The notes under the pieces: model-generated | What the model was told of the DNA's origin: nothing | The model's input: only the letters and a program-made list of their open reading frames with translations | Database searches by the model: none | NCBI GenBank assembly: GCA_050951805.1 | Contig: JBMNJT010000008.1 | Coordinates: forward strand, 259,061-323,060 | Source: Bacillota bacterium | GTDB taxonomy: Bacteria; Bacillota; DTU025 | DNA: 64,000 nucleotides | Direction of reading: 5' to 3' | Position numbers and translations under genes: made by a program | Shown here: positions 1 through 64,000 of the stretch, piece by piece | Layout: the number at the start of each line of letters is the position of its first letter | Numbering within the stretch: the stretch's first letter is position 1

Positions 1-4
1 TCAG

Positions 5-928
5 TTGATGGTAGCTGCAATCAGGACTGATGAGCGAGACACGTGGGATCCGATCCATTACAACCTTCCAGAGCTTGCAGAGGATATTGAGAGGCGACTG
101 AGACAATTCCCCGAAAACCGCATACTTGCGCAGCTCGCCAGATGTGCAACAGAATACCAATGCTTCACTGCCCAGAACGTATTCTACGGGCGTTGGGAAG
201 GCGGCATCCCTGTCTCGCCCACGTGTAATGCCAATTGCCTAGGGTGCATATCACTCCAGGCGTCAGAGTGCTGTCCCTCCCCTCAGCAACGGATAGATTT
301 CGTCCCCACAGTCTCTGAGATTGTTGAAGTGGCGTTGCCCCATCTGGAGAAAGCTGTCGGGGGGATAATCAGCTTTGGCCAGGGATGTGAGGGCGAGCCC
401 ACTCGCCAGTGGCCGACGATCGTCGAGGCATGCCGGGAATTGCGTCAGCGGACGGATGCGGGTACGATCAATGTGAATACGAATGCCGGTGATGTGCACG
501 CCATCGAGGCGATATGTGATGCAGGGGTTGACTCGCTCCGCGTGAGCCTTGCCAGTGCCCGCCCTGATTATTATGGCAGATACCATAGGCCTCGTGGTTG
601 GTGCCTTGCAGATGTTGAAAGCTCGATTATTGCTGCCCGAAGCCGCAGTTTGTTCGTATCGCTCAACTACCTGGTATTTCCTGGGTTTTTTGACCAGGAA
701 CCCGAGGTTGACGCGTTATGCGATCTCATAGAACGTTGTGATATCCAGATGCTCCAGCTTCGAAACCTCAACATCGACCCAGACATCTACGCCGACGTCA
801 TGCTCACGGAAAATGTCGATTCCGATTCGTTTTATCCTGCGGGAGTGGATGAAGCCATCGCCCATATCAGAGATTGCTTCCCCAGCCTAGCAATTGGCAA
901 TTTCACCATGCCAATTCAAAGGAAATAG
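5..928 (+). CDS. radical SAM domain protein (probably 5'-truncated by the window edge)
   Basis: CX3CX2C motif (SPTCNANCLGCIS) typical of the radical SAM Fe-S/SAM site. The frame is open to the left edge of the window. Confidence 0.7.
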   Translation: MMVAAIRTDERDTWDPIHYNLPELAEDIERRLRQFPENRILAQLARCATEYQCFTAQNVFYGRWEGGIPVSPTCNANCLGCISLQASECCPSPQQRIDFVPTVSEIVEVALPHLEKAVGGIISFGQGCEGEPTRQWPTIVEACRELRQRTDAGTINVNTNAGDVHAIEAICDAGVDSLRVSLASARPDYYGRYHRPRGWCLADVESSIIAARSRSLFVSLNYLVFPGFFDQEPEVDALCDLIERCDIQMLQLRNLNIDPDIYADVMLTENVDSDSFYPAGVDEAIAHIRDCFPSLAIGNFTMPIQRK

Positions 929-964
929 CCTGTCAGGACATCCCACATCATGTGCCTGGACGCG

Positions 965-981
965 TCTGACCTTGTTTGACC
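965..981 (-). promoter_or_regulatory. CtsR operator-like tandem heptad (inverted orientation)
   Basis: TCTGACCTTGTTTGACC is the reverse complement of GGTCAAACAAGGTCAGA. This is close to the CtsR consensus (A/G)GTCAAAnAn(A/G)GTCAAA. It lies upstream of ctsR. Confidence 0.55.
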
Positions 982-1038
982 AAATTGGTCAGTTGCCGGT
1001 TTGTATAGCTACAAGAGGCCTTTAGGCATGTTGCTCTT

Positions 1039-1067
1039 TTGGACAGACAAGTGTATCATGGTACTAA
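1039..1067 (+). promoter_or_regulatory. putative sigma-A promoter of the ctsR-clpC operon
   Basis: TTGGAC, a 17-nt spacer, then TGgTACTAA (an extended -10-like element). It sits directly upstream of the second CtsR box. Confidence 0.45.
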
Positions 1068-1069
1068 AA

Positions 1070-1086
1070 GGTCAACAATGGTCAGA
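1070..1086 (+). promoter_or_regulatory. CtsR operator-like tandem heptad
   Basis: GGTCAACAATGGTCAGA matches the CtsR direct-repeat consensus. It lies between the putative -10 and the ctsR RBS (GGGAGGA at 1091). Confidence 0.6.
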
Positions 1087-1102
1087 TCAACGGGAGGACG
1101 CG

Positions 1103-1576
1103 ATGGGCAGTCTATCGGATTACATTGAGAGTTATTTAAAACTGCTGCTTGACACGGGCCCTCATGGCTTTGTGGAAGTGCAAAGACGGGAGCTTGCTGA
1201 GAGATTCAGGTGCGCTCCGTCGCAGATCAATTACGTGTTGTCCACACGCTTTACCGTTGAGCGCGGATATGTTGTAGAAACCAGACGCGGCGGAGGCGGC
1301 TACATCAGAATCTTCAAGCTTGACGACGAACCTGAAACGAGTGGCATTCAGATGGTGTACGAGTCCGTAGGAGATGCTATTGACCGTAAGGCAGCGGAAG
1401 ACCTGATCGCTAGGCTTGTTGATATGGGCGCCCTCGATTGCAAAGACGCGGCCTGTGTTCGAGCCGCAGTCTTCGATCAGGAAAGCGATGAAGACCCTGA
1501 ACTTGAGGGGATCATACGGGCGCGGGTGCTCCGTGCCGTGCTTATGCTGATGCTGACACGGCCGCCGATGGAGTAG
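1103..1576 (+). CDS. ctsR: transcriptional repressor of class III heat-shock genes CtsR
   Basis: MGSLSDYIESYLK...ELAERFRCAPSQINYVLSTRFTVERGYVVETRRGGGGYIRI is the canonical CtsR N-terminus and glycine loop. ATG at 1103 follows a GGGAGGA RBS. It heads a ctsR-mcsA-mcsB-clpC operon. Confidence 0.9.
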   Translation: MGSLSDYIESYLKLLLDTGPHGFVEVQRRELAERFRCAPSQINYVLSTRFTVERGYVVETRRGGGGYIRIFKLDDEPETSGIQMVYESVGDAIDRKAAEDLIARLVDMGALDCKDAACVRAAVFDQESDEDPELEGIIRARVLRAVLMLMLTRPPME

Positions 1577-1593
1577 AACAGGGAGGGTAAGCA

Positions 1594-2190
1594 ATGATTT
1601 GCCAGGTGTGTCGTGAGAAACCAGCGACTGTGCATGTAACAAAGGTCGTGAATAATGTCCGCACTGAACTCCACCTCTGCCAGCAATGTGCCAGGGAGCG
1701 TGGGGAACTGCACGTGCTGAGCACGCCCAGTTTTGCTATTTCCAACCTACTCGCCGGGCTTCTTCAGGGTGACCTGGGCCACGAGGTGCATGTTGGGATT
1801 CCCGATGGCGCCGGCAGAAAGTGCAGAACGTGTGGGCGCGATTATTCTGAGTTCGTGAATAGCGGGTTTCTTGGGTGTGCGGATTGCTATTCTGAGTTTG
1901 CGCCGCTGCTTAACCCTCTTTTGGGACGCATTCACGGACATGTACGCCACACAGGAAAGGCGCCCAGAAGAGCAGGGAAGGCTGTGCGTTTTCGCAGAGA
2001 AATAGATGACCTCCGCAGGAGGCTGCAGCAGTACGTTGAGGCGGAAGAATACGAGAAGGCGGCCATAGTCCGCGACGAGATTCGCAGGCTAGAGAAGGCT
2101 GCGGCTGAGGTCGAGATCGATGGCACAGGCGGCGACGCGGAAGCTAAGGAAAAGGGAGGCAGTGGGGATGGCGGCGAAGAGACCGTATGA
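1594..2190 (+). CDS. mcsA: McsA (zinc-finger / UVR-domain activator of McsB)
   Basis: Repeated CxxC pairs (CQVC..CQQC, CRTC..CADC) and a C-terminal UVR-like helix (YEKAAIVRDEIRRLE). It sits between ctsR and mcsB. Confidence 0.85.
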   Translation: MICQVCREKPATVHVTKVVNNVRTELHLCQQCARERGELHVLSTPSFAISNLLAGLLQGDLGHEVHVGIPDGAGRKCRTCGRDYSEFVNSGFLGCADCYSEFAPLLNPLLGRIHGHVRHTGKAPRRAGKAVRFRREIDDLRRRLQQYVEAEEYEKAAIVRDEIRRLEKAAAEVEIDGTGGDAEAKEKGGSGDGGEETV

Positions 2191-3235
2191 GAAGAATCGC
2201 GCAGTATGGATGGCCGGGGATGGTCCAGATGCGGATATCGTGGTATCTAGCCGGGTGAGGCTCGCGCGGAATCTGCGCGGCGTACCCTTTCCACAGCAGG
2301 CCAATGATGAGCAGATGAAATCCGTTCTTGAGCAGGTAATGGGGGCTGTCAGGGCAACTCCGTCCATTGGGCCCACTGAGATACTGGCCTTACAGGAACT
2401 GCTTCCTATAGAAAGACAGCTTGCGGTGGAGGAGCATTTGACTTCGCCGCAACATATACAGGACCCAAAAAACAAGGCGATCGTCCTCAATCGGGACAAA
2501 TCGGTTAGCATAATGGTGAACGAAGAAGACCACATGAGGATACAGACGATATTGCCCGGGTTCCAGCTTGAAGAGGCTCTCAGGTTAGCTTCGGTTACTG
2601 ACGACGCGGTGGAGGAGACGATCGATTACGCGTTCGACGAGAATCTGGGATATTTGTGTGCTTGTCCCACTAATGTCGGGACAGGGTTACGGGCTTCGGT
2701 AATGGTGCATTTGCCTGCCCTTGCTTTGGTGGGCATGGTGGGGCAGGTATTGGGAGCGGTATCTAAGGTCGGGGTTGCGGTGAGAGGCGCCTACGGTGAA
2801 GGCACCGAAGCTATCGGGAACATGTTCCAGGTTAGCAACCAGGTTACGATGGGTCGAGCGGAAGAGGAGATAGTTGCGCACCTCAAGGCTGTATGCGGGC
2901 AGCTTGCTGACAGCGAGCGCAACGCCAGAAAGGCTATAATGTCGGACGCTAGGAATCAACTGGAGGACAGGGTCTGGAGATCCTATGGATTGCTGACCAA
3001 TGCCAGGATCATCAGCTCAGATGAAGCACTTAAGCTCATCTCTGACGTGAAGCTCGGGGCTGATCTCGGGATCATCCCGGACCTTCCGCAATCCTGTTTT
3101 ACGGTGTTATCAGTCGATATCATGCCCGCGCATGTGCAGGACTTCGTGGGCAAAGAGCTCACTGCTTGGGAAAGAGATATGTGTCGGGCAACACTTATCA
3201 GAGAGCGTTTAGGGATGAACAAGGAGGAACATTAG
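2168..3235 (+). CDS. mcsB: protein arginine kinase McsB
   Basis: ATP:guanido phosphotransferase-like motifs (VVSSRVRLARNL, MVNEEDHMRIQ, CPTNVGTGLRASV). ATG 2168 follows AAGGGAGG. It overlaps the mcsA stop. Confidence 0.9.
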   Translation: MAAKRPYEKNRAVWMAGDGPDADIVVSSRVRLARNLRGVPFPQQANDEQMKSVLEQVMGAVRATPSIGPTEILALQELLPIERQLAVEEHLTSPQHIQDPKNKAIVLNRDKSVSIMVNEEDHMRIQTILPGFQLEEALRLASVTDDAVEETIDYAFDENLGYLCACPTNVGTGLRASVMVHLPALALVGMVGQVLGAVSKVGVAVRGAYGEGTEAIGNMFQVSNQVTMGRAEEEIVAHLKAVCGQLADSERNARKAIMSDARNQLEDRVWRSYGLLTNARIISSDEALKLISDVKLGADLGIIPDLPQSCFTVLSVDIMPAHVQDFVGKELTAWERDMCRATLIRERLGMNKEEH

Positions 3236-5701
3236 ATGTTCGGATCTTTTACAGAGAGAGCGCAAAGAGTGCTCTACCTGTCACAAGAGGAAGCTCGCAA
3301 ACTCGGCCACAGCTTTGTGGGCACCGAGCACATTCTCCTGGCGTTGACTTGTGAAAGCCAGGGCGTGGCCGGGCGCGCTCTGCATAACATGGGGGTAGAG
3401 CCGGAAGCGGTGCGAGACGAAGTTGAGAGCATTATAGGCCGCGGCGAGCCTGGCCAGGCGGAGATGGTTGGGCTCAGCCCGAGGGCAAAGCGCGTCCTGG
3501 AGCTTTCCATAGATGAAGCCAGGCTGATGGGCCACGGTTATGTAGGAACTGAGCACCTTCTACTCGGCCTCCTCAGGGAGGGCGAAGGTGTCGCTGCACA
3601 GGTCTTGGAGAACCTCGGGGTCGATTTGGACCGTGCCAGAGCAGAGATTCTCGACTTGCTTGGTGGGGGAGTCTCTGGATCGTCCCAACGGCAGGAAGCT
3701 CAGGGGCAGGCAGGGGCCAAGCTTCAGAGAAGGAAAGGGACACCTACGCTCGAGCAGTATGGGCGCGACCTGACTGCAATGGCAAACGAAGGCAAGCTTG
3801 ACCCCGTCATCGGGCGTGAAACCGAGATTTCCAGGGTTATTCAGGTCCTTTCTCGCAGAACGAAGAATAATCCGGTCCTCATAGGGGATCCAGGGGTAGG
3901 CAAGACAGCCATAGTTGAAGGGCTTGCGCTCAAACTGAACCGGGGCGATGTTCCGGAACTCCTCAAAGAGAAGAGAGTGATCCAGCTCGACATGGGTTCT
4001 TTGGTTGCCGGAACTAAGTACCGTGGAGAGTTTGAGGAAAGGCTCAAGAAGGTAATAGACGAGATAATTGCCTCGGGCGACGTCATTCTTTTCATAGATG
4101 AGCTGCACACGGTGGTAGGAGCGGGTGCCGCTGAGGGTGCTATAGACGCCGCCAACATTCTAAAGCCTGCGCTTGCCCGTGGCGAGATGCAGTGCGTTGG
4201 GGCGACAACGATTGATGAGTACAGAAAATACATCGAAAAAGATGCTGCGCTCGAGCGGAGATTTCAGCCGATCCAGGTGGGCGAGCCCAGTGTGGAGGAG
4301 ACAGTTGAAATCCTCGACGGCCTTCGTGATAGGTATGAGGCTCACCACAGGGTGAAGATAACAGACGGGGCTTTGAGGGCGGCGGCGGTCTTGTCTGACA
4401 GGTACATCACCGACCGGTTTCTGCCCGACAAAGCTATAGATCTGGTGGACGAGGCTGGATCGATGGTTCGTCTGGCAGCGCATGTAGCTCCTCCCGACAT
4501 CAAGAGGCTCGAAGATGACCTCGAGCGAGTCAGGACGGAGAAGGAGGCAGCCATACAGAACGAGGAATTCGAGAAAGCGGCCGAGCTGCGTGACCATGAG
4601 CAGAGTATCCGAGACACCATAGAGGAGCAGCGCAAGCAGTGGCAGAATCAAAGATACCTGGAGGGTGCCGTGGTTACGGAAAACCAGATTGCAGAGATCG
4701 TGGCTTCATGGACAGGCATTCCAGTAATGCAGCTCGAGGAGAGCGAGGCCGAGCGCCTGCTGAAGCTGGAGGATATCCTCCATAAGCGGGTGATATCTCA
4801 AGATGAAGCAGTCACCGCGGTGGCCAGGGCAGTCAGGCGTGCCCATGCAGGGCTGAAGGATCCGCGGCGTCCCGTAGGGTCTTTCCTCTTTTTGGGGCCT
4901 ACAGGTGTCGGAAAAACCGAACTGGCCCGGGCGTTGGCTGAGGCGCTATTTGGAGACGAAGATGCCATGATACGCCTTGATATGTCTGAGTATATGGAAA
5001 GGCATACTGTGTCGCGGCTCATAGGCGCCCCTCCGGGATATGTCGGGTATGAAGAGGCGGGGCAGCTCACTGAGAAAGTGCGGAGGCGTCCGTATTCAGT
5101 GGTGCTGTTTGACGAGATAGAAAAGGCCCACCCGGAAGTCTTCAACATCCTTCTTCAGGTGCTCGAAGACGGAAGGCTCACCGATGGACAGGGCAGGACA
5201 GTCGATTTCAGGAACACTGTGCTGATAATGACGTCAAATGTAGGAGCGACCCAGATACACCGCGATACGGTGTTGGGATTCAGAACGGAAGAGGACGAGA
5301 AGAATTCCTATGAACGAATGCGCGACAAGGTTCTTTCCGAGCTGAAACGCACGTTCAGGCCTGAGTTTCTCAACCGCGTTGATGAGGTCATAGTCTTCCA
5401 CGCGTTGGGGCGCAAGGACATGGAGGAGATCGTCGATCTGATGTTGGGAGACCTCAAAGCCCATCTGGAGCCAAGGGGCATACACCTGACTTTCACTGAT
5501 GGGGCAAAGTCGCTCCTGGTTGAAGAGGGCTATAATCCAGACTATGGCGCAAGGCCGCTCAGACGAGTGATTCAGAGGATGGTGGAGGACCGACTGTCAG
5601 ATGAGATCCTAGAAGGAAACATAAGGGATGGGCAGAGCGTAGAGGTGAACGAGGCCGAAGGGAAGCTCGTCTTTAAGGCATTGGAGCTACAGCGGGAGTG
5701 A
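3236..5701 (+). CDS. clpC: ATP-dependent Clp protease ATP-binding subunit ClpC
   Basis: N-terminal Clp repeat pair. Two AAA+ modules with Walker A GDPGVGKT and GPTGVGKT. 821 aa. Operon context supports the call. Confidence 0.95.
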
Positions 5702-5740
5702 ACCTCGCGAGCCTCGATGTTTTGAGAAAGAGGAGTCTGT

Positions 5741-7150
5741 ATGAAGGGCGCGAAAGTGGCGTTCGTATGCCAGGAATGCGGCTATGAGTCTGCGAGATGG
5801 ATGGGCAAGTGCCCGGCGTGTGACAGCTGGAACAGTTTCGTCGAGGAGCGCCGACCCGATGTTAGGGTATCGCGGCCCATATCGAGCGTAGGGGCCGGGT
5901 GGGGAGGATCGGGCGCGGTTGCCGCGCCGGTTCCTATAGGACAGATATCTGCTAGCGGCGAAAAGCGCCTTTCCACAGGGATTGGCGAATTCGACCGCGT
6001 GCTCGGCGGGGGTGTGGTAGCTGGTTCGGTGGTGCTTATCGGCGGAGACCCCGGGATCGGCAAGTCCACCATACTGCTTCAGGCGGCCCAGAGCATAGCT
6101 GCGTCCAAAGGTGTCGTTCTTTATGTGACGGGCGAAGAATCAGTTGAGCAGGTTGGCCTTAGAGCCGCAAGGCTCGGTGCCGGGTCAGATTCGCTTTTGG
6201 TGCTGGCGGAGACTGATGTGCGCGCGGTAGTGGAAGCAATGGTCACGATCGACCCGGTTCTCGTTGTGATAGATTCGATTCAGACCATGGAAGATGTGGA
6301 GCTGGGCTCGTCTCCCGGAAGCATAGGGCAGGTGCGCGAATGCACGAACCGGCTGATGCGGGCTGCCAAGGAAAGAGGGGTCCCTGTATTTCTAGTGGGC
6401 CATGTGACCAAATCCGGAGCCATTGCAGGTCCTAAGGCGCTCGAACACGTTGTCGATACGGTCTTGTATTTTGAAGGTGAAGGCAACCATGCTCACAGGA
6501 TAATTCGAGCTGCCAAGAACAGATATGGTTCCACCAATGAAGTGGGGATATTTGTTATGACAGACCGGGGGCTAGCGGAGGTCGAGAATCCCTCTGAGGC
6601 ACTGTTGTCGGAGCGGCCAGGGGGTGCGGCCGGCTCTGTCGTCGTTGCCAGCGTTGAAGGGACACGTCCGTTGCTCGTCGAAGTCCAAGCATTGGTGGCG
6701 CGTTCTGTTACAGGAACGCCGCGCAGGACTACTACGGGTGTCGATTACAACAGGACTGCGATCATCATCGCGGTGCTTGACAGGCGTGCGGGATTCGCCA
6801 TAGGCACGGAGGATATCTACGTAAATGTGGCAGGAGGAGTCACGCTGACAGAGCCTGCCGCAGATCTTGGAATTGCGGCCGCCATCGTGTCGAGCTTTAG
6901 GAACATCCCTGCAGCTCCAAAGACAGCGGTCTTCGGCGAAGTCGGATTGGCCGGAGAGTTGCGCGGCGTTAGCCAGGCTGACATGAGAGTCAATGAGGCC
7001 AAGAGGCTCGGCTTCAAACGATGCGTTCTTCCGAGCCATAATGTGAAGAGCATGACCAGACGGCAATTGGCAGGATCCGGGGTGGAGATAGTAGGGGCTT
7101 CCACTCTTAGAGAGGCATTGGAGGCGGTATTTGCGGTGGTGGATGGCTGA
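5741..7150 (+). CDS. radA: DNA repair protein RadA/Sms
   Basis: N-terminal zinc ribbon CQECGY..CPAC. Walker A GGDPGIGKST. KNRYG motif (AAKNRYGSTNE). Lon-like C-terminal domain. Confidence 0.95.
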   Translation: MKGAKVAFVCQECGYESARWMGKCPACDSWNSFVEERRPDVRVSRPISSVGAGWGGSGAVAAPVPIGQISASGEKRLSTGIGEFDRVLGGGVVAGSVVLIGGDPGIGKSTILLQAAQSIAASKGVVLYVTGEESVEQVGLRAARLGAGSDSLLVLAETDVRAVVEAMVTIDPVLVVIDSIQTMEDVELGSSPGSIGQVRECTNRLMRAAKERGVPVFLVGHVTKSGAIAGPKALEHVVDTVLYFEGEGNHAHRIIRAAKNRYGSTNEVGIFVMTDRGLAEVENPSEALLSERPGGAAGSVVVASVEGTRPLLVEVQALVARSVTGTPRRTTTGVDYNRTAIIIAVLDRRAGFAIGTEDIYVNVAGGVTLTEPAADLGIAAAIVSSFRNIPAAPKTAVFGEVGLAGELRGVSQADMRVNEAKRLGFKRCVLPSHNVKSMTRRQLAGSGVEIVGASTLREALEAVFAVVDG

Positions 7151-8208
7151 TGTCGGAGAGAATGCGCAAGATATTTCAGATGGTGGCGCCCGGAACGGCT
7201 CTATATGACGGACTGGAGAACATCCTTCGTGCGAGGACTGGGGGGCTAATTGTTGTAGGCGATACGCCTGAGATGATGAAGCTAGTTAATGGGGGCTTTA
7301 GGCTTGATGCGGAGTTTACCCCGGCGGCCGTGTATGAATTGGCCAAGATGGATGGGGCTATAATCCTTTCGGAAGACGCCGAACGGATCATGTACGCCAA
7401 TGCCACCCTCACTCCGGATCCGGACATACCATCGAGGGAAACGGGCCTTCGCCACAGCACGGCGGAGCGGGTATCGAAAATGACTGGGCAGTTAGTCATC
7501 GCCATTTCCCAAAGGCGGTCGGTGATTACGGTCTACTACGGACACACCAGATATGTTATGCGGGATATAGGTGTTGTGCTGGCCAAGGCCAATCAGGCAT
7601 TGCAGACTATGGCCAACTACCGTGATTCATTGGTCAAGGCGCTCACGAACCTGACTGCTCTCGAATTCATAGAGGAAGTCACATTGGTTGACGTTGCCAG
7701 AGTAGTTCAGAGATACGAGCTTATGAGGCGGGTTGGCGAAGAGGTATCTGGCTATATTGCCGAACTTGGCACTGAGGGCAGATTGGTGAAAATCCAGGCT
7801 GACGAGGTCATGAGCGGAATGGCTGAGGAGGTTCTTTTCGTAGCTATGGACTACATGCCCGATGGAGGGCAGGTTGAGGCCGAAAAGCTGATGAATGAGA
7901 TTGCCGGTTGGGCAGTAGACGAAGTTTTGGATCTGGCCACCTTGTCGAGGGCCCTGACTCAAAATCCGTCTGCAACTCCTGAGTCATCGATGTTGCCAAG
8001 GGGATACCGGGCGTTGTCGAAGATATCTCGGTTGCCACTGTCTGTCATCGGAAACGTAGTTGAAGGGTTTGGATCGCTGAAAGCCATAAGGAACGCCACC
8101 GTCGAGGAACTTGATGAGATCGAAGGGATCGGCGAAGTGCGAGCGAGGGCAGTACGGGAAGGACTAGCCCGTCTCCGCGATCAGGTAGTGCGTGATTTGG
8201 TTATCTAG
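7150..8208 (+). CDS. disA: DNA integrity scanning protein DisA (diadenylate cyclase)
   Basis: DAC-domain N-terminus and a C-terminal HhH (IEGIGEVRARAVREGL). The start overlaps the radA stop (ATGA). Synteny matches radA-disA of Bacillus. Confidence 0.9.
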   Translation: MSERMRKIFQMVAPGTALYDGLENILRARTGGLIVVGDTPEMMKLVNGGFRLDAEFTPAAVYELAKMDGAIILSEDAERIMYANATLTPDPDIPSRETGLRHSTAERVSKMTGQLVIAISQRRSVITVYYGHTRYVMRDIGVVLAKANQALQTMANYRDSLVKALTNLTALEFIEEVTLVDVARVVQRYELMRRVGEEVSGYIAELGTEGRLVKIQADEVMSGMAEEVLFVAMDYMPDGGQVEAEKLMNEIAGWAVDEVLDLATLSRALTQNPSATPESSMLPRGYRALSKISRLPLSVIGNVVEGFGSLKAIRNATVEELDEIEGIGEVRARAVREGLARLRDQVVRDLVI

Positions 8209-8265
8209 ATGCGGAAAATCTGCCCTGCGAATAGGCGACGGGGCAGCGATACCGCTCCCCCTCAA

Positions 8266-8661
8266 TTACGTCAGATTGAACAGGCCCAGCATGCGCAAGC
8301 GGTCGTGTTCTTTCATCATTATTTCGTCAAGATCAAGTCCTGTTATGGCGCATAGGGCTGCAATGTAGAATAACATTTGTCCTAATTCGGTTTCAAGGGC
8401 TTCCCTGCATTCTGGGCAGAGCTCGCCGCTGATGTGCGAGTTGATCATGCGTTTCAGGTCCGCCAGGGTCGCATTCTCCGGAAATTTCTGCTTCTGTGCG
8501 GAAACTTCCAGACAACCACAGGAAGTCACCGATTTTGCGACTGCACGGTTGACTCTGGCCCCGGCTTCCTGAAGTTTTGACATTACGTCGAGGACGCTTC
8601 TATGACGGACAAGATATTCGGAGACCGTCTCTTGAAACTCGCCGCATGATAGGTCGGCCAA
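8266..8661 (-). CDS. hypothetical protein with MazG-like C-terminal helix and Cys pairs
   Basis: ELGQMLFYIAALCAITGLDLDEI resembles the MazG/NTP-pyrophosphohydrolase helix. CGC and CPEC motifs are present. Assignment is weak. Confidence 0.35.
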   Translation of the reverse strand: MADLSCGEFQETVSEYLVRHRSVLDVMSKLQEAGARVNRAVAKSVTSCGCLEVSAQKQKFPENATLADLKRMINSHISGELCPECREALETELGQMLFYIAALCAITGLDLDEIMMKEHDRLRMLGLFNLT

Positions 8662-8898
8662 GGCGATTCACCTCCAAAAGCGGAAAACACAGGTGATATG
8701 GCCGCTGAAAATTCATCTTGATTATACGTTTGGGCAATTGTATTGTCAATCCGCTTCTCCGTGTGGCTGGATTATTTGTCTGCAAAGGGCTGTGCCTTTT
8801 TCACGGGGATGGCTGATGGTTGAGGGATCTATGCGGCGGAATTGACTGCTTTGCCAGGCAATGGTACAATTCAGAGAAGGCGCTCCGAGGAAGAAGGG

Positions 8899-9384
8899 AT
8901 GCAAGAGGTGTACAGTGTTGGTGACAAGGTGGTCTACCCTATGCATGGTGCTGGGGTGATCGAGGCTATTGAGGAGAAGGAAGTCCTCGGGGAGAAGGAC
9001 TATTACTACATCATGCGCTTGCAGATGGGCGACATGAAGGTGATGGTGCCTCGCGGCAGCGCAGATGAAGTAGGCCTCAGGCCGGTTATAGATTGTGACG
9101 AGGTTCCCAAGGTTTATGAGGTGCTTAAGGCTGAAGCGACGCCGATGAGCCAGAATTGGAATCGAAGATACAGGGCGAACATGGAGAAGATGAAGACTGG
9201 GGATATCTTCATCGTTGCCGAGGTTGTCCGCAATCTTGGAATACGCGACAGGGACAAGGGGCTTTCCACAGGCGAACGCCGTATGCTGGATAATGCAAAG
9301 CAGATCCTGGCGAGCGAGCTCGCCATGGTGGAAAAGAGGCCCTTGGAAGAAGTGGCGAACGTTATCGACGAGATACTTAGCTAA
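8899..9384 (+). CDS. carD: CarD/CdnL-family transcriptional regulator
   Basis: MQEVYSVGDKVVYPMHGAGVIEAIEEKEVLGE..YY is the typical CarD_CdnL_TRCF N-terminal domain. ATG 8899 follows a GAGGAAGAAGGG RBS. Confidence 0.85.
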   Translation: MQEVYSVGDKVVYPMHGAGVIEAIEEKEVLGEKDYYYIMRLQMGDMKVMVPRGSADEVGLRPVIDCDEVPKVYEVLKAEATPMSQNWNRRYRANMEKMKTGDIFIVAEVVRNLGIRDRDKGLSTGERRMLDNAKQILASELAMVEKRPLEEVANVIDEILS

Positions 9385-9431
9385 CAGGAGCTCCACATAC
9401 TCCCCGGGAACCCAGGGGAGACTAGACTATA

Positions 9432-10589
9432 ATGGAGGGAACAGCCCCCTCCAAATGCGAGGAGGTGAGTGTGTCAGTGCGCAACAAGATGACGCGAGTG
9501 CTCATGCTTGGGGCAGGCGTTATTTTCGGTTACCTCATTTACCGCGCAATGCCGCAGACTGGGGCTGCCCTGTCAGTGGAAGGCGGGGAATTGCGAGTAA
9601 TGGTCGGGGCGATGACTGGCGGCGGGCTTGTTGGTTTTGCAGTGGCGCCGGTGATTTCTAGATTCGGGTTATGGTTCGGCAGATATGTTGATGCCAGGAT
9701 CCGAAAAGTGTCTACGCACGGGGTTATTTCGGGTGCTGTCGGAATGATAGTGGGCCTTATCATAGCTAACTTGCTTGCGATTCCGATTGCATCCATACCT
9801 GAGTTTGGAAGCTATATTGGTATTGCCCTCAACGTCTTCTTTGGGGTGTCAGGACTGATTGTAGGGTATCACAAGCGTGAAGAGATCATCCCGATGCTTG
9901 CGCCTTTGCCACGCAGCGGCGAAAATGTCCACGTTAGCGCTCCAGCTCGGGATCGCGGCATCGCCAGGGCATATGTAGGCAAAGCAACGCCGAAGATCCT
10001 CGACACCAGCGTAATAATAGATGGCAGGATAGCCGACATAGCGGACAGCGGCTTCATTGAAGGGACGCTGATTGTTCCCGTATTCGTGCTTGAAGAGTTG
10101 CAGCATATCGCGGATTCGTCAGATGTGCTCAAAAGAAATCGCGGCCGCAGGGGCCTCGATATCCTTAACCGGATGCAAAAGGGTCAGAATGTGACTGTCC
10201 AGATCGTAGACGAGACATTCGATGACCCGGAAGTCGATTCTAAACTCATCAGGTTGGGGCAAGCCATGGACGCCACTATTCTGACCAATGACTTCAACCT
10301 TAACAAGGTGGCGGAACTTCACGGTGTGGAAGTGCTCAACATCAATGAGCTGGCGAACGCCCTCAAGCCGGTTGTACTGCCTGGTGAGGAAATGACGGTG
10401 CACGTAATCAAGGACGGAAAAGAATCTGGCCAAGGTGTAGCGTATCTGGACGACGGCACGATGGTCGTGGTAGACGGAGGCAGGCGCTATATCGGTGATT
10501 ACGTCGACGTGCTTGTCACGAGTGTGCTCCAAACATCAGCAGGCAGGATGATATTTGCCAAGATGAAATCGGCCGAGCGAGTCAGCTGA
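9432..10589 (+). CDS. yacL: membrane-anchored PIN/TRAM domain protein (YacL homologue)
   Basis: N-terminal TM helices, a PIN-like core (ILDTSVIIDGRI...LTNDFNLNKVA) and a C-terminal TRAM-like segment. It occupies the same position as B. subtilis yacL. The start is uncertain: GTG 9471 and 9477 follow GGAGGTGA. Confidence 0.8.
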   Translation: MEGTAPSKCEEVSVSVRNKMTRVLMLGAGVIFGYLIYRAMPQTGAALSVEGGELRVMVGAMTGGGLVGFAVAPVISRFGLWFGRYVDARIRKVSTHGVISGAVGMIVGLIIANLLAIPIASIPEFGSYIGIALNVFFGVSGLIVGYHKREEIIPMLAPLPRSGENVHVSAPARDRGIARAYVGKATPKILDTSVIIDGRIADIADSGFIEGTLIVPVFVLEELQHIADSSDVLKRNRGRRGLDILNRMQKGQNVTVQIVDETFDDPEVDSKLIRLGQAMDATILTNDFNLNKVAELHGVEVLNINELANALKPVVLPGEEMTVHVIKDGKESGQGVAYLDDGTMVVVDGGRRYIGDYVDVLVTSVLQTSAGRMIFAKMKSAERVS

Positions 10590-10640
10590 GATTAGCTGGT
10601 TTCGCTCAACAAGATCATTCTCTTGCGAGGTGTAGCCAGA

Positions 10641-11930
10641 ATGGGAGCGCGACTGCGCGTTACCGCCATAGTGCCGGCGGCTGGATCGGGCACGCGGATG
10701 GGCCTGGCAGTTCCAAAACAATATTTACAGCTTAGGGGCATTCCCATAGTGGCTCACACAGTATCACGATTGGCGCGTTCCGGGGCTGTTGACGAGATAA
10801 TCGTGTCTGTTCCTCCCGGGGATGAGGAGGTTTTTGAGAGGGATATCGTAGAGCGATACTCCCTCTCTTCGTTATGCCGCTTGAAGGTGGTAGCAGGTGG
10901 CTCCGATCGGCAGCAATCGGTTTCGTTGGCACTTAGAGCGATGGAGCAGGACCTTGCCTCTTCGGCAACTGGGATTGAGGGCAGAGGTGCGAGCGTTGAG
11001 GAGGCTGGGGTCGACGCTGAAACCTGCCACATAGTATTGGTCCACGACGGAGTCCGGCCATTCGTGTCGAAAGTTCAGATCGTTGCGGTTTTGGAGGCGG
11101 CAGCGGTTCATGGCGCTGCCACCTGTGCTGTGGCCCCTAAAGACACAATAAAGCTCGTGGGAGATAATGGTCTTGTTGCCATGACTCCCGATAGATCCGG
11201 GCTGTGCCTTGTTCAAACGCCACAGGCATTCCATCTATCGATCTTGGCGTGCGCTCACAGGCGTGCAGAGGAAGAAGGCTATGTTGGCACCGATGATTGT
11301 TCGCTCGTTGAAAGGTTGGGGCTTCCGGTTGCGCTGACGCCCGGATCGTACGACAACATAAAGATTACCACGCCGGAGGATCTGGCGCTCGCAGAGGTTC
11401 TGCTTGCGCGGGAGGACTCGGATTGCCGAGGTGAGAGCGTTGTGAGCGTCGTCAGAGTGGGGCAGGGATACGATGTCCATAGACTTGTGCATGGGCGGGA
11501 TCTGATCCTTGGAGGGGTACAGGTGCCGTATGAGAAGGGACTGGATGGGCACTCAGATGCAGACGTGTTGACCCACGCGATATGTGACGCGATTTTGGGG
11601 GCGGCAAGCCTTGGCGACATCGGAATGCACTTTCCCGATACTGATCAAGAATACGCAGGAATATGCAGCGTTGCGCTTTTGGAGCGCGTTGTTGCGTTGG
11701 CGGCCGATGCGGGCTATCGCGTCTTGGGGGTTGATGCCACAATAATCGCTCAACGTCCGAAGATAGCACCTTTTGTGCCGCAGATGCGTGAGAGCTTGGC
11801 GTATGCGATGAATGTGCCTGTTGAGTATGTTAATATAAAGGGAAAGACCACTGAGGGGCTGGGGTATATAGGGTCGGGCGAAGGTATCGCGGCCCTGGCT
11901 GTTGCGTCGCTCAGCCCTGCGTCGAGTTGA
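10641..11930 (+). CDS. ispDF: bifunctional IspD/IspF (MEP cytidylyltransferase / MEcPP synthase)
   Basis: The N-terminal half has AIVPAAGSGTRMG (IspD). The C-terminal half has RVGQGYDVHRL...GHSDADVLTHA (IspF). It is a single uninterrupted ORF. Confidence 0.9.
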   Translation: MGARLRVTAIVPAAGSGTRMGLAVPKQYLQLRGIPIVAHTVSRLARSGAVDEIIVSVPPGDEEVFERDIVERYSLSSLCRLKVVAGGSDRQQSVSLALRAMEQDLASSATGIEGRGASVEEAGVDAETCHIVLVHDGVRPFVSKVQIVAVLEAAAVHGAATCAVAPKDTIKLVGDNGLVAMTPDRSGLCLVQTPQAFHLSILACAHRRAEEEGYVGTDDCSLVERLGLPVALTPGSYDNIKITTPEDLALAEVLLAREDSDCRGESVVSVVRVGQGYDVHRLVHGRDLILGGVQVPYEKGLDGHSDADVLTHAICDAILGAASLGDIGMHFPDTDQEYAGICSVALLERVVALAADAGYRVLGVDATIIAQRPKIAPFVPQMRESLAYAMNVPVEYVNIKGKTTEGLGYIGSGEGIAALAVASLSPASS

Positions 11931-11982
11931 CTCGGCGGATCTGGCAAAAGTTATGCCATGCACTTTGGAGGGGGGCTGGACC

Positions 11983-13515
11983 ATGGCGATTAGAATCTAT
12001 AATACCTTAACACGGCGTAAAGAGGAGTTCGTGCCTGTTGTCCCGGGCAAGGTGGGCATCTATAGCTGCGGGCCTACAGTATACGACTATTTTCACATTG
12101 GTAATGCGCGGGCCTTTGTGGTGCCTGATGTCATTCGGAGATACCTCCGCTACAGGGGGTATAATGTAACGCTGGTCCAGAACATAACCGACATAGAAGA
12201 CAAGATCATCAAGAGGGCTGCTGAAAGAGGTGTGGCTCCCCAGAATATTGTCGACGAGTTTACCACTGCCTACATAGAGGATAGAGAAGCACTCGGTGTT
12301 CAGGCTCCTGACATTCAGCCTAGGGCCACAGAACATGTTGGCGATATGATTGACATGATAAAAATCCTTGTCGAAAAGGGTTTGGCCTATGTTGGAGATG
12401 GCGATGTTTACTACGATGTCTCCAGGTTTGAGCCATATGGAAAGCTGTCGAATCAGAATATAGATGATTTGGTGGCAGGTGCGAGAGTCGATGTTGGCGA
12501 GGCCAAACAGGACCCGCTCGACTTTGCTCTCTGGAAGGCGGCAAAGCCGGGAGAACCCTCGTGGGATAGTCCGTGGGGGCCCGGCCGGCCGGGATGGCAC
12601 ATCGAATGCAGCGCAATGTCTACGAAATATCTGGGCAAGACATTTGATATACATACAGGCGGTGTTGATCTGGTCTTTCCCCATCATGAAAACGAGATAG
12701 CTCAGAGCCATGGCGCAAACGGAGTGGCGCCGGTGCGGTATTGGGTTCACAATGGCTATATCAATGTAGACGGCCAGAAGATGGCTAAATCGCTTGGCAA
12801 CTTCAAGACCGTTCGGGATATTCTCCAGCAATACCCCGGCAAGGTGGTGCGCTATTTCCTCATATCCAATCACTACCGGAAGCCGATCAATTTCAGCGAC
12901 GATGAGCTGCGCATGTGCGAAAGGGCACTTTCGCGATTGGAAGATGCGATTGTCAACGCGGCATTTACAGCGTCAATTGATCTGGATAATCGGGAAGAAA
13001 TGGTGCGATTGGCGGCGGCAAAATCAGGCAAGGCTTGGGCGGATGACAGCGCTGAAGCCCGATTGGATGGAGTTGTGAAAGAAGTTCGAAGAAGATTCGA
13101 GGAGTCGATGGACGACGATTTCAATACCGCAGGCGCAATAGGATCGCTACACGATCTTGCAACTGCTCTAAATACTTATGTGAACAGGGAGATGCCATCG
13201 CCTCCCAATGAAGAAGCCCGGGTGGCCATCTCAGGAGCGGTGTTGGCTCTGATGGATTTGGGCGATGTTCTTGGCATAATAGATCCCTCATCCATGAAGC
13301 CTGCAGCGGGCAATGCGAAGGAAGATGAAGGAGAGCTGGCAAATGCGGAGAAAATCGTGGAAGGTTTGGTGGAGCTTCTTCTTGATGTGAGGGCGAGAGC
13401 GCGCGAGGCTAAGGAGTATGGCGTATCGGACATGATTCGTGATCGTCTCGCTGAGATGGACATAATTGTCGAGGATACAAGAGACGGGGCGAGGTGGAAG
13501 TTTGCATCTAAATGA
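11983..13515 (+). CDS. cysS: cysteine--tRNA ligase
   Basis: MAIRIYNTLTRRKEEF start. HIGH motif (FHIGNARAF). KMSKS motif (QKMAKSLGN). Zinc-binding WHIECS. Confidence 0.95.
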   Translation: MAIRIYNTLTRRKEEFVPVVPGKVGIYSCGPTVYDYFHIGNARAFVVPDVIRRYLRYRGYNVTLVQNITDIEDKIIKRAAERGVAPQNIVDEFTTAYIEDREALGVQAPDIQPRATEHVGDMIDMIKILVEKGLAYVGDGDVYYDVSRFEPYGKLSNQNIDDLVAGARVDVGEAKQDPLDFALWKAAKPGEPSWDSPWGPGRPGWHIECSAMSTKYLGKTFDIHTGGVDLVFPHHENEIAQSHGANGVAPVRYWVHNGYINVDGQKMAKSLGNFKTVRDILQQYPGKVVRYFLISNHYRKPINFSDDELRMCERALSRLEDAIVNAAFTASIDLDNREEMVRLAAAKSGKAWADDSAEARLDGVVKEVRRRFEESMDDDFNTAGAIGSLHDLATALNTYVNREMPSPPNEEARVAISGAVLALMDLGDVLGIIDPSSMKPAAGNAKEDEGELANAEKIVEGLVELLLDVRARAREAKEYGVSDMIRDRLAEMDIIVEDTRDGARWKFASK

Positions 13516-13531
13516 GGGTCAAGTGCGTGAG

Positions 13532-13930
13532 ATGTCCCTGCTTAATCTGGCTTATGTTGGGGACGCCGTTTGGGAGCTTTTTGTCCGTTCGCAGCTTGCA
13601 GCTGAGGGCGGAGCGTGCATTCGCGTGAACGCTCTTCATCGTTCGGCAGAAGAGATGGTCAACGCCGAGGCGCAGTCGCAGATCGTCCACAAGCTAGTGG
13701 ACTTCCTCTCTCCAGAAGAGAGAGACGTGGTGAGACGGGGCAGAAATGTGAAACCCGGGCATGTTTTTCGGGGCCCTGATCCCATAGACTATCGGTATGC
13801 AACCGGGTTCGAAGCCTTGCTTGGACACATGTATCTCGCAGGTAAGGATGAAAGGCTGCGCGAGATCATGGAGGAAGCCATGAGATTGGCTCAACAAAAG
13901 GATGGAGTCGAGGAACCAGCCAATGGATGA
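13532..13930 (+). CDS. mrnC: mini-ribonuclease III
   Basis: LNLAYVGDAVWELFVR is the Mini-III signature. Its position downstream of cysS matches B. subtilis. Confidence 0.85.
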   Translation: MSLLNLAYVGDAVWELFVRSQLAAEGGACIRVNALHRSAEEMVNAEAQSQIVHKLVDFLSPEERDVVRRGRNVKPGHVFRGPDPIDYRYATGFEALLGHMYLAGKDERLREIMEEAMRLAQQKDGVEEPANG

Positions 13931-14681
13931 TGAGTTCATCATATGGGGACGCCAGCCTGTAATGGAAGCGCTGGAGTCGGATAGAGAGTTCAACAAGATA
14001 TTTGTCGCTCGAGGCGGACACGATAAGCGAATAGTTGCGGCGGCGCGGGAGCGGAGAATTCCTGTGGTGGAAGTGGACAAGGCGGCGCTCGATCGAATGA
14101 CAGCGTCGGAGACGGGTGTTCCAGTAGTTCATCAGGGAGTTGTGGCGCAGCTTTCGCCAATACTCTATGCAGAGCTTGATGACCTCGCGGCAGCGGCACA
14201 AGCGCGCAGAGAGGACTTGTTCGTGGCGGTGCTGGACGGGATCACCGATCCGCAGAATCTCGGATCCATTATTCGCACTGCCAATGCAGTGGGCGCACAT
14301 GGAGTGGTGATACCGGCTAGAAGGAGTTCTCAGGTGAGCCCTGTTGTGGCGAAAGCCTCTGCCGGCGCAGTTGCTTATACCCCTGTCGCCCGTGTGGGCA
14401 ACCTCTCACAAGCCATCGACAGGCTTAAGAAGATGGGAGCCTGGGTTGTTGGCACTGCTGCGGACGGGGATCGTCGCTTTTTTGAGGCAGACCTTACAGG
14501 CCCTATAGCAGTCGTTGTTGGCAGCGAGGGAAAGGGCATGTCGAGACTTGTAGAAGAGTCAGTTGATTTCACAGTCTCAATACCGATGGCGGGTGAGGTG
14601 TCTTCCCTTAATGCCGGAGTTGCATGGGCAGTGATAGCGTTTGAGGTTGCCAGGCAGAGACTCGGGGTCAACAGAGGCTGA
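13923..14681 (+). CDS. rlmB: 23S rRNA (guanosine-2'-O)-methyltransferase RlmB / TrmH-family (YacO homologue)
   Basis: SpoU/TrmH motifs (LDGITDPQNLGSIIRTA, VVGSEGKGMSRL, IPMAGEVSSLNAGVA). The start overlaps the mrnC stop. Confidence 0.85.
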   Translation: MDDEFIIWGRQPVMEALESDREFNKIFVARGGHDKRIVAAARERRIPVVEVDKAALDRMTASETGVPVVHQGVVAQLSPILYAELDDLAAAAQARREDLFVAVLDGITDPQNLGSIIRTANAVGAHGVVIPARRSSQVSPVVAKASAGAVAYTPVARVGNLSQAIDRLKKMGAWVVGTAADGDRRFFEADLTGPIAVVVGSEGKGMSRLVEESVDFTVSIPMAGEVSSLNAGVAWAVIAFEVARQRLGVNRG

Positions 14682-14852
14682 GAGCCAGATAGGGCTGTGC
14701 TTTGTGGCAAGAGAGGCTGCCTTGATGACGTCTGCTGCAGACCGCAGTTGGCACCATCGGCTGTACATGGCAAATGGGGTTGGAATGTGGGTTGAAGGTG
14801 GTGATTGCCAAAGATAGCTATTGTATATGTAAGCGGCTACCAGGCGCTTTGC

Positions 14853-14882
14853 TTGACTCGTGTGAAGTCGCTGATATATAAT
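14853..14882 (+). promoter_or_regulatory. putative sigma-A promoter upstream of sigH
   Basis: TTGACT, an 18-nt spacer, then TATAAT. It lies about 170 nt upstream of the sigH start. Confidence 0.35.
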
Positions 14883-15051
14883 GGCCGTAGTCTTTGGAGC
14901 TGGTACAGGCTTAATACCTGCCGAAGTGGGCTTTTCTAAACTCTTGTCAAAGTGGCCGGCTTGTTTATTAGCCGGTAGTTGATTGTTCACAGCCAGTCTC
15001 GGGTATCAAGATATCCCGTTGCTAAGCTTGTTGTGTCGGGAGGGGACGCAT

Positions 15052-15696
15052 TTGAGCGTAAACCTGCAATATGAAATCTATTTGCACTATGATGAGCTGG
15101 CTGATGAGGAAATCGTAGAATTGGCAAAGCAGGGCGACAGCGACGCCGAGGAATATCTCATCCACAAGTACAAGAACTTTGTTAGGGCGAAGGCCCGGTC
15201 CTATTTTTTGATTGGCGCAGACAGGGAGGACATAATTCAGGAGGGTATGATAGGCCTTTACAAGGCCATCCGAGACTTCAAGCCTGACAAACTAGCTTCA
15301 TTTCGTGCTTTTGCCGAACTGTGCATTACTAGACAGATTATTACTGCTATTAAGACAGCGACGAGACAGAAACATATTCCACTAAACTCATATGTTTCCC
15401 TGAATAAACCGATATATGATGAAGAATCAGATCGTACACTGTTGGATGTTTTGTCGGGCAACAAGATTACTGACCCGGAAGAACTCGTTATCAGCAGAGA
15501 AGAGTTTAACGATATCGAGGACAAGATGGATGAGTTCCTTAGCGACCTGGAGAGGGACGTGCTCAACGCATACCTTGATGGCAAATCATATCAGGAAATA
15601 GCGATCGAACTGAACCGTCATGTAAAGTCTGTTGACAATGCGCTTCAAAGAGTCAAACGCAAGCTGGAGCGGTACATAAAGAAACGTGATGGATAG
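15052..15696 (+). CDS. sigH: RNA polymerase sporulation/stationary-phase sigma factor SigH
   Basis: Very high similarity to B. subtilis SigH (YLI.KY.NFVRAKARSYFLIGADREDI.QEGMIGLYK.IRDF...ELCITRQIITAIKTATRQKHIPLNSY). TTG start 15052 follows GGGAGGGGA. Confidence 0.85.
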   Translation: MSVNLQYEIYLHYDELADEEIVELAKQGDSDAEEYLIHKYKNFVRAKARSYFLIGADREDIIQEGMIGLYKAIRDFKPDKLASFRAFAELCITRQIITAIKTATRQKHIPLNSYVSLNKPIYDEESDRTLLDVLSGNKITDPEELVISREEFNDIEDKMDEFLSDLERDVLNAYLDGKSYQEIAIELNRHVKSVDNALQRVKRKLERYIKKRDG

Positions 15697-15968
15697 CTGC
15701 GATGGGCACTCGCTTAAGCACCCATCTCTCGAGGTAAGTCTGGAGAGGCGTATGTTGCTCTTAGATTGGCTTTTGTGCCCGTATCATCTATCGATTTTCC
15801 TCAGCGCGCTGCGGAACGGGAGGATGCAGGTTCCCCGACCGCGGCGCGTCTCTCTATCTCTGTTTTGCGAGCCAATGCCATTATCGTCTTGACAATGGCA
15901 TCGTGTGAATCTCGAAAACTGCCTGCCCACGCAGGCTTAACCTGCAGTGATATCCTTGCTTGGGGTGA

Positions 15969-16652
15969 GTGGTTGTGCCCATTCGATTTATACTGTTCGA
16001 TCTAGACGAGACACTATACCCGGCGTCCAATGGGCTGATGAACCTCGTGCGCGACAGAATAATCGAGTACATAATGCTTCGCCTCGGTGTCTCTCGGCGG
16101 GAGGCCGAGGAATACCGGTTGAGGTATTTTATGGAATACGGAGCTACCCTGGGAGGGCTATATCACGAACACGGGGTCGACGTGCGAGACTACATGGAAT
16201 TCGTGCACGATGTGCCTCATTCTGACCACATAGATCCCAATCCGGAACTGGATGCAATGTTAAGCCGGCTGAGCCCGGCAAAGGTCATATTCACCAATGC
16301 AGACCGCAGCCATGCTCAGAGGGTCCTTTCAGCCCTCAGAGTAACCCCCGGGCATTTTAACTGCATATTCGATTACGAGGCGGCGGGTTGCTGTCCAAAG
16401 CCTGAACTCGAAGCATATAGACGGATCCTTGACTATCTGGACGCCGAGGGAGCCGAGTGCATCCTTGTTGAGGACAATTTGCGGAACCTGGCCCCTGCCA
16501 AGAGAGTGTTTGGAATCCACACCGTTCTGGTGGATTCAGATGGCACCAGGCGGATTAGGGGCGGCCCGGAATATGCAGCCGATTGGGTTATCCGCGACAT
16601 ACTGGAGCTGGAAGGGCTGCTGGAGCAGGTGTATGGGCGAGCCGGGCGTTGA
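15969..16652 (+). CDS. HAD-superfamily hydrolase (pyrimidine 5'-nucleotidase-like)
   Basis: DxDxT motif (ILFDLDETLYP), a downstream FTNAD and a VEDN-type motif IV. Confidence 0.75.
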   Translation: MVVPIRFILFDLDETLYPASNGLMNLVRDRIIEYIMLRLGVSRREAEEYRLRYFMEYGATLGGLYHEHGVDVRDYMEFVHDVPHSDHIDPNPELDAMLSRLSPAKVIFTNADRSHAQRVLSALRVTPGHFNCIFDYEAAGCCPKPELEAYRRILDYLDAEGAECILVEDNLRNLAPAKRVFGIHTVLVDSDGTRRIRGGPEYAADWVIRDILELEGLLEQVYGRAGR

Positions 16653-16945
16653 TTGGTGGGTCAGCGGGGCGGGTTTGACCTCATGCTGACCCAAACCTCT
16701 TTCAGGGCGGTGGCTCTTGTAGATGGGCGTATAATTGGCGCTGCTTTTACATCACCTTTCGTATGATGCGCTCAAGGGCGAGGTAACCCCGAGATTTCGA
16801 CCGATGGGTGGGTCAGTCGGCTGGCGAACCCGCGATTAGCGGTTTCCGTTGGCCGCCGAATGATCCGGGTACACCCGATGAGCACATGGCGTGGGCAAGG
16901 CGTTCGCTTCTGATTCATGCCGTGCCCATTCCATCTTGTGGCCCC

Positions 16946-18286
16946 CTAACTTCCTTTAGCCGCTATTCCAAGAGACCGGAACAAGAACGCAGGGGCGGAG
17001 TACTGTCCATAGGCCCACTCTGCGCGGTCGCTTATAGCAACTATGTCGTTAAGTGCTTTTATGGTGTTGCCGGCGACCATCGTGTCCTTTACGCGGCCCA
17101 TTATCTTGCCATGTTCTACCTTGAAACCTAGGTGCACGTTGACAGAGAAATCTCCTGTCAGAACGTTGCCCTGTCCGGCCCCCATTACCTGGTCGACTAT
17201 GATTCCTTCATCCATCGACGCGATCATGTCTTCAAGGCTCTCGGTGCCCGGGGTGATCAGCGGATTGCTCGTGCCTGGAGTCGGCTGCCCCTCGAAGTAG
17301 TCGCCGGCGTGGGCTTGTCTGACGCCATTTCCCGTGCTAGAAGTGCCTGCCTTGCCCGCGGTTTGAAGATCGTAGTAATGGCCTTTGACGACACCTGCCT
17401 CGATCAGGGGTGTTTTGCGCGACTTTACGCCCTCGGCATCCATTGGGCAGCTTCCGAGGGCGCAGTCGACAGTTGCGTCATCATATACAAAAACCCTTGG
17501 GTCGAACACCTGGCGGCCTACTTTGTCTGCCAACGGTGATGAACCTTCAAGAACCGTCTTTCCGTTAAGGGCTGACTGCAAGGCGATGAAAAGCGGCATG
17601 ATGCCGCGGGCCGTGAAGAGTACCGGCATGCGGCCTGTTCGTGCTTGGGCGATAGTGCGCCCCAACCTCACGCGCTCTAGCACGTCCTGAGCTATGGAGC
17701 GGGAGTCGAAGTTGCTGCAGCATGAACCGGCCATGGAGTATATCAAGAAGATGTCGGTTCCTTCTACCAACAGGGCATCGGCCATGGCAGTCAGAGTAGT
17801 CTTGCGGTAGCGCCCTCCTCCTCCGTTCGAGTTGGTGATCGTGACTTCTTGAACCTCTCTTTCAAGCTGAACACCGCACTTGATGGAGGGGTCTTCTTCT
17901 GTGATGATATCGACGATTTCTTGGCCCATACGGATGAGTTCATCGGCGTCGATGTCTGCGATTCTGTCATCGTAAATGAGTGGCGCAGGCATTACTTCTC
18001 CGTCGGTGATCGGGCCTGGAAAGTCGAACCTCGCTGTTTCACCCATATCTGCGGATTCCGTTGCCATGTTGACAAGATTGTCGGCAGCGGCTTTGCTAAG
18101 GTCTGTTGAGGAGGAGAAGCCTATCTTGCCAGAACGGATGATCCGCAGAGCCACTCCAGTAGTCCTCTTCGTTTCGGCCTGCTTGAGCTTGCTCATCTCG
18201 AAGACCACGGGGATGGTCTCACTATTGACAAGGTAGAGCTCAGCTGCGTCTGCATTCTTGATCGCCACATCGAGCAAGTCTTTCAT
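16946..18286 (-). CDS. pmbA: PmbA/TldE-family metalloprotease subunit
   Basis: TldD/PmbA-fold sequence lacking the HExxxH motif. It lies immediately downstream of tldD on the same strand. ATG at 18286. Confidence 0.8.
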   Translation of the reverse strand: MKDLLDVAIKNADAAELYLVNSETIPVVFEMSKLKQAETKRTTGVALRIIRSGKIGFSSSTDLSKAAADNLVNMATESADMGETARFDFPGPITDGEVMPAPLIYDDRIADIDADELIRMGQEIVDIITEEDPSIKCGVQLEREVQEVTITNSNGGGGRYRKTTLTAMADALLVEGTDIFLIYSMAGSCCSNFDSRSIAQDVLERVRLGRTIAQARTGRMPVLFTARGIMPLFIALQSALNGKTVLEGSSPLADKVGRQVFDPRVFVYDDATVDCALGSCPMDAEGVKSRKTPLIEAGVVKGHYYDLQTAGKAGTSSTGNGVRQAHAGDYFEGQPTPGTSNPLITPGTESLEDMIASMDEGIIVDQVMGAGQGNVLTGDFSVNVHLGFKVEHGKIMGRVKDTMVAGNTIKALNDIVAISDRAEWAYGQYSAPAFLFRSLGIAAKGS

Positions 18287-18288
18287 GG

Positions 18289-19662
18289 CTAATTTCCTCC
18301 CACAACGACATTTTTGATCCGTATATGCGGGCTGCCATCTGAGACAGGCAATGGGAATTGTTGGCCCTTGCCGCACCCTCCGACACCGCCATCATTCATC
18401 TTGCGGTCGTTGCCGATGGCGTCTATGTGCATCAATGTTTCAAAGACATTGCCTGTGAGAACCACGTTGCGGACTCTTTCCGCCACTTTCCCTTTGCGGA
18501 TCATGAAGGCTTCCATTGCGCTGAATGTAAACATCTCCATAGTTGTCTCTCCGCCATAGGCATCGATGGCGTAGATCCCCTTGTCGATATCGGAGATCAT
18601 TTCGTCGAAGCTTGTCTCTCCGTTTTCGATGTAAGTGTTGGTCATCCGCACTATAGGTTGGAATCTGTAGTTTATGGCGCGAGCGTTTCCAGTGGGGCGT
18701 TCGCTCATCTTCGCGGCCGTTCCCCGGGAATGCAGTCTGCCGACGAGCACTCCGTCTCTTATGAGGGGAGTAACCGAGGAACGAACGCCCTCGTCGTCGT
18801 ATTTGTATGATCCTCTATGGCCGGGAACGGCGGCGCCGTCTGCAATGTTGAGGATCGGGGAGCCAAACTGCTTCCCCAGAACCATGATTTCGCGGAGCAT
18901 ACTATTCTCATAGATGAAGTCAGATTCGCTTAGATGTCCGAAGGCCTCGTGCACGAAAACGCCTGCTAGGCCGGGGTCGAGTACCACAGTATACTGGCCC
19001 GCATCCACAGGTGCTGCGCTGAGGTTTTCAACTGCACGTCTGGCGCACTCTCTGACTTCGTCGTGGTGCCCTTTAATACATTGGTAACCGTCGATTCCTC
19101 CGGCGGAGACCAGCATCTGTTGCACATTGTCGCCCTCCCGTGCGATGGCGGTGAAGCTGGCTCCGACGTCGCAATGCTCTTGCTCGATGTATGTACACTC
19201 GGAGTTGGCGAAGTACTTCTTTGAGTAAGTGTCTCTGTATCTGACTGCAGTTGTTTGAATCTTGGGACTGTAGCTCAACATAATGTCGTTGTATTCCTCA
19301 AGCAGTGCTCGCTTGCTTGCAAGGCTGATTGATCTGGGGTCAACGACTAATGCCGGCACTACCGTGTCGGTTATGGGTTCTACTGGGGCAAGGAGATTGT
19401 CGCCGCACACGCGCGATACCAGTTTTGCTTGACTTACTGCCAGCGCCACGTGGTCTTTGAGGTTGGCGATGTCGTTGAAGGAGACGAATCCCCAACCGCC
19501 GGATACCAAGGCGCGAACGCAGCCTCCTACTGAGCGGGACGTGGCCAATTCATCTACGTTCTTGCCACGAAGCGATATCTTGGTCCGTTCATGGTCTTCG
19601 ATTCTAATTTCCACATAGTCCGCTCGATGCGATTTTAACGCATCCTTGATCAGGTTCTGCAA
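18289..19662 (-). CDS. tldD: TldD-family metalloprotease
   Basis: HEAFGHLSE metal-binding motif and a GGCGKGQ C-terminal signature. The probable TTG start at 19662 follows AAAGGAGG. The ORF itself is open up to 19752. Confidence 0.85.
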   Translation of the reverse strand: MQNLIKDALKSHRADYVEIRIEDHERTKISLRGKNVDELATSRSVGGCVRALVSGGWGFVSFNDIANLKDHVALAVSQAKLVSRVCGDNLLAPVEPITDTVVPALVVDPRSISLASKRALLEEYNDIMLSYSPKIQTTAVRYRDTYSKKYFANSECTYIEQEHCDVGASFTAIAREGDNVQQMLVSAGGIDGYQCIKGHHDEVRECARRAVENLSAAPVDAGQYTVVLDPGLAGVFVHEAFGHLSESDFIYENSMLREIMVLGKQFGSPILNIADGAAVPGHRGSYKYDDEGVRSSVTPLIRDGVLVGRLHSRGTAAKMSERPTGNARAINYRFQPIVRMTNTYIENGETSFDEMISDIDKGIYAIDAYGGETTMEMFTFSAMEAFMIRKGKVAERVRNVVLTGNVFETLMHIDAIGNDRKMNDGGVGGCGKGQQFPLPVSDGSPHIRIKNVVVGGN

Positions 19663-20651
19663 GATCTTGTGCCTCCTTTTTGGGCTGAGCTTTTTGCCTG
19701 GTTTGCGGGAGATATGTTTGGATGGGAATGTCGCGCTTTGCTTTGGGAGCATGTGCAGAACTTAAACATTGAGCTTGATTATCCTTCAGTAGTGTGGCGA
19801 CCCATATGCCCTGTCCGAACTTGCGGTTGGCAATCGAACAGATGTGGCTAAGTGACTCCCAATAAGTTTTTGCGTTATCGGTTAGCCTGCCATATGATGT
19901 CTGCTAGGCGTAAACACGTCTTTGCACCTATGTCGCAGTGCGGTAATTGGTTCGCATTTGTGCATCGACAACGTACACATATTGGCATTAACCATAAACG
20001 CCCGCAGCACTCAGCCGTGCCGGGATATGATCCTCGGGGCAAAGCCAGGGTAGATCGAAATCCCGGTTCGACGCTCGCGGGCAACCATCTTCTTTACAAC
20101 GACGAAAGCGATGCGCATAAGGTCCGTGTGAGCGCCCCGGCAGTTTATGCATTCAACGCACTCATATGAAAGGGCAACTTGGGCCTGCCTTCAAGGAATG
20201 TGTCTATTATTTAGTCGCTTTTCGGGCGCGGCGCTGCCGTCTACGCGCTGCGTCGCTGGCTACGGACTGGTCTGCAAAACCTGCTCGCCCCTGCGGCGAA
20301 CCTTGGCCGGCTCCACGCCGCACGGCGCTTTCCTAGGCTTCTACCCGAGGCCAAACTCTTAGCAGTCCCCCGGCTAAGTCCCAAACCGCGGCAATACAAA
20401 CTCGAGGGGCGCGCAGAGATTTGTTGCGGTCTACTTAGATGACTGGGAGTAACGAAATTGGCCGGGGCGAAGAGCGATTCAGCTTGAAGCTGGCCTCGGT
20501 AGAGTAAGTTGTTGATGCGAAGTCGGATGGGGCTGGTTATCCCTTCAGCGGGAGGGCAAAGCTTTTGCTAGATGCCGCCAACCATCAAATGGGACCGCAC
20601 ACATTGGTAGTTGGGGGCCTCCTGCAGGCTATGAGGGGGTAAGGGGAGAAT

Positions 20652-22214
20652 ATGCTAGTGAAAGCAGCGTTCCGGAGGGAGATTATGATGGTTAAGTCAG
20701 ACAAACGTCGACACAAAGGCCAGGATGACTTCGGGTCGAACCGAAGATCTCGGGCGCCTTTGGATGGGCGTCGGCAACTCAAGAAAGGACTACGGGGCGA
20801 TTCCTCTGTAAGCGAGGCAGAAGTTGATTGTTATGCACCAGTCGGGCCCGGACAGCAACTGGCTTTGACCATACATGGACTGACAAGTGAAGGCGAGGGT
20901 GTGGGACGCGCCAATAGTTTTGCGGTTTTCGTCCCTGGAGCTCTTGTTGGCGAGGAGATCGTGTGCACTGTGGAGACTGTGAAGAAGAACTTTGCCCGCG
21001 CCAAGCTTGACAGGGTAATTGTTCCTTCAGAGGAACGCGTTGAGGCAGTGTGCGATCTGTACCCGGCCTGTGGCGGGTGTCAGCTGCTTCACCTGAGCTA
21101 TGAAGGACAGCTGGCCGCGAAGAGGCAGAGGGTTGTGGATGCCGTTGCCAGAATTGGTGGGCTGGAGGAAGTAACGGTCCATCAGGTAATCGGCATGGTT
21201 GAGCCGTGGCGGTACAGAAACAAAGTGCAGTATCCTGTGGGGTGTTGTGGTGATCAATTGGTGACGGGCTGTTACATGAGCGGAAGCCACGAGGTTGTGC
21301 CCACCGAGGATTGCTATATACAGCACCCGGTGACCATGGGAGTAGTCGCGACTGTGCGTAGGCTTGCCGGAGAGTTCGGGCTTTCTGTGTATGAGGAAAA
21401 GTCGCATCGGGGGTTCTTCCGCCATGTGCTAGTCAAGTATGCCTACGGTACTGGCGAGGTAATGGTGGTGCTGGTAACCAATGGGGTTGGTTTCCCCGGA
21501 GGCCGAGGCGCCGAGTTCGGCAGCAGGATCGCTGCTGGGCATCGTGAGGTGAAGAGCGTAATACAGAACGTGAACATATCTCGTGGGAGCGCGGTGCTTG
21601 GAAGAGATAACGTAGTCCTGTGGGGAGAGGAGACTATAACTGACACCGTCGAAGATCTGGCTTTCCGTATATCGGCAACGTCGTTTTACCAAGTAAATCC
21701 CGTCCAGACTGTTACACTCTACAGAAAAGCTCTTGAATATGCCGGGCTCAATGGTACAGAGCGGGTGCTCGATGCATACTGCGGTGTTGGGACGCTTAGC
21801 CTGTTCTTGGCACGCGCAGCACGAGAGGTGTATGGGATAGAGTCAGTGGGAGCGGCTGTGCGTGATGCCAGGGCTAATGCAGATCTGAATGGAGCAGATA
21901 ATGTCCGGTTCATTGTCGGCCGAGTTGAGGATGTGCTTCCAAGGCTTGTGAGAGAGGGGCTGGCTTTTGATGTGGCAGTAGTGGATCCTCCAAGGTCGGG
22001 GTGTGATCCGGCGGTTCTGCAGGCATTGGCAGGAAAGGGGAGCGGCGGAGCAGGGGTAGGTAGAATCGTCTATGTGAGCTGCAACCCGGCTACCATGGCT
22101 AGGGATCTCAAGATTATGGGTGGACTGGGGTATACGACTTGCGAAATTCAGCCCGTGGATATGTTCCCTCATACATTCCACGTTGAGACGGTGGTATTGA
22201 TGTCAAGACTGTAA
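20652..22214 (+). CDS. rlmD: 23S rRNA (uracil-C5)-methyltransferase, RumA/RlmD type
   Basis: N-terminal TRAM-like domain. Fe-S cysteines (CDLYPACGGCQLLHL). SAM motif DAYCGVGTLSL. VDPPRSG. Catalytic YVSCNP. The stop coincides with the GC-to-AT compositional break. Confidence 0.85.
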   Translation: MLVKAAFRREIMMVKSDKRRHKGQDDFGSNRRSRAPLDGRRQLKKGLRGDSSVSEAEVDCYAPVGPGQQLALTIHGLTSEGEGVGRANSFAVFVPGALVGEEIVCTVETVKKNFARAKLDRVIVPSEERVEAVCDLYPACGGCQLLHLSYEGQLAAKRQRVVDAVARIGGLEEVTVHQVIGMVEPWRYRNKVQYPVGCCGDQLVTGCYMSGSHEVVPTEDCYIQHPVTMGVVATVRRLAGEFGLSVYEEKSHRGFFRHVLVKYAYGTGEVMVVLVTNGVGFPGGRGAEFGSRIAAGHREVKSVIQNVNISRGSAVLGRDNVVLWGEETITDTVEDLAFRISATSFYQVNPVQTVTLYRKALEYAGLNGTERVLDAYCGVGTLSLFLARAAREVYGIESVGAAVRDARANADLNGADNVRFIVGRVEDVLPRLVREGLAFDVAVVDPPRSGCDPAVLQALAGKGSGGAGVGRIVYVSCNPATMARDLKIMGGLGYTTCEIQPVDMFPHTFHVETVVLMSRL

Positions 22215-22631
22215 GCCTAGATTTTACTGGGTTTGCGGGATTACATCTAAGTTATCTACTCGACCTAAGGAGGTAAAATGAGTACATGGTAACATGTCGA
22301 TGGTATATTTTTATGCGAAAAATAAGCCTGAAATTAGATAGGGTTGAGTTGATAGTTTAGATAACGGGCATTTTTCATAGGGTTGAGGAGACAGGATGGA
22401 TATATCATCCAATACGTGTTATCGGTATTTTTAGTTTCTATATGTGGCTTTCCATAAAAAAATAAAAAACCTCTTACGAAATGGGATTATCGCTCTACAT
22501 GGAAAATCAATACCGCAATTTATCAATAGATAGGTATATCCTGCAAATAATATTGCGATCACAATAAAAAATACTGAAATTGCATAATAGTAAGTGTATG
22601 CTATAAATATAGGACGATGGAGGTGAAATAC

Positions 22632-22859
22632 GTGCCGGTAAGCTACAAAAAGCTGTGGAAACTGTTGATCGATAAAGACATGAAGAAAAAAGACCTTTGT
22701 AAAGCAGCAGGCATAAGTTCATCGTCTATAGTTAAGCTCAGCAAAAATGAGAATGTGACTACCGGAGTACTGGTCAAGATTTGCAAGGCGCTTAACTGTG
22801 ATATCGGAGATATCATGGAAATTGTTGATGGGCCGGATGAACAGCGCGACTGCAGGTAA
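22632..22859 (+). CDS. XRE-family helix-turn-helix transcriptional regulator
   Basis: PVSYKKLWKLLIDKDMKKKDLCKAAGISSSSIVKLSKNENVTTGVLVKICKALNCDIGDIME is a typical small Cro/C1-type HTH. GTG 22632 follows GGAGGTGA. It is the first gene of the AT-rich island, co-oriented with BREX. Confidence 0.75.
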   Translation: MPVSYKKLWKLLIDKDMKKKDLCKAAGISSSSIVKLSKNENVTTGVLVKICKALNCDIGDIMEIVDGPDEQRDCR

Positions 22860-22896
22860 GATAGCGTGACTAGAATAGAAAGAGAGTGGGGTTTGC

Positions 22897-23340
22897 TTGG
22901 GTACGTTAATAAAGAGTTCTCAATTCAGTAAAAAAATGCTTGAGAAAACAAATACACCGATTATACTTTGCTCTTCTGCGCCAAGATTGAAAAAGATTAT
23001 TGCCGAAGCTGGTTATCAAGAGCTCAGACTTAATGGATTATTGGCTGAAGCCCTTGTAAAAAAAGATGCAGCTATCAGGCCGCAGTTTGTTAGCGATGAA
23101 GCGATAAGAATTGTATCGTCCATACAAGGCCCGATTTTTCTGACAGACTACGAAATGCTGTTTGACCCGAGGTACAGCATTGATGTTATCAGATTTTTTT
23201 ATGAGCTGTCACGCAGAGCAAAAATTGTTATAAAGTGGTGCGGCACGTTGGACGATAACCACTTGGTATATGCAACACCGGCTTATAGGGATTTTCATTC
23301 ATATAACATTCATGACTATGATATAACTTGTGTAATCTGA
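22897..23340 (+). CDS. brxF: BrxF-like small protein (type 3 BREX)
   Basis: About 147 aa and directly upstream of the large P-loop ATPase, which is the position and size expected for BrxF. Only a degenerate Walker-B-like hhhhD (IFLTDYE) is visible and no clean Walker A. The assignment rests on synteny. Confidence 0.5.
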   Translation: MGTLIKSSQFSKKMLEKTNTPIILCSSAPRLKKIIAEAGYQELRLNGLLAEALVKKDAAIRPQFVSDEAIRIVSSIQGPIFLTDYEMLFDPRYSIDVIRFFYELSRRAKIVIKWCGTLDDNHLVYATPAYRDFHSYNIHDYDITCVI

Positions 23341-23354
23341 GGGGGTTTATTTTG

Positions 23355-26300
23355 ATGAAATACGCAGATTTGATAAACTTCAATCCAATCGAAAGCATTA
23401 TCCAGCTTACGGCGGCTAATGACAAGAAAGAAGCAATAAATCTGGTTAAAAGCTATGTCATGTCCGATGATATGGCGGACAAGCTAACCAATAATATGCT
23501 TTCACAGCTTCGGTTAGATGATGTGGTAGACAATAAAGGTGTTTTGCTGGTAGGTAACTACGGTACAGGTAAATCACACCTTATGTCGGTCATTTCTTCA
23601 ATAGCATACGATGCCGAAAACCTTGACTATGTACAAAACAAAAAGTTTGCCGAGGCTGCCAGGATCATTGCGGGGAAGTTTGAAGTTCTGCGTATTGAGA
23701 TAGGCGCATCAAAAATGTCCCTCAGGAACATCATCCTGACAAAAGTAAAGCAGGATTTTGCTGAACGTGGGCTCATCTTTGACTTCCCTGATGAAAAGGA
23801 TATTATCTCAAATAAAGATGTGCTCCTGACCATGATGGATTTGTTTTCATCCAAATATACCGACAAAGGATACCTGATTGTGGTGGATGAGTTCCTCGAC
23901 TATCTTGGCGGCCGTAAAAGCCAGGAGATTAAGCTCGACTTGGGCTTCATGCGCGAGCTGGGAGAAATTATTAAAACTTCCCGTTTAAGAGCTATTTTCG
24001 GAGTACAGGAAAAACTTTTTGATAACCCCAGCTTTTCATTTGTATCCAATACTTTAAACCGGGTAAAGGATAGGTTTGAGCAAGTCATCATTCGTAAGGA
24101 AGATACGGCCTATGTTGTATCTGAAAGAATACTGAAGAAGACTCCTGAACAGAAGGCGCTGATCCGTGAGCACTTGCAAAAGTTCTGCAGTCTGTATACC
24201 AATATGTCGGAGCGCATGGAGGAGTACGTTGACCTGTTCCCTATTCATCCTTCATATATTGAAGTTTTTAACAAGATTTACATTATTGAGAACCGTCATA
24301 TACTAAAAAACATTTCGGAGATCATCAGGCGGATACTTGACGATGAAATTACTGATGAATCTCCCGGCATTGTATCATTTGACAGCTACTGGTCCTTTAT
24401 CAAGGAAAACCTTGCCCTTAAAACAGATGCCAATATTAAAGAAGTCGTTGAAAAGAGCGGCATGCTGGAGGATATCGTCAACCGTTCATTTCCTAAACGT
24501 CTTTATAAACCTTTGGCCTTGCAGATAATATATGCTTTAAGCGTACATAGATTAACCACCGGTGACATCAGTATCCGTGCGGGACTTACTGCAGAAAACC
24601 TAAGGGATGACCTCTGTTTATATTTAAAAGGCATGCCAGACCAAAGCTCGGATACTTTGCAATCTTTGATTCAAACGGTTCTGAAGGATATAATGACCAC
24701 TGTCAGCGGGCAGTTTATTGAACATAATGCAGATAACGGCCAATACTATCTGGACTTGAAAAAAGATATCGACTACGACGAAAAAATCACGCAAAGAGCG
24801 GCTATTATGGATGATGACAGTCTGAATAGCTATTTTTATGATGTAGTTTATTATTGCTTAGAGTGGGATCAGAAAGAATATGTTGATAATTTCAAAATCT
24901 ATGAACACCGGTTAAACTGGGTGTCTCATGCTATTTTTCGCTCAGGCTACCTATTCTTTGGCACACCTGAATCGCGTCCGACTGCTCAGCCGCCAGAGGA
25001 TTATTACATATACTTTATTCCTCCCTATGGCAATGAGAGCTATACGGATGACAAGAAGGACGATGAGGTCTTTTTCCTGTTTAAACCCAACGAAGACTTC
25101 AAGAACACGCTGAAGTTATATGGTGCTGCTCAAATACTGAAAGATTTGGCCGAAGAAAAAAATAAGCCTGCCTATCAAAACAAAGCTGAAGTTTTCAAGA
25201 AAAAGCTGACGAAATACCTGAGCGAAAATAAGAATACTTGCTTTGAAGTAATCTATAAGGGCGAAAAGAAGCAGCTGATGGAAGTGATGAAGGGACAATA
25301 TAAGAGCACCAACCCGTTCAAAGAAACCATTGATCTGGTTGCTTCCATCTGTTTGGACGAATACTTTACGAAAAAGTATCCTGAGATGCCGAAATTCAAA
25401 ATTCAGATTACGCACCGCAACCGGGCAGATATTATCCGTGCAGGCATTGACAGGTTTGCAGGGCGAAAGAACCAACAGGCAAACGCCTTGCTTGAAAGTT
25501 TTGATTTACTTGACGGTGAAAAAATTACCGTTCAAAACTCCAAGTATGCACAATACTTTATCAAAGAGCTGGAAAAGATTCCTGCCAAAGCAGTTATCAA
25601 TTTCAGTGACATTTATACTGAAGTTCAAAATAAAGATGAATATTACCTAGACAAGCGGTTCGGAATCAGCTATGCTCTTTTGCCAATTGTCTTGCTTGCA
25701 TTGGTTCATACAGGCCATGCCGTCATTGCTTTAAGGAACGGCACTACCCTGACTGCCTCTGATTTGGAATCATTGCCCAAGATATCAGCCCTTGATATCT
25801 ATGAGTTTAAGTACATTTCCAAGCCGAAGGACATGCAGCTGGCAGAGTTGGTCAGGCTGTATGAGCTGCTGGAGCTCCCTGTTGGCCTTATCAACAATCC
25901 TGCCCAGCGGGAGGCCGGGCTTGAACAGATGCTTGCCAGAGCACAGGAGATGGCCAATGTTGCGGTCAGGGCCAACAGCAAGCTGAACGGAGAATTTGAG
26001 CTTTGGGGCGAACCGCTGATTGCCGACCATCTTGCTTCGGATTATAAGGCTTCTGCTAAGAGGGTGCTGGACATATTTGGGAACTTCCAGAGCAGGTTCA
26101 ATACCGTGGCCAAGCTCAATAACTTTAATTACACAATGGAACAGATTGAGCAGCTTGGCAAGGATATTGCTGCATCAAAAATTGTTCTGGAATACGAAAA
26201 ATTCAGGAACGACTGCCTTGCCAATGTCAATTACATGATGAATTTGGAACGCATGGAGCTTGGTGCTGCCTTAAGAGCAGAGATTGAAGCCGCCAAGGAA

Positions 26301-26993
26301 AACTTCCGCAAGATTAGAGATGACATACCTCAGGACATGAGCGGCGAGGCTGCTGCAGCGGATGTGAACAGTCTGCTGGTAAAAGTCAAAAACCAGTATA
26401 TTGACATCTACTTTGCAGAGCATCAGAAAAAACGTCTCGGAGTTTCCGATGGCCAGCGTAAGGGTGAACTGGTCGGGTCGGCAAAACTAGCTAATTTAAA
26501 GCGCTTGAAAGCAATCAATAATATTTTTTCGGCATCTAAACTGGACAGCATTGAAAAGGATCTGGCCGGGCTCAAAGTCTGCTATGAGCTGACTCCTGAT
26601 ATGCTGAAAACGAACCATTTCTGCACGAAATGCAATTTCTTGATGGGTGAAGCCGATATTCCGGTAAAAGGCAGGCTTGAAGAGATTGAAGACCGGATTG
26701 ACAGCCTGCTTGCCGAATGGACGAATACCCTGTTTAATACGGTTACGGACCCAACCATTGAAGAGCAGAAGCAATATCTAAGCCCGGAACAGCGCAAGGC
26801 AATTGATGCCTTTATAGAAACCAAGACCTTGCCCGAAAAGATTGACCAGTTCTTTATTACTGCTATTGAGGATCTGTTGCAAGGTTTTGAACCTGTCGCC
26901 ATTGCGGCCGACGAACTCATTGACAAGCTCGGTGCGTTCGGGCCGTGCGATATTGATACCTTCCAGCACAAACTGAAAGCCTCTGCTGGATAG
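23355..26993 (+). CDS. brxC: BrxC-like large P-loop ATPase (type 3 BREX)
   Basis: 1212 aa. Walker A LLVGNYGTGKSHL and Walker B LIVVDEFLDY near the N-terminus, followed by a long helical C-terminal region. Its position between brxF and the methyltransferase supports the call. Confidence 0.75.
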   Translation: MKYADLINFNPIESIIQLTAANDKKEAINLVKSYVMSDDMADKLTNNMLSQLRLDDVVDNKGVLLVGNYGTGKSHLMSVISSIAYDAENLDYVQNKKFAEAARIIAGKFEVLRIEIGASKMSLRNIILTKVKQDFAERGLIFDFPDEKDIISNKDVLLTMMDLFSSKYTDKGYLIVVDEFLDYLGGRKSQEIKLDLGFMRELGEIIKTSRLRAIFGVQEKLFDNPSFSFVSNTLNRVKDRFEQVIIRKEDTAYVVSERILKKTPEQKALIREHLQKFCSLYTNMSERMEEYVDLFPIHPSYIEVFNKIYIIENRHILKNISEIIRRILDDEITDESPGIVSFDSYWSFIKENLALKTDANIKEVVEKSGMLEDIVNRSFPKRLYKPLALQIIYALSVHRLTTGDISIRAGLTAENLRDDLCLYLKGMPDQSSDTLQSLIQTVLKDIMTTVSGQFIEHNADNGQYYLDLKKDIDYDEKITQRAAIMDDDSLNSYFYDVVYYCLEWDQKEYVDNFKIYEHRLNWVSHAIFRSGYLFFGTPESRPTAQPPEDYYIYFIPPYGNESYTDDKKDDEVFFLFKPNEDFKNTLKLYGAAQILKDLAEEKNKPAYQNKAEVFKKKLTKYLSENKNTCFEVIYKGEKKQLMEVMKGQYKSTNPFKETIDLVASICLDEYFTKKYPEMPKFKIQITHRNRADIIRAGIDRFAGRKNQQANALLESFDLLDGEKITVQNSKYAQYFIKELEKIPAKAVINFSDIYTEVQNKDEYYLDKRFGISYALLPIVLLALVHTGHAVIALRNGTTLTASDLESLPKISALDIYEFKYISKPKDMQLAELVRLYELLELPVGLINNPAQREAGLEQMLARAQEMANVAVRANSKLNGEFELWGEPLIADHLASDYKASAKRVLDIFGNFQSRFNTVAKLNNFNYTMEQIEQLGKDIAASKIVLEYEKFRNDCLANVNYMMNLERMELGAALRAEIEAAKENFRKIRDDIPQDMSGEAAAADVNSLLVKVKNQYIDIYFAEHQKKRLGVSDGQRKGELVGSAKLANLKRLKAINNIFSASKLDSIEKDLAGLKVCYELTPDMLKTNHFCTKCNFLMGEADIPVKGRLEEIEDRIDSLLAEWTNTLFNTVTDPTIEEQKQYLSPEQRKAIDAFIETKTLPEKIDQFFITAIEDLLQGFEPVAIAADELIDKLGAFGPCDIDTFQHKLKASAG

Positions 26994-27057
26994 CTATACT
27001 AGGGGCAAAGATAAAGAGAAGCTGCGCATTATTGTAAAAAGATAAGGAGAAACTGTT

Positions 27058-29580
27058 ATGAAACTGACCAAGGAAGATATTGATAAGGTACGTCATATTG
27101 AGGGCTTCCCTATAGCCAAGGACGAGGATATTATTGCTCTATCCAATCCTCCCTATTATACAGCATGCCCTAACCCGTTTATTGAGGATTTTATAAAAGA
27201 ACATGGCAAGCCTTATGATGAAGCGACTGACGATTATCATAGGGAACCGTTTGCTGCGGATGTAAGCGAAGGTAAGAATGACTCGATATATAATGCCCAT
27301 AGTTATCATACTAAAGTGCCTTACAAGGCCATTATGCGTTATATTCTTCATTATACAGAACCAGGTGACATCGTATTTGATGGATTCTGTGGTACTGGAA
27401 TGACAGGTGTTGCTGCACAAATGTGTGAAAATCCTGAACTGGAATTCAAGGCCAAAATCGAAGCCGAAATGCCCTATGTGAAATGGGGGGCACGCAAAGC
27501 CATATTAAACGACCTTTCACCTGCCGCAACCTTTATAGCCTATAACTATAATACACCTGTTGATGTTGTAGAATTCGAAAAAGAAGCAAAGCGTATTCTT
27601 GCTGAATGTGAAAAAGAATGTGGGTGGATGTATGAAACGCAGCATACAGTTGACGGTAAGCTGCAGTATGGAATAGATGAAAAGCCGATAATAGGACGCA
27701 TCAACTACACGGTTTGGAGCGACGTGTTCATCTGCCCCACCTGTTCCAATGAAATTGTGTTTTGGGACGCGGCTGTTGACAAGAAAAATGGCAAGGTCAA
27801 TGACACCTTTTTTTGCCCTCATTGCCGCAGCGAGCTGACCAAACGCAGCTGCGCACGAGCCCAGGAAACACATTTTGATACACGGCTGAATGAATTTGTC
27901 ACCATGGCCAAGCAGGTACCGGTTTTAATCAATTACTCGGTGGGTAAGAAACGGTTCGAAAAAAAGCCGGATGAGTTTGACCTGGCGTTGATTGAAAAAA
28001 TTGATAATATGGAAATACCTTATTGGTATCCGACGGATGAATTGCCAAAAGGAGATAAAACACGTGAGCCGATACGCCTGGGAATTACCCATGTGCATCA
28101 GTTTTATACGAGAAGGAATTTGGCGGTATTGGCAACATATTTAAGTAAAATTGCATCTGTAAAGTATATTTTATCTGTCACTGCTTCATTGTATCGTTCT
28201 ACAAAAATGTATAAATTTACTTTGGACCGAAAAATGGGTACCGTTAGCGGAACACTGTATATACCTTCCCTTAATGTCGAAAATTCACTATTTAAGTTAC
28301 TTGATCGAAAGATAAATGATAGTTCTAAGGCATTGCAGATTACTCAGAGCTTTCAAAACTTTATACAATGCTGCTCAACTGTTAATTTGTCAACAATACA
28401 GGAAAATACAATAGATTATATATTTACTGATCCTCCATTTGGCGGCAACCTAAACTATTCCGAACTGAACTTTATATGGGAATCATGGCTGAAAGTATTT
28501 ACCAACCAAAAACAAGAAGCTATTATGAGCACTGTTCAGGGAAAAGGATTGCTGGAGTATCAGTCGCTAATGACTCAATGCTTCACTGAGTGTTACCGCA
28601 TCCTGAAACCGGGCCGTTGGATGACGGTGGAATTCCATAATTCACGAAACTCCGTCTGGAACGCTATTCAGGAATCATTGATGCGAGCAGGCTTCATTAT
28701 CGCGGATGTGCGAACAATCAACAAGCAGCAAGGAAGTTTTAACCAAGTTACGACCACGTCGGCTGTTAAGCAAGACCTTGTAATTTCAGCATATAAACCA
28801 AAGGAAAGTTTTAAGCGTGAGTTTATTTCCCACGCTGGAAGCGAAGAAACAGCATGGAGTTTTGTACGACAGCATCTTGAAAATTTACCCGTAGTTGTTG
28901 TTAAGAACGGAAAAATTGAACTAATAGCAGAACGCCAGGCATTCCTGCTCTATGACCGTATGGTGGCGTATCATATTATGAATGGAATAGCTGTTCCATT
29001 GGACGCAACAGACTTTTATAAAGGCTTGGACGAAAGGTTCTTGAAGCGTGACGGGATGTACTTCCTGGCTGACCAAGTCAACGAATATGATACGGCCCGT
29101 ATTGTTAACGATGTGGAGCCGGTTCAGTTTGAGCTTTTTGTCACCAATGAGAAGTCTGCCATTGCATGGCTTTACCAGCAGCTTGAGACACCGCAGACAT
29201 ATGCCGAACTCCAGCCGAAGTTTATGCAGGAAATAAAAGCCTGGGATAAGTTTGAAGTAAGGCCTGAGCTGGCAGTATTGCTTGAAGAAAATTTCTTGCA
29301 GGACGATAAGGGCAGGTGGTATATTCCGGACATTACAAAGGCTGCCGATGTGGCCAAGCTCCGGGAAAAGAAATTGCTTAAAGAATTCGAGGGCTATTTA
29401 GCTACCAAAGGCAAGCTCAAACTCTTTCGTACGGAAGCAATAAGGGTGGGCTTTGCAAAGCTCTGGGCTGATAAGAACTATAAGCTAATTGTCGAAACCG
29501 CGGAACGCTTGCCAGAAAATGTTATCCAGGAAGACGACAAGCTGCTTATGTACTATGATATCAGTTTAGGAAGGATTTGA
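27058..29580 (+). CDS. pglXI: PglXI-like DNA methyltransferase with internal zinc ribbon (type 3 BREX)
   Basis: SAM-binding FDGFCGTGMTG. Catalytic FTDPPFGGN (an amino-methyltransferase D/N-PP-F/Y motif). Zinc ribbon CPTC...CPHC. 840 aa. Confidence 0.8.
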   Translation: MKLTKEDIDKVRHIEGFPIAKDEDIIALSNPPYYTACPNPFIEDFIKEHGKPYDEATDDYHREPFAADVSEGKNDSIYNAHSYHTKVPYKAIMRYILHYTEPGDIVFDGFCGTGMTGVAAQMCENPELEFKAKIEAEMPYVKWGARKAILNDLSPAATFIAYNYNTPVDVVEFEKEAKRILAECEKECGWMYETQHTVDGKLQYGIDEKPIIGRINYTVWSDVFICPTCSNEIVFWDAAVDKKNGKVNDTFFCPHCRSELTKRSCARAQETHFDTRLNEFVTMAKQVPVLINYSVGKKRFEKKPDEFDLALIEKIDNMEIPYWYPTDELPKGDKTREPIRLGITHVHQFYTRRNLAVLATYLSKIASVKYILSVTASLYRSTKMYKFTLDRKMGTVSGTLYIPSLNVENSLFKLLDRKINDSSKALQITQSFQNFIQCCSTVNLSTIQENTIDYIFTDPPFGGNLNYSELNFIWESWLKVFTNQKQEAIMSTVQGKGLLEYQSLMTQCFTECYRILKPGRWMTVEFHNSRNSVWNAIQESLMRAGFIIADVRTINKQQGSFNQVTTTSAVKQDLVISAYKPKESFKREFISHAGSEETAWSFVRQHLENLPVVVVKNGKIELIAERQAFLLYDRMVAYHIMNGIAVPLDATDFYKGLDERFLKRDGMYFLADQVNEYDTARIVNDVEPVQFELFVTNEKSAIAWLYQQLETPQTYAELQPKFMQEIKAWDKFEVRPELAVLLEENFLQDDKGRWYIPDITKAADVAKLREKKLLKEFEGYLATKGKLKLFRTEAIRVGFAKLWADKNYKLIVETAERLPENVIQEDDKLLMYYDISLGRI

Positions 29581-29589
29581 GGTGGCTCA

Positions 29590-30150
29590 ATGATTACCTG
29601 GTTAAACGCAAATCAAGGCTTTGTAATGTGTTTGCTTACATTTGTATATGTTCTGGCAACAATTGCAATTGTAGTTATGAATAATATGACCATTAAAGAG
29701 ATGAAAGAAGCGAGAGCCGCTGAGAGCCGCCCTTACGTTTTTGTAAGCCTTCATAAAGATCCCAGAGATGTGTGCTTTTATCTACGTGTGAAAAACCACG
29801 GAAAGACCGGTGCAATAATAAATAGGCTACAAATTACACCTATTATCAAACTTGTGGATATTGAAGAAAAGAGTAATTTCTTAGAAAGAAGTATCTTGGC
29901 TCCAAACCAAACGCTTCAATTTATTGTTTTGGAAAAATGGGAAGAAACTTGTGAAAAGGATTATAACGTGGAAATTGAATATACAATGGTCGGGGATGCA
30001 AATAGTAGCTTTCACGAGCAGTATGCTTTGGTGGTTCAATATGCACATCAAATGGGATATACAGACAGGAGCAATAGCAATCTTAGTAACTCGGAGAACT
30101 CATTAAAAAGTATTGCGGAACACTTGGATTCAATTAGAAGTAAACTTTAG
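29590..30150 (+). CDS. hypothetical single-pass membrane protein embedded in the BREX operon
   Basis: GAGGTGG RBS 7 nt upstream of the ATG. N-terminal hydrophobic helix (FVMCLLTFVYVLATIAIVVM) followed by a beta-rich soluble domain of about 150 aa. No family recognised. Confidence 0.6.
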   Translation: MITWLNANQGFVMCLLTFVYVLATIAIVVMNNMTIKEMKEARAAESRPYVFVSLHKDPRDVCFYLRVKNHGKTGAIINRLQITPIIKLVDIEEKSNFLERSILAPNQTLQFIVLEKWEETCEKDYNVEIEYTMVGDANSSFHEQYALVVQYAHQMGYTDRSNSNLSNSENSLKSIAEHLDSIRSKL

Positions 30151-30176
30151 TATTATGAAACGCAAAGGAATTGAGT

Positions 30177-32846
30177 ATGAAGAATATTGGAGATTACGTT
30201 TTTGATAAAACTAAAAATGAGCGTGTGCAGGTATTGGAGATCAGCGAAGTATGGGGCTTTGTGTCTTACAAGGTGTTTAATGCTTCTACCGGGACAGTTT
30301 ATAAGTTATCTGCTGAGGACATTTGCGCCGAAGCACCCGAAGAAAATTTTAATGAGAGCTATCTCCGATATGTTGCCCTGCTTTCAAAAATCAAGAACGA
30401 AACCTCCGCAGGCATCCTGTCAAAACTATCGAGCGGTATCATCCCTTTGCCGCACCAGTTGCACGTCCTTAACCGGGCTTTATCAAACAATAAGGTGAGA
30501 TACATATTGGCGGATGAAGTGGGTCTCGGAAAAACTATTGAAGCAGGACTCATTATTAAAGAGTTAAAGACCAGGGGACTTATCAAGCGGATACTGATTG
30601 TCTGCCCTACCGGTCTGGTAACCCAATGGAGTCTGGAAATGCAGGACAAGTTCAACGAGAAGTTCCATGTTATCCTGCCGGAAGATTATGATGCCATTCG
30701 TAAGATAACTGGAAATGAGGATGTTTACGGGCAGTTTGATCAGGTTATCTCACCTATGGATTCGATCAAGCCCTTGGAAAGACGGGTTGGCTGGACGGAA
30801 GAAAAGATTGCCCAATACAATGAGGAACGAATTTATTCCATCATTAACAGCGGCTGGGATTTGATCGTGATAGACGAGGCCCATAGGGTTGCCGGGAGCT
30901 CGGGGGAAGTAGCCAGACACAAGCTTGGCAGACTCCTGGCTGCAGCCAGCCCGTATCTTTTGCTATTAACTGCGACACCTCATAATGGCAAAACGGAACC
31001 GTTTTTGCGGCTAATACGACTGATTGATGAAAAGGCCTTCCCCAATATCAATGCTATTGTTAAGGAGCAGGTAGCTCCTTATGTTATAAGGACGGAAAAG
31101 CGTGAAGCCATAGACAATAACGGCAATAGGCTTTTTAAAAATCGAACTACCAGGGTTATTGAATTGCACTGGGACGAACGGCATTCCATGCAGCGCAGGC
31201 TGTATGAAATGGTGTCGGATTATGTCTCCCGAAATTATAATAAGGCCATGCGCAATCGAGGCAAAAACATGTGGTTCATATTTCTGCTCATTATGATGCA
31301 GCGTCTGGTCACCAGCAGCACAAGCGCGATCCGGGAAAGTATGGAACGGCGAGTGAAAGTCCTGGAAGAGCAGGCATTCAAATATCAATCCATGACCGAA
31401 GAAGAATTTGCCGAGATGGAATTGGAAGAAAACATGGAGGATGCCATTGCTGCCATTTCTCTGGACATCAAGGAAGAAATTGCCCGGCTTAACGATATTA
31501 TTGCGGTTGCCAGGCAGGCAGAGTTTCAATATCTTGATGTCAAAGTTGAGCCGTTGCTTGAAATTATCGACGACCTATTTGCTGAGGACCGGCAAAGAAA
31601 GGTTATTATTTTTACGGAATTTGTGGCGACCCAAAGCTACCTTGTCAAGCTGTTGAAAGACCGGGGGTATTCAACATCCATTCTCAACGGCAGCATGAGT
31701 ATTGAGGAACGGAATGCCGTGCTGCAGGAGTTTAAAACGGAAACGAACATCCTTATTTCGACCGACGCCGGTGGTGAGGGCCTAAACCTGCAATTTTCCA
31801 ACTGCATTATTAACTATGACCTGCCCTGGAATCCAATGAAGATAGAGCAGCGTATCGGGCGCGTTGACCGTATCGGGCAGCAAAGAGATGTGATAGTTTA
31901 TAATTTTATTCTGGCTGATACTGTTGAAAGCCGTGTAAAAGCTGTGTTGGAAGAAAAGCTTTCCGTTATCCTGAAAGAGATTGGCATCGACAAGTATTCT
32001 GATGTACTGGACAGCGAAGCTGCTGAGCTTAACTTTACGGATGCTTATATGAAATCAATCCGCAATCCTAAAAACATTGAGTTGAACATTCGCCCGGTTG
32101 AGGAGGATTTGAAAAAGCAGGTTCAAAACACCATGCGCATAAAAGACCTCATCAAGGAAGAAAAAGACCTTGCCTCAATGATTGGGACAGGATCTGCTTT
32201 TGACTTTGAAGCTGCATTGCGGCAGATGGTCGCGTACTATGAAAACTATAAGGGCAATCCCTACTTGCCTATCGAGCATCTCAGCATTAATGACCCTGTG
32301 ATTGTTGGCCATCTGAACAAGGAAATCGAGCAAGACTTGGGAGGTCAGCTTTTCAATGTTTCAATAAAAGATTTTCCCAACGAAAAGGGCTTCTTTATGC
32401 TGTGGCGGATATCACTTACTCTTGACAGCCAGGGGCAGAAGATTATCCCCATTTTTATTAACCAGGATTTTATCCTGCGTCCCATGGCGGGCAAAAAGAT
32501 ATGGGAGGCTATTCTTGACCAAGAAAGGGTTATTACTGTTCGCGACGGGGAAAAGATCGATATAAAAACTCAGAATAAGCTCCTTACAGCGTCACAGGAA
32601 TTTGCTTACGACACTTTCTTAACGCTGAAAGCTGAACTGGAAAAAAGAAATGAAGAAACATACCGAAAGTATTTGTATGCTTTGAACCTGCGCATTGAGG
32701 CCGCGCAGCGAATAGGGATCGAAAATATCAGGAAGCACAAACTTATGGTCTTAAGCCGGGAAAAGGCAGATATAGAAGCTAACTATCAGGCGGGCAAGAA
32801 ATTCTGCCCTGACTTTAAGCCGGTATTGATAGTACATATGGAGTGA
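30177..32846 (+). CDS. brxHII: BrxHII-like SNF2/DEAH superfamily-2 helicase (type 3 BREX)
   Basis: Motif I LADEVGLGKTIEAG. Motif II DLIVIDEAHR. Motif III LLLTATP. Motif VI QRIGRVDRIGQ. There is a C-terminal extension of about 290 aa of unknown fold. Confidence 0.8.
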   Translation: MKNIGDYVFDKTKNERVQVLEISEVWGFVSYKVFNASTGTVYKLSAEDICAEAPEENFNESYLRYVALLSKIKNETSAGILSKLSSGIIPLPHQLHVLNRALSNNKVRYILADEVGLGKTIEAGLIIKELKTRGLIKRILIVCPTGLVTQWSLEMQDKFNEKFHVILPEDYDAIRKITGNEDVYGQFDQVISPMDSIKPLERRVGWTEEKIAQYNEERIYSIINSGWDLIVIDEAHRVAGSSGEVARHKLGRLLAAASPYLLLLTATPHNGKTEPFLRLIRLIDEKAFPNINAIVKEQVAPYVIRTEKREAIDNNGNRLFKNRTTRVIELHWDERHSMQRRLYEMVSDYVSRNYNKAMRNRGKNMWFIFLLIMMQRLVTSSTSAIRESMERRVKVLEEQAFKYQSMTEEEFAEMELEENMEDAIAAISLDIKEEIARLNDIIAVARQAEFQYLDVKVEPLLEIIDDLFAEDRQRKVIIFTEFVATQSYLVKLLKDRGYSTSILNGSMSIEERNAVLQEFKTETNILISTDAGGEGLNLQFSNCIINYDLPWNPMKIEQRIGRVDRIGQQRDVIVYNFILADTVESRVKAVLEEKLSVILKEIGIDKYSDVLDSEAAELNFTDAYMKSIRNPKNIELNIRPVEEDLKKQVQNTMRIKDLIKEEKDLASMIGTGSAFDFEAALRQMVAYYENYKGNPYLPIEHLSINDPVIVGHLNKEIEQDLGGQLFNVSIKDFPNEKGFFMLWRISLTLDSQGQKIIPIFINQDFILRPMAGKKIWEAILDQERVITVRDGEKIDIKTQNKLLTASQEFAYDTFLTLKAELEKRNEETYRKYLYALNLRIEAAQRIGIENIRKHKLMVLSREKADIEANYQAGKKFCPDFKPVLIVHME

Positions 32847-32851
32847 ATTTT

Positions 32852-34297
32852 ATGATAGAGAAACGGATAGCAGAGCTTTTTTCAATTCAATATGAAAAGC
32901 GGTTGCTGATATTTGATGCCGGTGGATTTTGTGCTGCCTTTGATTATACCAGGCTGCTTATTTCTCAGAATTTTGAGGTTATCCGGTATGAGGATATTGA
33001 AGCATTCCGGCTAAGGTATGAGCAAGAAATAAGGAATTCTGATAATAAATATGCGGTTATTGTTTGTTCCGACATATATGTGCCGTACGATATAAGGAAA
33101 CAGTTTTTTGAGGTTGAAATTTCTCTAAGAGGCATCTTTCCGAAACTTCATGAAGATACGGTACGCCGGTATATTAAAGACATTGACTTGATTAGCTTTG
33201 CCTATGGGGAGCTTTATTCGTCCTGTGACACCAGGGAAAAGACGGAAATATTTATTTCAGATACGGTCTTTTCAAAGGGAAATATAAAAAACTATTGTGA
33301 GCTAATGATAAAAAACCTTTTGCCTTCCGGCGACAAATCCGGTATTACTGCCAATGGCTGGATTGAGATTGCCCGTAAAAAGGCCTTGATTGATTATTAC
33401 GCTGCCAAAGCAAATATCTCGATCGATACGAGTTTTGTTGACGCGGAATTTGAAAAGTTTATATTTGATGGCTATCAAAAGCTTTCCGGTGAGACCAAAA
33501 AAGAGGCTCCTGCTATCTTGCCTAAAGTAATTGATTTTATAGCGCATGGTAAGACTGCACTTATTGTCGTCGATGGGATGTCGTTATTTGACTTTGAGAT
33601 AATCTCACGATATTTGGAAGGCATTGACTATGAATACCATTGTACTTATGCCCTAATACCAACGACGACGGCTATTTCAAGGCAAGGCCTGCTCAGCGGG
33701 AAGTATCCGCGTGAGTTGGAAAATCCTTTTACTTTAAGCCAAGAAGAAAAGGGCTTTATGGAGGCTGCCAAGAACAGGGGATATACCAAACAGCAAAGCT
33801 TATATGCAAAGGGCTACAATCCGCCCATTAGTCATTTTACAAGGTTTGCGGCTATTATCATTAATGATATAGACGATTTAGTTCACGGTCAAAAGCAAGG
33901 CCGTGTAGGGATGTATAATGACGTTTCGTTATTGGCAAAAAGCGGCAAGTTACAAACATTAATACAAGATTTATATTCACAAGGATTTAATATTTATATA
34001 ACATCCGATCATGGCAACACTCCCTGCATCGGAGCAGGAGCTATCCGCAATGCTGGAGTCGAGGTGGAAACCAGATCCAAGAGGATGTTTGTACTGAAAG
34101 ATTTTGCGGAAGAAAAGGATTCTTTTGGAGACAAAGTCGTGACTTATCCGGGATATTACTTGGATAAAGACTATAAATACTACGTCTGCGAGTCAGGTGT
34201 TTCTTTTGATAATAAGAATGAAGAAGTAATGACACACGGAGGCATCTCCATTGACGAGGTAATTGTCCCATTCATTAAAGTAAAGGCGGTAATTTAG
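32852..34297 (+). CDS. pglZ: PglZ-domain alkaline-phosphatase-fold protein (type 3 BREX)
   Basis: ALIVVDGMSLFDF, PTTTAISRQGLLSG and ITSDHGN motifs are typical of the PglZ/alkaline phosphatase fold. The start follows the helicase stop by a few nt. Confidence 0.8.
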   Translation: MIEKRIAELFSIQYEKRLLIFDAGGFCAAFDYTRLLISQNFEVIRYEDIEAFRLRYEQEIRNSDNKYAVIVCSDIYVPYDIRKQFFEVEISLRGIFPKLHEDTVRRYIKDIDLISFAYGELYSSCDTREKTEIFISDTVFSKGNIKNYCELMIKNLLPSGDKSGITANGWIEIARKKALIDYYAAKANISIDTSFVDAEFEKFIFDGYQKLSGETKKEAPAILPKVIDFIAHGKTALIVVDGMSLFDFEIISRYLEGIDYEYHCTYALIPTTTAISRQGLLSGKYPRELENPFTLSQEEKGFMEAAKNRGYTKQQSLYAKGYNPPISHFTRFAAIIINDIDDLVHGQKQGRVGMYNDVSLLAKSGKLQTLIQDLYSQGFNIYITSDHGNTPCIGAGAIRNAGVEVETRSKRMFVLKDFAEEKDSFGDKVVTYPGYYLDKDYKYYVCESGVSFDNKNEEVMTHGGISIDEVIVPFIKVKAVI

Positions 34298-35002
34298 ATG
34301 GCAAAAATAATTGGACTGTCCCGTTCCATTAGATTGGAATGGCTCAATAAAACTGTAGAACTCGTACTGGAGGGAAAGAACGAAACGCAAATTAAAGACG
34401 AATTGAACGAATACTTGTCCTTTGAAATAAAGAGCCCGACTGTTCTGAGAAAAACACGGGAAATCCTCATGAATATATGGGTGAGGACTCCTGAGGAACT
34501 TTCAACTTTAAAACAGCAAGCTTTAGAAGCTTATAAGGATGAGAAGTCGAATAAACTGGCATTGCATTGGAGCATGATGCTGGTTGCATATCCTGTATTC
34601 TCTGATGTGTGTGCTTTAATAGGCAAGCTCACTAACATCCAGGATACATTTGCGGCATCCTGGCTTAAGGAAAAGCTGTTTGAAATGTGGGGAGAACGGA
34701 CTACGCTGTTTCATTCCAGTGATAAGATATTGCAAACCTTGAAGCAAATTGGAGCTATTGAAAATGAGAAAGTTGGGGTATATCGCATAAAAAAGTACCC
34801 GGTTACCGATGTGAAAACCATACAGGTGTTGTTATTGGCCATCCTTCACTTAAGGGAAAGAGCCTACTATGAAATTGCAGAGCTTTCTTCGGTACCCCAG
34901 GCTTTTCCGTTTGAATACACTGTTTCACTCGAATGGCTGCATGACTCGGATTTATTTACGTTAAGTAACTTTGGCGGCAAAATTGTGTTAACAGTGGATT
35001 AA
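34298..35002 (+). CDS. brxA: BrxA-like protein (type 3 BREX)
   Basis: 234-aa helical protein. The start abuts the pglZ stop (TAGATG). It is the terminal gene, as in the canonical type 3 order. The assignment is mainly by synteny and size. Confidence 0.5.
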   Translation: MAKIIGLSRSIRLEWLNKTVELVLEGKNETQIKDELNEYLSFEIKSPTVLRKTREILMNIWVRTPEELSTLKQQALEAYKDEKSNKLALHWSMMLVAYPVFSDVCALIGKLTNIQDTFAASWLKEKLFEMWGERTTLFHSSDKILQTLKQIGAIENEKVGVYRIKKYPVTDVKTIQVLLLAILHLRERAYYEIAELSSVPQAFPFEYTVSLEWLHDSDLFTLSNFGGKIVLTVD

Positions 35003-35323
35003 TTAGCAGTGGAGAAATTATCTTCTCTCCCTAGTATAGAAGGAGTTGTATTAGGAGATTCACATATAAAAGGTACACCAAATTTATGATGCTGATTGCA
35101 ACTGCAAGGAAAGATTGAAGAAAGTAAATTGGTAATGTATTATAGAAAGAGTTAATGAAAAGAAATATCATTATGTTTTTGTTTATTCAGTTTTATTTTT
35201 ATTCAATTATTGCCATTACAAGGTATGCGATTATAACACTATTAATTGTAATTTGTGTAATGTTTAAATGTTTGACCCTGAAATGACGTGAACATAAAAA
35301 TCCAATAAAATCTATAGTCATTA

Positions 35324-35345
35324 ACACCCAAACGGGTGTTTTTTA
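35324..35345 (+). terminator. rho-independent terminator-like hairpin
   Basis: ACACCC-aaac-GGGTGT followed by a T run. It may overlap the left end of the neighbouring IS21 element. Confidence 0.5.
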
Positions 35346-35454
35346 TTTATATATAATTAAGTCTGGTTTATAAACCCCAGACAAGGAGGTGATGCCTATG
35401 CTTGTACTGATAAAGATATTCTGGCTTTAATAACAACCAAAGGAGGAAATCAAA

Positions 35455-36925
35455 ATGATCGGCATCGAACAATACCGAAAAATCCAGGAGTACAAAGCAC
35501 TTGGACTTGCTCAGACAAAAACCGCAAAAGCACTGGGGATAACCTATTCTTCTGTCAGCAAATACTGGAATATGAGCGAAGAAGATTATGTAAGGAAGCT
35601 GAAAAGGAAAGGTACCACATGGATAACTATCGTCAGTACATACTGGAACATCTGAAATTTGCCCACAAATGAGGGATACAAACATCTATCTCAAATTGGT
35701 GGAGGCCTTCCCTGATCTACAAGTTAAACGAGCTACATTCTACCGCTATATGAAAGCCTTAAGGGAACAGCACGGGTATCCGCATGCCAGTAAACGTAAA
35801 ACCTCACCCCGTGAAATTTCTCCGCCGGGATATGAAGCGCAGGCGGATTTTGGTCAATACAAACTTAAGGATATGTACGGGCGAATTGTACGAATATATT
35901 TCTTTTGCATGGTTCTGAGTTATAGCAGAATGAAATTTGTTTATTTTTCACCGGATCCCTTTACAACCAAAACAGCCATTAAAGCTCATAACTATGCATT
36001 CCAATATTTTGGAGGAAGAACACAGACTATTCTTTATGACCTTGACCGTGTCTATGTAGTCAGTGAAAATCTGGGGAATATCATATTCGTACCCACATTT
36101 GAAGAATATGTTAAGCGTATAGGTTACAGTGTTTCGCTATGTAGACCAAGAGATCCTCAAAGTAAAGGCAAGGTTGAAGAGGTGATTGGATACATAAAGC
36201 AAAGTTTTCTTGAGGGCAGGATATACACCGGAATTGATAGCCTTAACAGTGCTGCCCTTGCATGGTTAGATAGGGAAGGCAACGGGCGAATACATACTGT
36301 GACCAGAAAAGTGCCGCGTGAAATGTTCATGGAAGAGCAAAAATACCTGCTCCATGTCAAACCTTATTCCGAAGTATCAAGCACTGTTGCCTCCTTTGAT
36401 AAGGATGGAGTGGTAAGTTATAAAGGCAACCGTTATCAGATTAATACAGGTATGATGGATGCTCATAAACGCATTCGCATTGAAGATGATGGTGAAATGC
36501 TTTTGTTCTATGATGCTGAAACAAATGATTTATTGGCTAAATATCCAGTCACAGAAGATACCGGGCAGTTGTTCAAACCAGAAGAAAATTACAGCAGAGA
36601 CAGGGTTTCTTTAACCATCATAAAACAATATTTTGCAGAATACGAAATAGCTCAGGAATTCATCCGGCTTATGGAGTTACAGCAACCCAAATATTTTAAT
36701 TCCCATTGTATTCGAATAAACCGGATGACGAAGTTTTATACAATTGGACAATTGCTTGATGGAATAGAATACTGCATTGATACTGAACGCTGCAGTGCCT
36801 ATGAGCTTTTGGCTTATCTCATGTATCAGTACGGAGAGCATATAGCTAAGAAGTTTTTGCCGAATCAGCAGTATTTTAACCATTTGGCGAGGAGTAAAGA
36901 AATAAGGAGGGAAATCGATGGCTGA
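35455..36925 (+). pseudogene. istA: IS21-family transposase IstA, reading frame broken near the HTH/DDE junction
   Basis: The HTH N-terminus (35455-35655) and the DDE body (35669-36925) are in different frames. A third frame between them reads LDNYRQYILEHLKF (35619-35669), which is typical IstA sequence. This implies one or two indels. Confidence 0.7.
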
Positions 36926-37604
36926 TATAACAGAAATCCGTGAATTGGCCCAAAAGCTCAACCTTTGGAATATCGCAAGGGGATATATTGATTTGAATGA
37001 TGAGAAACTATCAAACCTTGACTATCTTAAGATGGTGTTAGAAAAAGAATTGGAGATTAGGGTCAGGCAAAAATACACCAAGCTGAGGAAGGCAAGTAAG
37101 CTTCCAAACAAAGCATTTGACGCATCGAATTCAAACAAGGGCTTAAAATGGCAGATTAAACAGTTATCCAACCTGACATGGCTTAAGGAAGAGCAAAACT
37201 TAATCCTGCTGGGAAAATGCGGGACGGGTAAGACCGGTCTTGCAGCGCAGCTTGGAGAAACTGCAATCAGCAATGGATATAAAACCTATTATGCGCCTTT
37301 TGATAATTTTATCGCAGTGGCAGAAAAGAAAGCCACAAATCCAAAAGCAGAAGCGATCTTTTCTTATATGCAGGAATGTGACTTAATTATTATTGATGAT
37401 GTCTTTTATGTGGAACCAACCAGGGCAGAACTGCAGGTTTTCTACCGGGCAGTTACCTTTCTTAATGAAACCAGAAGCATTATTTTTATAACCAATCGTG
37501 AACTGTCGGCATGGATAGATGCAGCCGAGGACAAGCACCTTTGCCAGACTTTATTGGACAGGATGACGGTCAATTGTCAGATTGTTCGTTTGACTGACAA
37601 GTAA
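36918..37604 (+). CDS. istB: IS21-family helper ATPase IstB
   Basis: Walker A GKCGTGKTGLAAQLG and Walker B LIIIDDV. The start overlaps the istA stop. Confidence 0.85.
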   Translation: MADITEIRELAQKLNLWNIARGYIDLNDEKLSNLDYLKMVLEKELEIRVRQKYTKLRKASKLPNKAFDASNSNKGLKWQIKQLSNLTWLKEEQNLILLGKCGTGKTGLAAQLGETAISNGYKTYYAPFDNFIAVAEKKATNPKAEAIFSYMQECDLIIIDDVFYVEPTRAELQVFYRAVTFLNETRSIIFITNRELSAWIDAAEDKHLCQTLLDRMTVNCQIVRLTDK

Positions 37605-37868
37605 ATAAAAACACTCACTTCTTTTTTAATAGGGGCAAATACCTCGTTTGAAAACAATGCCGAAAAACGGCTTAAAATAGATGCAAAAAATCTCACGAAA
37701 TTCAAAGAACTGCTTAACTTTTGAGATTTTCTGCAGTTTATAGGGTAGGGGGGTCTAAATCTCTACCGCTTTTCACCCCGGAAACGGGCGGGGGGTCACG
37801 CGCGAAAAATCGCAGTTTCAAACGGGGTATATCCCCTGTTTATTTTTACATGAATCGAGGTGATGTGT

Positions 37869-38421
37869 ATGGCAAAGGACGGTACCAACCGCGGCGGGGC
37901 ACGTATTGGTGCAGGACAGAAGAAAAAGCCTCTGGCGGATAAGATTTTGGAAGGAAACCCCGGCAGACGAAAGCTCATGGTAATGGAGTTTACGGATGCT
38001 GCGGAACTGGAAGGAGAGAGCATGCCGCCACCGAGGGATTATCTTGCTGCAAAGCAGAAGAACGGAAAAACAACACTGGCGGTGGAAATATACGAAAAAA
38101 CATGGCAGTGGCTTAAGGAACGCAGGTGTGTTCACCTTATCCCTGCGCAGCTTATAGAGCAATATGCCCAGAGTGTGGCGCGGTGGATCCAGTGCGAGGA
38201 ATGTATCACTGAATTTGGCTTTCTTGCTAAGCATCCGACGACTGGCAATGCCATCCCGTCACCTTATGTGGCTATGAGTCAAAGCTTTCATGAAACAGGC
38301 CAATAACCTGTGGTATCAAATTTATCAAGTCGTGCGGGAAAACTGTGCTACCGAATACAAGGGGGCTACTCCTCACGATGATGTGATGGAAAAACTCCTG
38401 ACAGCCAGGAGGGGTGGCTGA
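37869..38421 (+). pseudogene. terS: phage terminase small subunit (P27 family), 1-nt frameshift
   Basis: MAKDGTNRGGARIGAGQKKKPLADKILEGNPGRRKL is the P27-family N-terminus. The ORF stops at 38306. The +1 frame continues with FMKQANNLWYQIYQVVRENC... to TGA 38419-38421, which is coupled to the next ATG. The shift lies at a T run near 38285-38290. Confidence 0.65.
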
Positions 38422-38603
38422 TGCATAAAACAAATTCAATCTTTCTTAGGGAACTAAGAAAATATAAAGACCATTTAACGAAGCAGCAGTTTAAGACTCT
38501 GCGGGGACAAGTAATAAACGGAGATTGTGAGGGCGCAAAAAAGGGTCTTAAGAAAATATTGAACAGGAGAATGCAGCATGAACATACAAAAAATATCTGT
38601 TGA
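38421..38603 (+). CDS. small hypothetical phage protein
   Basis: 60-aa basic ORF. Its ATG overlaps the TGA of the shifted terS frame. Confidence 0.4.
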   Translation: MHKTNSIFLRELRKYKDHLTKQQFKTLRGQVINGDCEGAKKGLKKILNRRMQHEHTKNIC

Positions 38604-39876
38604 AAAACTTAATCCAGCAGCATACAACCCGCGCAAGGATTTAAAACCTGGCGATAAGGAATATGAAAAGCTAAAACGGTCAATAGAGGAATTTGGCTAT
38701 GTGGAGCCTGTTATCTGGAACCAAAAAACAGGTAATGTGGTAGGCGGGCATCAACGCTTAAAGGTTTTGCTGGACTTGGGACAGACAGAGATAGACTGCG
38801 TCGTTGTAGATCTTGACCCGCAGAGAGAAAAAGCGCTTAATCTTGCTCTTAATAAGATTCAGGGAGAGTGGGACGAGAATAAACTGGCTGAACTGATGGC
38901 TGAGTTGGACGCAGGTGCATTTGATGTTTCGCTTACAGGGTTTGACGCTTCTGAAATAGACGAACTGCTTAACCGATGGTACTCCAAAGAGGCGATACAA
39001 GACAGCTTTGACATAGATAAAGCGCATGAGGAAATTGTGCAGCGCGAGCCTGTAACGAAGCGGGGCGATATCTGGCTTCTCGGGAATCATCGCTTGATGT
39101 GCGGCGACTCTACTAAGGATGAGGATTTTGAGAAGTTGATGGAAGGGTGTCACGCACAGATGGCAGTGACTTCCCCTCCATATGGGGTAGGCAAAGAATA
39201 TGAAAAGGCCGGGATTGAACCATGGTTCGAGACAGTACGCCCAGTGATTAGAAACCTGTGCAGGTATGCAGATATTGTCTGCTGGAACTTAGGTGATCTC
39301 TATGCCACCGGCTCTCAGTTTATTGAACCCACCAGTGTTTACAGCGTGAATATGTTCTTGGACAACGGTTACCGCCCTATCTGGATCCGCATTTGGAAGA
39401 AACAAGGGCAAAATTTCGGCGTAGGACCTTATCATCTTGTTTCAAACAAGCCGGTTCAGCAGTATGAGTATATTTCAGCCTTCAGCAATAAAGGAGAAGT
39501 TGAGGAATATAACGATCAGGAATATGTATGGCTTTCAGCCTTTGCGGGACACAGTTATAAATTTGTGAAACGGCTTACAAAGGAAGAACGCAAGAAATGG
39601 GGCTATGCTGGGATATGGGAGATGACCACTGTACGGGCAAACAAGGAGCATCCTGCAATGTTCCCTGTGGAGCTTCCATGGCGGTGCATCAAAATGCACA
39701 GCGACAAGGGCGGTATTGTGCTTGAGCCGTTCTCTGGTAGCGGAACTACTATAATTGCGGCTGAACAGACCGAGCGTAAATGCTACGCAATGGAGTTATC
39801 CCCTGTTTACTGTGATTTAGCTGTTAAGCGCTGGGAGGAATTCACCGGTGAAAAAGCCATCAAACTGGAGGGTTAA
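38578..39876 (+). CDS. ParB-like nuclease domain / DNA methyltransferase fusion (SPPY type)
   Basis: N-terminal ParB/Srx motif (VGGHQRLKV). Catalytic VTSPPYGVGKEY. SAM motif LEPFSGSGTTIIAAE, with beta-class order (motif IV before motif I). Confidence 0.85.
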   Translation: MNIQKISVEKLNPAAYNPRKDLKPGDKEYEKLKRSIEEFGYVEPVIWNQKTGNVVGGHQRLKVLLDLGQTEIDCVVVDLDPQREKALNLALNKIQGEWDENKLAELMAELDAGAFDVSLTGFDASEIDELLNRWYSKEAIQDSFDIDKAHEEIVQREPVTKRGDIWLLGNHRLMCGDSTKDEDFEKLMEGCHAQMAVTSPPYGVGKEYEKAGIEPWFETVRPVIRNLCRYADIVCWNLGDLYATGSQFIEPTSVYSVNMFLDNGYRPIWIRIWKKQGQNFGVGPYHLVSNKPVQQYEYISAFSNKGEVEEYNDQEYVWLSAFAGHSYKFVKRLTKEERKKWGYAGIWEMTTVRANKEHPAMFPVELPWRCIKMHSDKGGIVLEPFSGSGTTIIAAEQTERKCYAMELSPVYCDLAVKRWEEFTGEKAIKLEG

Positions 39877-39881
39877 GATTT

Positions 39882-41135
39882 ATGGATATACTGAAAATAC
39901 CAACAGAAAAACTAAAACCATCTAAATATAATCCGCGGAAAGATTTAAAGCCTGGTGACCCTGAATATGAAAAATTACGTCGGTCTATTGAAGAGTTTGG
40001 ATATGTAGAGCCGGTCATATGGAATAAACGCACCGGGAATATTGTCGGCGGACATCAGCGTTATAAAGTACTTACAGCTTTGGGGTATAAGGAGATCGAC
40101 TGTGTTGTAGTTGATTTGGATGAACAGCGGGAAAAGGCGCTCAATGTCGCGCTGAATAAAATCAGTGGTGAGTTTGATATTCCGCTTTTGACCGATCTGC
40201 TTATGGATTTAAATGAAGATGGTTTTGACGTTTCTCTTACCGGGTTTGATGCTGCGGAAATTGATGAGTTGTTCCGTGATAAAACAACCGCTAATGTCAA
40301 AGAGGATAATTTCGATACAGAAAAGGCAATTGCAGAGATTAAAATTCCGGTTACCCAAAAGGGCGACATATGGGTACTTGGCAGCCACCGTCTGATGTGC
40401 GGTGATAGCACCATGCTTTCAGATGTGCAAAAGCTGATGAACGGACAAAAGGCGAGATTTGTTTTCACCGACCCACCCTGGAATGTTGATTACGGTTCAG
40501 ATACCAGGCATCCAAGCTGGAAGCCAAGACAAATTCTAAATGACAATATGAGCACCGAAGAATTCGGCGCTTTTTTATTGCGCGCTTTTAAATGCATGAA
40601 AGAGGTTTCTGAAGCCGGATGCATGACCTATGTGGTAATGAGTGCTCAGGAATGGGGCAGTTTGATGAACGTCATGCGGGAGGCAGGGTATCACTGGTCG
40701 AGCACAATTATATGGAAAAAAGACAGCTTGGTACTATCAAGAAAGGACTATCATACCCAGTACGAGCCGATCTGGTACGGTTGGCTTGAAGGAACACGCC
40801 TTTGCCCGCTTAAAGACCGTAAACAGTCAGATGTTTGGGAGATACCCCGTCCTAAAGTATCGGAGGAGCACCCTACCATGAAGCCGGTATCGCTTGTAGC
40901 AAAGGCAATGCTCAATAGTTCCCATATTGGAGATTTAACTCTTGACCTGTTCGGTGGTTCTGGTACGACAATGATTGCGGCACAGCAGACCGGGCGGGTT
41001 TGTTTTATGATGGAGCTTGACTCGAAATACTGCGATGTGATTGTAAAGCGCTATGTTTCACAATTTGGCGCAGATTCAGTATTCTTGGTAACAGGTAGTG
41101 AAAAAATACCTTACGCGGAAACACAGATTGATTAA
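39882..41135 (+). CDS. ParB-like nuclease domain / DNA methyltransferase fusion (DPPW type)
   Basis: The N-terminal 130 aa are highly similar to the upstream paralogue. Catalytic FTDPPWNVDYG. SAM motif LDLFGGSGTTMIAAQ. Confidence 0.85.
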   Translation: MDILKIPTEKLKPSKYNPRKDLKPGDPEYEKLRRSIEEFGYVEPVIWNKRTGNIVGGHQRYKVLTALGYKEIDCVVVDLDEQREKALNVALNKISGEFDIPLLTDLLMDLNEDGFDVSLTGFDAAEIDELFRDKTTANVKEDNFDTEKAIAEIKIPVTQKGDIWVLGSHRLMCGDSTMLSDVQKLMNGQKARFVFTDPPWNVDYGSDTRHPSWKPRQILNDNMSTEEFGAFLLRAFKCMKEVSEAGCMTYVVMSAQEWGSLMNVMREAGYHWSSTIIWKKDSLVLSRKDYHTQYEPIWYGWLEGTRLCPLKDRKQSDVWEIPRPKVSEEHPTMKPVSLVAKAMLNSSHIGDLTLDLFGGSGTTMIAAQQTGRVCFMMELDSKYCDVIVKRYVSQFGADSVFLVTGSEKIPYAETQID

Positions 41136-41251
41136 AAATGTCCTTGCTTTCCCCTCAAAACAGAGCGTTAATGTACCCCACCAAAAAGGAAAGGTGGGAT
41201 TTTTTATGGGAATCAAAAATGTTTTAGCTTATTTGAGGGGAGGTGTATGGC

Positions 41252-41944
41252 ATGAGCAATAACAGCTTTCGCTTTTCACAGAAGATTGTCGGTCAGGAGA
41301 GAAAAGCCATTGCCTCGGTCATAGCTGAAGCCCTTGAAGGCCAGGTGCGCTATGCCGGAGCACCGGAGTTTTTGTATGAGATTAAAGACGAAAAATCTGC
41401 TGGCAGTTGGACGATTGACAGGGACAGTGTGGTTCACTCACCGAAAATCAGTCTCAATGAAATAAAAACCATCCGTTCAGTTATTGACACGTTGAATGTG
41501 GAGGGCTTTTCAGCAGAGGGGACCATGACAATTACTCTTTCGTTGGAGGGCTTTAGCGCGATTAGCCTTGAAAACCTAAATAATATGCTGGCCAGCAAAG
41601 AGACATTGATAAAGAAGGCGATGTTGATTGAGGGGGAACTTGTAGTCTTAGCTGAAAATGATGAGATTTCCTTCCCTTTCTGGAACGCGACTTTAAATGC
41701 TGATGAAGTGCAGACCTATATAACGCTGGCAAAGCAGATGGCAGAACAGGCAAAATTACAGAAGCGAGTACTACGAAAAGAAAAACCAACAGATAATGAA
41801 AAATATGCTTTTCGCTGTTTCCTGCTTAGGTTGGGGTTTATAGGTGATAACTTCAAAACTGAACGCAAGGTGTTACTTTCAAGGCTGTCCGGTAACGGGG
41901 CGTATCGGAAAGGCAGAGCAAAGGCGGTGGACGAAAATGAATAA
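41252..41944 (+). CDS. hypothetical protein sharing a C-terminal module with the amidoligase
   Basis: The C-terminus NEKYAFRCFLLRLGFIGDNFKTERKVLLSRLSGNGAYR aligns with NEKFAMRTYLNRIGLIGDEFKNCREHLCKHLDGNAAWR of the 42641-43540 protein. ATG follows GGGGAGGTG. Confidence 0.5.
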   Translation: MSNNSFRFSQKIVGQERKAIASVIAEALEGQVRYAGAPEFLYEIKDEKSAGSWTIDRDSVVHSPKISLNEIKTIRSVIDTLNVEGFSAEGTMTITLSLEGFSAISLENLNNMLASKETLIKKAMLIEGELVVLAENDEISFPFWNATLNADEVQTYITLAKQMAEQAKLQKRVLRKEKPTDNEKYAFRCFLLRLGFIGDNFKTERKVLLSRLSGNGAYRKGRAKAVDENE

Positions 41945-42272
41945 TTTTCATAGCACCGCCTTCTTTGTCAAGCATCCGTTTAGAATAGAGGATTTAAAAG
42001 TGCCGCATCGGTATGAGACGAGGAAACGATTTGTAGTTGTAAAAACTATCGAGCTATCAAAGATTGATTATGATAACTTCGTTGCCGACCTATGTGTTGA
42101 TCGCATTTTCATTGAGGAAAATAAAGGGCTTTGTCACGTTAATGAGGATGGAGTGTGGCGTTGCCTGCTGGTTAAGCAGCGGGGACGGTCTGATGGAGTG
42201 TTGGTAATGCCGGATGGTAGAGATTACCCAAAGTATGCCGCATATTATCCTGGAGAGGAGGACGAACTATGA
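41937..42272 (+). CDS. hypothetical protein
   Basis: 111-aa ORF. The start overlaps the upstream stop. No family recognised. Confidence 0.45.
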   Translation: MNNFHSTAFFVKHPFRIEDLKVPHRYETRKRFVVVKTIELSKIDYDNFVADLCVDRIFIEENKGLCHVNEDGVWRCLLVKQRGRSDGVLVMPDGRDYPKYAAYYPGEEDEL

Positions 42273-42499
42273 GTGCAAGAGGCTTCCCTTCAAAAGAAAC
42301 AGTCCTTCGCATTAAAGAGCAGTATCCGCCGGGAACACGTGTTGAGCTTATCTGCATGGATGATCCGTATTCTAAGCTGAAACCGGGAGACCAAGGAACA
42401 GTATCTTTCGTGGATGATATCGGAACTGTTCATATCAACTGGGACTGCGGTTCTTCTTTGGGTGTAGCCTATGGTATAGATGTGATCAGAAAGCTGTAA
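42269..42499 (+). CDS. DUF4314-like small protein
   Basis: PGTRVELICMDDPYSKLKPGDQGTVSFVDDIGTVHINWDCGSSLGV matches my recollection of the DUF4314 signature common in Firmicute mobile elements. Confidence 0.55.
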   Translation: MSARGFPSKETVLRIKEQYPPGTRVELICMDDPYSKLKPGDQGTVSFVDDIGTVHINWDCGSSLGVAYGIDVIRKL

Positions 42500-42640
42500 A
42501 TGTACACAATTCAAGATGTGTAAAATTGTTCAAAATCCAGTGGAAACTCACGCAGAATTGCCTTGCTATCCTGTGTTTTCAATGGCCTAATGTACACTGC
42601 CAAAGGGCAAAAAACACAGAGAAAGCGAGGAGAAAGCGCA

Positions 42641-43540
42641 ATGCTTACAACGAGATTTGGAATCGAGGTAGAATTGACGGGGATGACAAGAAAACAAGCG
42701 GCAAAAACTGCAGCAGCTTTTCTTGGAGGGAGGGTTGAATCCAGCGGAGATTATTACGATACCCAAAAGGTTATTGCACCGGATGGACGGATATGGAAAT
42801 TCATGAGCGACGGGAGCATCCGGACTCAGAAAAAGGAAAACGGCAGGATTGTGGCGGCTGGCCGGGAATATAGCGTCGAGTTGGTAAGCCCGATACTGAC
42901 ATACCGCGAGGACATTGAAACCCTGCAGGAATTGATAAGGAGGCTTCGCAAGGCTGGAGGTTTTGCAAACACAAGCTGTGGAATTCATATCCATATAGAC
43001 GGTGCAGACCACACACCGCGAAGCATCCGTAATTTTATCAACATTATCGCCAGCAAGAATGACCTTTTCTATAAAGCATTGCAGATTGAGCCGGACAGGA
43101 TGCGGTTTTGTAAAAAGATGGATGCGGCACTGGTTGAGAAGATGAATCGGCGTAAGCCCAAAACCATGGCGGCGATTGAGAGCATCTGGTACGAAGGTTA
43201 CAGCGAAAGCCGAAGCACCCATTACCATAATAGCAGGTACCACTTTTTGAACCTGCACAGCTTTTTTAATGGCAATGGGACAATTGAGCTTCGAGGCTTT
43301 AACAGCGAACTTCATGCGGGAAAAATTAGAAGCTACATAGTGCTTGCCCTTGCGTTAAACCATCAGGCGTTAACGCAAAAATGCGCTTCCAGCAAGAAAC
43401 CACAGGTTGAAAATGAGAAGTTTGCCATGCGGACATATCTCAACCGCATAGGACTTATTGGTGATGAGTTCAAAAACTGCCGGGAGCATCTTTGCAAACA
43501 CCTTGATGGTAACGCAGCATGGCGGTTTCGGGCAGCATAG
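42641..43540 (+). CDS. amidoligase-family (glutamine-synthetase-like) enzyme
   Basis: FGIEVELTG start, SVELVSPIL and CGIHIHID motifs are typical of the Amidoligase_2 family. ATG 42641 follows GAGGAGA. Confidence 0.7.
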   Translation: MLTTRFGIEVELTGMTRKQAAKTAAAFLGGRVESSGDYYDTQKVIAPDGRIWKFMSDGSIRTQKKENGRIVAAGREYSVELVSPILTYREDIETLQELIRRLRKAGGFANTSCGIHIHIDGADHTPRSIRNFINIIASKNDLFYKALQIEPDRMRFCKKMDAALVEKMNRRKPKTMAAIESIWYEGYSESRSTHYHNSRYHFLNLHSFFNGNGTIELRGFNSELHAGKIRSYIVLALALNHQALTQKCASSKKPQVENEKFAMRTYLNRIGLIGDEFKNCREHLCKHLDGNAAWRFRAA

Positions 43541-43601
43541 ATAGACAAGCGCAGGGGTGGATCTCCGCCTCTGCCTTGGTAAATACAAGGAGGATGATAC
43601 G

Positions 43602-44069
43602 ATGAGCAAAGAAAAAGGAACCATATATTTAGCATACGGAAGCAATCTGAACTTAAGGCAGATGGCATACCGCTGCCCAACGGCAAAAGTGCTGGGGAGT
43701 GCAAAACTCACAGGATACCGGCTGTTATTCAGAGGAGGGAATGGCGGCGCAGTAGCGACAATAGAAAAACAAAAAGGTGAAAGTGTACCGGTAATGCTTT
43801 GGAGAATCATGCCTAATGATGAGAAGGCGCTGGACAGATATGAAGGTTATCCGCATCTATACCGGAAAGAAACGGTTAAGGTACGTTTCAAAGGGCAGTG
43901 GGTACCCGCAATGGTGTATATCATGAATGAAGGTAGACCTTTGGGAGCACCGGGTCGTTACTATTACGAGGTGATTCGGCAGGGCTATATAGATGCGGGT
44001 TTTGATATTTCGTTTCTCAATAAAGCGGTAAGAGATTCAATTTCAGCGGCAGAGAAGTCAGAGGTGTAG
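43602..44069 (+). CDS. gamma-glutamylcyclotransferase (AIG2/GGCT-like)
   Basis: IYLAYGSNLNLRQMAYRCPTAK and LDRYEGYP motifs. Confidence 0.75.
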   Translation: MSKEKGTIYLAYGSNLNLRQMAYRCPTAKVLGSAKLTGYRLLFRGGNGGAVATIEKQKGESVPVMLWRIMPNDEKALDRYEGYPHLYRKETVKVRFKGQWVPAMVYIMNEGRPLGAPGRYYYEVIRQGYIDAGFDISFLNKAVRDSISAAEKSEV

Positions 44070-44072
44070 GAC

Positions 44073-44267
44073 ATGGGTAACGAGAATCTGATAACTGATA
44101 AGATTTATCGGCAGATTATGGCCATACGGGACAGCGGTGCCTGTAATATGTTTGACTTGCCAAGAGTACAGGAAGAGGCATATAAAATGGGGTTTTATGA
44201 ATTAGTAGTATTTCTTAATGAACACAAGAAAGAATATGCCGAGTTTATCCTGACAGGCAAACGATAA
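44073..44267 (+). CDS. small hypothetical protein (DUF5049-like)
   Basis: 64 aa. The NMFDLPRVQEEAYKMGFYELVVFL...ILTG pattern is recalled from DUF5049 proteins upstream of terminases. Confidence 0.45.
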   Translation: MGNENLITDKIYRQIMAIRDSGACNMFDLPRVQEEAYKMGFYELVVFLNEHKKEYAEFILTGKR

Positions 44268-44405
44268 CGGTTATAACGTAACAAGTTTCATAGAAATCCA
44301 CTAAGGAGAGGAACTTCATCCATGAGGTTCCTTTTTTCTTGCTCAATTTTAGGAAAGGAGGCGGCAAAGCTGCGGAAGTTAAAACGGTATAAACCAACCA
44401 AGTTT

Positions 44406-46103
44406 ATGGCGGAAGGTTCTCGATATGACAAGGAAGCGGCTGATGCCGCTGTTACTTTTATAAACTGCCTGAAGCATACCAAGGGTGAATGGTATGGAAT
44501 GCCTTTTGAATTAATTGACTGGCAGGAACAGATTGTCCGGGACATATTCGGAATCTTGAAACCTAACGGATACAGGCAGTTTAACACTGCCTATATAGAA
44601 ATTCCAAAAAAGCAGGGTAAGAGCGAACTTGCAGCGGCAATTGCTTTATATCTTACCTGTGGTGATTTCGAGCATGGCGGCGAGGTTTATGGATGTGCGT
44701 CTGATCGTCAGCAGGCATCCATTGTTTTCGATGTTGCAGTAGATATGGTGGAACAGTGTCCGGCATTAAAATCTCGAATTAAACCAATGCTGTCACAGAA
44801 GCGGCTGGTTTATAAACCGTTAGGCAGTTTTTATCAGGTGCTTTCAGCGGAGGCATATACAAAACATGGCCTAAACGTCCATGGTGTGGTATTTGACGAA
44901 CTTCATGCTCAGCCAAACAGGGATCTTTATGATGTAATGCTTCACGGATCTGGCGATGCAAGAAAACAACCGCTGTTTTTCCTGATCACAACTGCTGGCA
45001 CAGACCGCAATTCCATCTGCTGGGAAGTACATCAAAAGGCTGAGGATATTCTTCAAGGGCGTAAGATAGATCCGACTTTCTACCCTGTTATCTACAGCGC
45101 AGCCGATACCGATGACTGGACAAGTGAAAAGGTATGGAGAAAGGTTAACCCGTCACTGGGCATTACAGTCGACATCGAAAAATTGAGGGTGGCTTGTGAA
45201 AATGCCAAGCAAAATCCTGCAGAGGAAAATTTATTCCGTCAGCTCCGCTTAAATCAGTGGGTGAAACAATCGGTGCGCTGGATGCCAATGGATAAATGGG
45301 ATAAGTGTGCGTTTCCTGTTGATGCAGAAAAATTGCGCGGCAGAACCTGTTACGGAGGACTTGACCTGTCATCTACTACCGATATTACCGCCTTTGTGCT
45401 GGTGTTTCCACCGCTTGATGAATCTGACAAATATCAGATTCTACCTTTTTTCTGGATACCGGAGGAGAATATTGATCAGCGTGTGCGGAGAGATCATGTG
45501 CCTTATGATGTCTGGGAGAGGCAAGGCTTTTTATATACCACTGAGGGTAACGTCGTGCATTATGGCTTTATCGAAACCTTTATTGAGGAACTCGGAATGA
45601 AATATAACATTAAGGAAATAGCCTTTGACCGCTGGGGCGCAATTCAGATGACGCAAAACCTCGAGGCTTTGGGGTTTACGGTTGTTCCATTCGGTCAGGG
45701 TTTCAAGGATATGTCGCCGCCTACAAAGGAACTGATGAAGCTGACACTTGAACAGAAAATCGCCCACGGTGGTCATCCTGTACTCCGTTGGATGATGGAT
45801 AACATCTACATCAAGACCGATCCGGCAGGAAACATAAAGCCAGATAAGGAGAAGAGTACAGAAAGAATAGATGGCGCGGTAGCATCCATTATGGCGCTAG
45901 ACCGAGCCATTCGTTGTGGATCTGTAAGCAGCGGTGAGTCGGTGTACAATGAAAGGGGCTGCTTATTTTATAAAAACCTAAATGTTTTTAATAAAAACCG
46001 CTTGACATTTAATAACATGCAGGTTTATAATAAAAACCAGAACAAGATAAGTGGAAGGTGGTTTTTATATGTCAAGAGTGGTTCAGGTGTCGTTCACAGA
46101 TAA
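44406..46103 (+). CDS. terL: phage terminase large subunit, with atypical C-terminal extension
   Basis: Terminase_1-like sequence: Walker A-like IPKKQGKSELAA, VVFDELHAQ, and the nuclease-domain IDGAVASIMALDRA. The ORF is open from 44322 and the start is uncertain. The last 45 aa or so read through an AT-rich promoter-like region. Confidence 0.85.
   Translation: MAEGSRYDKEAADAAVTFINCLKHTKGEWYGMPFELIDWQEQIVRDIFGILKPNGYRQFNTAYIEIPKKQGKSELAAAIALYLTCGDFEHGGEVYGCASDRQQASIVFDVAVDMVEQCPALKSRIKPMLSQKRLVYKPLGSFYQVLSAEAYTKHGLNVHGVVFDELHAQPNRDLYDVMLHGSGDARKQPLFFLITTAGTDRNSICWEVHQKAEDILQGRKIDPTFYPVIYSAADTDDWTSEKVWRKVNPSLGITVDIEKLRVACENAKQNPAEENLFRQLRLNQWVKQSVRWMPMDKWDKCAFPVDAEKLRGRTCYGGLDLSSTTDITAFVLVFPPLDESDKYQILPFFWIPEENIDQRVRRDHVPYDVWERQGFLYTTEGNVVHYGFIETFIEELGMKYNIKEIAFDRWGAIQMTQNLEALGFTVVPFGQGFKDMSPPTKELMKLTLEQKIAHGGHPVLRWMMDNIYIKTDPAGNIKPDKEKSTERIDGAVASIMALDRAIRCGSVSSGESVYNERGCLFYKNLNVFNKNRLTFNNMQVYNKNQNKISGRWFLYVKSGSGVVHR
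45969..46038 (+). repeat. three direct copies of (T/A)ATAAAAACC
   Basis: Copies at 45969-45978, 45990-45999 and 46029-46038. They flank and overlap a consensus promoter. Confidence 0.6.
46002..46031 (+). promoter_or_regulatory. near-consensus sigma-70 promoter inside the terL 3' end
   Basis: TTGACA (46002-46007), an 18-nt spacer, then TATAAT (46026-46031). It lies 38 nt upstream of the next ATG (46069), which has a GGAAGGTGG RBS. Confidence 0.5.
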
Positions 46104-46419
46104 GGAATTTGCAGATCTCGAGCGTTTAGCCCAAGAAGAGGGAGTGACTGTTCCGTTTTACATCAAAAGCAAGGTGTTGGAGGATACCGAGTTCCAACAG
46201 TGGTTCCAAGAGTTGCTTATCCGCACTGGCCGAATTCCGAAAGATACTGCGTTTAACATCAAAGCAGTATTCGGCACCGACTGGATTAGCATCTCCAAGG
46301 GTGTTCGACTGGCTCTTGGAAGATCGTTTTATAATTATGTGAACGCTGGGAAAGTACCAGGTGTAGTACCCACAGAAAAAGACAGTGCAAATACTCAGTG
46401 GTACAGAAAGGTGGAATGA
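46069..46419 (+). CDS. hypothetical protein
   Basis: 116-aa ORF with a good RBS, translationally coupled (ATGA) to the HNH gene. No family recognised. Confidence 0.5.
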   Translation: MSRVVQVSFTDKEFADLERLAQEEGVTVPFYIKSKVLEDTEFQQWFQELLIRTGRIPKDTAFNIKAVFGTDWISISKGVRLALGRSFYNYVNAGKVPGVVPTEKDSANTQWYRKVE

Positions 46420-46982
46420 CCTTCATGAAGAATACGGCCAAGAGGAAAACAAACTTAACTCAGAAGCTTGGCATTGGAAAAGGCGGATTCAAAAAAGCGA
46501 TTCGTGATGGGCTGCTGCTATCCAGTAAGGATAAAGATGCCTACGAGTGCGGCATAAAGTTTTTTAATAATCGCTGCGCTTATTGCGGAATGAGCGGTGA
46601 CGTTATTCAACTTACTGCCGACCATATAGTACCCTCAGCTAAAGGCGGACGCTTTGTTAAAGGAAATATTGTACCAGCATGCCAAAAATGCAACTCAATA
46701 AGGCGTGATCAACCTATTGACGTTTTTATTAATGACCCACAGGTGCTAGAGAAGATCAAGGATTTCCAGAGTATGTACCAATTTAAAGAGTCTGAAAAGA
46801 GTCTCGATGCTGAGCTTGGTGAAAATGGAAAATTCATACTCGAACAACTTGATGCTGTTCTCATTATTATACGAGATGTCGCACGGGAAGCTATTCGAGC
46901 AAATGAACGAAACGAAATACTACCGTTAGAAGAATGGGTCAAAGATATTAAGGAAGTAACTAAGAAATACGGGTTGATATAG
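46416..46982 (+). CDS. HNH endonuclease
   Basis: CAYCG...DHIVPSAKGG...NIVPACQKCNSIR HNH/zinc-finger motif, plus a helical C-terminal extension of about 90 aa. Confidence 0.8.
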   Translation: MTFMKNTAKRKTNLTQKLGIGKGGFKKAIRDGLLLSSKDKDAYECGIKFFNNRCAYCGMSGDVIQLTADHIVPSAKGGRFVKGNIVPACQKCNSIRRDQPIDVFINDPQVLEKIKDFQSMYQFKESEKSLDAELGENGKFILEQLDAVLIIIRDVAREAIRANERNEILPLEEWVKDIKEVTKKYGLI

Positions 46983-47059
46983 CATTTAAAAGAATAGGTC
47001 AATTTATAGGCATCGCTTCGGCGGTGTCTTTTTCATGCCATTTTTCGGAGGTGATCTAC

Positions 47060-48379
47060 ATGAGTATATTTTCAGGTTTATTTCGATCACGTGATAAGCC
47101 TAAAAATCATATTGGCAGTGCATTTTCGTTTCTGTTTGGCAGCACTACTAGTGGAAAGACAGTCAACGAACGGACGGCAATGCAATCAGCTGCAGTGTAT
47201 GCCTGTGTAAGGATACTTGCAGAAGCCATCGCCGGGCTTCCGCTTCATGTGTACCGCTATAAAGAAGACGGTGGCAAAGAAAAAGCGTTGACCCACCCGC
47301 TCTATTATTTACTCCATGACGAACCAAACCCTGAGATGACTTCATTCGTGTTCCGAGAAACACTGATGAGTCATCTTCTTTTATGGGGAAATGCTTACGC
47401 TCAAATTATTAGGGATGGTTCCGGACGAGTGCTGGCGCTTTATCCACTTTTGCCAAACAAAATGACGGTAGACAGGGCTCCAAACGGAGAACTGTTTTAC
47501 ACTTATCGGCGCGACAGCGATGAGAGCAGGGTTAATCCAAAAGCAGGCCTTATATACCTACGAAGTGATGAGGTTCTTCACATCCCGGGACTCGGTTTTG
47601 ACGGTCTTGTAGGATACTCCCCTATTGCTATGGCCAAGAACGCCATAGGCATGGCTATTGCCTGTGAGGAGTATGGTGCATCCTTTTTTGCCAACGGAGC
47701 AAATCCGGGTGGCGTTCTGGAACATCCCGGCGTATTAAAGGATCCGGCAAAGGTGCGAGAAAGCTGGAATGCTGTTTATCAAGGAAGTGCCAATGCTCAT
47801 CGCATTGCAGTTCTGGAAGAGGGAATGAAGTTTCAACCAATCGGCATTCCACCCGAACAGGCACAGTTTTTAGAGACAAGAAAGTTTCAGATAAATGAAA
47901 TTGCTCGGATATTCCGAGTACCTCCCCATATGGTTGGAGATCTTGAAAAGTCAAGCTTTTCAAACATCGAACAGCAATCTCTGGAATTTGTTAAATACAC
48001 GCTTGACCCGTGGGTGGTGCGTTGGGAACAGGCTCTCCAAAAAGCGCTGCTTTTACCATCAGAGAAGCGGGCATACTTTGTCAAATTCAATGTAGATGGC
48101 CTTCTGCGCGGTGATTATGCAAGCCGCATGAATGGTTATGCTGTAGCTCGACAGAACGGCTGGATGTCTGCTAACGATATCCGCGAGCTTGAGGACATGA
48201 ACCGGATTCCGGCGGAGTTGGGTGGAGATCTGTATCTTGTTAACGGTAACATGACCAGGCTTGCCGATGCAGGTGCCTTTGCAGGCAAAAACAATGCTAA
48301 AACGGAGGGATCAAAAGTTGAACAAATCACAAAAACCAAAACCGGTTCGCCGCTTCTGGAACTGGATACAAAACGATGA
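47060..48379 (+). CDS. phage portal protein (HK97 family)
   Basis: Typical HK97-type portal motifs (AVYACVRILAEAIAGLPL, LLLWGNAY, NIEQQSLEF). Position is upstream of the protease and capsid genes. Confidence 0.9.
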   Translation: MSIFSGLFRSRDKPKNHIGSAFSFLFGSTTSGKTVNERTAMQSAAVYACVRILAEAIAGLPLHVYRYKEDGGKEKALTHPLYYLLHDEPNPEMTSFVFRETLMSHLLLWGNAYAQIIRDGSGRVLALYPLLPNKMTVDRAPNGELFYTYRRDSDESRVNPKAGLIYLRSDEVLHIPGLGFDGLVGYSPIAMAKNAIGMAIACEEYGASFFANGANPGGVLEHPGVLKDPAKVRESWNAVYQGSANAHRIAVLEEGMKFQPIGIPPEQAQFLETRKFQINEIARIFRVPPHMVGDLEKSSFSNIEQQSLEFVKYTLDPWVVRWEQALQKALLLPSEKRAYFVKFNVDGLLRGDYASRMNGYAVARQNGWMSANDIRELEDMNRIPAELGGDLYLVNGNMTRLADAGAFAGKNNAKTEGSKVEQITKTKTGSPLLELDTKR

Positions 48380-49043
48380 TGGCAGCCGGACATTATATAT
48401 TGACGGCCCAATAGCTGAAGAAAGCTGGCTGGGAGACGAAGTAACTCCCAAACAGTTCAAATCAGAGCTGTTGTCCGGAGAGGGTGATATAACGATCTGG
48501 ATCAACAGCCCTGGCGGAGATATATTTGCAGCTAATCAAATTTACAACATGCTTATGGATTACAAAGGCAAAGTGACGGTAAAGATTGACGGTATTGCAG
48601 CCAGCGCCGCTTCGGTCATAGCTATGGCCGGAGGTGACGTCTTTATGTCACCAGTCAGCATGATGATGATTCACAACCCTATGACAATAGCCATCGGTGA
48701 TACGGAAGAAATGGAGAAAGCTATCGCAATGCTGGAAGAAATAAAGGAATCCATCATCAACGCTTATGAGCTGAAAACCGGACTTTCCAGGGCAAAAATA
48801 TCGCACCTAATGGATGCAGAAAGCTGGTTTAACGCAAGAAAAGCGGTGGAACTTGGCTTTGCCGATGGAATCTTGTTTATGGAGGATGAATCATTCCCAT
48901 CCGAATTTGAAGTATCAGGAGGAATGATCTTCAGCAGGCAGGCAGTAACAAATTCCATCCTGCAAAAGCTTAAACCAAAAGAAAAACCAAAAGGAACACC
49001 AATTGAGTCGCTTGAAAAGCGGCTTTTTTTATTAAAACCTTAA
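48318..49043 (+). CDS. ClpP-like prohead (head maturation) protease
   Basis: INSPGGDIFAANQIYNML and AASAASVIAMAGG are ClpP/S14 motifs. TTG 48318 follows ACGGAGGGA. It overlaps the portal 3' end. Confidence 0.85.
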   Translation: MNKSQKPKPVRRFWNWIQNDDGSRTLYIDGPIAEESWLGDEVTPKQFKSELLSGEGDITIWINSPGGDIFAANQIYNMLMDYKGKVTVKIDGIAASAASVIAMAGGDVFMSPVSMMMIHNPMTIAIGDTEEMEKAIAMLEEIKESIINAYELKTGLSRAKISHLMDAESWFNARKAVELGFADGILFMEDESFPSEFEVSGGMIFSRQAVTNSILQKLKPKEKPKGTPIESLEKRLFLLKP

Positions 49044-49056
49044 GGAGGATTTGATT

Positions 49057-50259
49057 ATGAGCAAAATACTGGAACTGCGTGAAAAACGCGCTAAAGTATG
49101 GGAAGCTGCTAAAGCTTTCCTCGACAGCAAACGCGGGAACGACGGACTGCTTTCACCGGAGGATACCGCTACTTATGAAAAAATGGAAGCCGACGTTATT
49201 GCGCTGGGCAAAGAAATAGAGCGTCTTGAGCGTCAGGCTGCCATAGATTTGGAACTGTCAAAACCGTTGAATATTCCTATTACAGACAAACCCACTTCCA
49301 TATCTGGCAACAATGAAAAAACCGGACGTGCCAGCGATGAGTACAGGCAGTCTTTCTGGAACATGATGCGCGGCAGGCGCAAATATGACGTACACAACGC
49401 GCTGCAGATTGGAGAGGACACCGAAGGTGGATATCTTGTTCCCGACGACTTTGAGCGTACTCTTGTGGAAGCACTGGAGGAGGAGAATATCTTTAGGCAG
49501 ATTGCCAATGTTATTACCACGTCCAGCGGTGACAAGAAAATTCCTGTGGTGGCAAGCAAGGGTACTGCATCCTGGGTGGATGAGGAAGGCCAGATTCCCG
49601 AAAGCGATGACTCCTTTGCACAGGTATCCATCGGCGCATATAAGCTGGCTACTATGATCAAGGTGTCAGAGGAGTTGTTAAACGATAGTGTATTTAACCT
49701 TGAACAGTATATAGCCAAAGAATTCGCCCGCCGAATCGGAGCAAAAGAGGAGGAAGCATTTTTTATCGGTGACGGATCTGGCAAGCCAACCGGTATCTTG
49801 GCGGATAACGGCGGTGGCGAGATAGGAGTAACTGCGGCGAGCGCAACAGCCATTACCCTTGACGAGATCATGGACTTGTTCTACAGCCTAAAGTCTCCGT
49901 ACCGCAGGAACGCTGTATTCATTATGAATGATTCGACAATTAAAGCTATAAGGAAGCTCAAAGACAACAACGGTCAGTATCTCTGGCAGCCTTCTGTAAC
50001 TGCTGGAACACCGGATACTATCCTCAATCGTCCAGTTAAAACTTCTGCATTTATGCCAGCCATTGCCGCTGGAGCAAAAACGATTGTATTCGGCGATTTT
50101 TCTTATTACTGGGTGGCAGACCGTCAAGGCAGGATTTTTAAGCGGCTTAATGAGTTGTATGCTGCGACCGGACAAGTTGGATTCATGGCAACCCAGAGGG
50201 TTGATGGAAAGCTGATTCTTCCAGAATCGATTAAATATCTGCAGATGAAAGCTTCCTAA
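49057..50259 (+). CDS. major capsid protein (HK97 family)
   Basis: N-terminal delta-like coiled region, then EGGYLVP and FARRIGAKEEEAFFIGDGSGKPTGIL motifs typical of HK97-fold capsids. Confidence 0.9.
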   Translation: MSKILELREKRAKVWEAAKAFLDSKRGNDGLLSPEDTATYEKMEADVIALGKEIERLERQAAIDLELSKPLNIPITDKPTSISGNNEKTGRASDEYRQSFWNMMRGRRKYDVHNALQIGEDTEGGYLVPDDFERTLVEALEEENIFRQIANVITTSSGDKKIPVVASKGTASWVDEEGQIPESDDSFAQVSIGAYKLATMIKVSEELLNDSVFNLEQYIAKEFARRIGAKEEEAFFIGDGSGKPTGILADNGGGEIGVTAASATAITLDEIMDLFYSLKSPYRRNAVFIMNDSTIKAIRKLKDNNGQYLWQPSVTAGTPDTILNRPVKTSAFMPAIAAGAKTIVFGDFSYYWVADRQGRIFKRLNELYAATGQVGFMATQRVDGKLILPESIKYLQMKAS

Positions 50260-50274
50260 GTTAGAGTTAGGCAG

Positions 50275-50559
50275 GTGAGGGTTTTGGCGGTTTCTTTGGA
50301 GGAAGCAAAGCTTTATTTGAGGGTTGATGGCGGTGAGGAGGATGCGCTCATCGCCGCCCTTATAGAAACGGCAAGTGAGCTGTGTGAAGGGGTGCTCAGA
50401 ATGAGCCTTGAGGATTTTGAAGAAATCCCCAAATCGGTAAACCAAGCGATACTGTACATCACCGCAAACTTGTACGAGCATCGAGAAGAACTTGACATGA
50501 AGGTAGTGGAGGATGTTGTAAAAAGATTGCTGTCTCCATTTCGGAAAGAAGGTTGGTGA
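50275..50559 (+). CDS. head-tail connector protein (gp6-like)
   Basis: The pattern LEEAKLYLRVDGGEEDALIAALIETASE is characteristic of phage gp6-like connectors. Confidence 0.7.
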   Translation: MRVLAVSLEEAKLYLRVDGGEEDALIAALIETASELCEGVLRMSLEDFEEIPKSVNQAILYITANLYEHREELDMKVVEDVVKRLLSPFRKEGW

Positions 50560-50617
50560 TTGTATTAACATCGGCGATCTTAGACACAGGATAGCTATCC
50601 TGGAGTTCACAACCTAC

Positions 50618-50887
50618 ATGGATGAATGGGGGAATCAGATTTCAGACTGGATTGAGACTGATCATCTTTGGGCTAGGGTTTCTAACATTCATGGCCGGGA
50701 GTACTTTGCAGCAGCTGCAGTCCAATTAGAAAAGATGCTTGTTTTTACCACTAGATACAGAGAAGGTTTGGATGAATCGATGCGGATACGATTCCAGGGA
50801 CACGATTATGATATCAAGTTCGTTGATAACATTAAATACCAAAACAGGTATATGGAAATCAAGGCTATGTTGACCGATGCCCAGTAG
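50618..50887 (+). CDS. phage head-closure/head-tail adaptor protein; N-terminus lacks a canonical start
   Basis: Family-typical sequence INIGDLRHRIAILEF continues in frame upstream, from 50564. That stretch has no ATG, GTG or TTG; ATT sits where ATG is expected. The first ATG is at 50618. Confidence 0.6.
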   Translation: MDEWGNQISDWIETDHLWARVSNIHGREYFAAAAVQLEKMLVFTTRYREGLDESMRIRFQGHDYDIKFVDNIKYQNRYMEIKAMLTDAQ

Positions 50888-50936
50888 ACAATCGAAAACA
50901 TACCGGTTGTGACCGTTTAAGAAGAGGTGGTGAAGA

Positions 50937-51338
50937 ATGGATCTATTGGTGGAGCTAACCAAGCTTGTGCTTCCCTTTGTGGGAGTCATGTTGAGTTTTG
51001 CTGTGGCCTACGGTGCAGAGTTTTTCAGACAGAAGTCAAAGAGTGAGGTAGCAAATCGGGCAATCAACTCTGTCGAAAATATAGTACAGGCGGCGGTGCT
51101 TGAAGCGCAACAGACTGTGGTTGATAACCTAAAAGAGTTAAATGGCGGCAAACTTACCGATGAGGAAAAAGTGCAGATTAAGAGTAGTGTGCTGGCTGCT
51201 GTAAAAGCTCGATTGACTGAGGAAACGATTAATGAGTTAAGAGGAATAACCGCTGATGTAGAAGGGTATCTGACCAGCTTAATTGAGTCCCGTGTCCATA
51301 TTCACAAAGAATTCCGTGGTGTTATTGGGGGAAAGTAG
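50937..51338 (+). CDS. membrane-anchored phage protein, possibly LL-H-type holin
   Basis: N-terminal TM helix (LVLPFVGVMLSFAVAYGAEFF) followed by a long charged helical tail. Resemblance to LL-H holins is from memory only. Confidence 0.4.
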   Translation: MDLLVELTKLVLPFVGVMLSFAVAYGAEFFRQKSKSEVANRAINSVENIVQAAVLEAQQTVVDNLKELNGGKLTDEEKVQIKSSVLAAVKARLTEETINELRGITADVEGYLTSLIESRVHIHKEFRGVIGGK

Positions 51339-51509
51339 CAGGGCCTTCGCTTTCACTTGGTCCGATTGCAATTAGAACCACTAGCGATGGTGGATTGGGT
51401 ATCCAGTATGAATCAGGGAATTTGCTAGATGGGCGATTGCTGGCGGCCATATCTGTGAGTAGGGAGCGAGGTCCTAACTTTGGTTTTCAATGGAAAAAAG
51501 TATTTTGAG

Positions 51510-51544
51510 GAACGTCTGTTTTCGGGCAGGCGTTCTTCTATTTT
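51510..51544 (+). terminator. rho-independent terminator
   Basis: GAACGTCTG-ttttcggg-CAGGCGTTC stem-loop followed by TTCTATTTT. Confidence 0.6.
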
Positions 51545-51568
51545 GCCCACGAAAGAGGTGGTTTAGGT

Positions 51569-51988
51569 TTGCGGGAAATATGCAAGCATCTGCAATTTAT
51601 GTTTGCAGGTCTTGGTGCCTGGTTGGGGTGGTTCTTAGGCGGCTATGATGGCTTTATATACACTTTAGTTGCGCTGGTGACCATCGATTACATTACTGGT
51701 GTCATGCGAGCTTTTGTTGAGAAGCAACTATCAAGCGAAATCGGGGCGAGGGGTATTGTCAAAAAGGTGCTCATATTCACTCTCGTGGGCATAGGGCACA
51801 CCATAGACAGTCAGGTACTTGGCGGCGGCAATGCAATTCGTACTGCCGTCATTTTCTTTTATCTAAGTAACGAGGGAATTTCAATTCTTGAGAATGCAGC
51901 ACATATAGGACTGCCCATTCCTGAAAAGCTGAAGAACGCATTGGAACAACTGCATGGCCACTCAAATGAGGAGGATGAAAAGAAATGA
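51569..51988 (+). CDS. phage holin (holin 4 / TcdE-like family)
   Basis: [23 protein letters not shown]...[15 protein letters not shown]...[23 protein letters not shown] is the conserved holin_4_1 pattern. It lies immediately upstream of the endolysin and overlaps it. Confidence 0.8.
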
Positions 51989-52989
51989 AGCTTTTTACTA
52001 AATACATGACGCGAAACGATTGCTATACAGCAGGCCGCAAAATCACGCCTAAAGGAATCATGGTACATTCGACGGCTGTGCCGGGTGTAATGGCGGCTGA
52101 GTGGTTTTCCCGTTGGAACAAATCTTACAAGGCCGGCGAAATAAATAGGCAGGTATGTGTTCACGCTTTTGTAGACGATAAAGAGGTTTGGCAATACCTG
52201 CCTTGGGATCATCGCGGGTGGCATGCGGGAGGAGCAGCCAACAATACCCATATTGGCTTTGAAATCTGTGAGCCTGCTGGGTTTTCGTATAAATCCGGGT
52301 CGGTAATGGTGGGTTATGATGCAGCAAAGCAGGAAGATTATTTCCGTAAAGCGTGGCAGAATGCTGTTGAACTCTGCGTTATGCTCTGCAAGAAGTACGG
52401 TCTTAATGAGAATGACATCATCTGCCACTCCGAAGGATATAAGCTCGGTATTGCCAGCAACCATGCTGATGTGATGCACTGGTTTCCCAAGCATGGGGAG
52501 AATATGGACACTTTCCGTAAAGCAGTAAAAAAAGCGCTGGAGAACAGTACAGATATCAATACTGATATTGGAATTGGAGATATGGTGGAGTTTAAGGTCA
52601 GTGTAAAGAATTACTACCCCGGCAGTGTGGAAGTTCCAACGTGGGTCAAAAATGACTATTACCACAGGGTCACACAGACTTTATACAAAGGCAAGCCGGT
52701 CATAAAAGGCGGCAAAGAATGTGTATTGCTTGGCAAAAAGGTTAAGAAATCCGGCGGTCAAGAGATTGCAGGCATAAACACTTGGGTAGCAAAAGAAAAC
52801 CTTGTAATTGTAAACAGCATTCCTGATAACAAGGGCAATAGAACCTATACAGTGCAAAAAGGCGACACCTTATGGAGAATAGCGGAAAAAGAACTCGGTA
52901 GAGGAACAAGATATCCGGAGATTAAGAAACTCAATGGCCTGACTTCAGATACTATTTACCCCGGACAAGTTCTCAAATTGCCGGAATAA
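51985..52989 (+). CDS. endolysin: N-acetylmuramoyl-L-alanine amidase with C-terminal LysM
   Basis: Amidase_2/PGRP-like N-terminal domain (GIMVHSTA..., [23 protein letters not shown]). C-terminal LysM ([15 protein letters not shown]...[16 protein letters not shown]). Confidence 0.9.
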
Positions 52990-52996
52990 CGATAAA

Positions 52997-53028
52997 GGAC
53001 AGCCAATCGCGGCTGTCCCAAGTTTTTA
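52997..53028 (+). terminator. rho-independent terminator-like hairpin after the endolysin
   Basis: GGACAGCC-aatcgc-GGCTGTCC perfect 8-bp stem followed by CAAGTTTTTA. Confidence 0.55.
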
Positions 53029-53042
53029 TAGGAGGTGCTTGA

Positions 53043-53261
53043 ATGATAGAGGCGGCTAATCATTTACCATATAACCCGCAGGAAACGAACTATACAAAGA
53101 TAACACAGGAGGAAATTCAAAGAGAGGTTGATTACTGGCGGGCATATAAAATCCTGCAAAAGATGCTTAAGGCGGGACTGATTTCAGAGGAAGAATTCCA
53201 CAAAATCGACAAGTTAAATCTTAAAACTTTCTCTCCGATGTACGCACAGCTTATGGCCTAA
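53043..53261 (+). CDS. small hypothetical protein (SHOCT-like C-terminal motif)
   Basis: 72 aa. GLISEEEFHKIDKL resembles SHOCT-type short helical domains. Good RBS (GGAGGTG). Confidence 0.4.
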   Translation: MIEAANHLPYNPQETNYTKITQEEIQREVDYWRAYKILQKMLKAGLISEEEFHKIDKLNLKTFSPMYAQLMA

Positions 53262-54016
53262 TTAGCTTGCTATTAGCGGCACACAGAGGTAACATGTCAC
53301 ATACCCAAAGGAGGTGAAAACAGTGAGAAAGGTAACAAGGATTGATGGAAACAATGCTCTCCAAGCTTTCAAGCCAAAGGTGAGAGTAGCGGCTTATTGC
53401 AGGGTTTCAACCGACAGTGATGAGCAAATGGCAAGCCTGGAAGCACAAAAAGACCATTATGAATCCTATATAAAAGCAAATCCTGATTGGGAATTTGCAG
53501 GGATTTACTATGATGAAGGCATTTCAGGTACAAAAAAGGAGAACCGGACTGGACTTTTAAGGCTGCTTGCAGATTGTGAAAACAAGAAAATTGACTTTAT
53601 TATAACCAAGTCAGTCAGCAGATTTGCCAGAAACACAACCGACTGCATTGAGATGGTGCGAAAACTTACCGATCTCGGTGTTTTCATCTATTTCGAGAAA
53701 GAGAATATAAACACGCAGCGCATGGAAGGCGAATTGGTGCTGACAATTTTGAGCAGTCTTGCAGAAAACGAGTCATTATCCATTGCAGAAAATAGTAAGT
53801 GGTCTATCAGGCGCAGGTTTCAAAACGGAACATACAAGATTTCATATCCTCCCTATGGTTACGATTATGTGGATGGAAAGCTATTTATCAATAAAGAACA
53901 GGCTGAAATCGTAAAGCGGATTTTTTCCGAGGCTTTGGCCGGTAAAGGCACACAGAAAATTGCAGATGGGCTAAATTCCGATAAAATCCCAACAAAGAGA
54001 GGTTCGCATTGGACAG

Positions 54017-55624
54017 GGTCACGTCTTGTCAAGTGGTGTAAATTGTCGCCGTGATTCTCCTCGCAATTGAGGTTCCTTAGTATTATTGGGTAAGCTTGTG
54101 CTTACGGTTTTCGGTGCTGCACACGGCGCATATGAGGTTATTCAATGCCACGGCCCTCAGTTTCGTCCGGTGGGCGCCGCCGCCTAGGAGCCACATTGGG
54201 GGCTCCTTGCCGGCGGCGGCGCTGTGCAGCATGCGCTTGAATGGACAGTTTGTGCCGAGCTTCAGAAGAACGCAAGTTTTGGCGTATGCCTAATCAACCG
54301 GAGGAAGCGCCATCGTTGCATCAGTCGGCGGCAACAGTTTGCTCATAGACTCCTGGCTGAAATACCTGCGCAATACGATCCACTCGTCGTTCTGCTCCAT
54401 CATTACTGCTCCCAGAAGCCTTAGCGCGGACTCGTCGTTGGGGAATATGCCTACTACATCAGCGCGACGTTTGATCTCCTTATTCAGCCTCTCAAGAGGG
54501 TTGGTCGAATGAATCTGTCTGTGATGCTCTTTCGGGAACGCCATGTACGCGAGAATGTCATCTTCACACTCACATAGCATCTGCGCAACTTTGGGAAACC
54601 TCTCTTCCAGGGTGGCTGCAACTTGCCGCAGTTGGGCCTTGGCGGTCGCCTGATCAGGTTGGGCGAATATTGTTCGAATGTAGGCGGCGACCATTTGCTG
54701 AGCTCCTCGCGGTACATGGGCCAAAGCGTTTCGCATGAAATGCACTGTGCATCTCTGCCATGATGCCCCCAGCAGAGCCTTCCGTATTGCATTCTTAAGC
54801 CCTTCATGGGCGTCGCTTATCACAAGTTGTACTCCGCTTAGACCCCTTGATGTCAGATCCTTGAGGAATTCATACCAGAATGGCTCGCTCTCACACGGAC
54901 CTATGGCGAAGCCCAGGATCTCGCGTTCGCCGGTCATCTTGACGCCTAGAGCTATTACCAAGGCTTTGTTCACCACGCGGTGATTCGACCTGATCTTCAG
55001 ATATGTCGCATCCAGCCATAGATATGGATACGGCCCTTCAAGCGGTCTGTTGCGGAATAGGTTCACTTCCTCATCCAGTTCCTTTGCAATCCTCGAAACC
55101 TCGCTCTTGTCGATGCCATCGAGGCCTAAAGCTCTTACAAGGTCATCTACCTTGCGTGTGCTAACACCGTGAACGTAAGCTTCCTGAACTACTGATAGGA
55201 TAGCTTTCTCAGTCATCTTGCGAGGCTCTAGAAAGCTGGGAAAGAAACTTCCTTCTCTGAGCTTGGGTATCCTCAGATCGAGCTTGCCAACTCGCGTTTC
55301 CCATGACCTGTCCCTATACCCATTCCGGCTATTGCATCTTTCCGGTGTTCGCTCATATCTATCCGCCCCGATCACTGTTGCAGCTTCCAGCTCAATGAGC
55401 CTTTGAGTTAAAAGCTGCGCGCCTTCCCTCAGAAAATCTGTGTCCGCGTCCATCCCTATCTGGTGTAGAATGTCCAAAAGTGATATGTTTCTCTTAACAG
55501 CTGCCATCGTGGTTACCTCCTCGGTTTGTTTTGGTATTACATCCGAAGAGAATCACATGGCGGCTGTTTCGTCAATACCCCAAAATCCTTCTGCCGAATT
55601 TACACCACTACTTGAGACTCTAAC
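54017..55624 (-). mobile_element. IS256-family insertion sequence (GC-rich)
   Basis: Flanked by a perfect 8-bp direct repeat TTGGACAG (54009-54016 and 55625-55632). Imperfect 28-bp terminal inverted repeats (19/28 matches) end in GGTGTAAATT. One mutator-type transposase gene. Confidence 0.85.
54290..55507 (-). CDS. IS256-family (mutator-type) transposase
   Basis: 405 aa with family-typical sequence ([84 protein letters not shown]). Confidence 0.9.
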
Positions 55625-56734
55625 TTGGACAGCGACAACTATCCGCGGCATTTTAAGCAATGAAAAATATACTGGGGATGTCCTTCTGCAAAAAACCTAT
55701 ACAGATGAGAATTTTAAGCGGCATTATAATCATGGGGAAAAAGATCAATACATGATAAAAGATCATCATGAAGCCATTATATCCCATGAGGAATTTGAAG
55801 CCGCCCAAGAGATATTAAAGCAAAGAGGAAAAGAAAAAGGTGTAATTAAGGGAAGCAGCAAGTATCAAAAACGCTACCCTTTCTCTGGGAAAATCAAATG
55901 CGCAGAATGTGGCAGCAATTTTAAGCGTCGAATTCATGGCAGCGGTGACCGTAAATATATTGCATGGTGCTGCACAAAGCACATAAAGGACGCATCAAGC
56001 TGTTCCATGAAGTTTGTCAGAGAGGATGCGATCCATCAGGCCTTCGTTGTAATGATCAATAAGCTTATTTTCGGTCATAAATTCATTCTAAGGCCATTGT
56101 TGCAAAGCTTAAAGAAAACAAATTACTCAGATAATCTAGCGAAGATTCAAGAATTGGAAACAAAAATCAAAGAAAATACAGAGCGAGTTCAGGTGATTAT
56201 GGGACTTATGGCCAAAGGATACCTGGAACCCGCTCTTTTTAATACACAGAAAAATGAGCTGCTCAAAGAAGCGGTTTTATTAAAAGAACAAAAAGAAGCC
56301 ATAAAACGCGCAATCGATGGGAGTCAGACTATCCTTGTTGAGGTTGAGAAGCTTCTTAAATTTACATCGAAGGCTGAAAAGCAGATTGATGCATTTGATA
56401 GCGATATATTTGAGAATTTTACCCGTGAAATCATTGTGTTTTCACAAGAAGAAATAAGTTTCAAAATGAAATGCGGGTTGAACTTAAGAGAAAGGCTGGT
56501 GAAATGATGAGCCATATACCTTTTGGATATACCATTCAAAACGGCAGGGCTGTCGTTAATGAAGAGGAAGCAGTTAAGATTGAGAAACTATTTGAGTGTT
56601 TTCGGCATAATAGAAATACAGAGAACGGCAGCCAAAATGTCACAGGAGAAATTGAAGATTAAGAAGGCATAACCACCACGCCACAAGAATACCTCCCTAG
56701 ATTTGGCTGTGACCAATAGGGGAGGTAACGTGGA

Positions 56735-58258
56735 GTGATCGCTATGCCTGTACAGTATTATATCAAGCATGCCTTCGAAAACGAAGGTGCATCTATCAGC
56801 GAAATTGCCAGGAAAGTCGACGTGTGTTGGAGAACGGCGGCAAAATATGCTTACAAGGAGGACTGGAATGAATCGCCGCCTACGGTTAGAAAGAAGCGTA
56901 GGCCTGTAATGGATCCCGTGGCAGACATTGTAGATACCTGGCTGCTTGAGGATCAGTTGCTGCAGAGAAAGGATCGGCGCAATGCTGCAGCCATCTATAG
57001 GGAGCTGCGAGATAAACATGGCTTTAAAGGCAGTGAACGCACAGTTAGGGAGTATGTTCGAAATCGGCGGAAAGAGTTGCTCAAGGAAGAACCCGAACCC
57101 ACGGCCTACGTTGAACTCGTGCACGAACCTGGAGAAGCCCAGGCGGATTTCGGAACAATCCGCTGTGTTCGGGATGGAAAGATCGTGGAAGCCAAGGCGC
57201 TTGTTCTTTCGTTTCCATGGTCAAACGCTGGCTTTGCGGTTCCAATGCCATCAGAGAACGGTGAGTGCCTTCTGGAGGGTCTTCGCCTTCTGTTTGAGCA
57301 GGCAGGGGGTGTGCCGCAGAGGCTAGTATTGGACAATGCGACGACTATGGTAGCAACCATAGGGAAGGGCGAAGAACGCACGCTTACGGAGGCGTTCATG
57401 CGCTTTCAGCTCCATTATCGCTTCGATGTTGATTTCTGTGCGCCGGCTCGAGGCAACGAGAAAGGAAATGTTGAAAACAAGGTAGGATACTCACGCCGGC
57501 AATGGCTATGCCCTCTTCAGCCCCTCAACAGTTTCGAGGAGCTCGGCGAACAACTAGCAATTAAGGCTATCCGCGACATGGATCGCATTCATTACAAGAA
57601 GGGCAGGACTATAGCCGACATGTGGCGAGAAGAGCAATCAGCGTTGCTGCCGCTCCCAAGCGTTCCATTCGAGGCTGTGCGGCTTGATGCTGCAGTATTA
57701 AACAACTATGCTCAATTCCGCTTCGAGTCGGAAACCTATTCAGTGCCACAGGGGAGACCACGGCAGAAGGTTTTGCTCAGTGTGTATTGGGATCGCATCG
57801 AGGTGCGGAACCGGGAAGGCGAAGCGCTCACAACGCTGCCAAGGCACTACATGCTCAAAGAGCAACCAATTGACTGGCTGGCCCATTTTGAGATCTACTC
57901 ACGTAGGCCACGAGCTGCCGTGCATTCAGCTATGTTCCGCTATCTTCCGAAGGCGGTCCAAGCCTACCTCAAGGAGGCGAATGCATCGGAACGGTCAGCT
58001 AGAGTACGGTTCGTGAGAGACATGCTGAAGATGTATTCCATAGACGAAGTAGCTGAGGCGCTTGAGGCGTTGCCAGCCGATAGGCGCGCCAACCCCGCGA
58101 ACGTTGAGCTCAAGCTGTATGCGCTTAACCCCGAAAACGGGCTTCCCGAACCTATTGCCGAGGGATACACGCCAATTGAAGTAGCAGCTTACAATCCAGA
58201 TTCCGCAGTCTACGACAAGCTCTTGCCTGCACGGGCTGAAGGAGTGGTCAAGGCATGA
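56735..58258 (+). CDS. istA: IS21-family transposase IstA
   Basis: 507 aa. N-terminal HTH (ASISEIARKVDVCWRTAAKY), a DDE core (GEAQADFG...LVLDNATT...GNEKGNVENKVGY) and a typical C-terminal domain. Confidence 0.9.
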   Translation: MIAMPVQYYIKHAFENEGASISEIARKVDVCWRTAAKYAYKEDWNESPPTVRKKRRPVMDPVADIVDTWLLEDQLLQRKDRRNAAAIYRELRDKHGFKGSERTVREYVRNRRKELLKEEPEPTAYVELVHEPGEAQADFGTIRCVRDGKIVEAKALVLSFPWSNAGFAVPMPSENGECLLEGLRLLFEQAGGVPQRLVLDNATTMVATIGKGEERTLTEAFMRFQLHYRFDVDFCAPARGNEKGNVENKVGYSRRQWLCPLQPLNSFEELGEQLAIKAIRDMDRIHYKKGRTIADMWREEQSALLPLPSVPFEAVRLDAAVLNNYAQFRFESETYSVPQGRPRQKVLLSVYWDRIEVRNREGEALTTLPRHYMLKEQPIDWLAHFEIYSRRPRAAVHSAMFRYLPKAVQAYLKEANASERSARVRFVRDMLKMYSIDEVAEALEALPADRRANPANVELKLYALNPENGLPEPIAEGYTPIEVAAYNPDSAVYDKLLPARAEGVVKA

Positions 58259-59046
58259 CAGACTCTTTGCTTCAGAAGCAGTGTAAGATGCTCAAACTCG
58301 GTTCGGTGAGCCAGACCTACAATGAAATACCCTTTGAAAGCAGAGAGCAATTCCTGACTGATCTATTTGCAGAAGAGCTAAGAAACCGAGAGAAGAATCG
58401 AAACCGGCGAAGGTTGAAGCGTGCAGGGTTTCCGCAAACCAAGACGCTGGAGGAGTTCTCCTGGGACAACATCATATTGCCGCCCCAAACCACGATAGAA
58501 CATCTAACCGAACTGAGGTTCATCGATGAGAAGGAGTCCCTGATTTGCATGGGCGGCGTGGGGACAGGCAAAACTCATCTTGTGATAGCGCTGGGGCTTA
58601 AGGCTGTCCTCAGCGGAAAGGAGGTCCGATTCTTTCAGACAGTTGATCTGGCAAACCGCTTGCTGGAGAAGAACGCAAAAGGGACTCTTGGAAGCTTAAT
58701 ACGCGATCTCGAATCATGCGATCTGCTTATCGTGGATGAACTGGGCTTCCTACCTCTACCCCGTCACGCAGCAGAGCTCTTGTTCCAAGTAATCGCCAGC
58801 TGCTATGAGCGCCGAAGCGTAGCCATCACTACGAACCTTGAGTTCGGACAATGGAACACGGTAATCAACGACAGCCGGCTCACTGCCGCGCTCATTGACA
58901 GGCTTGTTCATCACGGACATGTGCTTGCATTCACAGGGGAGAGCTACCGTCTACGGCACGCCCTCTCCCAATTGCATGTCCCAGATGACGTTGGAGGTGC
59001 CCACCCCCAACAAAACACTATTTACAAAAACGACCCGGCCCAATAG
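58255..59046 (+). CDS. istB: IS21-family helper ATPase IstB
   Basis: Walker A GGVGTGKTHLVIALG and Walker B LLIVDELGF. The start overlaps the istA stop. Confidence 0.9.
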   Translation: MTDSLLQKQCKMLKLGSVSQTYNEIPFESREQFLTDLFAEELRNREKNRNRRRLKRAGFPQTKTLEEFSWDNIILPPQTTIEHLTELRFIDEKESLICMGGVGTGKTHLVIALGLKAVLSGKEVRFFQTVDLANRLLEKNAKGTLGSLIRDLESCDLLIVDELGFLPLPRHAAELLFQVIASCYERRSVAITTNLEFGQWNTVINDSRLTAALIDRLVHHGHVLAFTGESYRLRHALSQLHVPDDVGGAHPQQNTIYKNDPAQ

Positions 59047-59421
59047 GGCCCTGAGATCCGACCCCGGGCGTGGTGGTAGCCTATGCATTTGAGGCTTATC
59101 TTTCCGGGCTTTCTTTAACCGAAGCAGCCCAAAAAGCGGGCATTAAGCGCTACCACACATCTATTGCAAGAATGCTTTCAGATAAACGGTATGTTGAGGA
59201 CAAATTTTATCCGCCAATTATCAGCAAGGACACATTCGAAAAAGCACAACTGGAAAGACACAGGCGAGCTGAGGCGCTTGGCAGGATTTATGAACATAAA
59301 GGAAATGAAAAGAAATGCCTGAATTTTAAGTTTCATGCTTCAATGCCAGATAATCTATACGATGATCCATTTCAGCAGGCAGAGTATGCTTATAGTCTTA
59401 TTAAGAGCGAGGTGATTTTAG

Positions 59422-60993
59422 ATGACAACCAGGAATGTTACGGTAATTCCTGCCCGTAAGCGAATCGGGAATAGTGCAAAGGCCGAGGAATTGCCTAAGC
59501 TTCGGGTAGCAGCTTACTGTCGTGTTTCTACGGACAGCGAGGAGCAGGCAACCAGTTATGAAGCGCAAATTGAGCACTACACAAACTATATCAAAAGCAA
59601 TCCCGAATGGGAGTTAGCAGGTATATTTGCAGATGAAGGTATTACCGGAACTAACACAAAAAAGCGTGAAGAATTTAACCGGATGATAGAAGAATGCATG
59701 CAGGGCAAAATCGATATGATAATTACAAAATCTATCAGCCGTTTTGCAAGAAATACGCTTGACTGCCTGAAGTACATAAGGCAGCTTAAAGACAAGAACA
59801 TCCCAGTTTATTTTGAAAAGGAAAATATAAACACAATGGATTCCAAAGGGGAAATCCTGCTGACCATCATGGCATCTTTAGCACAGCAAGAAAGCCAATC
59901 GTTAAGCCAGAATGTAAAACTGGGGATTCAATACCGATACCAGCAAGGAAAAATCCATATCAATCACAACCGGTTTCTTGGCTATACAAAGGATAAGGAT
60001 GGCAATTTAGTTATCGTTCCTGAAGAAGCTGAAATTGTTAAGCGCATTTACAGAGAATATCTTGAAGGATCCAGTATGCTGCAGATAGCAAGAGGTCTGG
60101 AAGCTGACGGAATTCTGACGGGTGCAGGCAATCACAGATGGCATACCAGCACCATCAATAAGATTTTGAGGAATGAAAAATACATCGGTGATGCGCTGCT
60201 GCAGAAAACCTATACGGTAGATTTTTTATCGAAGAAAAGGGTACCCAATAACGGTATAGTTCCACAATACTATGTAGAAAACAGCCATGAGCCTATAATC
60301 CCGCGTGAAATCTTTATGCAGGTTCAGGAACAGCTTGTCAAAAGAAGATGTGTGCATATAAGTAAGAACGGAAAGAAGAGAAACTATAGCAATAATCATC
60401 CTTTATCACAGATGGTCTTTCTGCGGCAACTGTCATGAAATATTCCGCAGGGTTCATTGGAATAACCGAGGGAAAGAAATCAATCGTATGGAGATGCGTC
60501 AGCCGATTGGAAAACACCGGTTTGTTTTGTACCGCTTCCACTATACTTGAAGATACGCTTAAAGAGAAAATTGTAGAAGCCATCAATGTAGCGGTCAGCG
60601 GAAAAAACTCTTTTCTGGCCATACTGAAGAAGAATATTGAAACCGTATTAAGCGAGGATTTGGATGAGAGTACATCAGATATTGATAAAAGGCTGGAAGA
60701 ACTCCAAACCGAGTTGATCCGAAAAGGCAAATTCAAAGGAAGCATACGATAATATTGTCAATGAGATTTACCGTTTGCGGGACTTAAGGCAAGAAACCCT
60801 TTCGAGAAACGCTCTCCGCAAAGATAAGAGGGATCGGATTGCTGAGATGACTGATTTCCTTAACACGCAAACCGGTGATATTACGGAGTTCGATGATAAA
60901 CTGGTCAGAAGACTGGTTGAAAAAGCAACGGTATATGATGACAGGTTAATGGTAGAGTTTAAGTCGGGATTAGAAATAGAAGTGAATCTATAA
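59422..60993 (+). pseudogene. large serine recombinase with three frameshifts
   Basis: Intact resolvase domain ([25 protein letters not shown]). Homology then jumps frame at about 60417 (..[20 protein letters not shown]), about 60468 (KSIVWRCVSRLENTG..) and about 60722 (..ANSKEAYDNIVNEIYRLRDLRQ..EFKSGLEIEV). Each jump is at a homopolymer run. Confidence 0.75.
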
Positions 60994-61008
60994 GATTGTA
61001 ATAAGATT

Positions 61009-61052
61009 GCCGCCAGTTGAGGAGGAAACCTTCTTAATTGGCGGCTTTTTTA
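61009..61052 (+). terminator. rho-independent terminator after the recombinase module
   Basis: GCCGCCA...TGGCGGC stem followed by TTTTTT. Confidence 0.6.
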
Positions 61053-61056
61053 TTTT

Positions 61057-61070
61057 TATACAAATGTATA
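61057..61070. promoter_or_regulatory. palindrome TATACAAATGTATA (possible operator)
   Basis: TATACA / TGTATA arms separated by AA. It lies 11 nt upstream of the -35 of the next promoter. Confidence 0.35.
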
Positions 61071-61080
61071 AACAAATATA

Positions 61081-61109
61081 TAGACAAATAAATATTTTTC
61101 ATATATAAT
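61081..61109 (+). promoter_or_regulatory. putative sigma-70 promoter
   Basis: TAGACA, a 17-nt spacer, then TATAAT. It lies 20 nt upstream of the ATG 61129, which is preceded by GAGGTGG. Confidence 0.45.
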
Positions 61110-61128
61110 TGTAATGAGGTGGTGAATT

Positions 61129-61530
61129 ATGGATATTAGAATAGACAGCTTAATTCCCTTTGATTCATTGAAAACCAATATAGACCATGTATTCTCTGTT
61201 GTTGATAAAAACGGAAAAGTTGTTCTGCTTAAAGATAATAAGCCGGTTTATATAGTCTTAAAATACGATGAAAATAATTTAACTGATGTAGGAATTAGCA
61301 TGAGCGAAATGCCTAACTATACGCTTCATGAAGCTATGAGAATTGTCTTATCAGAGGCGGAAAACAAAACGATGCATGCTGCTGAACTTGCCGATGAGAT
61401 ATATAGGCGTAGGCTGTATTTAAAAAAGGATGGCAGTAAGGCGGAATATACACAGATAAGGGCAAGGTGCGGGCATTACCCTGATATGTTTGAAGCATTG
61501 CCGGGAAACCGTATCAAATTAAAAGATTAA
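61129..61530 (+). CDS. fusion of a Phd/YefM-like antitoxin-fold N-terminus and a HARE-HTH-like winged helix
   Basis: The N-terminus KTNIDHVFSVVDKNGKVVLLKDNKPVYIVLKYDE fits the Phd/YefM pattern. The C-terminus YTLHEAMRIVLSEAENKTMHAAELADEIYRRRLY..KAEYTQIRARCGHYPDMFEALPGNRIKL fits the HARE-HTH pattern (RpoE-delta N-terminal domain type). Recognised by eye only. Confidence 0.5.
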   Translation: MDIRIDSLIPFDSLKTNIDHVFSVVDKNGKVVLLKDNKPVYIVLKYDENNLTDVGISMSEMPNYTLHEAMRIVLSEAENKTMHAAELADEIYRRRLYLKKDGSKAEYTQIRARCGHYPDMFEALPGNRIKLKD

Positions 61531-61574
61531 AGTATAGCGCTAAGCATGAGGAGAAGCTATGGAAAGGTGATAAT

Positions 61575-62309
61575 ATGGCGGAACATTTGCTTGTAACAAT
61601 AGGAAAAGCACGATTTAGTGATTCACAAAGACATCTTATTCCTTTTGTTAATGACATAGAACATGATAAATTTCTTAACGATATTGAAAACACGCCCCAT
61701 GCTTTTGTTTTAGCCTGCTTGATGGATAGGCAGATTAAAGCGGAGCGAGCGTGGTCAATTCCCTTTAGAATAAGGGAGATTATAGGAAGCTTTAAAATTG
61801 ATGATTTAGCCAGCGTTTCACTTGAAGAGTACAAGAATATTTTTAATAGAAATGTCTTGCATAGATTTAACGATACAATGGCAGAAGTGTTTTATTCTGC
61901 AGTTCAGGATATTAAAGTAAAGTATAATGGGGATGCTTCGCGAATATGGAGCAACAACCCTAGTAGCGCAAAAGTGGTTTATGAATTCTTGCAGTTTAAA
62001 GGAAGCGGCAAAAAAATTGCCACAATGGCGGCTAATATTCTTGCCACACAATTTAAGATCCCGTTTTCTGATTATTACTCAATTGACATATCACCAGATG
62101 TGCATATTCTAAGAGTAATGCGACGGACAGGTTTGGTTGACAATAACGCTGATTTAGATTCAATTATCTATAAGGCAAGAGAGTTAAATCCTGAGTTTCC
62201 TGGGATTATAGATTTTTCATGCTGGGAGATCGGGCGAACCTGGTGCAGGCCGAGTAATCCTAATTGCAACGAATGTATTATTAATTCTGAATGCAAGAAG
62301 AGGGTTTAA
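61575..62309 (+). CDS. EndoIII-like HhH-GPD superfamily protein with Fe-S cluster loop
   Basis: HhH with lysine (FKGSGKKIATMAANIL). Downstream Asp motif (SPDVHILRVMRRTGL). C-terminal C-X6-C-X2-C-X5-C (CRPSNPNCNECIINSEC), which is the same spacing as the Nth/MutY cluster loop. Confidence 0.6.
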   Translation: MAEHLLVTIGKARFSDSQRHLIPFVNDIEHDKFLNDIENTPHAFVLACLMDRQIKAERAWSIPFRIREIIGSFKIDDLASVSLEEYKNIFNRNVLHRFNDTMAEVFYSAVQDIKVKYNGDASRIWSNNPSSAKVVYEFLQFKGSGKKIATMAANILATQFKIPFSDYYSIDISPDVHILRVMRRTGLVDNNADLDSIIYKARELNPEFPGIIDFSCWEIGRTWCRPSNPNCNECIINSECKKRV

Positions 62310-62365
62310 ACAATTTTTACATAATAAGATATATTTTGCGGCAGTTTGCCTTGGAGGTGATATAG

Positions 62366-62911
62366 TTGAAACGTATAAGTGTTCTACTTGTAATAGGACT
62401 GGTAATTATAATCCTTGCTGGCTGTGGAGGGGTAGAAACACGAGAAAAAATATTACCGGATGGTAGGAAACTTATAATTGATGCTGCTGGAAAAATCATA
62501 TCTGATAGTAATCCTGAACCACTTGAAGGGTATACCTATGACGAACAGATAGGACGGTATGTTAATGAAACTACCGGCATTTGGTATATCGTTGAAAATG
62601 GGCAAAAGGTAATACCGCCCGAAGAATACTTTGATCCTGATGAAGTAGGCATACCCAGCGGTATAAATATTTCAAACCGTCCCGACGATGTATGGGAACT
62701 TAAAGAGGTACGTGAGGTAACCATTCAATCAGGAGATACGCTGGTTGATATTATCAACCCGTACTTTATGAATGAACATTACAGAATGAATTATGAATGG
62801 TATGCTAAACAGGTTCTGGAACTTAACAACATTACCGAACCTAACTTTATAAAAGCGGGAGAAACTTTAAAGATACCGATTTATATTGACAAAGGTGCAA
62901 AAGTGAACTAG
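62366..62911 (+). CDS. lipoprotein with C-terminal LysM-like domain
   Basis: Signal peptide with lipobox (IIILAGC). The C-terminus VTIQSGDTLVDII...ITEPNFIKAGETLKIP is LysM-like. TTG start follows GGAGGTGA. Confidence 0.65.
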   Translation: MKRISVLLVIGLVIIILAGCGGVETREKILPDGRKLIIDAAGKIISDSNPEPLEGYTYDEQIGRYVNETTGIWYIVENGQKVIPPEEYFDPDEVGIPSGINISNRPDDVWELKEVREVTIQSGDTLVDIINPYFMNEHYRMNYEWYAKQVLELNNITEPNFIKAGETLKIPIYIDKGAKVN

Positions 62912-63023
62912 TGAGTGGTAGCATGAAACAGTTAAAAAACGTGTTGCTGTTCTCTGCCTGGTTTCTATAAAAGACCGGAACAGGGTATTTTTATTATTGT
63001 TAAGCTGAAAGGGATGATAAAGA

Positions 63024-63497
63024 TTGGCTCAAATACAATCATTGATGCGGGCTGTAATAAACTTTTATAATTTTAACAACAGAAATGCTCCCGTAGTAAT
63101 CACAAGAGTAAAAGAACACGACAGTGAAAGAATGTGCATGGACAGACTAGAAAGAGCGATTTTTGACTCATGTGATGAAGAATGCAAGGCAACTCCATCA
63201 AGATATGCAATATGGGGAGAAGACATCCGTAGCCTTAGTATTTCTGCAAAAGAAGCAATGAAAAACGGGAACATCGAACAAGCAGAAAAATTAATGAATC
63301 AAGTTATTAATAGTATGGGCGCATTTATAGACGCTCAATTGATACTCAGCAATTTGCCTGGAAACATCAGCTTTGTAAAATCCAAAGATATTATTAAATC
63401 CTATATTGCCAGACTGCAAGAGAACAGCGAGGTGTCAGATTCTGAAAAGGACTATTTAATTGACAGCATGAAAGAGATAATGATTAGCATTGAGTAA
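63024..63497 (+). CDS. hypothetical protein
   Basis: 157-aa ORF (TTG start; alternative ATG near 63132). Helical. No family recognised. Confidence 0.35.
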   Translation: MAQIQSLMRAVINFYNFNNRNAPVVITRVKEHDSERMCMDRLERAIFDSCDEECKATPSRYAIWGEDIRSLSISAKEAMKNGNIEQAEKLMNQVINSMGAFIDAQLILSNLPGNISFVKSKDIIKSYIARLQENSEVSDSEKDYLIDSMKEIMISIE

Positions 63498-63783
63498 AAG
63501 GATTGATTAACTGATGAGTTATTCATCATGCAATCGGAATCCGGATTCGAATTCCTTATGAAATATAGTTTGCGATATAAAGGTCTTCAAACCTGATGCC
63601 AAAAAACCTTTAATAATTAAATTTTATTATAGCAAAAGCTTCGAACATCGCTCTGGTAGTTATGAACATAGCTTGAAGTCTGAGAAAAGACTTGATGTTA
63701 ACAATCATTTGAATAATTGGGACATGCTGAAATAGCGCATGTTTCGATTTGTTTAAGATTTAAATTATAGGTGGCGAACAAAA

Positions 63784-64000
63784 ATGAAAATTGCTTTGAT
63801 TTCTTGCACAAGTAGGAAAAAATCATATAAATGCCAAGCAAAAGATTTATATTCAGAAAGCTCGCGGTTTCAGCTGGCCTTTTCTTTTGCAAAGCTTATT
63901 GCAGATAAAATATTTATCCTTTCTGCAAAATATGGCTTAATACCAGAGAACATGATTATCGAACCTTATAATGAAACCTTGAAAGATAAAAGTACTCAGG
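63784..64000 (+). CDS. hypothetical protein, 3'-truncated by the window edge
   Basis: The ATG follows AGGTGG. MKIALISCTSRKKSYKCQAKDLYSESSRFQLAFSFAKLIADKIFILSAKYGLIPENMIIEPYNETL resembles a widespread uncharacterised family (possibly DUF6884, from memory). Confidence 0.4.
   Translation, partial: MKIALISCTSRKKSYKCQAKDLYSESSRFQLAFSFAKLIADKIFILSAKYGLIPENMIIEPYNETLKDKSTQ

What the first reader, a model, noticed from the sequence alone, without database searches (positions are those of the whole stretch)
22617..35002. Complete type 3 BREX defence locus with an upstream XRE regulator
Six co-oriented, tightly packed genes occur in the order described for type 3 BREX (brxF, brxC, pglXI, brxHII, pglZ, brxA).
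- A small protein of about 147 aa.
- A 1212-aa P-loop ATPase (GTGKS / VVDE).
- An 840-aa methyltransferase (FxGxG, DPPF, zinc ribbon).
- An 889-aa SNF2/DEAH helicase.
- A 481-aa PglZ alkaline-phosphatase-fold protein (VVDGMS, TTTAISR, SDHGN).
- A 234-aa terminal protein.

A 75-aa XRE HTH gene precedes the operon and could act as its regulator, by analogy with regulators found next to other BREX loci. Type 3 is one of the rarer and least studied BREX types, and its mechanism is unknown. This is the dominant defence system in the window.
Basis: partly seen in the sequence, partly recalled or inferred. Interest (0 to 1): 0.7.

Follow-up and report, generated by a model that had tools for sequence, protein, structure and literature searches.

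The report
Type 3 BREX operon with cargo

Summary
Window 22632-35002 carries, on the + strand:
- a 75-aa XRE gene
- brxF, brxC and pglXI
- brxHII, pglZ and brxA

Curated NCBIfam models place BrxF and PglZ in BREX-3, both above cut-off. PADLOC models give E = 0 to 1e-63 for BrxC, PglXI, BrxHII and BrxA. The DISARM DrmD model stays below its cut-off. dN/dS against relatives is 0.02-0.36, so the genes are under purifying selection.

At least 309 related loci exist in reference genomes, so the system itself is ordinary.

1. An XRE homologue sits directly upstream of brxF in 12 of 48 related loci, often overlapping the brxF start.
2. The pglXI-brxHII junction is a cargo position. It is filled in 24 of 60 related loci, by CBASS, Gabija, Schlafen-type and other genes.
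3. Here that position holds a membrane-anchored beta-sandwich protein with no Pfam or PADLOC match. Its close homologues recur between hsdS and hsdR of type I R-M systems, next to type IIG enzymes and in conjugative elements. BxaP, an unrelated protein, shows the same pattern and is a proven anti-phage gene.

Verdict: a new member of a known kind, with one untested accessory candidate.

The parts
22158..22214 (+). 3' end of the host RlmD/RumA-like rRNA/tRNA U5-methyltransferase gene (20652-22214). This is the left junction of the low-GC island.
   Evidence: Pfam tRNA_U5-meth_tr and TRAM. GC falls from 0.55 to 0.41 here. The DNA shared with L056, L005 and L001 begins at 22158, 22179 and 22203, inside the last codons (...HVETVVLMSRL*).
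22546..22631 (+). Conserved leader of the cassette. It holds the imperfect palindrome ATTGCGATCACAAT (22552-22565), promoter-like hexamers (CTGAAA 22574-22579, 17 nt, TATGCT 22597-22602; alternatively TTGCAT, 16 nt, TGcTATAAA) and the SD sequence GGAGGTG.
   Evidence: Similarity to the more distant locus L002 starts exactly at 22546, and everything upstream is unalignable. The hexamers were read by eye. The consensus scan did not report them, and four relatives have TTGAAA where the window has CTGAAA. Operator function is inferred only.
22632..22859 (+). 75-aa XRE/Cro-C1-type HTH protein, first gene of the operon (an alternative ATG lies at 22617).
   Evidence: Pfam HTH_26 9.8e-22. NCBIfam VanU-like, 96 bits, below the 150 cut-off. 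PDB 3TYR 'predicted transcriptional regulator' 1.7e-21. Homologues start at M-[AP]-[IV]-S-Y-K-K-L-W and abut or overlap brxF in 12 of 48 loci.
22897..23340 (+). brxF (147 aa), an inactive STAND-like P-loop protein.
   Evidence: NCBIfam BREX_3_BrxF, 61 bits against a cut-off of 50. PADLOC BrxF 6.4e-17.
23355..26993 (+). brxC/pglY ATPase (1212 aa; the ORF opens at TTG 23328).
   Evidence: Pfam DUF6079 E = 0 over its full length. PADLOC BrxC E = 0. Walker A GTGKS and Walker B VVDE.
27058..29580 (+). pglXI (840 aa), an N6-adenine DNA methyltransferase with a nested target-recognition insert and a 4-Cys zinc ribbon.
   Evidence: PADLOC PglXI E = 0. Pfam N6_N4_Mtase 5e-20. FCGTG, DPPF, CPTC and CPHC. 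Residues about 160-456 are 20-60% identical to relatives, while the rest is 85-100%.
29590..30150 (+). Embedded 186-aa gene ('orf186'): an N-terminal transmembrane helix, a beta-sandwich and a C-terminal helix. It is cargo in the pglXI-brxHII position and is not a core BREX gene.
   Evidence: No Pfam, PADLOC or NCBIfam hit. PHROG 9607, unknown function, 2.7e-16. 58 homologous clusters, nearly all 182-201 aa when full-length. AF2 pLDDT 79. No significant PDB fold or sequence match. Contexts.
30177..32846 (+). brxHII (889 aa; the ORF opens at TTG 30171), a Swi2/Snf2 RapA-like helicase.
   Evidence: PADLOC BrxHI|BrxHII 1e-301. Pfam SNF2-rel_dom and Helicase_C. GLGKT, DEAH, TAT and QRIGR. DISARM DrmD 367 bits against a cut-off of 610.
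32843..34297 (+). pglZ (484 / 481 aa), an alkaline-phosphatase-fold protein of the short form. Its start overlaps the brxHII stop by 4 nt.
   Evidence: NCBIfam BREX_PglZ_3, 264 bits against a cut-off of 250. Pfam PglZ 2.6e-9. PADLOC PglZ 1.2e-72. Matched at full length in close relatives.
34298..35002 (+). brxA (234 aa).
   Evidence: PADLOC BrxA 1e-63 over residues 3-233. No Pfam hit. The DNA shared with L005 and L002 ends at 35001, just before the last base of the brxA stop codon.
35323..35350 (+). Intrinsic-terminator-like hairpin with a T-run, the first after brxA.
   Evidence: AACACCCAAACGGGTGTT followed by TTTTATTTAT. This is a consensus match only.

Best explanation
**What it is.** Window 22546-35350 is an intact, horizontally acquired type 3 BREX operon. 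Reading left to right it contains:
- a conserved leader (promoter and a palindrome)
- a 75-aa XRE-family HTH gene
- brxF, brxC and pglXI
- one embedded cargo gene (orf186)
- brxHII, pglZ and brxA
- a terminator-like hairpin

**How it most likely works.** This is inferred from what is established for type 1 BREX and from the domain analysis of type 3 in PMC12839542. None of it is shown here.
1. PglXI, an alpha-class N6-adenine methyltransferase, marks host DNA. Its specificity is set by the nested recognition insert (residues about 160-456, with a 4-Cys zinc ribbon).
2. Unmarked incoming phage DNA is recognised by a complex built around the BrxC ATPase, the inactive-STAND protein BrxF, the DNA-binding BrxA and PglXI.
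3. The RapA-like Swi2/Snf2 motor BrxHII acts on that DNA, and the PglZ phosphodiesterase/nuclease acts as effector. Phage replication is blocked.
4. The XRE protein, as first gene, most likely binds the palindrome next to its own promoter and sets the expression level of the whole operon, as R-M controller proteins and RptR do.

**The embedded gene.** orf186 is not part of BREX. It occupies the junction between the methylase and helicase genes, which related loci fill with independent second-line defence modules. It is most likely a self-contained accessory of that kind.
For: - **Identity.** Two curated BREX-3 models score above cut-off, and BREX profiles match at E = 0 to 1e-63.
- **Gene order.** The canonical order is kept across related loci L001-L080.
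- **Intactness.** No frameshifts and all catalytic motifs present. Starts and stops are tightly spaced or overlapping.
- **Selection.** dN/dS is 0.02-0.36 for every gene where divergence allowed an estimate, against L005, L002 and L001.
- **Horizontal origin.** Cassette GC is 0.36-0.45 against 0.55 for the neighbouring host gene. The cassette is about 94% identical in nucleotides to cassettes in MAGs labelled Fermentithermobacillaceae, Tissierellaceae and Christensenellales, and the similarity ends exactly at the brxA stop.
- **XRE.** A homologue lies directly upstream of brxF in 12 of 48 loci, at 49-100% identity, with stop and start overlapping in six. The conserved block shared with L002 begins 86 nt upstream of the XRE start.
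- **Cargo position.** 24 of 60 loci carry 0.5-4.4 kb inserts, nearly all co-oriented with the operon, exactly between the pglXI stop and the brxHII start. The inserts encode CBASS pairs, Gabija, AAA_13 ATPases, RES, Schlafen/AlbA, a kinase and UvrD-like proteins.
- **Literature.** The canonical type 3 order and a gene inserted at the same junction are described in PMC10799925. Type 3 domain architectures and embedded auxiliary effectors are in PMC12839542. Embedding in BREX, DISARM and type I R-M is in 10.1101/2024.01.29.577857.
Against: - No functional data exist for this locus. I found no experimental study of any type 3 BREX system in the searched library. Every mechanistic step is extrapolated from type 1 BREX and from domain homology.
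- The consensus promoter scan did not detect the promoter I read by eye.
- The window has CTGAAA where four relatives have TTGAAA at the candidate -35. This could weaken expression.
- PglZ is about 160 residues shorter at its N-terminal side than the 641/642-position PADLOC and NCBIfam profiles. The short form is conserved in the close clade.
- BrxA has no Pfam DUF1819 match.
Confidence: 0.9

Rival explanations
1. orf186 is a defence accessory working by 'guilt-by-embedding' logic. It would be a membrane-anchored second-line or abortive-infection effector, or a guard. It would act on its own or fire when the neighbouring methylase/translocase system is inhibited, as PrrC does in EcoprrI and as BxaP may do in BREX-3 and type I R-M.
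For: - It occupies the same junction that related loci fill with CBASS, Gabija, Schlafen and AAA_13 modules.
- Close homologues (44-61% identity, almost all 182-201 aa) sit between hsdS and hsdR, or next to hsdM/hsdS, in seven separate type I R-M loci: L083, L090, L094, L096, L115, L155 and L156.
- Others lie directly after Eco57I/MmeI-type enzymes (L084-86, L111, L116), in a second BREX-3 lineage together with Gabija (L113/L114), and beside an nSTAND3 NTPase (L157).
- That makes 13 of about 20 distinct contexts.
- BxaP shows the same BREX-3/type I R-M pattern and protects E. coli against T4 on its own (PMC10799925).
- The TM helix is unusually conserved and has invariant polar residues: N6, N8, G10, T17, Y20 and T24.
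- A remote homologue lies in the lysogeny-side region of a temperate Flavonifractor phage.
Against: - There is no homology to any known effector. Pfam, PADLOC and NCBIfam give nothing. hhalign to Cap15 gives probability 1.3%. Foldseek finds only generic beta-sandwiches at E >= 2e-3.
- Many copies lie inside the transfer region of gut Firmicutes conjugative elements, between a VirB4-like gene and unknown genes.
- Several lie in housekeeping neighbourhoods (L081, L110, L112, L158).
- The wider superfamily has 2691 clusters, and most of their contexts were not examined.
Confidence: 0.4
2. orf186 is a neutral passenger, or has a non-defence membrane function (for example a component or exclusion factor of conjugative elements) and merely hitch-hikes in recombination-prone junctions of mobile defence operons.
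For: - The most numerous copies are in ICE transfer clusters, in the order TrbL, sortase, VirB4, a 219- or 263-aa unknown gene, orf186, then a 225- or 229-aa unknown gene.
- Some members have housekeeping neighbours and a conserved partner of about 190-225 aa that is absent here.
- In L113/L114 the BREX-embedded copy is frameshifted.
Against: - It has been inserted repeatedly and independently at the equivalent position of three different kinds of methylase-based systems, always co-oriented and tightly coupled. In L083 and L090 its start overlaps or abuts the hsdS stop.
- It is 100% identical between the window and L005, with intact flanks.
Confidence: 0.45
3. The locus is an inactive relic of a BREX-3 cassette stranded in a decaying mosaic of mobile elements.
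For: - IS21 lies immediately downstream.
- The adjacent serine recombinase is split by an IS256-family element.
- The neighbouring phage-like block is tail-less.
- The candidate -35 hexamer carries a T-to-C change relative to four relatives.
Against: - All eight ORFs are intact with their catalytic motifs.
- dN/dS is far below 1.
- Near-identical cassettes persist in several unrelated MAGs.
Confidence: 0.08
4. The locus is a different SNF2-helicase plus methylase system, such as DISARM or a DUF499 'BREX-related' system, and not BREX.
For: The BrxHII helicase also matches DrmD, DpdE and RapA profiles. PglXI has a weak DUF1156 methylase hit.
Against: - DrmD scores 367 bits against a cut-off of 610.
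- There is no DrmA/DUF1998/PLD gene and no DUF499 ATPase. The ATPase is DUF6079/BrxC at E = 0.
- PglZ and BrxF pass the BREX-3 cut-offs.
Confidence: 0.02

Closest known systems
Type 3 BREX (Goldfarb et al. 2015 classification; domain analysis in PMC12839542)
   Same: - All six canonical genes are present in the canonical order.
- PglXI has the nested recognition insert and the 4-Cys zinc motif.
- BrxHII is a Swi2/Snf2 helicase with C-terminal extensions.
- PglZ lacks a C-terminal domain.
- BrxF and PglZ pass the curated BREX-3 cut-offs.
   Different: - It carries two extra genes: an XRE gene in front and a 186-aa membrane-protein gene between pglXI and brxHII.
- PglZ is the short (about 484 aa) form, against 641/642-position profiles.
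- BrxHII is 889 aa, against about 940 in the paper.
[quoted passage not shown]
   Same: It is also a single extra gene inserted exactly between pglXI and brxHII of type 3 BREX, with homologues embedded in type I R-M systems. It is the only tested precedent for cargo at this junction.
   Different: BxaP has an N-terminal DUF4145 domain and a HEAT-like C-terminus. orf186 has a TM helix and a beta-sandwich and no DUF4145 match. No phenotype is known for orf186.
PrrC in EcoprrI, DarTG2 in the RptR-controlled type I R-M island, and 'guilt-by-embedding' candidates (PMC12255303; 10.1101/2024.01.29.577857)
   Same: The overall plan is the same: a small HTH gene first, a methylase-based core system, and an independent module embedded between the specificity/methylase genes and the helicase/nuclease gene. 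orf186 homologues occupy the same hsdS-hsdR position.
   Different: - orf186 is neither an ABC-ATPase/anticodon nuclease nor a toxin-antitoxin pair.
- It matches none of the PADLOC-DB v2 candidate models.
- The XRE protein gives no hit to RptR (PDB 9R2Z) at E <= 0.01.
BrxR (a WYL-domain regulator of type 1 BREX) and R-M controller (C) proteins
   Same: Each is a small DNA-binding protein encoded at the head of a defence operon and presumed to be autoregulatory. Like C proteins, this one is an XRE-family HTH protein of about 75 aa.
   Different: - It has no WYL domain, so it is not BrxR.
- It precedes the whole operon including the methylase, not just a restriction gene.
- Its nearest named relative is VanU (96 bits, below the cut-off).

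Membership tests
BREX type 3 | PglZ alkaline-phosphatase-fold protein of the BREX-3 subtype | tested here: met
   NCBIfam BREX_PglZ_3, 264.2 bits against a cut-off of 250. Pfam PglZ 37.8 bits against 25. PADLOC PglZ 1.2e-72. Metal and nucleophile motifs VVDGMS, TTTAISR and SDHGN.
BREX type 3 | BrxC/PglY large P-loop ATPase | tested here: met
   Pfam DUF6079, 1461 bits over its full length. PADLOC BrxC E = 0. Walker A and B motifs.
BREX type 3 | PglXI-type methyltransferase (not PglX), with a recognition insert inside the Rossmann fold | tested here: met
   PADLOC PglXI E = 0, residues 2-751. Motif I FCGTG at 110 precedes motif IV DPPF at 458. Two CxxC pairs lie in the insert.
BREX type 3 | BrxHII Swi2/Snf2 helicase | tested here: met
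   PADLOC BrxHI|BrxHII 9.9e-302. Pfam SNF2-rel_dom and Helicase_C.
BREX type 3 | BrxF and BrxA present, with the order brxF-brxC-pglXI-brxHII-pglZ-brxA on one strand | tested here: met
   NCBIfam BREX_3_BrxF, 61 bits against a cut-off of 50. PADLOC BrxA 1e-63. Order, and the same order in related loci. The order is interrupted only by orf186.
BREX type 3 | Confers phage resistance together with site-specific host DNA methylation | not testable with these tools
   Needs a methylome and plaque assays.
DISARM | DrmA (DUF1998-associated helicase), DrmB and DrmC, and DrmD above cut-off | tested here: not met
   DrmD scores 367 bits against a cut-off of 610. No DUF1998 or PLD protein was found among the eight ORFs.
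BrxR-type BREX regulator | wHTH plus a WYL domain (about 290 aa) | tested here: not met
   The protein is 75 aa and has only HTH_26/HTH_3.
RptR (R-M-proximal repressor) | Sequence homology to RptR (PDB 9R2Z) | tested here: not met
   phmmer against PDB at E <= 0.01 returns only 3TYR/3TYS.
R-M controller (C) protein-like autoregulator | A small XRE HTH protein that binds palindromic boxes at its own promoter | tested here: inconclusive
   The XRE fold is met. An imperfect 14-bp palindrome lies at 22552-22565, next to promoter-like hexamers in a conserved leader. No binding data exist, and the promoter scan was negative.
BxaP | N-terminal DUF4145 domain | tested here: not met
   orf186 has no Pfam hit at E <= 0.01.
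BxaP | Inserted between pglXI and brxHII, with homologues embedded in type I R-M | tested here: met
   This is a resemblance of context, not homology.
Cap15-type CBASS membrane effector | TM helices plus a Cap15 cyclic-dinucleotide receptor domain, next to a CD-NTase | tested here: not met
   No Cap15_CD_rec hit. hhalign to the L001 Cap15-like protein gives probability 1.3%. There is no cyclase in the locus.

The most novel reading that the evidence does not exclude
The 186-aa membrane-anchored beta-sandwich protein at 29590-30150 would represent a new, uncharacterised family of R-M/BREX-embedded immune accessories. Its core clade has 58 clusters, and its superfamily has 2691 clusters at E <= 1e-3, with no Pfam, PADLOC or PDB relative. 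It would be a membrane effector or guard with a predicted cytoplasmic sensor domain. It would give a second line of defence when methylation-based systems are evaded or inhibited, independently of which system (BREX-3, type I or type IIG) hosts it.
Probability: 0.3. Interest if true: 0.6.

Novelty: new member of a known kind. Interest (0 to 1): 0.35.

Why it matters
The locus adds nothing new in kind. Type 3 BREX is catalogued in hundreds of taxa, and its domains were dissected in 2026. Its practical value is as material for experiments.
- **A compact test construct.** The cassette is intact and about 12.8 kb long (22546-35350). Near-identical natural variants differ mainly in the PglXI recognition region and in the cargo at the pglXI-brxHII junction. 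That makes a ready-made allelic series for the first functional tests of type 3 BREX: motif specificity, the role of BrxHII, and the role of the XRE gene.
- **A candidate accessory gene.** If orf186 proved to be a defence gene, it would add a widespread 'dark' membrane-protein family to the set of modules that back up R-M-like immunity.

Tried and rejected
- **DISARM or another SNF2 system.** Rejected on curated cut-offs.
- **PglZ truncated or fused.** Rejected. The 484-aa form is matched end to end in the close clade and passes the BREX-3 cut-off.
- **orf186 as a chance ORF.** Rejected. It has 58 conserved homologous clusters, and its close full-length homologues are almost all 182-201 aa long.
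- **orf186 as a homologue of other proteins.** None supported.
  - BxaP: no DUF4145 hit.
  - Cap15: hhalign probability 1.3%.
  - The small TM protein in L042/L072: hhalign probability 0.6%.
  - Any solved structure: Foldseek best E = 1.9e-3 with TM-score 0.34-0.43 to an archaeal pilin, and no HMM hit against PDB.
- **Fused domains in ten longer superfamily members.** No Pfam hit.
- **att-type direct repeats of the left junction elsewhere in the window.** Only chance 11-13-mers.
- **Tandem or simple repeats that could give phase variation in the operon.** Nothing notable.
- **Cassette on known plasmids.** No megablast match.
- **orf186 on plasmids or phages.** No plasmid hit, and only one remote phage hit.
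- **XRE as an RptR homologue.** No.
- **Consensus promoter scan.** It did not single out the leader, and internal promoter-like hits are about at chance level.
- **Left undone.** Host identification and a defence scan of 1-20 kb and 57-64 kb.

Full report
**Observation**

The + strand of window 22.6-35.0 kb carries a tight, co-oriented gene array.

| Gene | Coordinates |
|---|---|
| XRE | 22617/22632-22859 |
| brxF | 22897-23340 |
| brxC | 23328/23355-26993 |
| pglXI | 27058-29580 |
| 186-aa ORF | 29590-30150 |
| brxHII | 30171/30177-32846 |
| pglZ | 32843/32852-34297 |
| brxA | 34298-35002 |

Every quoted motif is present.

**Identity**

PADLOC profiles match as follows.

| Protein | PADLOC result |
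|---|---|
| BrxF | 6e-17 |
| BrxC | E = 0 |
| PglXI | E = 0 |
| BrxHI\|BrxHII | 1e-301 |
| PglZ | 1e-72 |
| BrxA | 1e-63 |

- Pfam finds DUF6079, N6_N4_Mtase, SNF2-rel_dom with Helicase_C, and PglZ. It finds HTH_26 for the first gene, and nothing for BrxF, BrxA or the 186-aa ORF.
- The curated NCBIfam models settle the subtype. BREX_3_BrxF scores 61 bits against a cut-off of 50. BREX_PglZ_3 scores 264 bits against 250.
- The DISARM helicase model DrmD stays well below its cut-off, at 367 bits against 610.
- The order brxF-brxC-pglXI-brxHII-pglZ-brxA is the canonical type 3 order (PMC10799925; PMC12839542).

**How common and how intact**

- A scan of one genome per species found 309 stretches encoding PglXI relatives. 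I fetched 80 of these loci.
- tblastn with the window's proteins shows the same gene order in dozens of them. It also shows that the short PglZ of about 484 aa is matched end to end in the close clade.
- The cassette is about 94% identical in nucleotides to cassettes in MAGs labelled Fermentithermobacillaceae (L001), Tissierellaceae (L005) and Christensenellales (L056).
- The similarity ends at 35001, just before the last base of the brxA stop codon.
- Cassette GC is 0.36-0.45, against 0.55 for the adjacent host gene.
- dN/dS against L005, L002 and L001 is 0.02-0.36 for every gene where divergence allowed an estimate.
- The locus is therefore a recently transferred, selectively maintained and apparently functional cassette. 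This makes it ordinary for its kind. PMC12839542 reports BrxHII in 702 taxa, stated as 77% of type 3 systems.
- I found no experimental study of a type 3 system in the searched library.

**The XRE gene**

- Homologues in diverged loci begin at M-[AP]-[IV]-S-Y-K-K-L-W. The real start here is therefore GTG 22632, behind GGAGGTG, which gives 75 aa.
- A homologue at 49-100% identity lies immediately upstream of brxF in 12 of 48 evaluable loci. In six of these its stop overlaps the estimated brxF start.
- Similarity to the more distant cassette L002 begins at 22546, 86 nt upstream of the XRE start. Everything further upstream is unalignable.
- That conserved leader contains an imperfect palindrome (ATTGCGATCACAAT, 22552-22565) and promoter-like hexamers.
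- I read these elements by eye. The consensus scan did not report them. The window has CTGAAA where four relatives have TTGAAA.
- The protein is XRE/HTH_26 only. Its nearest named relative is VanU, below cut-off. Its best PDB match is an uncharacterised regulator, 3TYR.
- It is not BrxR, because it has no WYL domain. It is not an RptR homologue.
- It is a recurrent optional first gene of type 3 BREX operons. Autoregulation is plausible by analogy with C proteins and RptR (PMC12255303), but it has not been shown.

**The cargo position and orf186**

- In 24 of 60 related loci the pglXI-brxHII junction holds 0.5-4.4 kb of DNA, nearly all co-oriented with the operon. The other loci have 5-170 nt there.
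- The inserts lie exactly between the pglXI stop and the brxHII start.
- Their content is diverse:
  - a CD-NTase-like protein with a Cap15 effector (L001, L032)
  - SAVED-HNH with SMODS (L021, L036)
  - Gabija-like OLD-TOPRIM with UvrD (L014, L114)
  - AAA_13 ATPases (L016, L018)
  - a protein kinase, a RES-domain protein, Schlafen/AlbA proteins, a UvrD-like giant, ABC ATPases and SfsA
- This agrees with published work on auxiliary effectors and embedded systems (PMC12839542; 10.1101/2024.01.29.577857). It also agrees with BxaP, a DUF4145 protein found at this same junction that protects E. coli from T4 on its own (PMC10799925).
- Here the position holds orf186. It is a real, conserved gene with 58 homologous clusters. 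Full-length members are nearly all 182-201 aa and have no annotation.
- The alignment shows an unusually conserved N-terminal hydrophobic helix with invariant polar residues. A K/R-rich segment follows it, which predicts that the C-terminal part is cytoplasmic.
- AlphaFold (pLDDT 79) predicts a TM helix at 9-45, a beta-sandwich at 50-147 and a C-terminal helix at 167-185.
- Nothing links it to a known protein:
  - Foldseek against PDB finds only generic sandwiches, with best E = 1.9e-3.
  - PDB sequence profiles find nothing.
  - PHROGs gives only families of unknown function.
- A profile search of 1.84 billion representatives finds 2691 clusters at E <= 1e-3 and 511 at E <= 1e-10. Ten longer members have no Pfam domain.

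**Contexts of close orf186 homologues**

| Context | Loci |
|---|---|
| BREX-3 cargo position | window/L005/L091; a second lineage L113/L114, where it is frameshifted and followed by Gabija |
| Type I R-M, between hsdS and hsdR or next to hsdM/hsdS | L083, L090, L094, L096, L115, L155, L156 |
| Directly after Eco57I/MmeI-type enzymes | L084-86, L111, L116 |
| Beside an nSTAND3 NTPase and serine recombinases | L157 |
| Transfer region of gut Firmicutes conjugative elements | L087-89, L097-108, L121 |
| Housekeeping or unclear neighbourhoods | L081/L117/L152, L092/L093, L109, L110, L112, L158, L161 |

- Roughly 13 of 20 distinct contexts are defence loci, and 12 of those are methylase-based.
- This is the same distribution that led to the naming of BxaP. 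It makes orf186 a reasonable guilt-by-embedding candidate.
- The conjugative-element and housekeeping contexts, and the lack of any functional homology, keep my confidence near 0.4.

**Mechanism**

What is shown is gene content, intact motifs, purifying selection, mobility of the cassette, recurrence of the XRE gene and recurrence of cargo at one junction. The rest is inferred:
1. PglXI N6-adenine methylation marks self DNA.
2. BrxC, BrxF, BrxA and PglXI recognise unmarked DNA.
3. BrxHII acts as the motor and PglZ as the phosphodiesterase/nuclease effector.
4. XRE autoregulates the operon.
5. orf186 is an independent add-on.

**Other points**

- pglXI has been replaced as a whole in otherwise near-identical cassettes. 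dS is 0.8-0.9 in its conserved ends, against 0-0.28 in the neighbouring genes.
- Its residues about 160-456 are the most divergent part. That fits specificity switching.

**Verdict**

- The locus is a new member of a known kind.
- The unlisted embedded gene is the only element with real novelty potential.

Noticed in passing
window 22158-22214 (and L056 5119-5175, L005 5140-5175, L084-L086 1-140): The BREX cassette starts right after an RlmD/RumA-like U5-methyltransferase gene. The last ~19 codons (...HVETVVLMSRL*) are near-identical in DNA (about 93% over the whole aligned stretch) to the sequence before the cassette in L056, whose own RlmD-like gene is only 34% identical overall, and in L005. 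An unrelated defence island with an orf186 homologue and a serine recombinase also abuts a tRNA_U5-meth_tr gene. The 3' end of this gene looks like a shared insertion hotspot. I found no att-like direct repeat in the window.
   Followed up: partly
window 27058-29580: pglXI is a recombination mosaic. Against L005, dS is 0.8-0.9 in its conserved N- and C-terminal parts, and 0-0.28 in brxC, orf186, brxHII, pglZ and brxA. Residues about 160-456 (the recognition insert with the zinc ribbon) are only 20-60% identical to L001 and L005. This suggests exchange of the whole gene and of the recognition region, and therefore switching of methylation specificity.
   Followed up: partly
L001-L080, junction between pglXI and brxHII: In 24 of 60 related type 3 BREX loci this junction holds diverse cargo, nearly all co-oriented with the operon: CBASS pairs, Gabija, AAA_13, RES, Schlafen/AlbA, a kinase, UvrD-like proteins and several small TM proteins. 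Some loci lack brxHII altogether (L039, L043, L045, L047, L055, L063).
   Followed up: partly
window 35669-37604: An IS21-family element (istA with an rve domain, 418 aa; istB, 228 aa) lies about 670 nt downstream of brxA, after a terminator-like hairpin at 35323-35350. The PADLOC model 'DrmD' PDLC02630 hits IstB, which looks like a misleading model.
   Followed up: no
window 37860-52989: A phage-like block with no recognisable tail genes. It contains a small terminase, two ParB-N6_N4 methyltransferases, two amidoligases, an HNH protein, a large terminase, a portal protein, a ClpP-type protease, a major capsid protein, two holins and an amidase-LysM lysin. It may be a remnant prophage or a capsid-forming island.
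   Followed up: partly
window 53314-56507 and 59422-60438: A large serine recombinase gene is split by an IS256/Mutator-family transposase on the opposite strand (54290-55507). A second serine recombinase lies at 59422-60438, in a 0.36-0.42 GC stretch.
   Followed up: no
window 63784-64000 versus L005 19314-20705: The last 216 nt of the window encode the start of a protein 87% identical in nucleotides to a 463-aa gene that lies only 1.3 kb after brxA in L005. In the window, about 28.8 kb of IS and phage-like DNA separates this gene from the BREX cassette.
   Followed up: partly
L087-L089, L097-L108 (ICE loci); L081, L117, L152, L158: Outside R-M and BREX loci, orf186 homologues are usually preceded by a conserved unknown partner of about 190-263 aa, with overlapping stop and start in the ICE copies. 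This partner has no Pfam or PHROG match, and it is absent from the window.
   Followed up: partly
L113 3624-4183, L114 8001-8560: In a second BREX-3 lineage the embedded orf186 copy is split into two 93-aa ORFs by a frameshift. A Gabija-like pair follows it in the same cargo position, so cargo can stack and decay there.
   Followed up: no

Follow-up and report, generated by a model that had tools for sequence, protein, structure and literature searches.

Why should a gene for a small membrane protein stand inside a type 3 BREX operon? The operon is found in the window, that is, the whole stretch of 64,000 nucleotides of a Bacillota bacterium that was analysed here, and the gene, called X below, lies between the methyltransferase gene pglXI and the helicase gene brxHII. 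The original prediction for this DNA had offered three roles for X, namely an added effector, a sensor, or a hitch-hiking mini-defence gene. The operon is composed as follows.

22617-22859, + strand: Cro/C1-type HTH gene, first gene of the cassette (Pfam HTH_26, E 1e-21)
22897-23340, + strand: brxF (PADLOC BrxF, 6e-17; NCBIfam BREX_3_BrxF)
23328-26993, + strand: brxC (PADLOC BrxC, E=0; Pfam DUF6079)
27058-29580, + strand: pglXI, methyltransferase gene and upstream wall of the slot (PADLOC PglXI, E=0; Pfam N6_N4_Mtase)
29579-29585, + strand: Shine-Dalgarno-like GAGGTGG, read directly from the sequence, overlapping the pglXI stop and 4 nt before the ATG at 29590
29581-30176, no strand: variable cargo slot, delimited by blastn breakpoints, alternative contents in sister cassettes and empty-slot joints in metagenomes
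29590-30150, + strand: gene X, the cargo gene, which starts with ATG and encodes a membrane protein of 186 aa, putatively bitopic, whose family has no name
30177-32846, + strand: brxHII, SNF2 helicase gene and downstream wall of the slot (PADLOC BrxHI/BrxHII, 1e-301)
32843-34297, + strand: pglZ (NCBIfam BREX_PglZ_3, 264 bits, cut-off 250)
34298-35002, + strand: brxA (PADLOC BrxA, 1e-63)
35323-35340, + strand: first convincing terminator-like hairpin past the operon

The neighbours of X thus make up a complete type 3 BREX set, BrxF, BrxC, PglXI, BrxHII, PglZ_3 and BrxA, and all six are matched by the BREX-3 protein models of PADLOC and NCBIfam, while X is matched by none of these six models. 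The Cro/C1-type HTH gene likewise heads two sister cassettes (L120 and L125). Only 9 nt separate the end of pglXI at 29580 from the start of X at 29590. On the other side, the longest ORF of brxHII starts from TTG at 30171; since its database homologues are 889 aa long, the ATG at 30177 is taken as its start, which leaves a gap of 26 nt after the end of X at 30150. The same-strand ORF of 186 aa and both of its spacings, the downstream one with brxHII starting from ATG 30177, agree with what had been predicted, and the ribosome-binding site GAGGTGG assigned to X is indeed present. There is no terminator-like site on the + strand between about 23000 and 30938, which places X inside the transcription unit. 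A metatranscriptome contig covers 29470-30652 and spans pglXI, X and brxHII, it being noted that RNA contigs covering X may contain carried-over DNA. In the explanation that we favour, X is co-transcribed with pglXI and brxHII. That X is a real conserved gene and not a chance ORF is confirmed by full-length homologues in 58 clusters with 44-99% identity, and a profile search with the family reaches 2,719 representative clusters.

Is X then a part of BREX? More than 120 clusters of BrxHII reach an identity of 94% or higher. BrxHII is about 95% identical between sister cassettes, and DNA homology among them ends with the stop codon of pglXI and begins again where brxHII starts; by blastn, it breaks at 29576-29587 and resumes at 30164-30185. 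What lies between these points differs from one cassette to another. X occupies the slot in the window and in L009, L038 and L129-131, and is accompanied by GajA in L063. The same slot holds SIR2 and HerA in L123, a PDC-S06/PrrC-like protein in L128, a protein with three transmembrane segments (3-TM) and two small ORFs in L125, and a 65-aa ORF in L120 and L127. All the alternative cargoes that can be annotated are known defence genes, and X is missing from most sister cassettes. Contigs in four metagenomes join 29574/29578 directly to 30187/30192, leaving the slot empty, and this form of the cassette bears out the original claim that X is extra to canonical BREX. It is well supported, therefore, that X is a swappable cargo and not a BREX core gene: a type 3 core component should not go unmatched by the models and be dispensed with in related loci, and the evidence does not support X as a subunit dedicated to BREX. 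Among the three roles first offered, that of a hitch-hiking mini-defence gene is by far the best supported, by the SIR2-HerA, GajA and PrrC-like PDC-S06 genes in the sister slots and by the absence of X in most of them; an added effector or a sensor is possible as the mechanism by which the hitch-hiker works. The BREX-3 cassette carrying X is itself very mobile. In the BREX-linked copy of L062/L063, X has a 1-nt frameshift by loss of a single base in a poly-A run, which may be an assembly error and carries little weight as a sign of pseudogenisation.

To what family can such a cargo be assigned? Scans of X with Pfam, NCBIfam and PADLOC gave nothing significant; NCBIfam listed NrdI and nothing else, at E 0.06, which was put down to chance, the family is not modelled in PADLOC v2, and a profile search of PDB sequences returned nothing at E<=1. 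X does match phrog_9607 (2.7e-16, residues 20-176) as well as phrog_11802. By full-length similarity, by an N-tail/transmembrane motif and by a RPY...KNxG core, it is a member of a large unnamed family with a transmembrane helix and a beta-sandwich, to which phrog_9607 also belongs. The statement that X matches no family was thus right as to curated families, and wrong in that an unnamed family of 2,719 clusters surrounds it. Predicted structures, proposed as a check, give a transmembrane helix followed by a beta-sandwich. In Foldseek, the full and domain-only models bring up generic Ig-like sandwiches and nothing else (GAE/adaptin ear, C2, MSP, the Kir C-terminal domain, Ipi, archaeal pilins), all at E>=2.5e-3 and TM<=0.4, so that the fold says nothing about function. 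No catalytic fold was found by Foldseek, the matches being peptide-binding-type sandwiches only. The archaeal pilin matches are weak (E about 5e-3 to 1e-2, TM 0.29-0.37), and a prepilin reading fails: at a putative class III signal peptide site, NQG/FVMCL, there is L at +5 where type IV pilins have E, the leader has no K or R, and no pilus genes lie nearby. Among viral structures in BFVD only uncharacterised phage proteins, including one Siphoviridae protein, resemble X. A tblastn search of 50,697 phage records gave one weak match, which lies towards the end of the Flavonifractor phage Cormatin genome, two loci with relatives came from IMG/VR, and tblastn found no match on plasmids.

The protein is divided into the following parts.

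29620-29679, + strand: predicted transmembrane helix, residues 11-30 (mean Kyte-Doolittle 2.75)
29731-30030, + strand: predicted Ig-like beta-sandwich, residues 48-147, of 7-8 strands, probably cytoplasmic (AF2 pLDDT about 79)
30088-30138, + strand: predicted conserved C-terminal amphipathic helix, residues 167-183 (AF2 pLDDT 50-67)

The single N-terminal helix had been foreseen. It is preceded by a conserved tail, WLNxNQGF (residues 4-11), and N6, N8, G10, L16, T17, Y20, A23 and T24 are invariant in the alignment of this region. The beta-rich domain of about 150 aa that had been proposed is beta-rich indeed, but shrinks to a sandwich of about 100 aa, followed by a linker of low AF2 confidence and the C-terminal helix. 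Conserved residues in or near the sandwich are R47-P48-Y49, N69, G71, P84, P105 and Y131, while N170, I175, L179 and I182 are near-invariant in the C-terminal helix; the family alignment has 16 invariant columns in all. Which side of the membrane does the domain face? Among 181 members, the mean count of K and R is 0.36 before the helix against 3.5 after it, and 96% of members have more after than before. From the positive-inside charge rule alone, X is predicted to be N-out/C-in, with the sandwich in the cytoplasm. X had been described as a membrane component in an otherwise cytoplasmic system. The membrane anchor stands, but the predicted side of the globular domain is the cytoplasmic one, and therefore no extracellular component would be added to the system. 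A conserved extracytoplasmic disulfide between C62 and C120 was also considered and rejected, as the two cysteines do not co-vary in the alignment and thus give no sign of one.

If X is not bound to BREX, where else is it found? Its relatives are mostly in type I or type IIG restriction-modification (R-M) operons, and also in ICEs and in a phage. Among 28 genome loci with relatives, linkage to BREX is confined to the lineage of the window, and the idea that X is specific to BREX does not hold. In the kind of gene-neighbourhood survey that had been proposed, relatives recur beside R-M genes, but beside BREX genes in a single cassette lineage. In the close subfamily, a methyltransferase or specificity gene lies upstream of X, at a distance of 0-1 gene, in 14 of the 26 informative contexts, BREX accounting for two of these 14. 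The commonest layout is hsdM-hsdS-X-hsdR (L010, L013, L019, L020 and L041); X directly follows hsdS in L015 and L064, is separated from it by a 414-aa ORF in L021, and comes after type IIG or Eco57I-like methyltransferases in L001, L017, L058 and L065. Two distant members, one in a Verrucomicrobiota genome (L026) and the other L100, show a like layout. Placement after a methyltransferase or specificity gene is seen in R-M systems of three classes and in no fewer than two phyla. In the five commonest-layout loci, the two hsdS-X loci and the Verrucomicrobiota genome, the gap between X and hsdS is -25 to +25 nt, and the gap to hsdR, which lies directly 3' of X in five type I loci, is 12-15 nt; such tight spacing probably means translational coupling. 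Across the type I lineage the identity of X follows those of HsdM and HsdR, down to 44% HsdR identity, and in a neighbour-joining tree the R-M-linked X sequences are polyphyletic. The other 12 of the 26 contexts have no adjacent R-M genes; their neighbours are ICE/T4SS, Fpg-like, DUF1848, DUF3644 or housekeeping-like genes, with X inside ICE/T4SS regions in L005, L011 and L012. Outside R-M contexts, an all-against-all phmmer comparison of upstream neighbours brought out no recurrent partner, apart from DUF1848, which came up twice. For distant family members, the majority of contexts cannot be recognised as defensive. In a number of the loci that scored lowest, the tblastn alignment covered nothing but the N-terminal transmembrane region, and the contexts of those loci, mostly non-defensive, were left out of the weighing either way.

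We consider that X is a mobile accessory module, most likely a back-up anti-phage layer, and hold this candidate explanation at a probability of roughly 45%. The role in defence would follow from the position of the gene. X would be a horizontally mobile single-gene module settling in a permissive slot, the boundary between modification and helicase or restriction genes of R-M-like operons. In its product, the conserved 10-residue N-tail would be outside the cell, a conserved polar face of the transmembrane helix (L16/T17/Y20/A23/T24/I27) looks like a surface for helix-helix packing, and the non-enzymatic sandwich and the amphipathic C-terminal helix would face the cytoplasm. Speculatively, the sandwich might sense a phage protein or an inhibited state of the neighbouring methyltransferase/specificity complex, upon which the transmembrane helices might oligomerise and compromise the membrane, resulting in abortive infection or growth arrest. 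X is possibly, then, a guard or an abortive-infection effector, in a scheme that would parallel RonA of the Ronin system and, by position, PrrC of EcoprrI. It is to be noted that the partner methyltransferases (HsdMS, Eco57I/MmeI-like, and PglXI with its N6_N4 domain) are unrelated to each other, which makes a single conserved physical cage difficult to imagine. As a counterpoint to the defence reading, the junction of modification and restriction genes may be nothing but a permissive site for insertion.

Other explanations have to be weighed against this one. X might be an auxiliary subunit which tethers the methyltransferase/translocase complex to the membrane or regulates it there, perhaps to place restriction at sites of DNA entry or to temper self-restriction. 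The tight coupling to hsdS or pglXI, always before the helicase or nuclease gene, the co-divergence with HsdM and HsdR in the type I lineage down to that 44%, and a cytoplasm-facing interaction domain with no enzymatic fold all suit such a subunit. We nevertheless think it unlikely, because sister BREX-3 cassettes do without X, having unrelated genes or none in the slot, because X is also found away from R-M genes, in ICEs, in a phage and elsewhere, and because its methyltransferase partners come from unrelated families and the R-M-linked sequences do not form one branch of the tree. Could X instead act at the membrane against incoming DNA, as a superinfection- or entry-exclusion protein which blocks phages or conjugative elements? 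It is a single-pass membrane protein with a highly conserved short external tail, its homologues stand in the three ICE/T4SS regions and in phage Cormatin, and it matches two PHROG families and the Siphoviridae protein of BFVD. But only about 10 residues are predicted to be outside, the globular domain being predicted cytoplasmic in 96% of members, phage sequences yielded just the Cormatin match and the two IMG/VR loci, plasmids none, and the strong link to modification/restriction junctions is left without explanation; exclusion is an improbable function for X. A non-defence passenger, or a selfish addiction-like gene sitting in an active, recombination-permissive junction, is equally hard to favour. 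R-M genes are indeed not adjacent in about half of the close and in most of the distant contexts, X has no known domain and no PADLOC match, and the L062/L063 copy is frameshifted; against a passenger, no plausible background comes near 14 of 26 contexts with X placed behind a methyltransferase or specificity gene, in three classes of R-M system and two phyla or more, each annotatable alternative cargo of the slot is a known defence gene, and the family is strongly conserved, with its 16 invariant residues. A chance reading frame or an artefact of annotation, for which the small size of the ORF and nothing else speaks, is ruled out for practical purposes by the 58 homologue clusters, the 2,719 clusters of the profile search, the conserved length and alignment columns, the confident AF2 fold and the RNA contigs covering X.

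Returning to X as a mobile accessory module, what would it teach us? Hot-spot logic is a productive route to new defence systems. A precisely bounded slot that holds SIR2-HerA, GajA or a PrrC-like gene in some of its copies makes X, the 3-TM gene and the 65-aa ORF concrete anti-phage candidates. The recurrent hsdS-X-hsdR placement suggests a functional tie between restriction systems and an unannotated family of thousands of clusters, and X is possibly a membrane-based counter to anti-restriction proteins. If this is true, a non-enzymatic membrane effector would be added to the biology of BREX and R-M systems, in the form of a compact single-gene module that could be taken into model hosts. 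It is doubtful, though conceivable, that X founds a new and widespread class of membrane guards, which would watch over the methyltransferase/specificity modules of three restriction classes unrelated to each other, type I, type IIG and BREX, and kill or arrest the cell once anti-restriction proteins of phages put those modules out of action.

How does X compare with systems already known? Superinfection-exclusion proteins of prophages, of the Sie2009 and HK97 gp15 types, are small single-pass proteins carried by mobile elements. X resembles them in both respects and matches phage families of unknown function, but its domain is predicted to be cytoplasmic and its genes are mainly chromosomal and R-M-linked. 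Effectors of the Cap15 type in CBASS have an N-terminal transmembrane helix or helices and a small all-beta ligand-binding domain, and their activation is thought to lead to oligomerisation and membrane disruption. The order of a transmembrane part and a small all-beta domain is shared by X, which differs in having one transmembrane helix, a sandwich instead of a barrel, and no adjacent cyclase or signal gene. X does not fit a Cap15-like effector in that no cyclase was found in its annotated neighbourhoods and Foldseek gave no structural match to the Cap15 beta-barrel.

BREX loci are known to embed back-up effectors, such as BrxU/GmrSD, PARIS/OLD, SIR2, HEPN and Schlafen proteins (NAR 2026, PMC12839542). 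Like these, X is a non-core gene inside a BREX operon and would be a second layer of defence. The effectors catalogued in that survey are all nucleases or NADases, and the words 'transmembrane' and 'membrane protein' are absent from it for BREX-linked genes (PMC12839542); X would be a non-enzymatic membrane member. PrrC and PARIS are regarded as guardians of R-M systems, PrrC being the archetype that fires when restriction is inhibited (PMC12707154). The position of PrrC/RloC in EcoprrI, hsdM-hsdS-[guest]-hsdR, is identical to that of X, and the PrrC-like PDC-S06 protein of L128 stands in the very same BREX-3 slot. In contrast, PrrC is a soluble ABC-ATPase (AAA_13) with a tRNA anticodon nuclease, and X is a membrane protein with neither domain; there is no Pfam or PADLOC match to PrrC, and the predicted fold is a transmembrane helix with a beta-sandwich.

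Ronin of E. coli ECOR55, described by Silas et al., has a transmembrane effector, RonA, which is caged by HsdMS and freed by Ocr or ArdA (bioRxiv 10.1101/2023.04.06.535777). RonA is proposed to be a cell-death effector acting at the membrane, held by the methyltransferase complex and released by anti-restriction proteins (bioRxiv 10.1101/2023.04.06.535777). An effector of the RonA type would be harmful when alone, kept neutral by the methyltransferase complex and set off by Ocr, ArdA or Aop1. By description, RonA of 61 aa is essentially a transmembrane helix, unlike X with its 186 aa, sandwich and C-terminal helix. Ronin has no hsdR, while X sits within R-M and BREX operons that are complete, and accompanies type IIG and BREX methyltransferases as well. 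A Ronin-type decoy lacking hsdR does not fit the X loci, since hsdR follows X in five type I loci and the BREX cassette is complete. The two proteins are alike in being small, with one predicted transmembrane helix, tight linkage to hsdS/hsdM and no enzymatic domain. Should X be a guard, it would be the first membrane effector of BREX, and decoy or guard immunity in the style of Ronin would no longer be tied to a single E. coli locus but take the form of a broad, portable module, present in anaerobic Bacillota and in other groups.

Read directly from the sequence, the 186-aa ORF between pglXI and brxHII, hereafter X, begins with ATG exactly where the original prediction had placed it, 9 nt behind the end of pglXI at 29580, and a GAGGTGG motif at 29579-29585 runs over the pglXI stop codon. 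The predicted gap of 26 nt to brxHII also fits, since the database homologues of BrxHII are all 889 aa long, corresponding to a start at ATG 30177; the longest ORF of brxHII begins with TTG at 30171. PADLOC, Pfam and NCBIfam find a complete type 3 BREX set around X.

Genes of the BREX cassette, with X
22617-22859: Cro/C1-type HTH gene
22897-23340: BrxF
23328-26993: BrxC
27058-29580: PglXI
29590-30150, + strand: X
30177-32846: BrxHII
32843-34297: PglZ_3
34298-35002: BrxA

No terminator-like site was found on the + strand from about 23000 to 30938, and therefore X lies inside the BREX transcription unit; the first convincing site is at 35323-35340, 3′ of brxA. X is also present in metatranscriptome assemblies from anaerobic digesters. 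A 1,183-nt RNA contig (29470-30652, depth about 250) contains the 3′ end of pglXI and all of X and extends into brxHII, while a second run tiles 29536-30733 and a third covers 29506-29778; such contigs fit co-transcription of X with pglXI and brxHII, with the caveat that these libraries can carry DNA and the assembled contigs are unstranded. At 484 aa, the PglZ of the window is short for the BREX_PglZ_3 model, which has 642 positions, and aligns only by its residues 173-480 to model positions 305-641, with 264 bits, barely over the 250-bit cut-off. Since a 481-aa form is common to all sister cassettes (BREX-3 cassettes whose BrxHII is about 95% identical to that of the window), this is a lineage feature and not a truncation.

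Is X, then, a part of BREX? When sister cassettes are compared with the window by blastn, DNA identity of about 90% continues as far as 29576-29587, the pglXI stop, and resumes at about 90-94% from 30164-30185, the brxHII start, while the sequence inside this slot (29581-30176) is unrelated and its boundaries are sharp.

Slot contents (L-numbers denote loci with X relatives or sister cassettes)
X: window, L009, L038, L129-131
X with a 1-nt frameshift in poly-A (93% identity), followed by GajA: L062/L063
SIR2 and HerA: L123/124
756-aa PDC-S06 protein, PrrC-like in its C-terminal part: L128
190-aa three-TM protein and two small ORFs: L125/126
65-aa ORF: L120-122, L127

Outside the slot, L125 keeps the synteny of the window. 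Contigs from four digester and sludge metagenomes fuse 29574/29578 to 30187/30192, and such an empty slot is the canonical form of the cassette; metagenome depth is 10-37 for the empty joint, 11-50 for X and about 40-360 for the flanking BREX genes. Because sister cassettes have other guests or an empty slot, X is one guest among several that can replace one another, and every guest that can be annotated is a known defence gene. We put the probability that X is accessory cargo, and not a BREX component, at about 0.9.

Some guests deserve a short description. The X copies of L062 (3624-4183) and L063 (8001-8560) are split by a 1-nt poly-A deletion at about window 29863, seen in two independent assemblies, which may reflect true inactivation of the gene, slippage or faulty sequencing. 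The 190-aa protein of L125 (8100-8997), with three hydrophobic segments and weak matches to Pfam 8xMP and DUF4212, precedes two mutually related ORFs of 50 and 57 aa. Neither this protein nor the 65-aa ORF (L120:8788-8985, L127:5788-5985) is related to X, and both may be regarded as candidate defence genes by hot-spot logic.

The cassette itself is very mobile, as BrxHII homologues of 94-100% identity form more than 120 clusters, with labelled sources including Tepidanaerobacter, Pelotomaculum and a Porphyromonadaceae isolate. Its variable part is PglXI: that of L009 is 73% identical to the window's, against 98% for BrxC, 95.5% for BrxHII and 100% for BrxA, a pattern that fits a swapped specificity domain. 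An IS21 element lies immediately 3′ of brxA, and a prophage-like block (37860-50259) comes after it.

Features 3′ of brxA
35669-36925: istA
36918-37604: istB
37860-38306: small terminase
38578-41135: two ParB-N6/N4 methyltransferases
42563-43540: amidoligase
44322-46103: TerL
47024-48379: portal
49051-50259: capsid

The order BREX-IS21-terminase-ParB-methyltransferase recurs in L125 and L127; possibly the cassette moves alongside a phage-like element or belongs to one. GC falls from about 0.55 to about 0.40 near 22200, just 3′ of a TRAM/tRNA(U5)-methyltransferase-like gene (20652-22214). Next to the BREX island of L125, and next to the unrelated X-bearing defence island of L001-L004, there is likewise a gene with a tRNA_U5-meth_tr domain, which suggests a common integration hot spot.

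A word-indexed search found X homologues in 58 clusters, nearly all full length (about 186 aa) and 44-99% identical, and in a profile search covering 1.84 billion representatives 2,719 clusters scored E<=1e-3 or better, 517 of them reaching E<=1e-10. X has no match in Pfam, NCBIfam, PADLOC or PDB sequences; the sole library matches are phrog_9607 (2.7e-16) and phrog_11802 (3e-6), both of unknown function. Sixteen positions are invariant in the family alignment, one group in the N-tail and TM helix (N6, N8, G10, L16, T17, Y20, A23, T24) and the other where the globular domain starts and in its core (R47-P48-Y49, N69, G71, P84, P105, Y131). Judged by this conservation, X is a real gene of a large unnamed family.

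An AlphaFold2 model made with the family alignment (pLDDT 78.6 overall, 79.0 when the domain is modelled by itself) begins with a short turn, followed by a single long helix (residues 9-45) that comprises the TM segment (11-30) and a stalk; then come a beta-sandwich of 7-8 strands (50-147), a low-confidence linker and a C-terminal helix (167-183). The single N-terminal TM helix expected earlier stands, while the beta-rich part is the sandwich, with linker and helix behind it. Foldseek against PDB gave generic Ig-like sandwiches only (E>=2.5e-3, TM-score <=0.4 throughout), among them ear domains of adaptin and GGA, C2 and MSP domains, the cytoplasmic domain of Kir channels, an intracellular protease inhibitor of B. 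subtilis and pilins of archaea; the modelled sandwich looks like a protein- or peptide-binding module and not an enzyme. Topology was predicted by the positive-inside rule from 181 family members with an N-terminal TM helix. Since the mean of K+R is 0.36 in the N-tail and 3.5 in the 15 residues after the helix, and the C-terminal side is more positive in 96% of members, X is predicted to be N-out/C-in, with a cytoplasmic sandwich and only about 10 highly conserved residues (WLNxNQGF) outside. On the TM helix, the invariant residues 16, 17, 20, 23, 24 and 27 share one helical face, which suggests helix-helix packing and not a passive anchor.

Where else is X found? Searches of genomes, metagenomes and viral sequences and for exact protein matches located 111 loci, which group into 79 clusters at 95% identity. 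If the close subfamily is taken as all copies with an HMM score above 200, together with the frameshifted copy of L063, the upstream flank is informative in 26 contexts. A DNA methyltransferase or specificity gene precedes X in 14 of these, directly or with one gene in between, and two of the 14 are BREX.

Methyltransferase- or specificity-linked arrangements
hsdM-hsdS-X-hsdR: L013, L020 (two Limiplasma genomes), L010 (Dehalobacter), L019 ([Clostridium] fimetarium), L041 (metagenome contig)
hsdS-X, at contig ends: L015, L064
hsdS-414aa-X: L021
type IIG enzyme, 76-aa ORF, X: L001-4
HKD-SNF2 helicase with type IIG-like methyltransferase, then X: L017, L058
Eco57I-type methyltransferase, 140-aa ORF, X: L065

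Two distant members repeat the pattern (hsdR-hsdM-hsdS-X in L026, a Verrucomicrobiota genome; hsdM-hsdS-X in L100). Distant family members mostly lie on short contigs, and their neighbours are heterogeneous. Gaps between hsdS and X of -25 to +25 nt, and an hsdR start 12-15 nt 3′ of X, indicate tight coupling. In the type I lineage, X identity follows that of HsdM and HsdR: 81-89% against 90-93% and 83-88% among L010, L013 and L041, the closest; 55-60% against 82-83% and 75-76% between these and L020; and 45-56% against 59-60% and 44-45% between L019 and all others. X is therefore a long resident of the type I operon. R-M-linked X sequences fall into several separate clades of a neighbour-joining tree without bootstrap, which indicates repeated moves between systems. 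That X is a true auxiliary subunit for membrane tethering, for which such residence and the empty BREX slot have both to be considered, seems unlikely. In all five X-bearing type I operons, HsdR is about 1,105 aa long and carries a DUF4145 domain at its N-terminus; the 225-aa protein that precedes X in viral contig L066 matches DUF4145 below threshold. X and DUF4145 may be linked.

The other 12 close contexts are ICE/T4SS regions (L005, L011, L012 and relatives), a viral contig, and neighbourhoods with Fpg-like, DUF1848, DUF3644, MIT_C PLD-like, BRCT and housekeeping-like genes, and no shared partner emerged among them. With such surroundings in view, X might be an exclusion protein or a non-defence passenger, each of which we consider quite improbable. 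Outside R-M systems, only a DUF1848 protein recurs as a neighbour (L018:440-1390, L117:363-1310), each time preceding an X homologue, and the two homologues are only distantly related. The nearest relative of BREX-linked X in the neighbour-joining tree is that of L006/L007, a non-defence context, where a 224-aa multi-TM protein of unknown function (L006:9241-9921, L007:240-914) precedes X in both assemblies.

The position of X is recurrent and tightly coupled, between modification and restriction modules, in three classes of R-M-like systems, and a defence-related role is rather probable. From this position, the cargo status and the precedents of restriction guardians, we favour X as a portable back-up layer. 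The cytoplasmic sandwich would sense either a protein of the phage or that the adjacent methyltransferase complex is inhibited, and the TM helices would then oligomerise and damage the membrane. A guard or abortive-infection mechanism specifically is a tentative proposal. Among the main weaknesses of the favoured reading are that about half of the contexts (12/26) have no R-M genes and that the partner methyltransferases belong to unrelated families, which makes a single physical cage for X unlikely.

Accessory effectors inside R-M and BREX operons are already a known kind, and a 2026 survey documented nuclease 'back-up effectors' inside BREX loci, nowhere mentioning a membrane protein (PMC12839542). 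The libraries and literature searched contain no description of the X family, its architecture or its membrane location; X is a well-defined, testable candidate and not a demonstrated system. Its closest functional precedents are guardians of restriction systems. RonA, a 61-aa protein linked to hsdS/hsdM and single-TM as X is, kills cells on its own, is neutralised by HsdMS and is set free by Ocr, ArdA or Aop1 (bioRxiv 10.1101/2023.04.06.535777). PrrC in EcoprrI, which fires when the enzyme is inhibited by T4 Stp (PMC12707154), occupies exactly the position that X has in hsdM-hsdS-X-hsdR.

Follow-up and report, generated by a model that had tools for sequence, protein, structure and literature searches.

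A conserved, probably self-repressing leader gene in front of interchangeable cargo, and a diverged Fe-S HhH-GPD glycosylase as a candidate defense gene behind it

Layout of the locus

Toward the end of the window (the whole stretch of 64,000 nucleotides that was analyzed), two co-oriented genes, here called gene 1 and gene 2, lie 44 nt apart behind the terminator of a serine-recombinase gene, and further genes follow on the same strand. The features of this region are:

61009-61045, plus strand: intrinsic terminator of the upstream serine-recombinase gene, 17-bp stem with 9 GC pairs
61055-61095, no strand assigned: operator-like repeats (palindrome and ACAAAT cores)
61081-61109, plus strand: sigma-70-type promoter, TAGACA-17-TATAAT
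61129-61530, plus strand: gene 1, 133 aa, predicted autoregulatory leader gene
61575-62309, plus strand: gene 2, 244 aa, Fe-S HhH-GPD glycosylase of an uncharacterized family
62366-62911, plus strand: LysM gene, 181 aa, lipoprotein-like, LysM match in Pfam at 1.7e-6, YneA-like LysM region
63024-63497, plus strand: p157 gene, 157 aa, part of the conserved module, no known family
63784-64000, plus strand: first part of the DUF6884 gene, truncated by the end of the window, DUF6884 match at 7.5e-21

An earlier, sequence-only reading of this stretch had described the terminator, the palindrome, the promoter, both genes and the motifs of gene 2, and all of them were found where it had placed them. 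The AT-rich island that it had pointed out is evident as well, with a GC content of 36-38% at 60-64 kb compared with 51-56% in the chromosomal part and the host backbone, and the setting is mobile and rich in defense genes. The two genes had further been regarded as a self-contained unit, which does not fit the layout: there is no terminator 3' of gene 2, the module runs on downstream, and gene 2 together with the LysM gene constitutes an insertion when compared with its commonest form.

The product of the partial DUF6884 gene matches the PADLOC candidate PDC-M57A at 8e-22. In relatives, this gene encodes a 463-aa fusion of DUF6884 and GIY-YIG, and the full-length relative at locus L001 (L numbers denote the loci compared) matches the candidates PDC-M57B at 1e-71 and PDC-M57A at 7e-42; within the literature searched, DUF6884 appeared only in the Pfam paper and in one genome-mining preprint. 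For p157, a Pfam profile search gave no match. Many hosts of the element are thermophiles.

Repeats around the promoter of gene 1

The stem of the recombinase terminator is followed by the T-run TTTTTTATTT, and the terminator is conserved in related loci. The palindrome TATACAAATGTATA is present at 61057-61070, as first noted, but its full extent is larger, a perfect 8-2-8 inverted repeat, TTTATACA-AA-TGTATAAA, spanning 61055-61072. It is part of a TACAAATGTA-type repeat. ACAAAT cores lie at 61060, 61072 and 61084, that is, at a spacing of 12 nt, with the third overlapping the -35 box, and a reverse-strand half-site, TACAATTATA, at 61104-61113 overlaps the -10 box; the repeats bracket the gene 1 promoter. 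This promoter has 11 of 12 matches and is the best between 60700 and 63900, although it should be noted that the total of 14 promoter-like matches in the region, versus 12.1 expected, is not above chance. TAGACA or TTGACA together with TATAAT is retained in diverged loci.

The motif TACAA[AT]NNTA occurs at a density of 11.4/kb upstream of gene 1 relatives versus 0.14/kb elsewhere in these loci, and because of this roughly 80-fold enrichment the TACAAATGTA-type repeat is the likely, predicted operator. Of 49 non-redundant upstream regions, 33 contain the motif. The palindrome belongs to a conserved cis-element, and an unbiased count of 6-mers ranks TACAAA first (38 of 49 upstream regions versus 2.9 expected). 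In the window outside 60991-61113, the motif occurs at chance level only. The arms of the palindrome vary among close relatives without compensating changes (61058, 61066), which counts against an operator, and the motif is lacking in four loci in which gene 1 is 88-94% identical but the upstream region is different.

Domains of gene 1 and comparison with known regulators

Gene 1 encodes a Phd/YefM-like N-domain (residues ~1-49), a disordered linker (50-59) and a HARE-HTH winged helix (~62-133). Taken alone, the protein remains below the Pfam thresholds for HARE-HTH (PF05066; E=5.9e-4, 20.6 bits versus a cut-off of 25.9) and PhdYeFM (E=0.013), but HARE-HTH, which like Phd/YefM had already been suggested by the sequence-only reading, holds at the family level, with a match in 20 of 28 relatives (best 1e-10), and the Phd/YefM assignment is a probable one, with PhdYeFM matching three of 28 (best 8.6e-8). 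The structural model comprises two domains (pLDDT 81.8). Its C-domain shows the order H-beta-H-H-beta-beta at residues 66-131 (pLDDT 84-95) and matches winged helices, including a weak Foldseek match to the N-domain of RNAP delta (2krc, probability 0.33). The N-domain superposes on VapB46 and on operator-bound Phd; the local matches to VapB46, Phd and RelB have an rmsd of 1.7-2.6 Å over about 40 residues and E-values above 0.1. A whole-chain Foldseek search with the model returned nothing at E<=0.001 (best E 0.02), leaving local matches at the domain level only, none of them significant by itself. Comparison with PADLOC-DB v2 gave marginal matches (SAVED3 3.5e-3, DrmD 0.015), and no WYL or similar Pfam match was found for the window protein or its relatives.

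Repressors are encoded upstream of diverse defense systems, namely BrxR/CapW (PMC9122601, PMC9122589, PMC9122588), RptR (PMC12255303) and CapK/CapS (PMC13373217), and gene 1 shares with them the arrangement in which a small DNA-binding protein comes first, co-oriented with varied defense genes. RptR binds three direct repeats, each with a small palindrome (PMC12255303), and gene 1 likewise carries three repeats at 12-nt spacing, with a palindromic core, in its own promoter. However, the folds are unrelated, BrxR and CapW being wHTH-WYL-WCX proteins and RptR an all-helical HTH-like dimer, and gene 1 is thus a predicted analogue of BrxR/CapW/RptR, not a member. With Phd/YefM antitoxins, gene 1 probably has in common the N-terminal beta-alpha-beta-beta domain for DNA binding and dimerization, and it likewise stands at the head of an operon that is preceded by a palindromic operator, a putative one in the case of gene 1; unlike these antitoxins, it has no conserved toxin partner, and its C-terminus is a winged helix instead of a disordered toxin-binding tail. 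By analogy with the N-domains of Phd/YefM antitoxins and with defense-island repressors such as RptR, the gene 1 protein would most likely bind the repeats and act as a repressor, and autoregulation at the repeats appears reasonably likely.

Exchange of the cargo behind gene 1

The commonest form of the module has the order recombinase, gene 1, p57, p157, DUF6884-GIY-YIG and PRiA4, with a near-identical gene 1 and without a glycosylase. In blastn comparisons with L001-L010, the window departs from this form only at 61510-62986, and from 62987 onward its nucleotide identity to L001 and related loci is 99.5%. The site of the exchange is marked by two features:

61506-61535, plus strand: recombination junction, within the 3' end of gene 1
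61510-62986, plus strand: replacement segment, 1,477 bp, comprising the 3' tip of gene 1, gene 2 and the LysM gene

This segment stands in place of 261 bp of the commonest form. The last seven codons of gene 1 change at ~61506 from the common (L001-type) allele to an L017-type allele, and similarity to the chromosomal gene 2 locus L011 begins at 61535. Because of the allele switch, gene 1 appears to serve as the anchor for exchange of the cargo by homologous recombination. The replacement arrangement is also found in L022, L023, L027, L102 and L103, in which the LysM gene and gene 2 have been inherited together, and the LysM gene arrived together with gene 2 in the window's version of the module.

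A scan with an alignment of 11 closer gene 1 sequences as the query yielded 80 species-level loci, in which the first gene after gene 1 falls into more than 30 unrelated clusters: it is GmrSD/HEC-06-like in nine loci, gene 2 in eight and SLFN_AlbA_2 in seven, and others include PsyrT (4e-274) and a PDC-M57-like fusion. GmrSD is a type IV restriction enzyme. PADLOC matches in the cargo near gene 1 relatives comprise PDC-M57A/B, PDC-S60, HEC-06/Orf5 and PsyrT. An architecture of a leader gene plus swappable cargo is thus strongly favored, in which gene 1 is the conserved, probably self-repressing leader in front of interchangeable genes.

A 264-aa protein encoded after gene 1 at L038 and L040, which contains the motif KPDVHLIDVF, was considered as a putative second glycosylase-type cargo, but hhalign with the gene 2 family gave a probability of 3.6%, and no PDB sequence was matched. 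Some of the cargo behind gene 1 relatives does not resemble defense genes; one candidate for a CsoR-type repressor was recognized by eye.

Enzyme family of gene 2

The translation of gene 2 contains GSGKKIA (143-149), PDVHILRV (174-181) and C224-X6-C231-X2-C234-X5-C240. The matches of the protein alone to HhH-GPD (3.4e-3) and EndIII_4Fe-2S (0.097), the two domains that had been suspected, are both below the Pfam thresholds, but the assignment gains from the structural comparison: the AF2 model (pLDDT 89.6) has the two-domain HhH-GPD fold, and its best fold matches are EndoIII and MutY with TM 0.55-0.63 (Foldseek; top matches 1orn, 1p59 and 2abk at probability 1.00 and TM 0.58-0.63). In an hhalign comparison with E. 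coli Nth (93% probability), K147 is aligned with K120, D175 with D138, and the four cysteines with each other; residues 135-204 of the Nth sequence used agree with 2abk. K147, D175, C224, C231, C234 and C240 are invariant in 42 gene 2 relatives.

Nth and MutY thus share with gene 2 the fold, the HhH-Gly-x-Gly-x-Lys motif, the catalytic Asp and the C-X6-C-X2-C-X5-C loop. However, identity is only 13-20%, and the scores are far under the curated cut-offs for orthologues, both for nth (19.2 bits versus 211.7 for TIGR01083, 16.8 versus 405 for NF007978) and for mutY (14.5 versus 286.5), in agreement with the earlier suggestion that gene 2 is not a housekeeping nth. Unlike Nth, gene 2 has a 10-residue insertion between Lys and Asp; it ends four residues past the cluster loop and has no MutY C-terminal 8-oxoG-recognition domain; and it differs from both enzymes in its accessory, mobile distribution and in its N-terminal half, which resembles TIGR03252. 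The latter profile, a hypothetical equivalog named 'HhH-GPD-type base excision DNA repair protein' of which no mention was found in the literature searched, matches at 3e-17 with 62.8 bits versus a cut-off of 136.5, residues 26-160 of gene 2 corresponding to profile positions 6-139 of 189. As judged from this match, gene 2 is related to TIGR03252 through the N-terminal half, yet belongs to a different family. On sequence grounds, it is a deeply diverged Fe-S HhH-GPD glycosylase and an orthologue of neither Nth nor MutY. Catalytic activity as a glycosylase is likely, and the enzyme is predicted to be probably bifunctional, i.e., glycosylase and AP lyase.

Single-gene glycosylases with an HhH fold defend against phages with 7-deazaguanine (Dag1-17, Getz et al., bioRxiv 10.1101/2025.10.29.685425). 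Gene 2 resembles the Dags in that it has an HhH-superfamily fold, is a single gene, and lies in mobile, AT-rich DNA near defense genes. Like the Dags and Brig1 (PMC11078745), it is a single-gene DNA glycosylase, a predicted one, of mobile AT-rich DNA, and Dag1 appears to be bifunctional, with a Lys and Asp residues close to the modified base (bioRxiv 10.1101/2025.10.29.685425). In contrast to gene 2 with its Fe-S loop, no Fe-S cluster is mentioned in the text on the Dags; the Dag1 glycosylase is undetectable by sequence, whereas gene 2 is detectable by the hhalign match to Nth; the Dags are integron cassettes in Vibrio; and Brig1 has a UDG fold. An EndoIII-type fold is also used against hypermodified phage DNA by the END nucleases, which combine a PLD nuclease with an inactivated EndoIII domain (PMC12191111), an arrangement reminiscent of L196, where, in a conjugative element, a gene for a PLD-family nuclease follows a gene 2 relative at a distance of 77 nt. 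However, the EndoIII domain of END is a catalytically dead, fused sensor, whereas gene 2 is a separate protein that has kept all catalytic residues.

Occurrence of gene 2 relatives

The gene 2 family comprises more than 3,000 database proteins and has no regular partner, 58 Pfam families being represented among 109 immediate neighbors. A relative lies between TerL and portal in nine phage-like loci, another in Brocadia is flanked by a transposase and MazEF, a further one is found in an islet with Bro-N, and at L169 a relative adjoins GmrSD_C and DUF6884; many neighbors of the diverged relatives are not obviously defense genes. Cultured phage genomes gave no match to gene 1 or gene 2, and no close gene 2 relative was found on cultured phages or plasmids, the plasmids having only distant TIGR03252-type matches, in Actinobacteria. 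The 251-aa neighbor of gene 2 relatives on the viral contigs L184-187 (motif DSGAFTFF) was considered as a DpdA/TGT-like transglycosylase and discarded after a search that gave no Pfam match.

Proposed function

The reading that is preferred here, to which a probability of roughly 55% is assigned, is that gene 1 is an autoregulated leader gene in front of swappable defense cargo, and that gene 2 is a candidate stand-alone defense glycosylase. The element would be prophage-like, with integration by serine recombinases, and the locus would be the point at its end where a variable cargo region begins. The gene 1 protein, as a dimer, would bind the TACAAATGTA-type repeats and repress the promoter of itself and of the downstream genes, because the repeats that it would bind cover the -35 and -10 boxes. 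Homologous recombination inside gene 1 would exchange the downstream cargo. Gene 2 has retained a 40-nt leader and a ribosome-binding site of its own, and it would probably be co-transcribed from the gene 1 promoter.

Gene 2 would act alone and not be guided by gene 1. Because it is an Fe-S-type HhH-GPD enzyme with the Lys and Asp of EndoIII, it is predicted to flip a base out, to cut the N-glycosidic bond via a Schiff base at the Lys, and to nick the abasic site. Like Dag and Brig1, it would most likely act on a non-canonical base of the invading DNA, because gene 2 shares its slot with type IV restriction enzymes, and its family occurs on phages, conjugative elements and transposon-rich islets. 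The assignment of an anti-phage role to gene 2 as stand-alone cargo comes from its context, is tentative and falls a little short of even odds.

If the proposal is correct, a 133-aa leader gene with a recognizable predicted operator would be a compact marker of a hotspot at which mobile elements swap their cargo, in thermophilic and anaerobic Firmicutes, a group with poor sampling of defense systems. The proteins of 104 aa, 264 aa and 935 aa, p157, and the p535/p192 pair encoded behind gene 1 would be candidate defense genes, and the combination of Phd/YefM and HARE-HTH would be a new repressor architecture beside BrxR, CapW and RptR. A link between gene 2 and phage base modification would extend the theme of Dag and Brig1 to EndoIII-like, cluster-containing enzymes.

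Alternative explanations

Gene 2 might instead be a repair enzyme of mobile elements and phages, serving fitness or maintenance by the removal of, for example, oxidized or deaminated bases, and not an immune effector, with gene 1 still acting as a leader. The intact EndoIII-type active site with the Fe-S loop and the relationship of the N-terminal half to TIGR03252 would fit such a role, and the 60-70% identity of relatives across phyla could reflect a conserved, housekeeping-type repair function. Such base removal would be useful in the thermophiles among the hosts, EndoIII-like proteins are known from viruses (Halogranum tailed virus 1, TM 0.68), and gene 2 has no match in PADLOC-DB v2. Nevertheless, the curated cut-offs do not make gene 2 an Nth or MutY orthologue, it is present in just 10 of 21 otherwise near-identical elements and missing from the others, it shares the slot with type IV restriction enzymes and other defense genes, and members of the wider family also occur in non-thermophilic metagenomes. 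This explanation is regarded as unlikely, albeit as one to be taken seriously.

It is rather improbable that the relatives of gene 1 form an undescribed class of sensor-regulators that switch on modification-dependent effectors, and that the gene 2 family would be the first Fe-S, Nth-like anti-phage glycosylases. The Phd-like domain would then keep the promoter shut at the TACAAATGTA repeats until the HARE-HTH domain recognizes incoming modified or foreign DNA and the repressor is pulled off, which would induce GmrSD, the Fe-S glycosylase or DUF6884-GIY-YIG, whichever has recombined in; phages would carry the gene 2 family in the TerL-portal slot for phage-phage competition.

Linkage of the two genes

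The sequence-only reading had favored a dedicated pair, either a glycosylase under the control of a modified-DNA reader or a toxin and its antitoxin, and the gene neighborhoods do not bear this out. A full-length gene 2 is near a gene 1 relative in 10 of the 80 species-level loci, all of them one family of near-identical mobile elements, and L037 has only a 32-aa gene 2 remnant after a 77%-identical gene 1; in all 11 loci with gene 2 or the remnant, gene 1 is at least 77% identical. Conversely, a gene 1 relative is near gene 2 in seven of 93 gene 2 loci, in all of which gene 2 is at least 91% identical. The linkage is confined to one element lineage, in which gene 1 and gene 2 are each at least 88% identical to those of the window. 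Where gene 1 is more diverged (59 loci), gene 2 does not occur, barring the remnant at L037, and where gene 2 is more diverged and enough upstream sequence is present to judge (~69 loci), gene 1 does not occur. Even within the lineage, the two genes do not adjoin each other in L026 and L031, and gene 1 is missing in L109. Because all co-occurrences lie in one recent lineage, a single event or a few events may account for them, and adjacency within one lineage is no evidence for a functional pair. Recurrent linkage, the absence of which had been named by the sequence-only reading as refuting the pair, is essentially lacking, and a dedicated two-gene module is not supported.

A two-component defense system, in which the glycosylase is guided or licensed by the HARE-HTH protein as the reader of modified phage DNA, is therefore very improbable. 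HARE-HTH domains are reportedly proposed, from comparative genomics, to bind modified DNA. The HARE-HTH assignment of gene 1 holds, and the domain of ASXL1 bound 6mA DNA in pull-downs, the sole pull-down support for such reading (PMC6591016). Moreover, the pair with its 44-nt spacing recurs across the lineage (L017-19, L022-24, L027, L029, L033, L077, L099, L101-106 and L108), and the remnant at L037 would be in line with it. However, apart from the restriction of the linkage to recent relatives, gene 2 occurs without gene 1 in phage loci, a conjugative element and chromosomal islets, and gene 1 precedes unrelated effectors.

Slightly less probable still is a function of gene 1 for the element itself, in which it would serve the neighboring serine recombinases as, e.g., a recombination directionality factor or a maintenance regulator. 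In 32 of the 80 loci, gene 1 directly follows a serine-recombinase gene, and its conservation remains at 92-98% even between very dissimilar hosts, but in the other 48 there is no recombinase match within 6 kb, a strong terminator separates the recombinase gene from gene 1, the conserved repeats are at the promoter of gene 1 itself, and the cargo is at most 75 nt away in 29 of 74 loci.

Least probable of all is a toxin-antitoxin-like pair in which a Phd/YefM-type gene 1 neutralizes a genotoxic glycosylase and autoregulates the operon: the Phd/YefM-like N-domain, the antitoxin-first order, the short gap, the palindrome close to the promoter, and the name 'antitoxin Phd' given to gene 1 relatives by JGI would suit it, but the C-terminal part of gene 1 is a folded winged helix and no toxin-binding tail, the supposed toxin is not conserved, with GmrSD, PsyrT, Schlafen-like proteins and others in its place, and more than 80 gene 2 relatives occur without any gene 1 relative, which argues against a toxicity of gene 2 that would call for an antitoxin.

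Layout of the locus

The locus is a junction of a conserved, probably autoregulated leader gene (gene 1, encoding a Phd/YefM-like and HARE-HTH protein) with one of many interchangeable cargo genes (here gene 2, encoding an Fe-S HhH-GPD glycosylase-like protein). The sequence-only reading of this DNA was right about the domains, the non-housekeeping status of gene 2 and the defence-type surroundings, but not about a dedicated cassette in which a modified-DNA reader guides a glycosylase or the two proteins form a toxin-antitoxin-like pair. The terminator, palindrome, promoter and two co-oriented genes 44 nt apart that it described are all present:

up to 60993: serine-recombinase fragment upstream of gene 1
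61009-61045: strong intrinsic terminator (17-bp stem plus T-run)
61055-61072: perfect 8-2-8 inverted repeat, TTTATACA-AA-TGTATAAA
61057-61070: core of this repeat, TATACAAATGTATA
61060, 61072, 61084: ACAAAT cores at 12-nt spacing, the third overlapping the -35 box
61081-61109: promoter TAGACA-17-TATAAT (11/12 positions agree; top-scoring in the region)
61129-61530: gene 1, 133 aa, RBS GAGGTG
61575-62309: gene 2, 244 aa, RBS AAGGTG, 44 nt 3' of gene 1

A reverse-strand copy of the repeat overlaps the -10 box, and no terminator was found in the interval between the two genes. Promoter-like matches across the region are, in total, no more numerous than expected by chance. The GC content is 36-38% at the locus and 51-56% in the chromosomal part (ClpC, RadA, IspDF, CysS).

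Domains and folds of the two proteins

When the window proteins were searched alone against Pfam, all matches fell under the gathering scores, for gene 1 (HARE-HTH, E=5.9e-4; PhdYeFM, 0.013) as well as for gene 2 (HhH-GPD, 3.4e-3; EndIII_4Fe-2S, 0.097). For gene 1, the inclusion of relatives upheld HARE-HTH and is consistent with a Phd/YefM-like N-domain: among 28 relatives drawn from those keeping the two-domain layout, 20 matched HARE-HTH (best 1e-10) and three PhdYeFM_antitox (best 8.6e-8). An exhaustive search returned about 425 clusters (50% identity) of gene 1 relatives, 90 at E<=1e-10, and the two-domain layout persists down to about 35% identity. In the AlphaFold model (pLDDT 81.8), a beta-alpha-beta-beta N-domain is joined through a disordered linker (50-59) to an H-beta-H-H-beta-beta winged helix. 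The whole chain had no significant Foldseek match; locally, the N-domain superposes on VapB46, RelB and Phd (including operator-bound Phd, 4zm2), and the C-domain on MarR and forkhead winged helices. It should be noted that HARE-HTH is viewed as a modified-DNA reader on the strength of comparative genomics and of a single pull-down, that of ASXL1 with 6mA DNA (PMC6591016).

In gene 2, each of the claimed motifs (GSGKKIA, PDVHILRV and C-X6-C-X2-C-X5-C) was found, and its assignment to the Fe-S HhH-GPD proteins is borne out by fold matches, profile alignments and invariant residues. The best PDB matches of the structure model (pLDDT 89.6) are EndoIII (1orn, 1p59, 2abk) and MutY/MUTYH, with TM scores of 0.55-0.63 at 13-20% identity; profile alignments place K147 on Nth K120, D175 on Nth D138 and the four cysteines on the cluster ligands, and these six residues are invariant in 42 of 42 relatives (63-91% identity). 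Because the active site is intact, gene 2 is predicted to encode a bifunctional glycosylase/lyase. It is not an orthologue of Nth or MutY (19.2 bits versus the Nth cut-off of 211.7, and 14.5 versus 286.5 for MutY), and the closest match of its N-terminal half is the uncharacterised TIGR03252 family (3e-17, under the cut-off of that family). A PADLOC search gave no match for gene 2. The family comprises more than 3,000 database proteins, which share 60-70% identity across Clostridia, Lentisphaeria, WOR-3 and Brocadia and are named by NCBI only as 'iron-sulfur cluster loop' or 'endonuclease III'.

Linkage of gene 1 and gene 2

Linkage was surveyed from both sides. Among 80 loci of different species carrying a gene 1 relative (39-98% identity), 10 have a full-length gene 2 relative no more than 6 kb away, and all of these belong to the 21 loci with gene 1 at least 88% identical; the remaining 59 loci lack gene 2, save for a remnant of its N-terminus in one comparison locus (L037 6443-6538; 32 aa, 81% identity), directly behind a 77%-identical gene 1, which suggests that gene 2 was formerly there and has since been lost. 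Conversely, when 93 loci from metagenomes and viruses that carry a gene 2 relative (34-98% identity) were queried with all 28 gene 1 relatives, a gene 1 family member was present in seven, and in each of these the identity of gene 2 is 91% or more; the other loci contain no gene 1, about 69 of them having at least 500 nt upstream (hand count). Therefore, linkage of the two genes is restricted to a single, recently spreading lineage. This lineage is very mobile, and gene 1 occurs at 92-98% identity in Ureibacillus, Thermoanaerobacterium, Thermoclostridium, Herbinix, Tepidanaerobacter, Fervidobacterium and an Atribacterota MAG.

With co-occurrence thus confined to close relatives (10/80 and 7/93 loci), neither a dedicated reader-glycosylase cassette nor a toxin-antitoxin one is supported. 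Even where both genes are present they need not adjoin: in L026 and L031, other genes precede gene 2, which is followed by genes for 535-aa and 192-aa proteins.

Entry of gene 2 into the element

The usual module of this prophage-like mobile element around 98%-identical gene 1 consists of holin, amidase, two or three large serine recombinases, gene 1, a 57-aa Cys-rich ORF, a 157-aa protein, a 463-aa DUF6884 + GIY-YIG fusion, a 190-aa protein and PRiA4_ORF3, and contains no glycosylase. The window matches it at 95-99.5% on both sides, with 61510-62986 (1,477 bp) in place of the usual 261 bp. The left junction lies inside gene 1: the gene body is the common allele, and the last seven codons, from about 61506, are the allele of L017-19, where gene 1 adjoins gene 2. 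Homology to L011, a chromosomal locus that has gene 2 but not gene 1, covers 61535-62300 of the window, beginning just past the gene 1 stop. The allele switch and the limits of the L011 homology together indicate that recombination brought in gene 2 along with a 40-nt leader of its own, gene 1 providing the homologous anchor.

The replaced 57-aa ORF (L001 6407-6580) starts 2 nt past the gene 1 stop; it had no family match and may be a zinc ribbon. A LysM protein is encoded behind gene 2 in the window (62366-62911, 181 aa) and, in an unrelated context, in L011 (7083-8168, 361 aa, six LysM repeats); the two proteins show no significant BLASTP similarity (best E=0.055).

The serine-recombinase genes of the element (53314-61000) are split in the window by two insertion sequences:

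54290-55507, minus strand: Mutator-family transposase
56735-59046: IS21 IstA/IstB pair

A Thermoclostridium caenicola element (L023; cultured strain DSM 19027), whose gene 2 is 99% identical at the protein level, matches at 92-97% on either side and is free of both insertions. The window copy is probably immobilised.

A leader gene with variable cargo and a putative operator

The first co-oriented gene 3' of gene 1 differs widely from one relative to another, and where it can be named it is for the most part a defence gene, in keeping with the proposed defence-type neighbourhood. Cargo includes GmrSD-type type IV restriction enzymes (HEC-06/Orf5/SspE models; nine loci), gene 2 (eight loci), Schlafen/AlbA_2 proteins with a Fic-like C-terminal domain (seven loci), PsyrT (4e-274) and, in the commonest module, a fusion matching the PADLOC candidates PDC-M57A and PDC-M57B; the 535-aa protein 3' of gene 2 in L017 matches PDC-S60. 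In 29/74 loci, no more than 75 nt separate gene 1 from the gene that follows.

Upstream of gene 1 relatives, the motif (A/G)TACAAAT(G)TAT is repeated two or three times, adjacent to the -35 box or overlapping it, within flanking sequence that is not conserved. The pattern TACAA[AT]NNTA has a density of 11.4/kb in these upstream regions versus 0.14/kb in the remainder of the same loci and is found in 33 of 49 non-redundant upstream regions, and TACAAA ranks first in an unbiased 6-mer count (38/49 regions versus 2.9 expected). We infer that the gene 1 product is a putative autorepressor, acting on a promoter that would also drive the downstream cargo. The arrangement is like that of RptR, which binds three direct repeats with a small palindrome in each (PMC12255303), and of BrxR and CapW, repressors likewise encoded before defence genes (PMC9122601, PMC9122588), but the fold of gene 1 is different.

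In L027, L028, L033 and L036, gene 1 is 88-94% identical and the upstream region is wholly different, without TACAAAT repeats; three of the four have a GTG start. Here the leader gene has recombined behind another promoter.

A 264-aa protein 3' of a 73%-identical gene 1 (L038 6792-7586, L040 1569-2363) carries 'GIGFSLA...KPDVHLIDVF', and was considered as HhH + Asp glycosylase-type cargo. It was rejected, as profile comparison with the gene 2 family gave a probability of 3.6%; Pfam and PDB searches gave no match.

Settings and possible function of gene 2

The gene 2 family has no regular partner (58 Pfam families among 109 immediate neighbours), and its settings are accessory. In nine loci on phage-like contigs, a relative has the gene for the large terminase on one side and that for the portal on the other (L114-116, L120, L130, L181-183 and L190, e.g. 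L116 4290-8064; 65-72% identity to gene 2); GenBank cultured phages contain no relative. Elsewhere, relatives adjoin ParB_N and PemK genes on viral contigs, are flanked by transposases and a MazEF pair in Brocadia, share a small islet with Bro-N, or follow an ADP-ribosylglycohydrolase gene by 27 nt in a transposase-rich region (L020 4838-6738; 83% identity). On a conjugative element (L196 8001-10047; TraG/VirD4, TrbL), the relative lies 77 nt before a PLDc_2/RE_NgoFVII nuclease gene, reminiscent of END nucleases, in which a PLD nuclease is fused to an inactive EndoIII domain (PMC12191111). L169 (43-2605) is a tight array of GmrSD_C, a deoxyribosyltransferase-like 325-aa protein, DUF6884 and a gene 2 relative.

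Dag1-17 (HhH-fold) and Brig1 are single-gene glycosylase defences against phages with modified DNA (bioRxiv 10.1101/2025.10.29.685425; PMC11078745). Fe-S clusters, whose loop motif gene 2 carries, go unmentioned in the Dag text. Together with the settings, the precedent of Dag1-17 and Brig1 makes a role in defence against phages the leading hypothesis, to which we would give a probability of somewhat less than one half (roughly 45%). Its main rival, repair or maintenance of mobile DNA, seems unlikely by comparison.

Repressors encoded ahead of defence genes are a known kind of arrangement, as are HhH glycosylases that stand alone on mobile DNA. The Phd/YefM + HARE-HTH architecture with its putative TACAAATGTA operator, and the Fe-S glycosylase family of gene 2, appear to be undescribed; no paper in the searched literature joins the former, or treats the latter, in such a sense.

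Several further observations concern the neighbourhoods. In L169, the gene 2 relative (61% identity) begins 4 nt past DUF6884 (139 aa, 1.5e-42), and the 325-aa protein has a weak nucleoside 2-deoxyribosyltransferase match. A DUF6884 gene likewise lies 1.5 kb 3' of gene 2 in the window, and L169 may show the two families linked independently for a second time. Within the close lineage (L017 3302-5489, L026, L031, L105, L106 and L109), gene 2 is often followed, 12-18 nt on, by the 535-aa and 192-aa proteins, the former with an N-terminus matching PDC-S60 (1e-27) and, weakly, DUF4062. The trio occurs without gene 1 in L109 and may be a real three-gene unit.

At about 22 kb, just past a TRAM/tRNA-U5-methyltransferase gene (20652-22214), the GC content of the window falls from about 55% to about 41%; in L197, a gene 2 relative sits behind the same kind of gene. 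A BREX-like block, including small ORFs without known family, follows at 22897-35002:

23328-26993: DUF6079/BrxC
27058-29580: N6_N4 methylase
30171-32846: SNF2-type helicase
32843-34297: PglZ

Two adjacent ParB_N + N6_N4 DNA-methylase fusion genes (38578-41135) lie upstream of the phage genes, of which terminase, portal and capsid are located at 44.3-50.3 kb.
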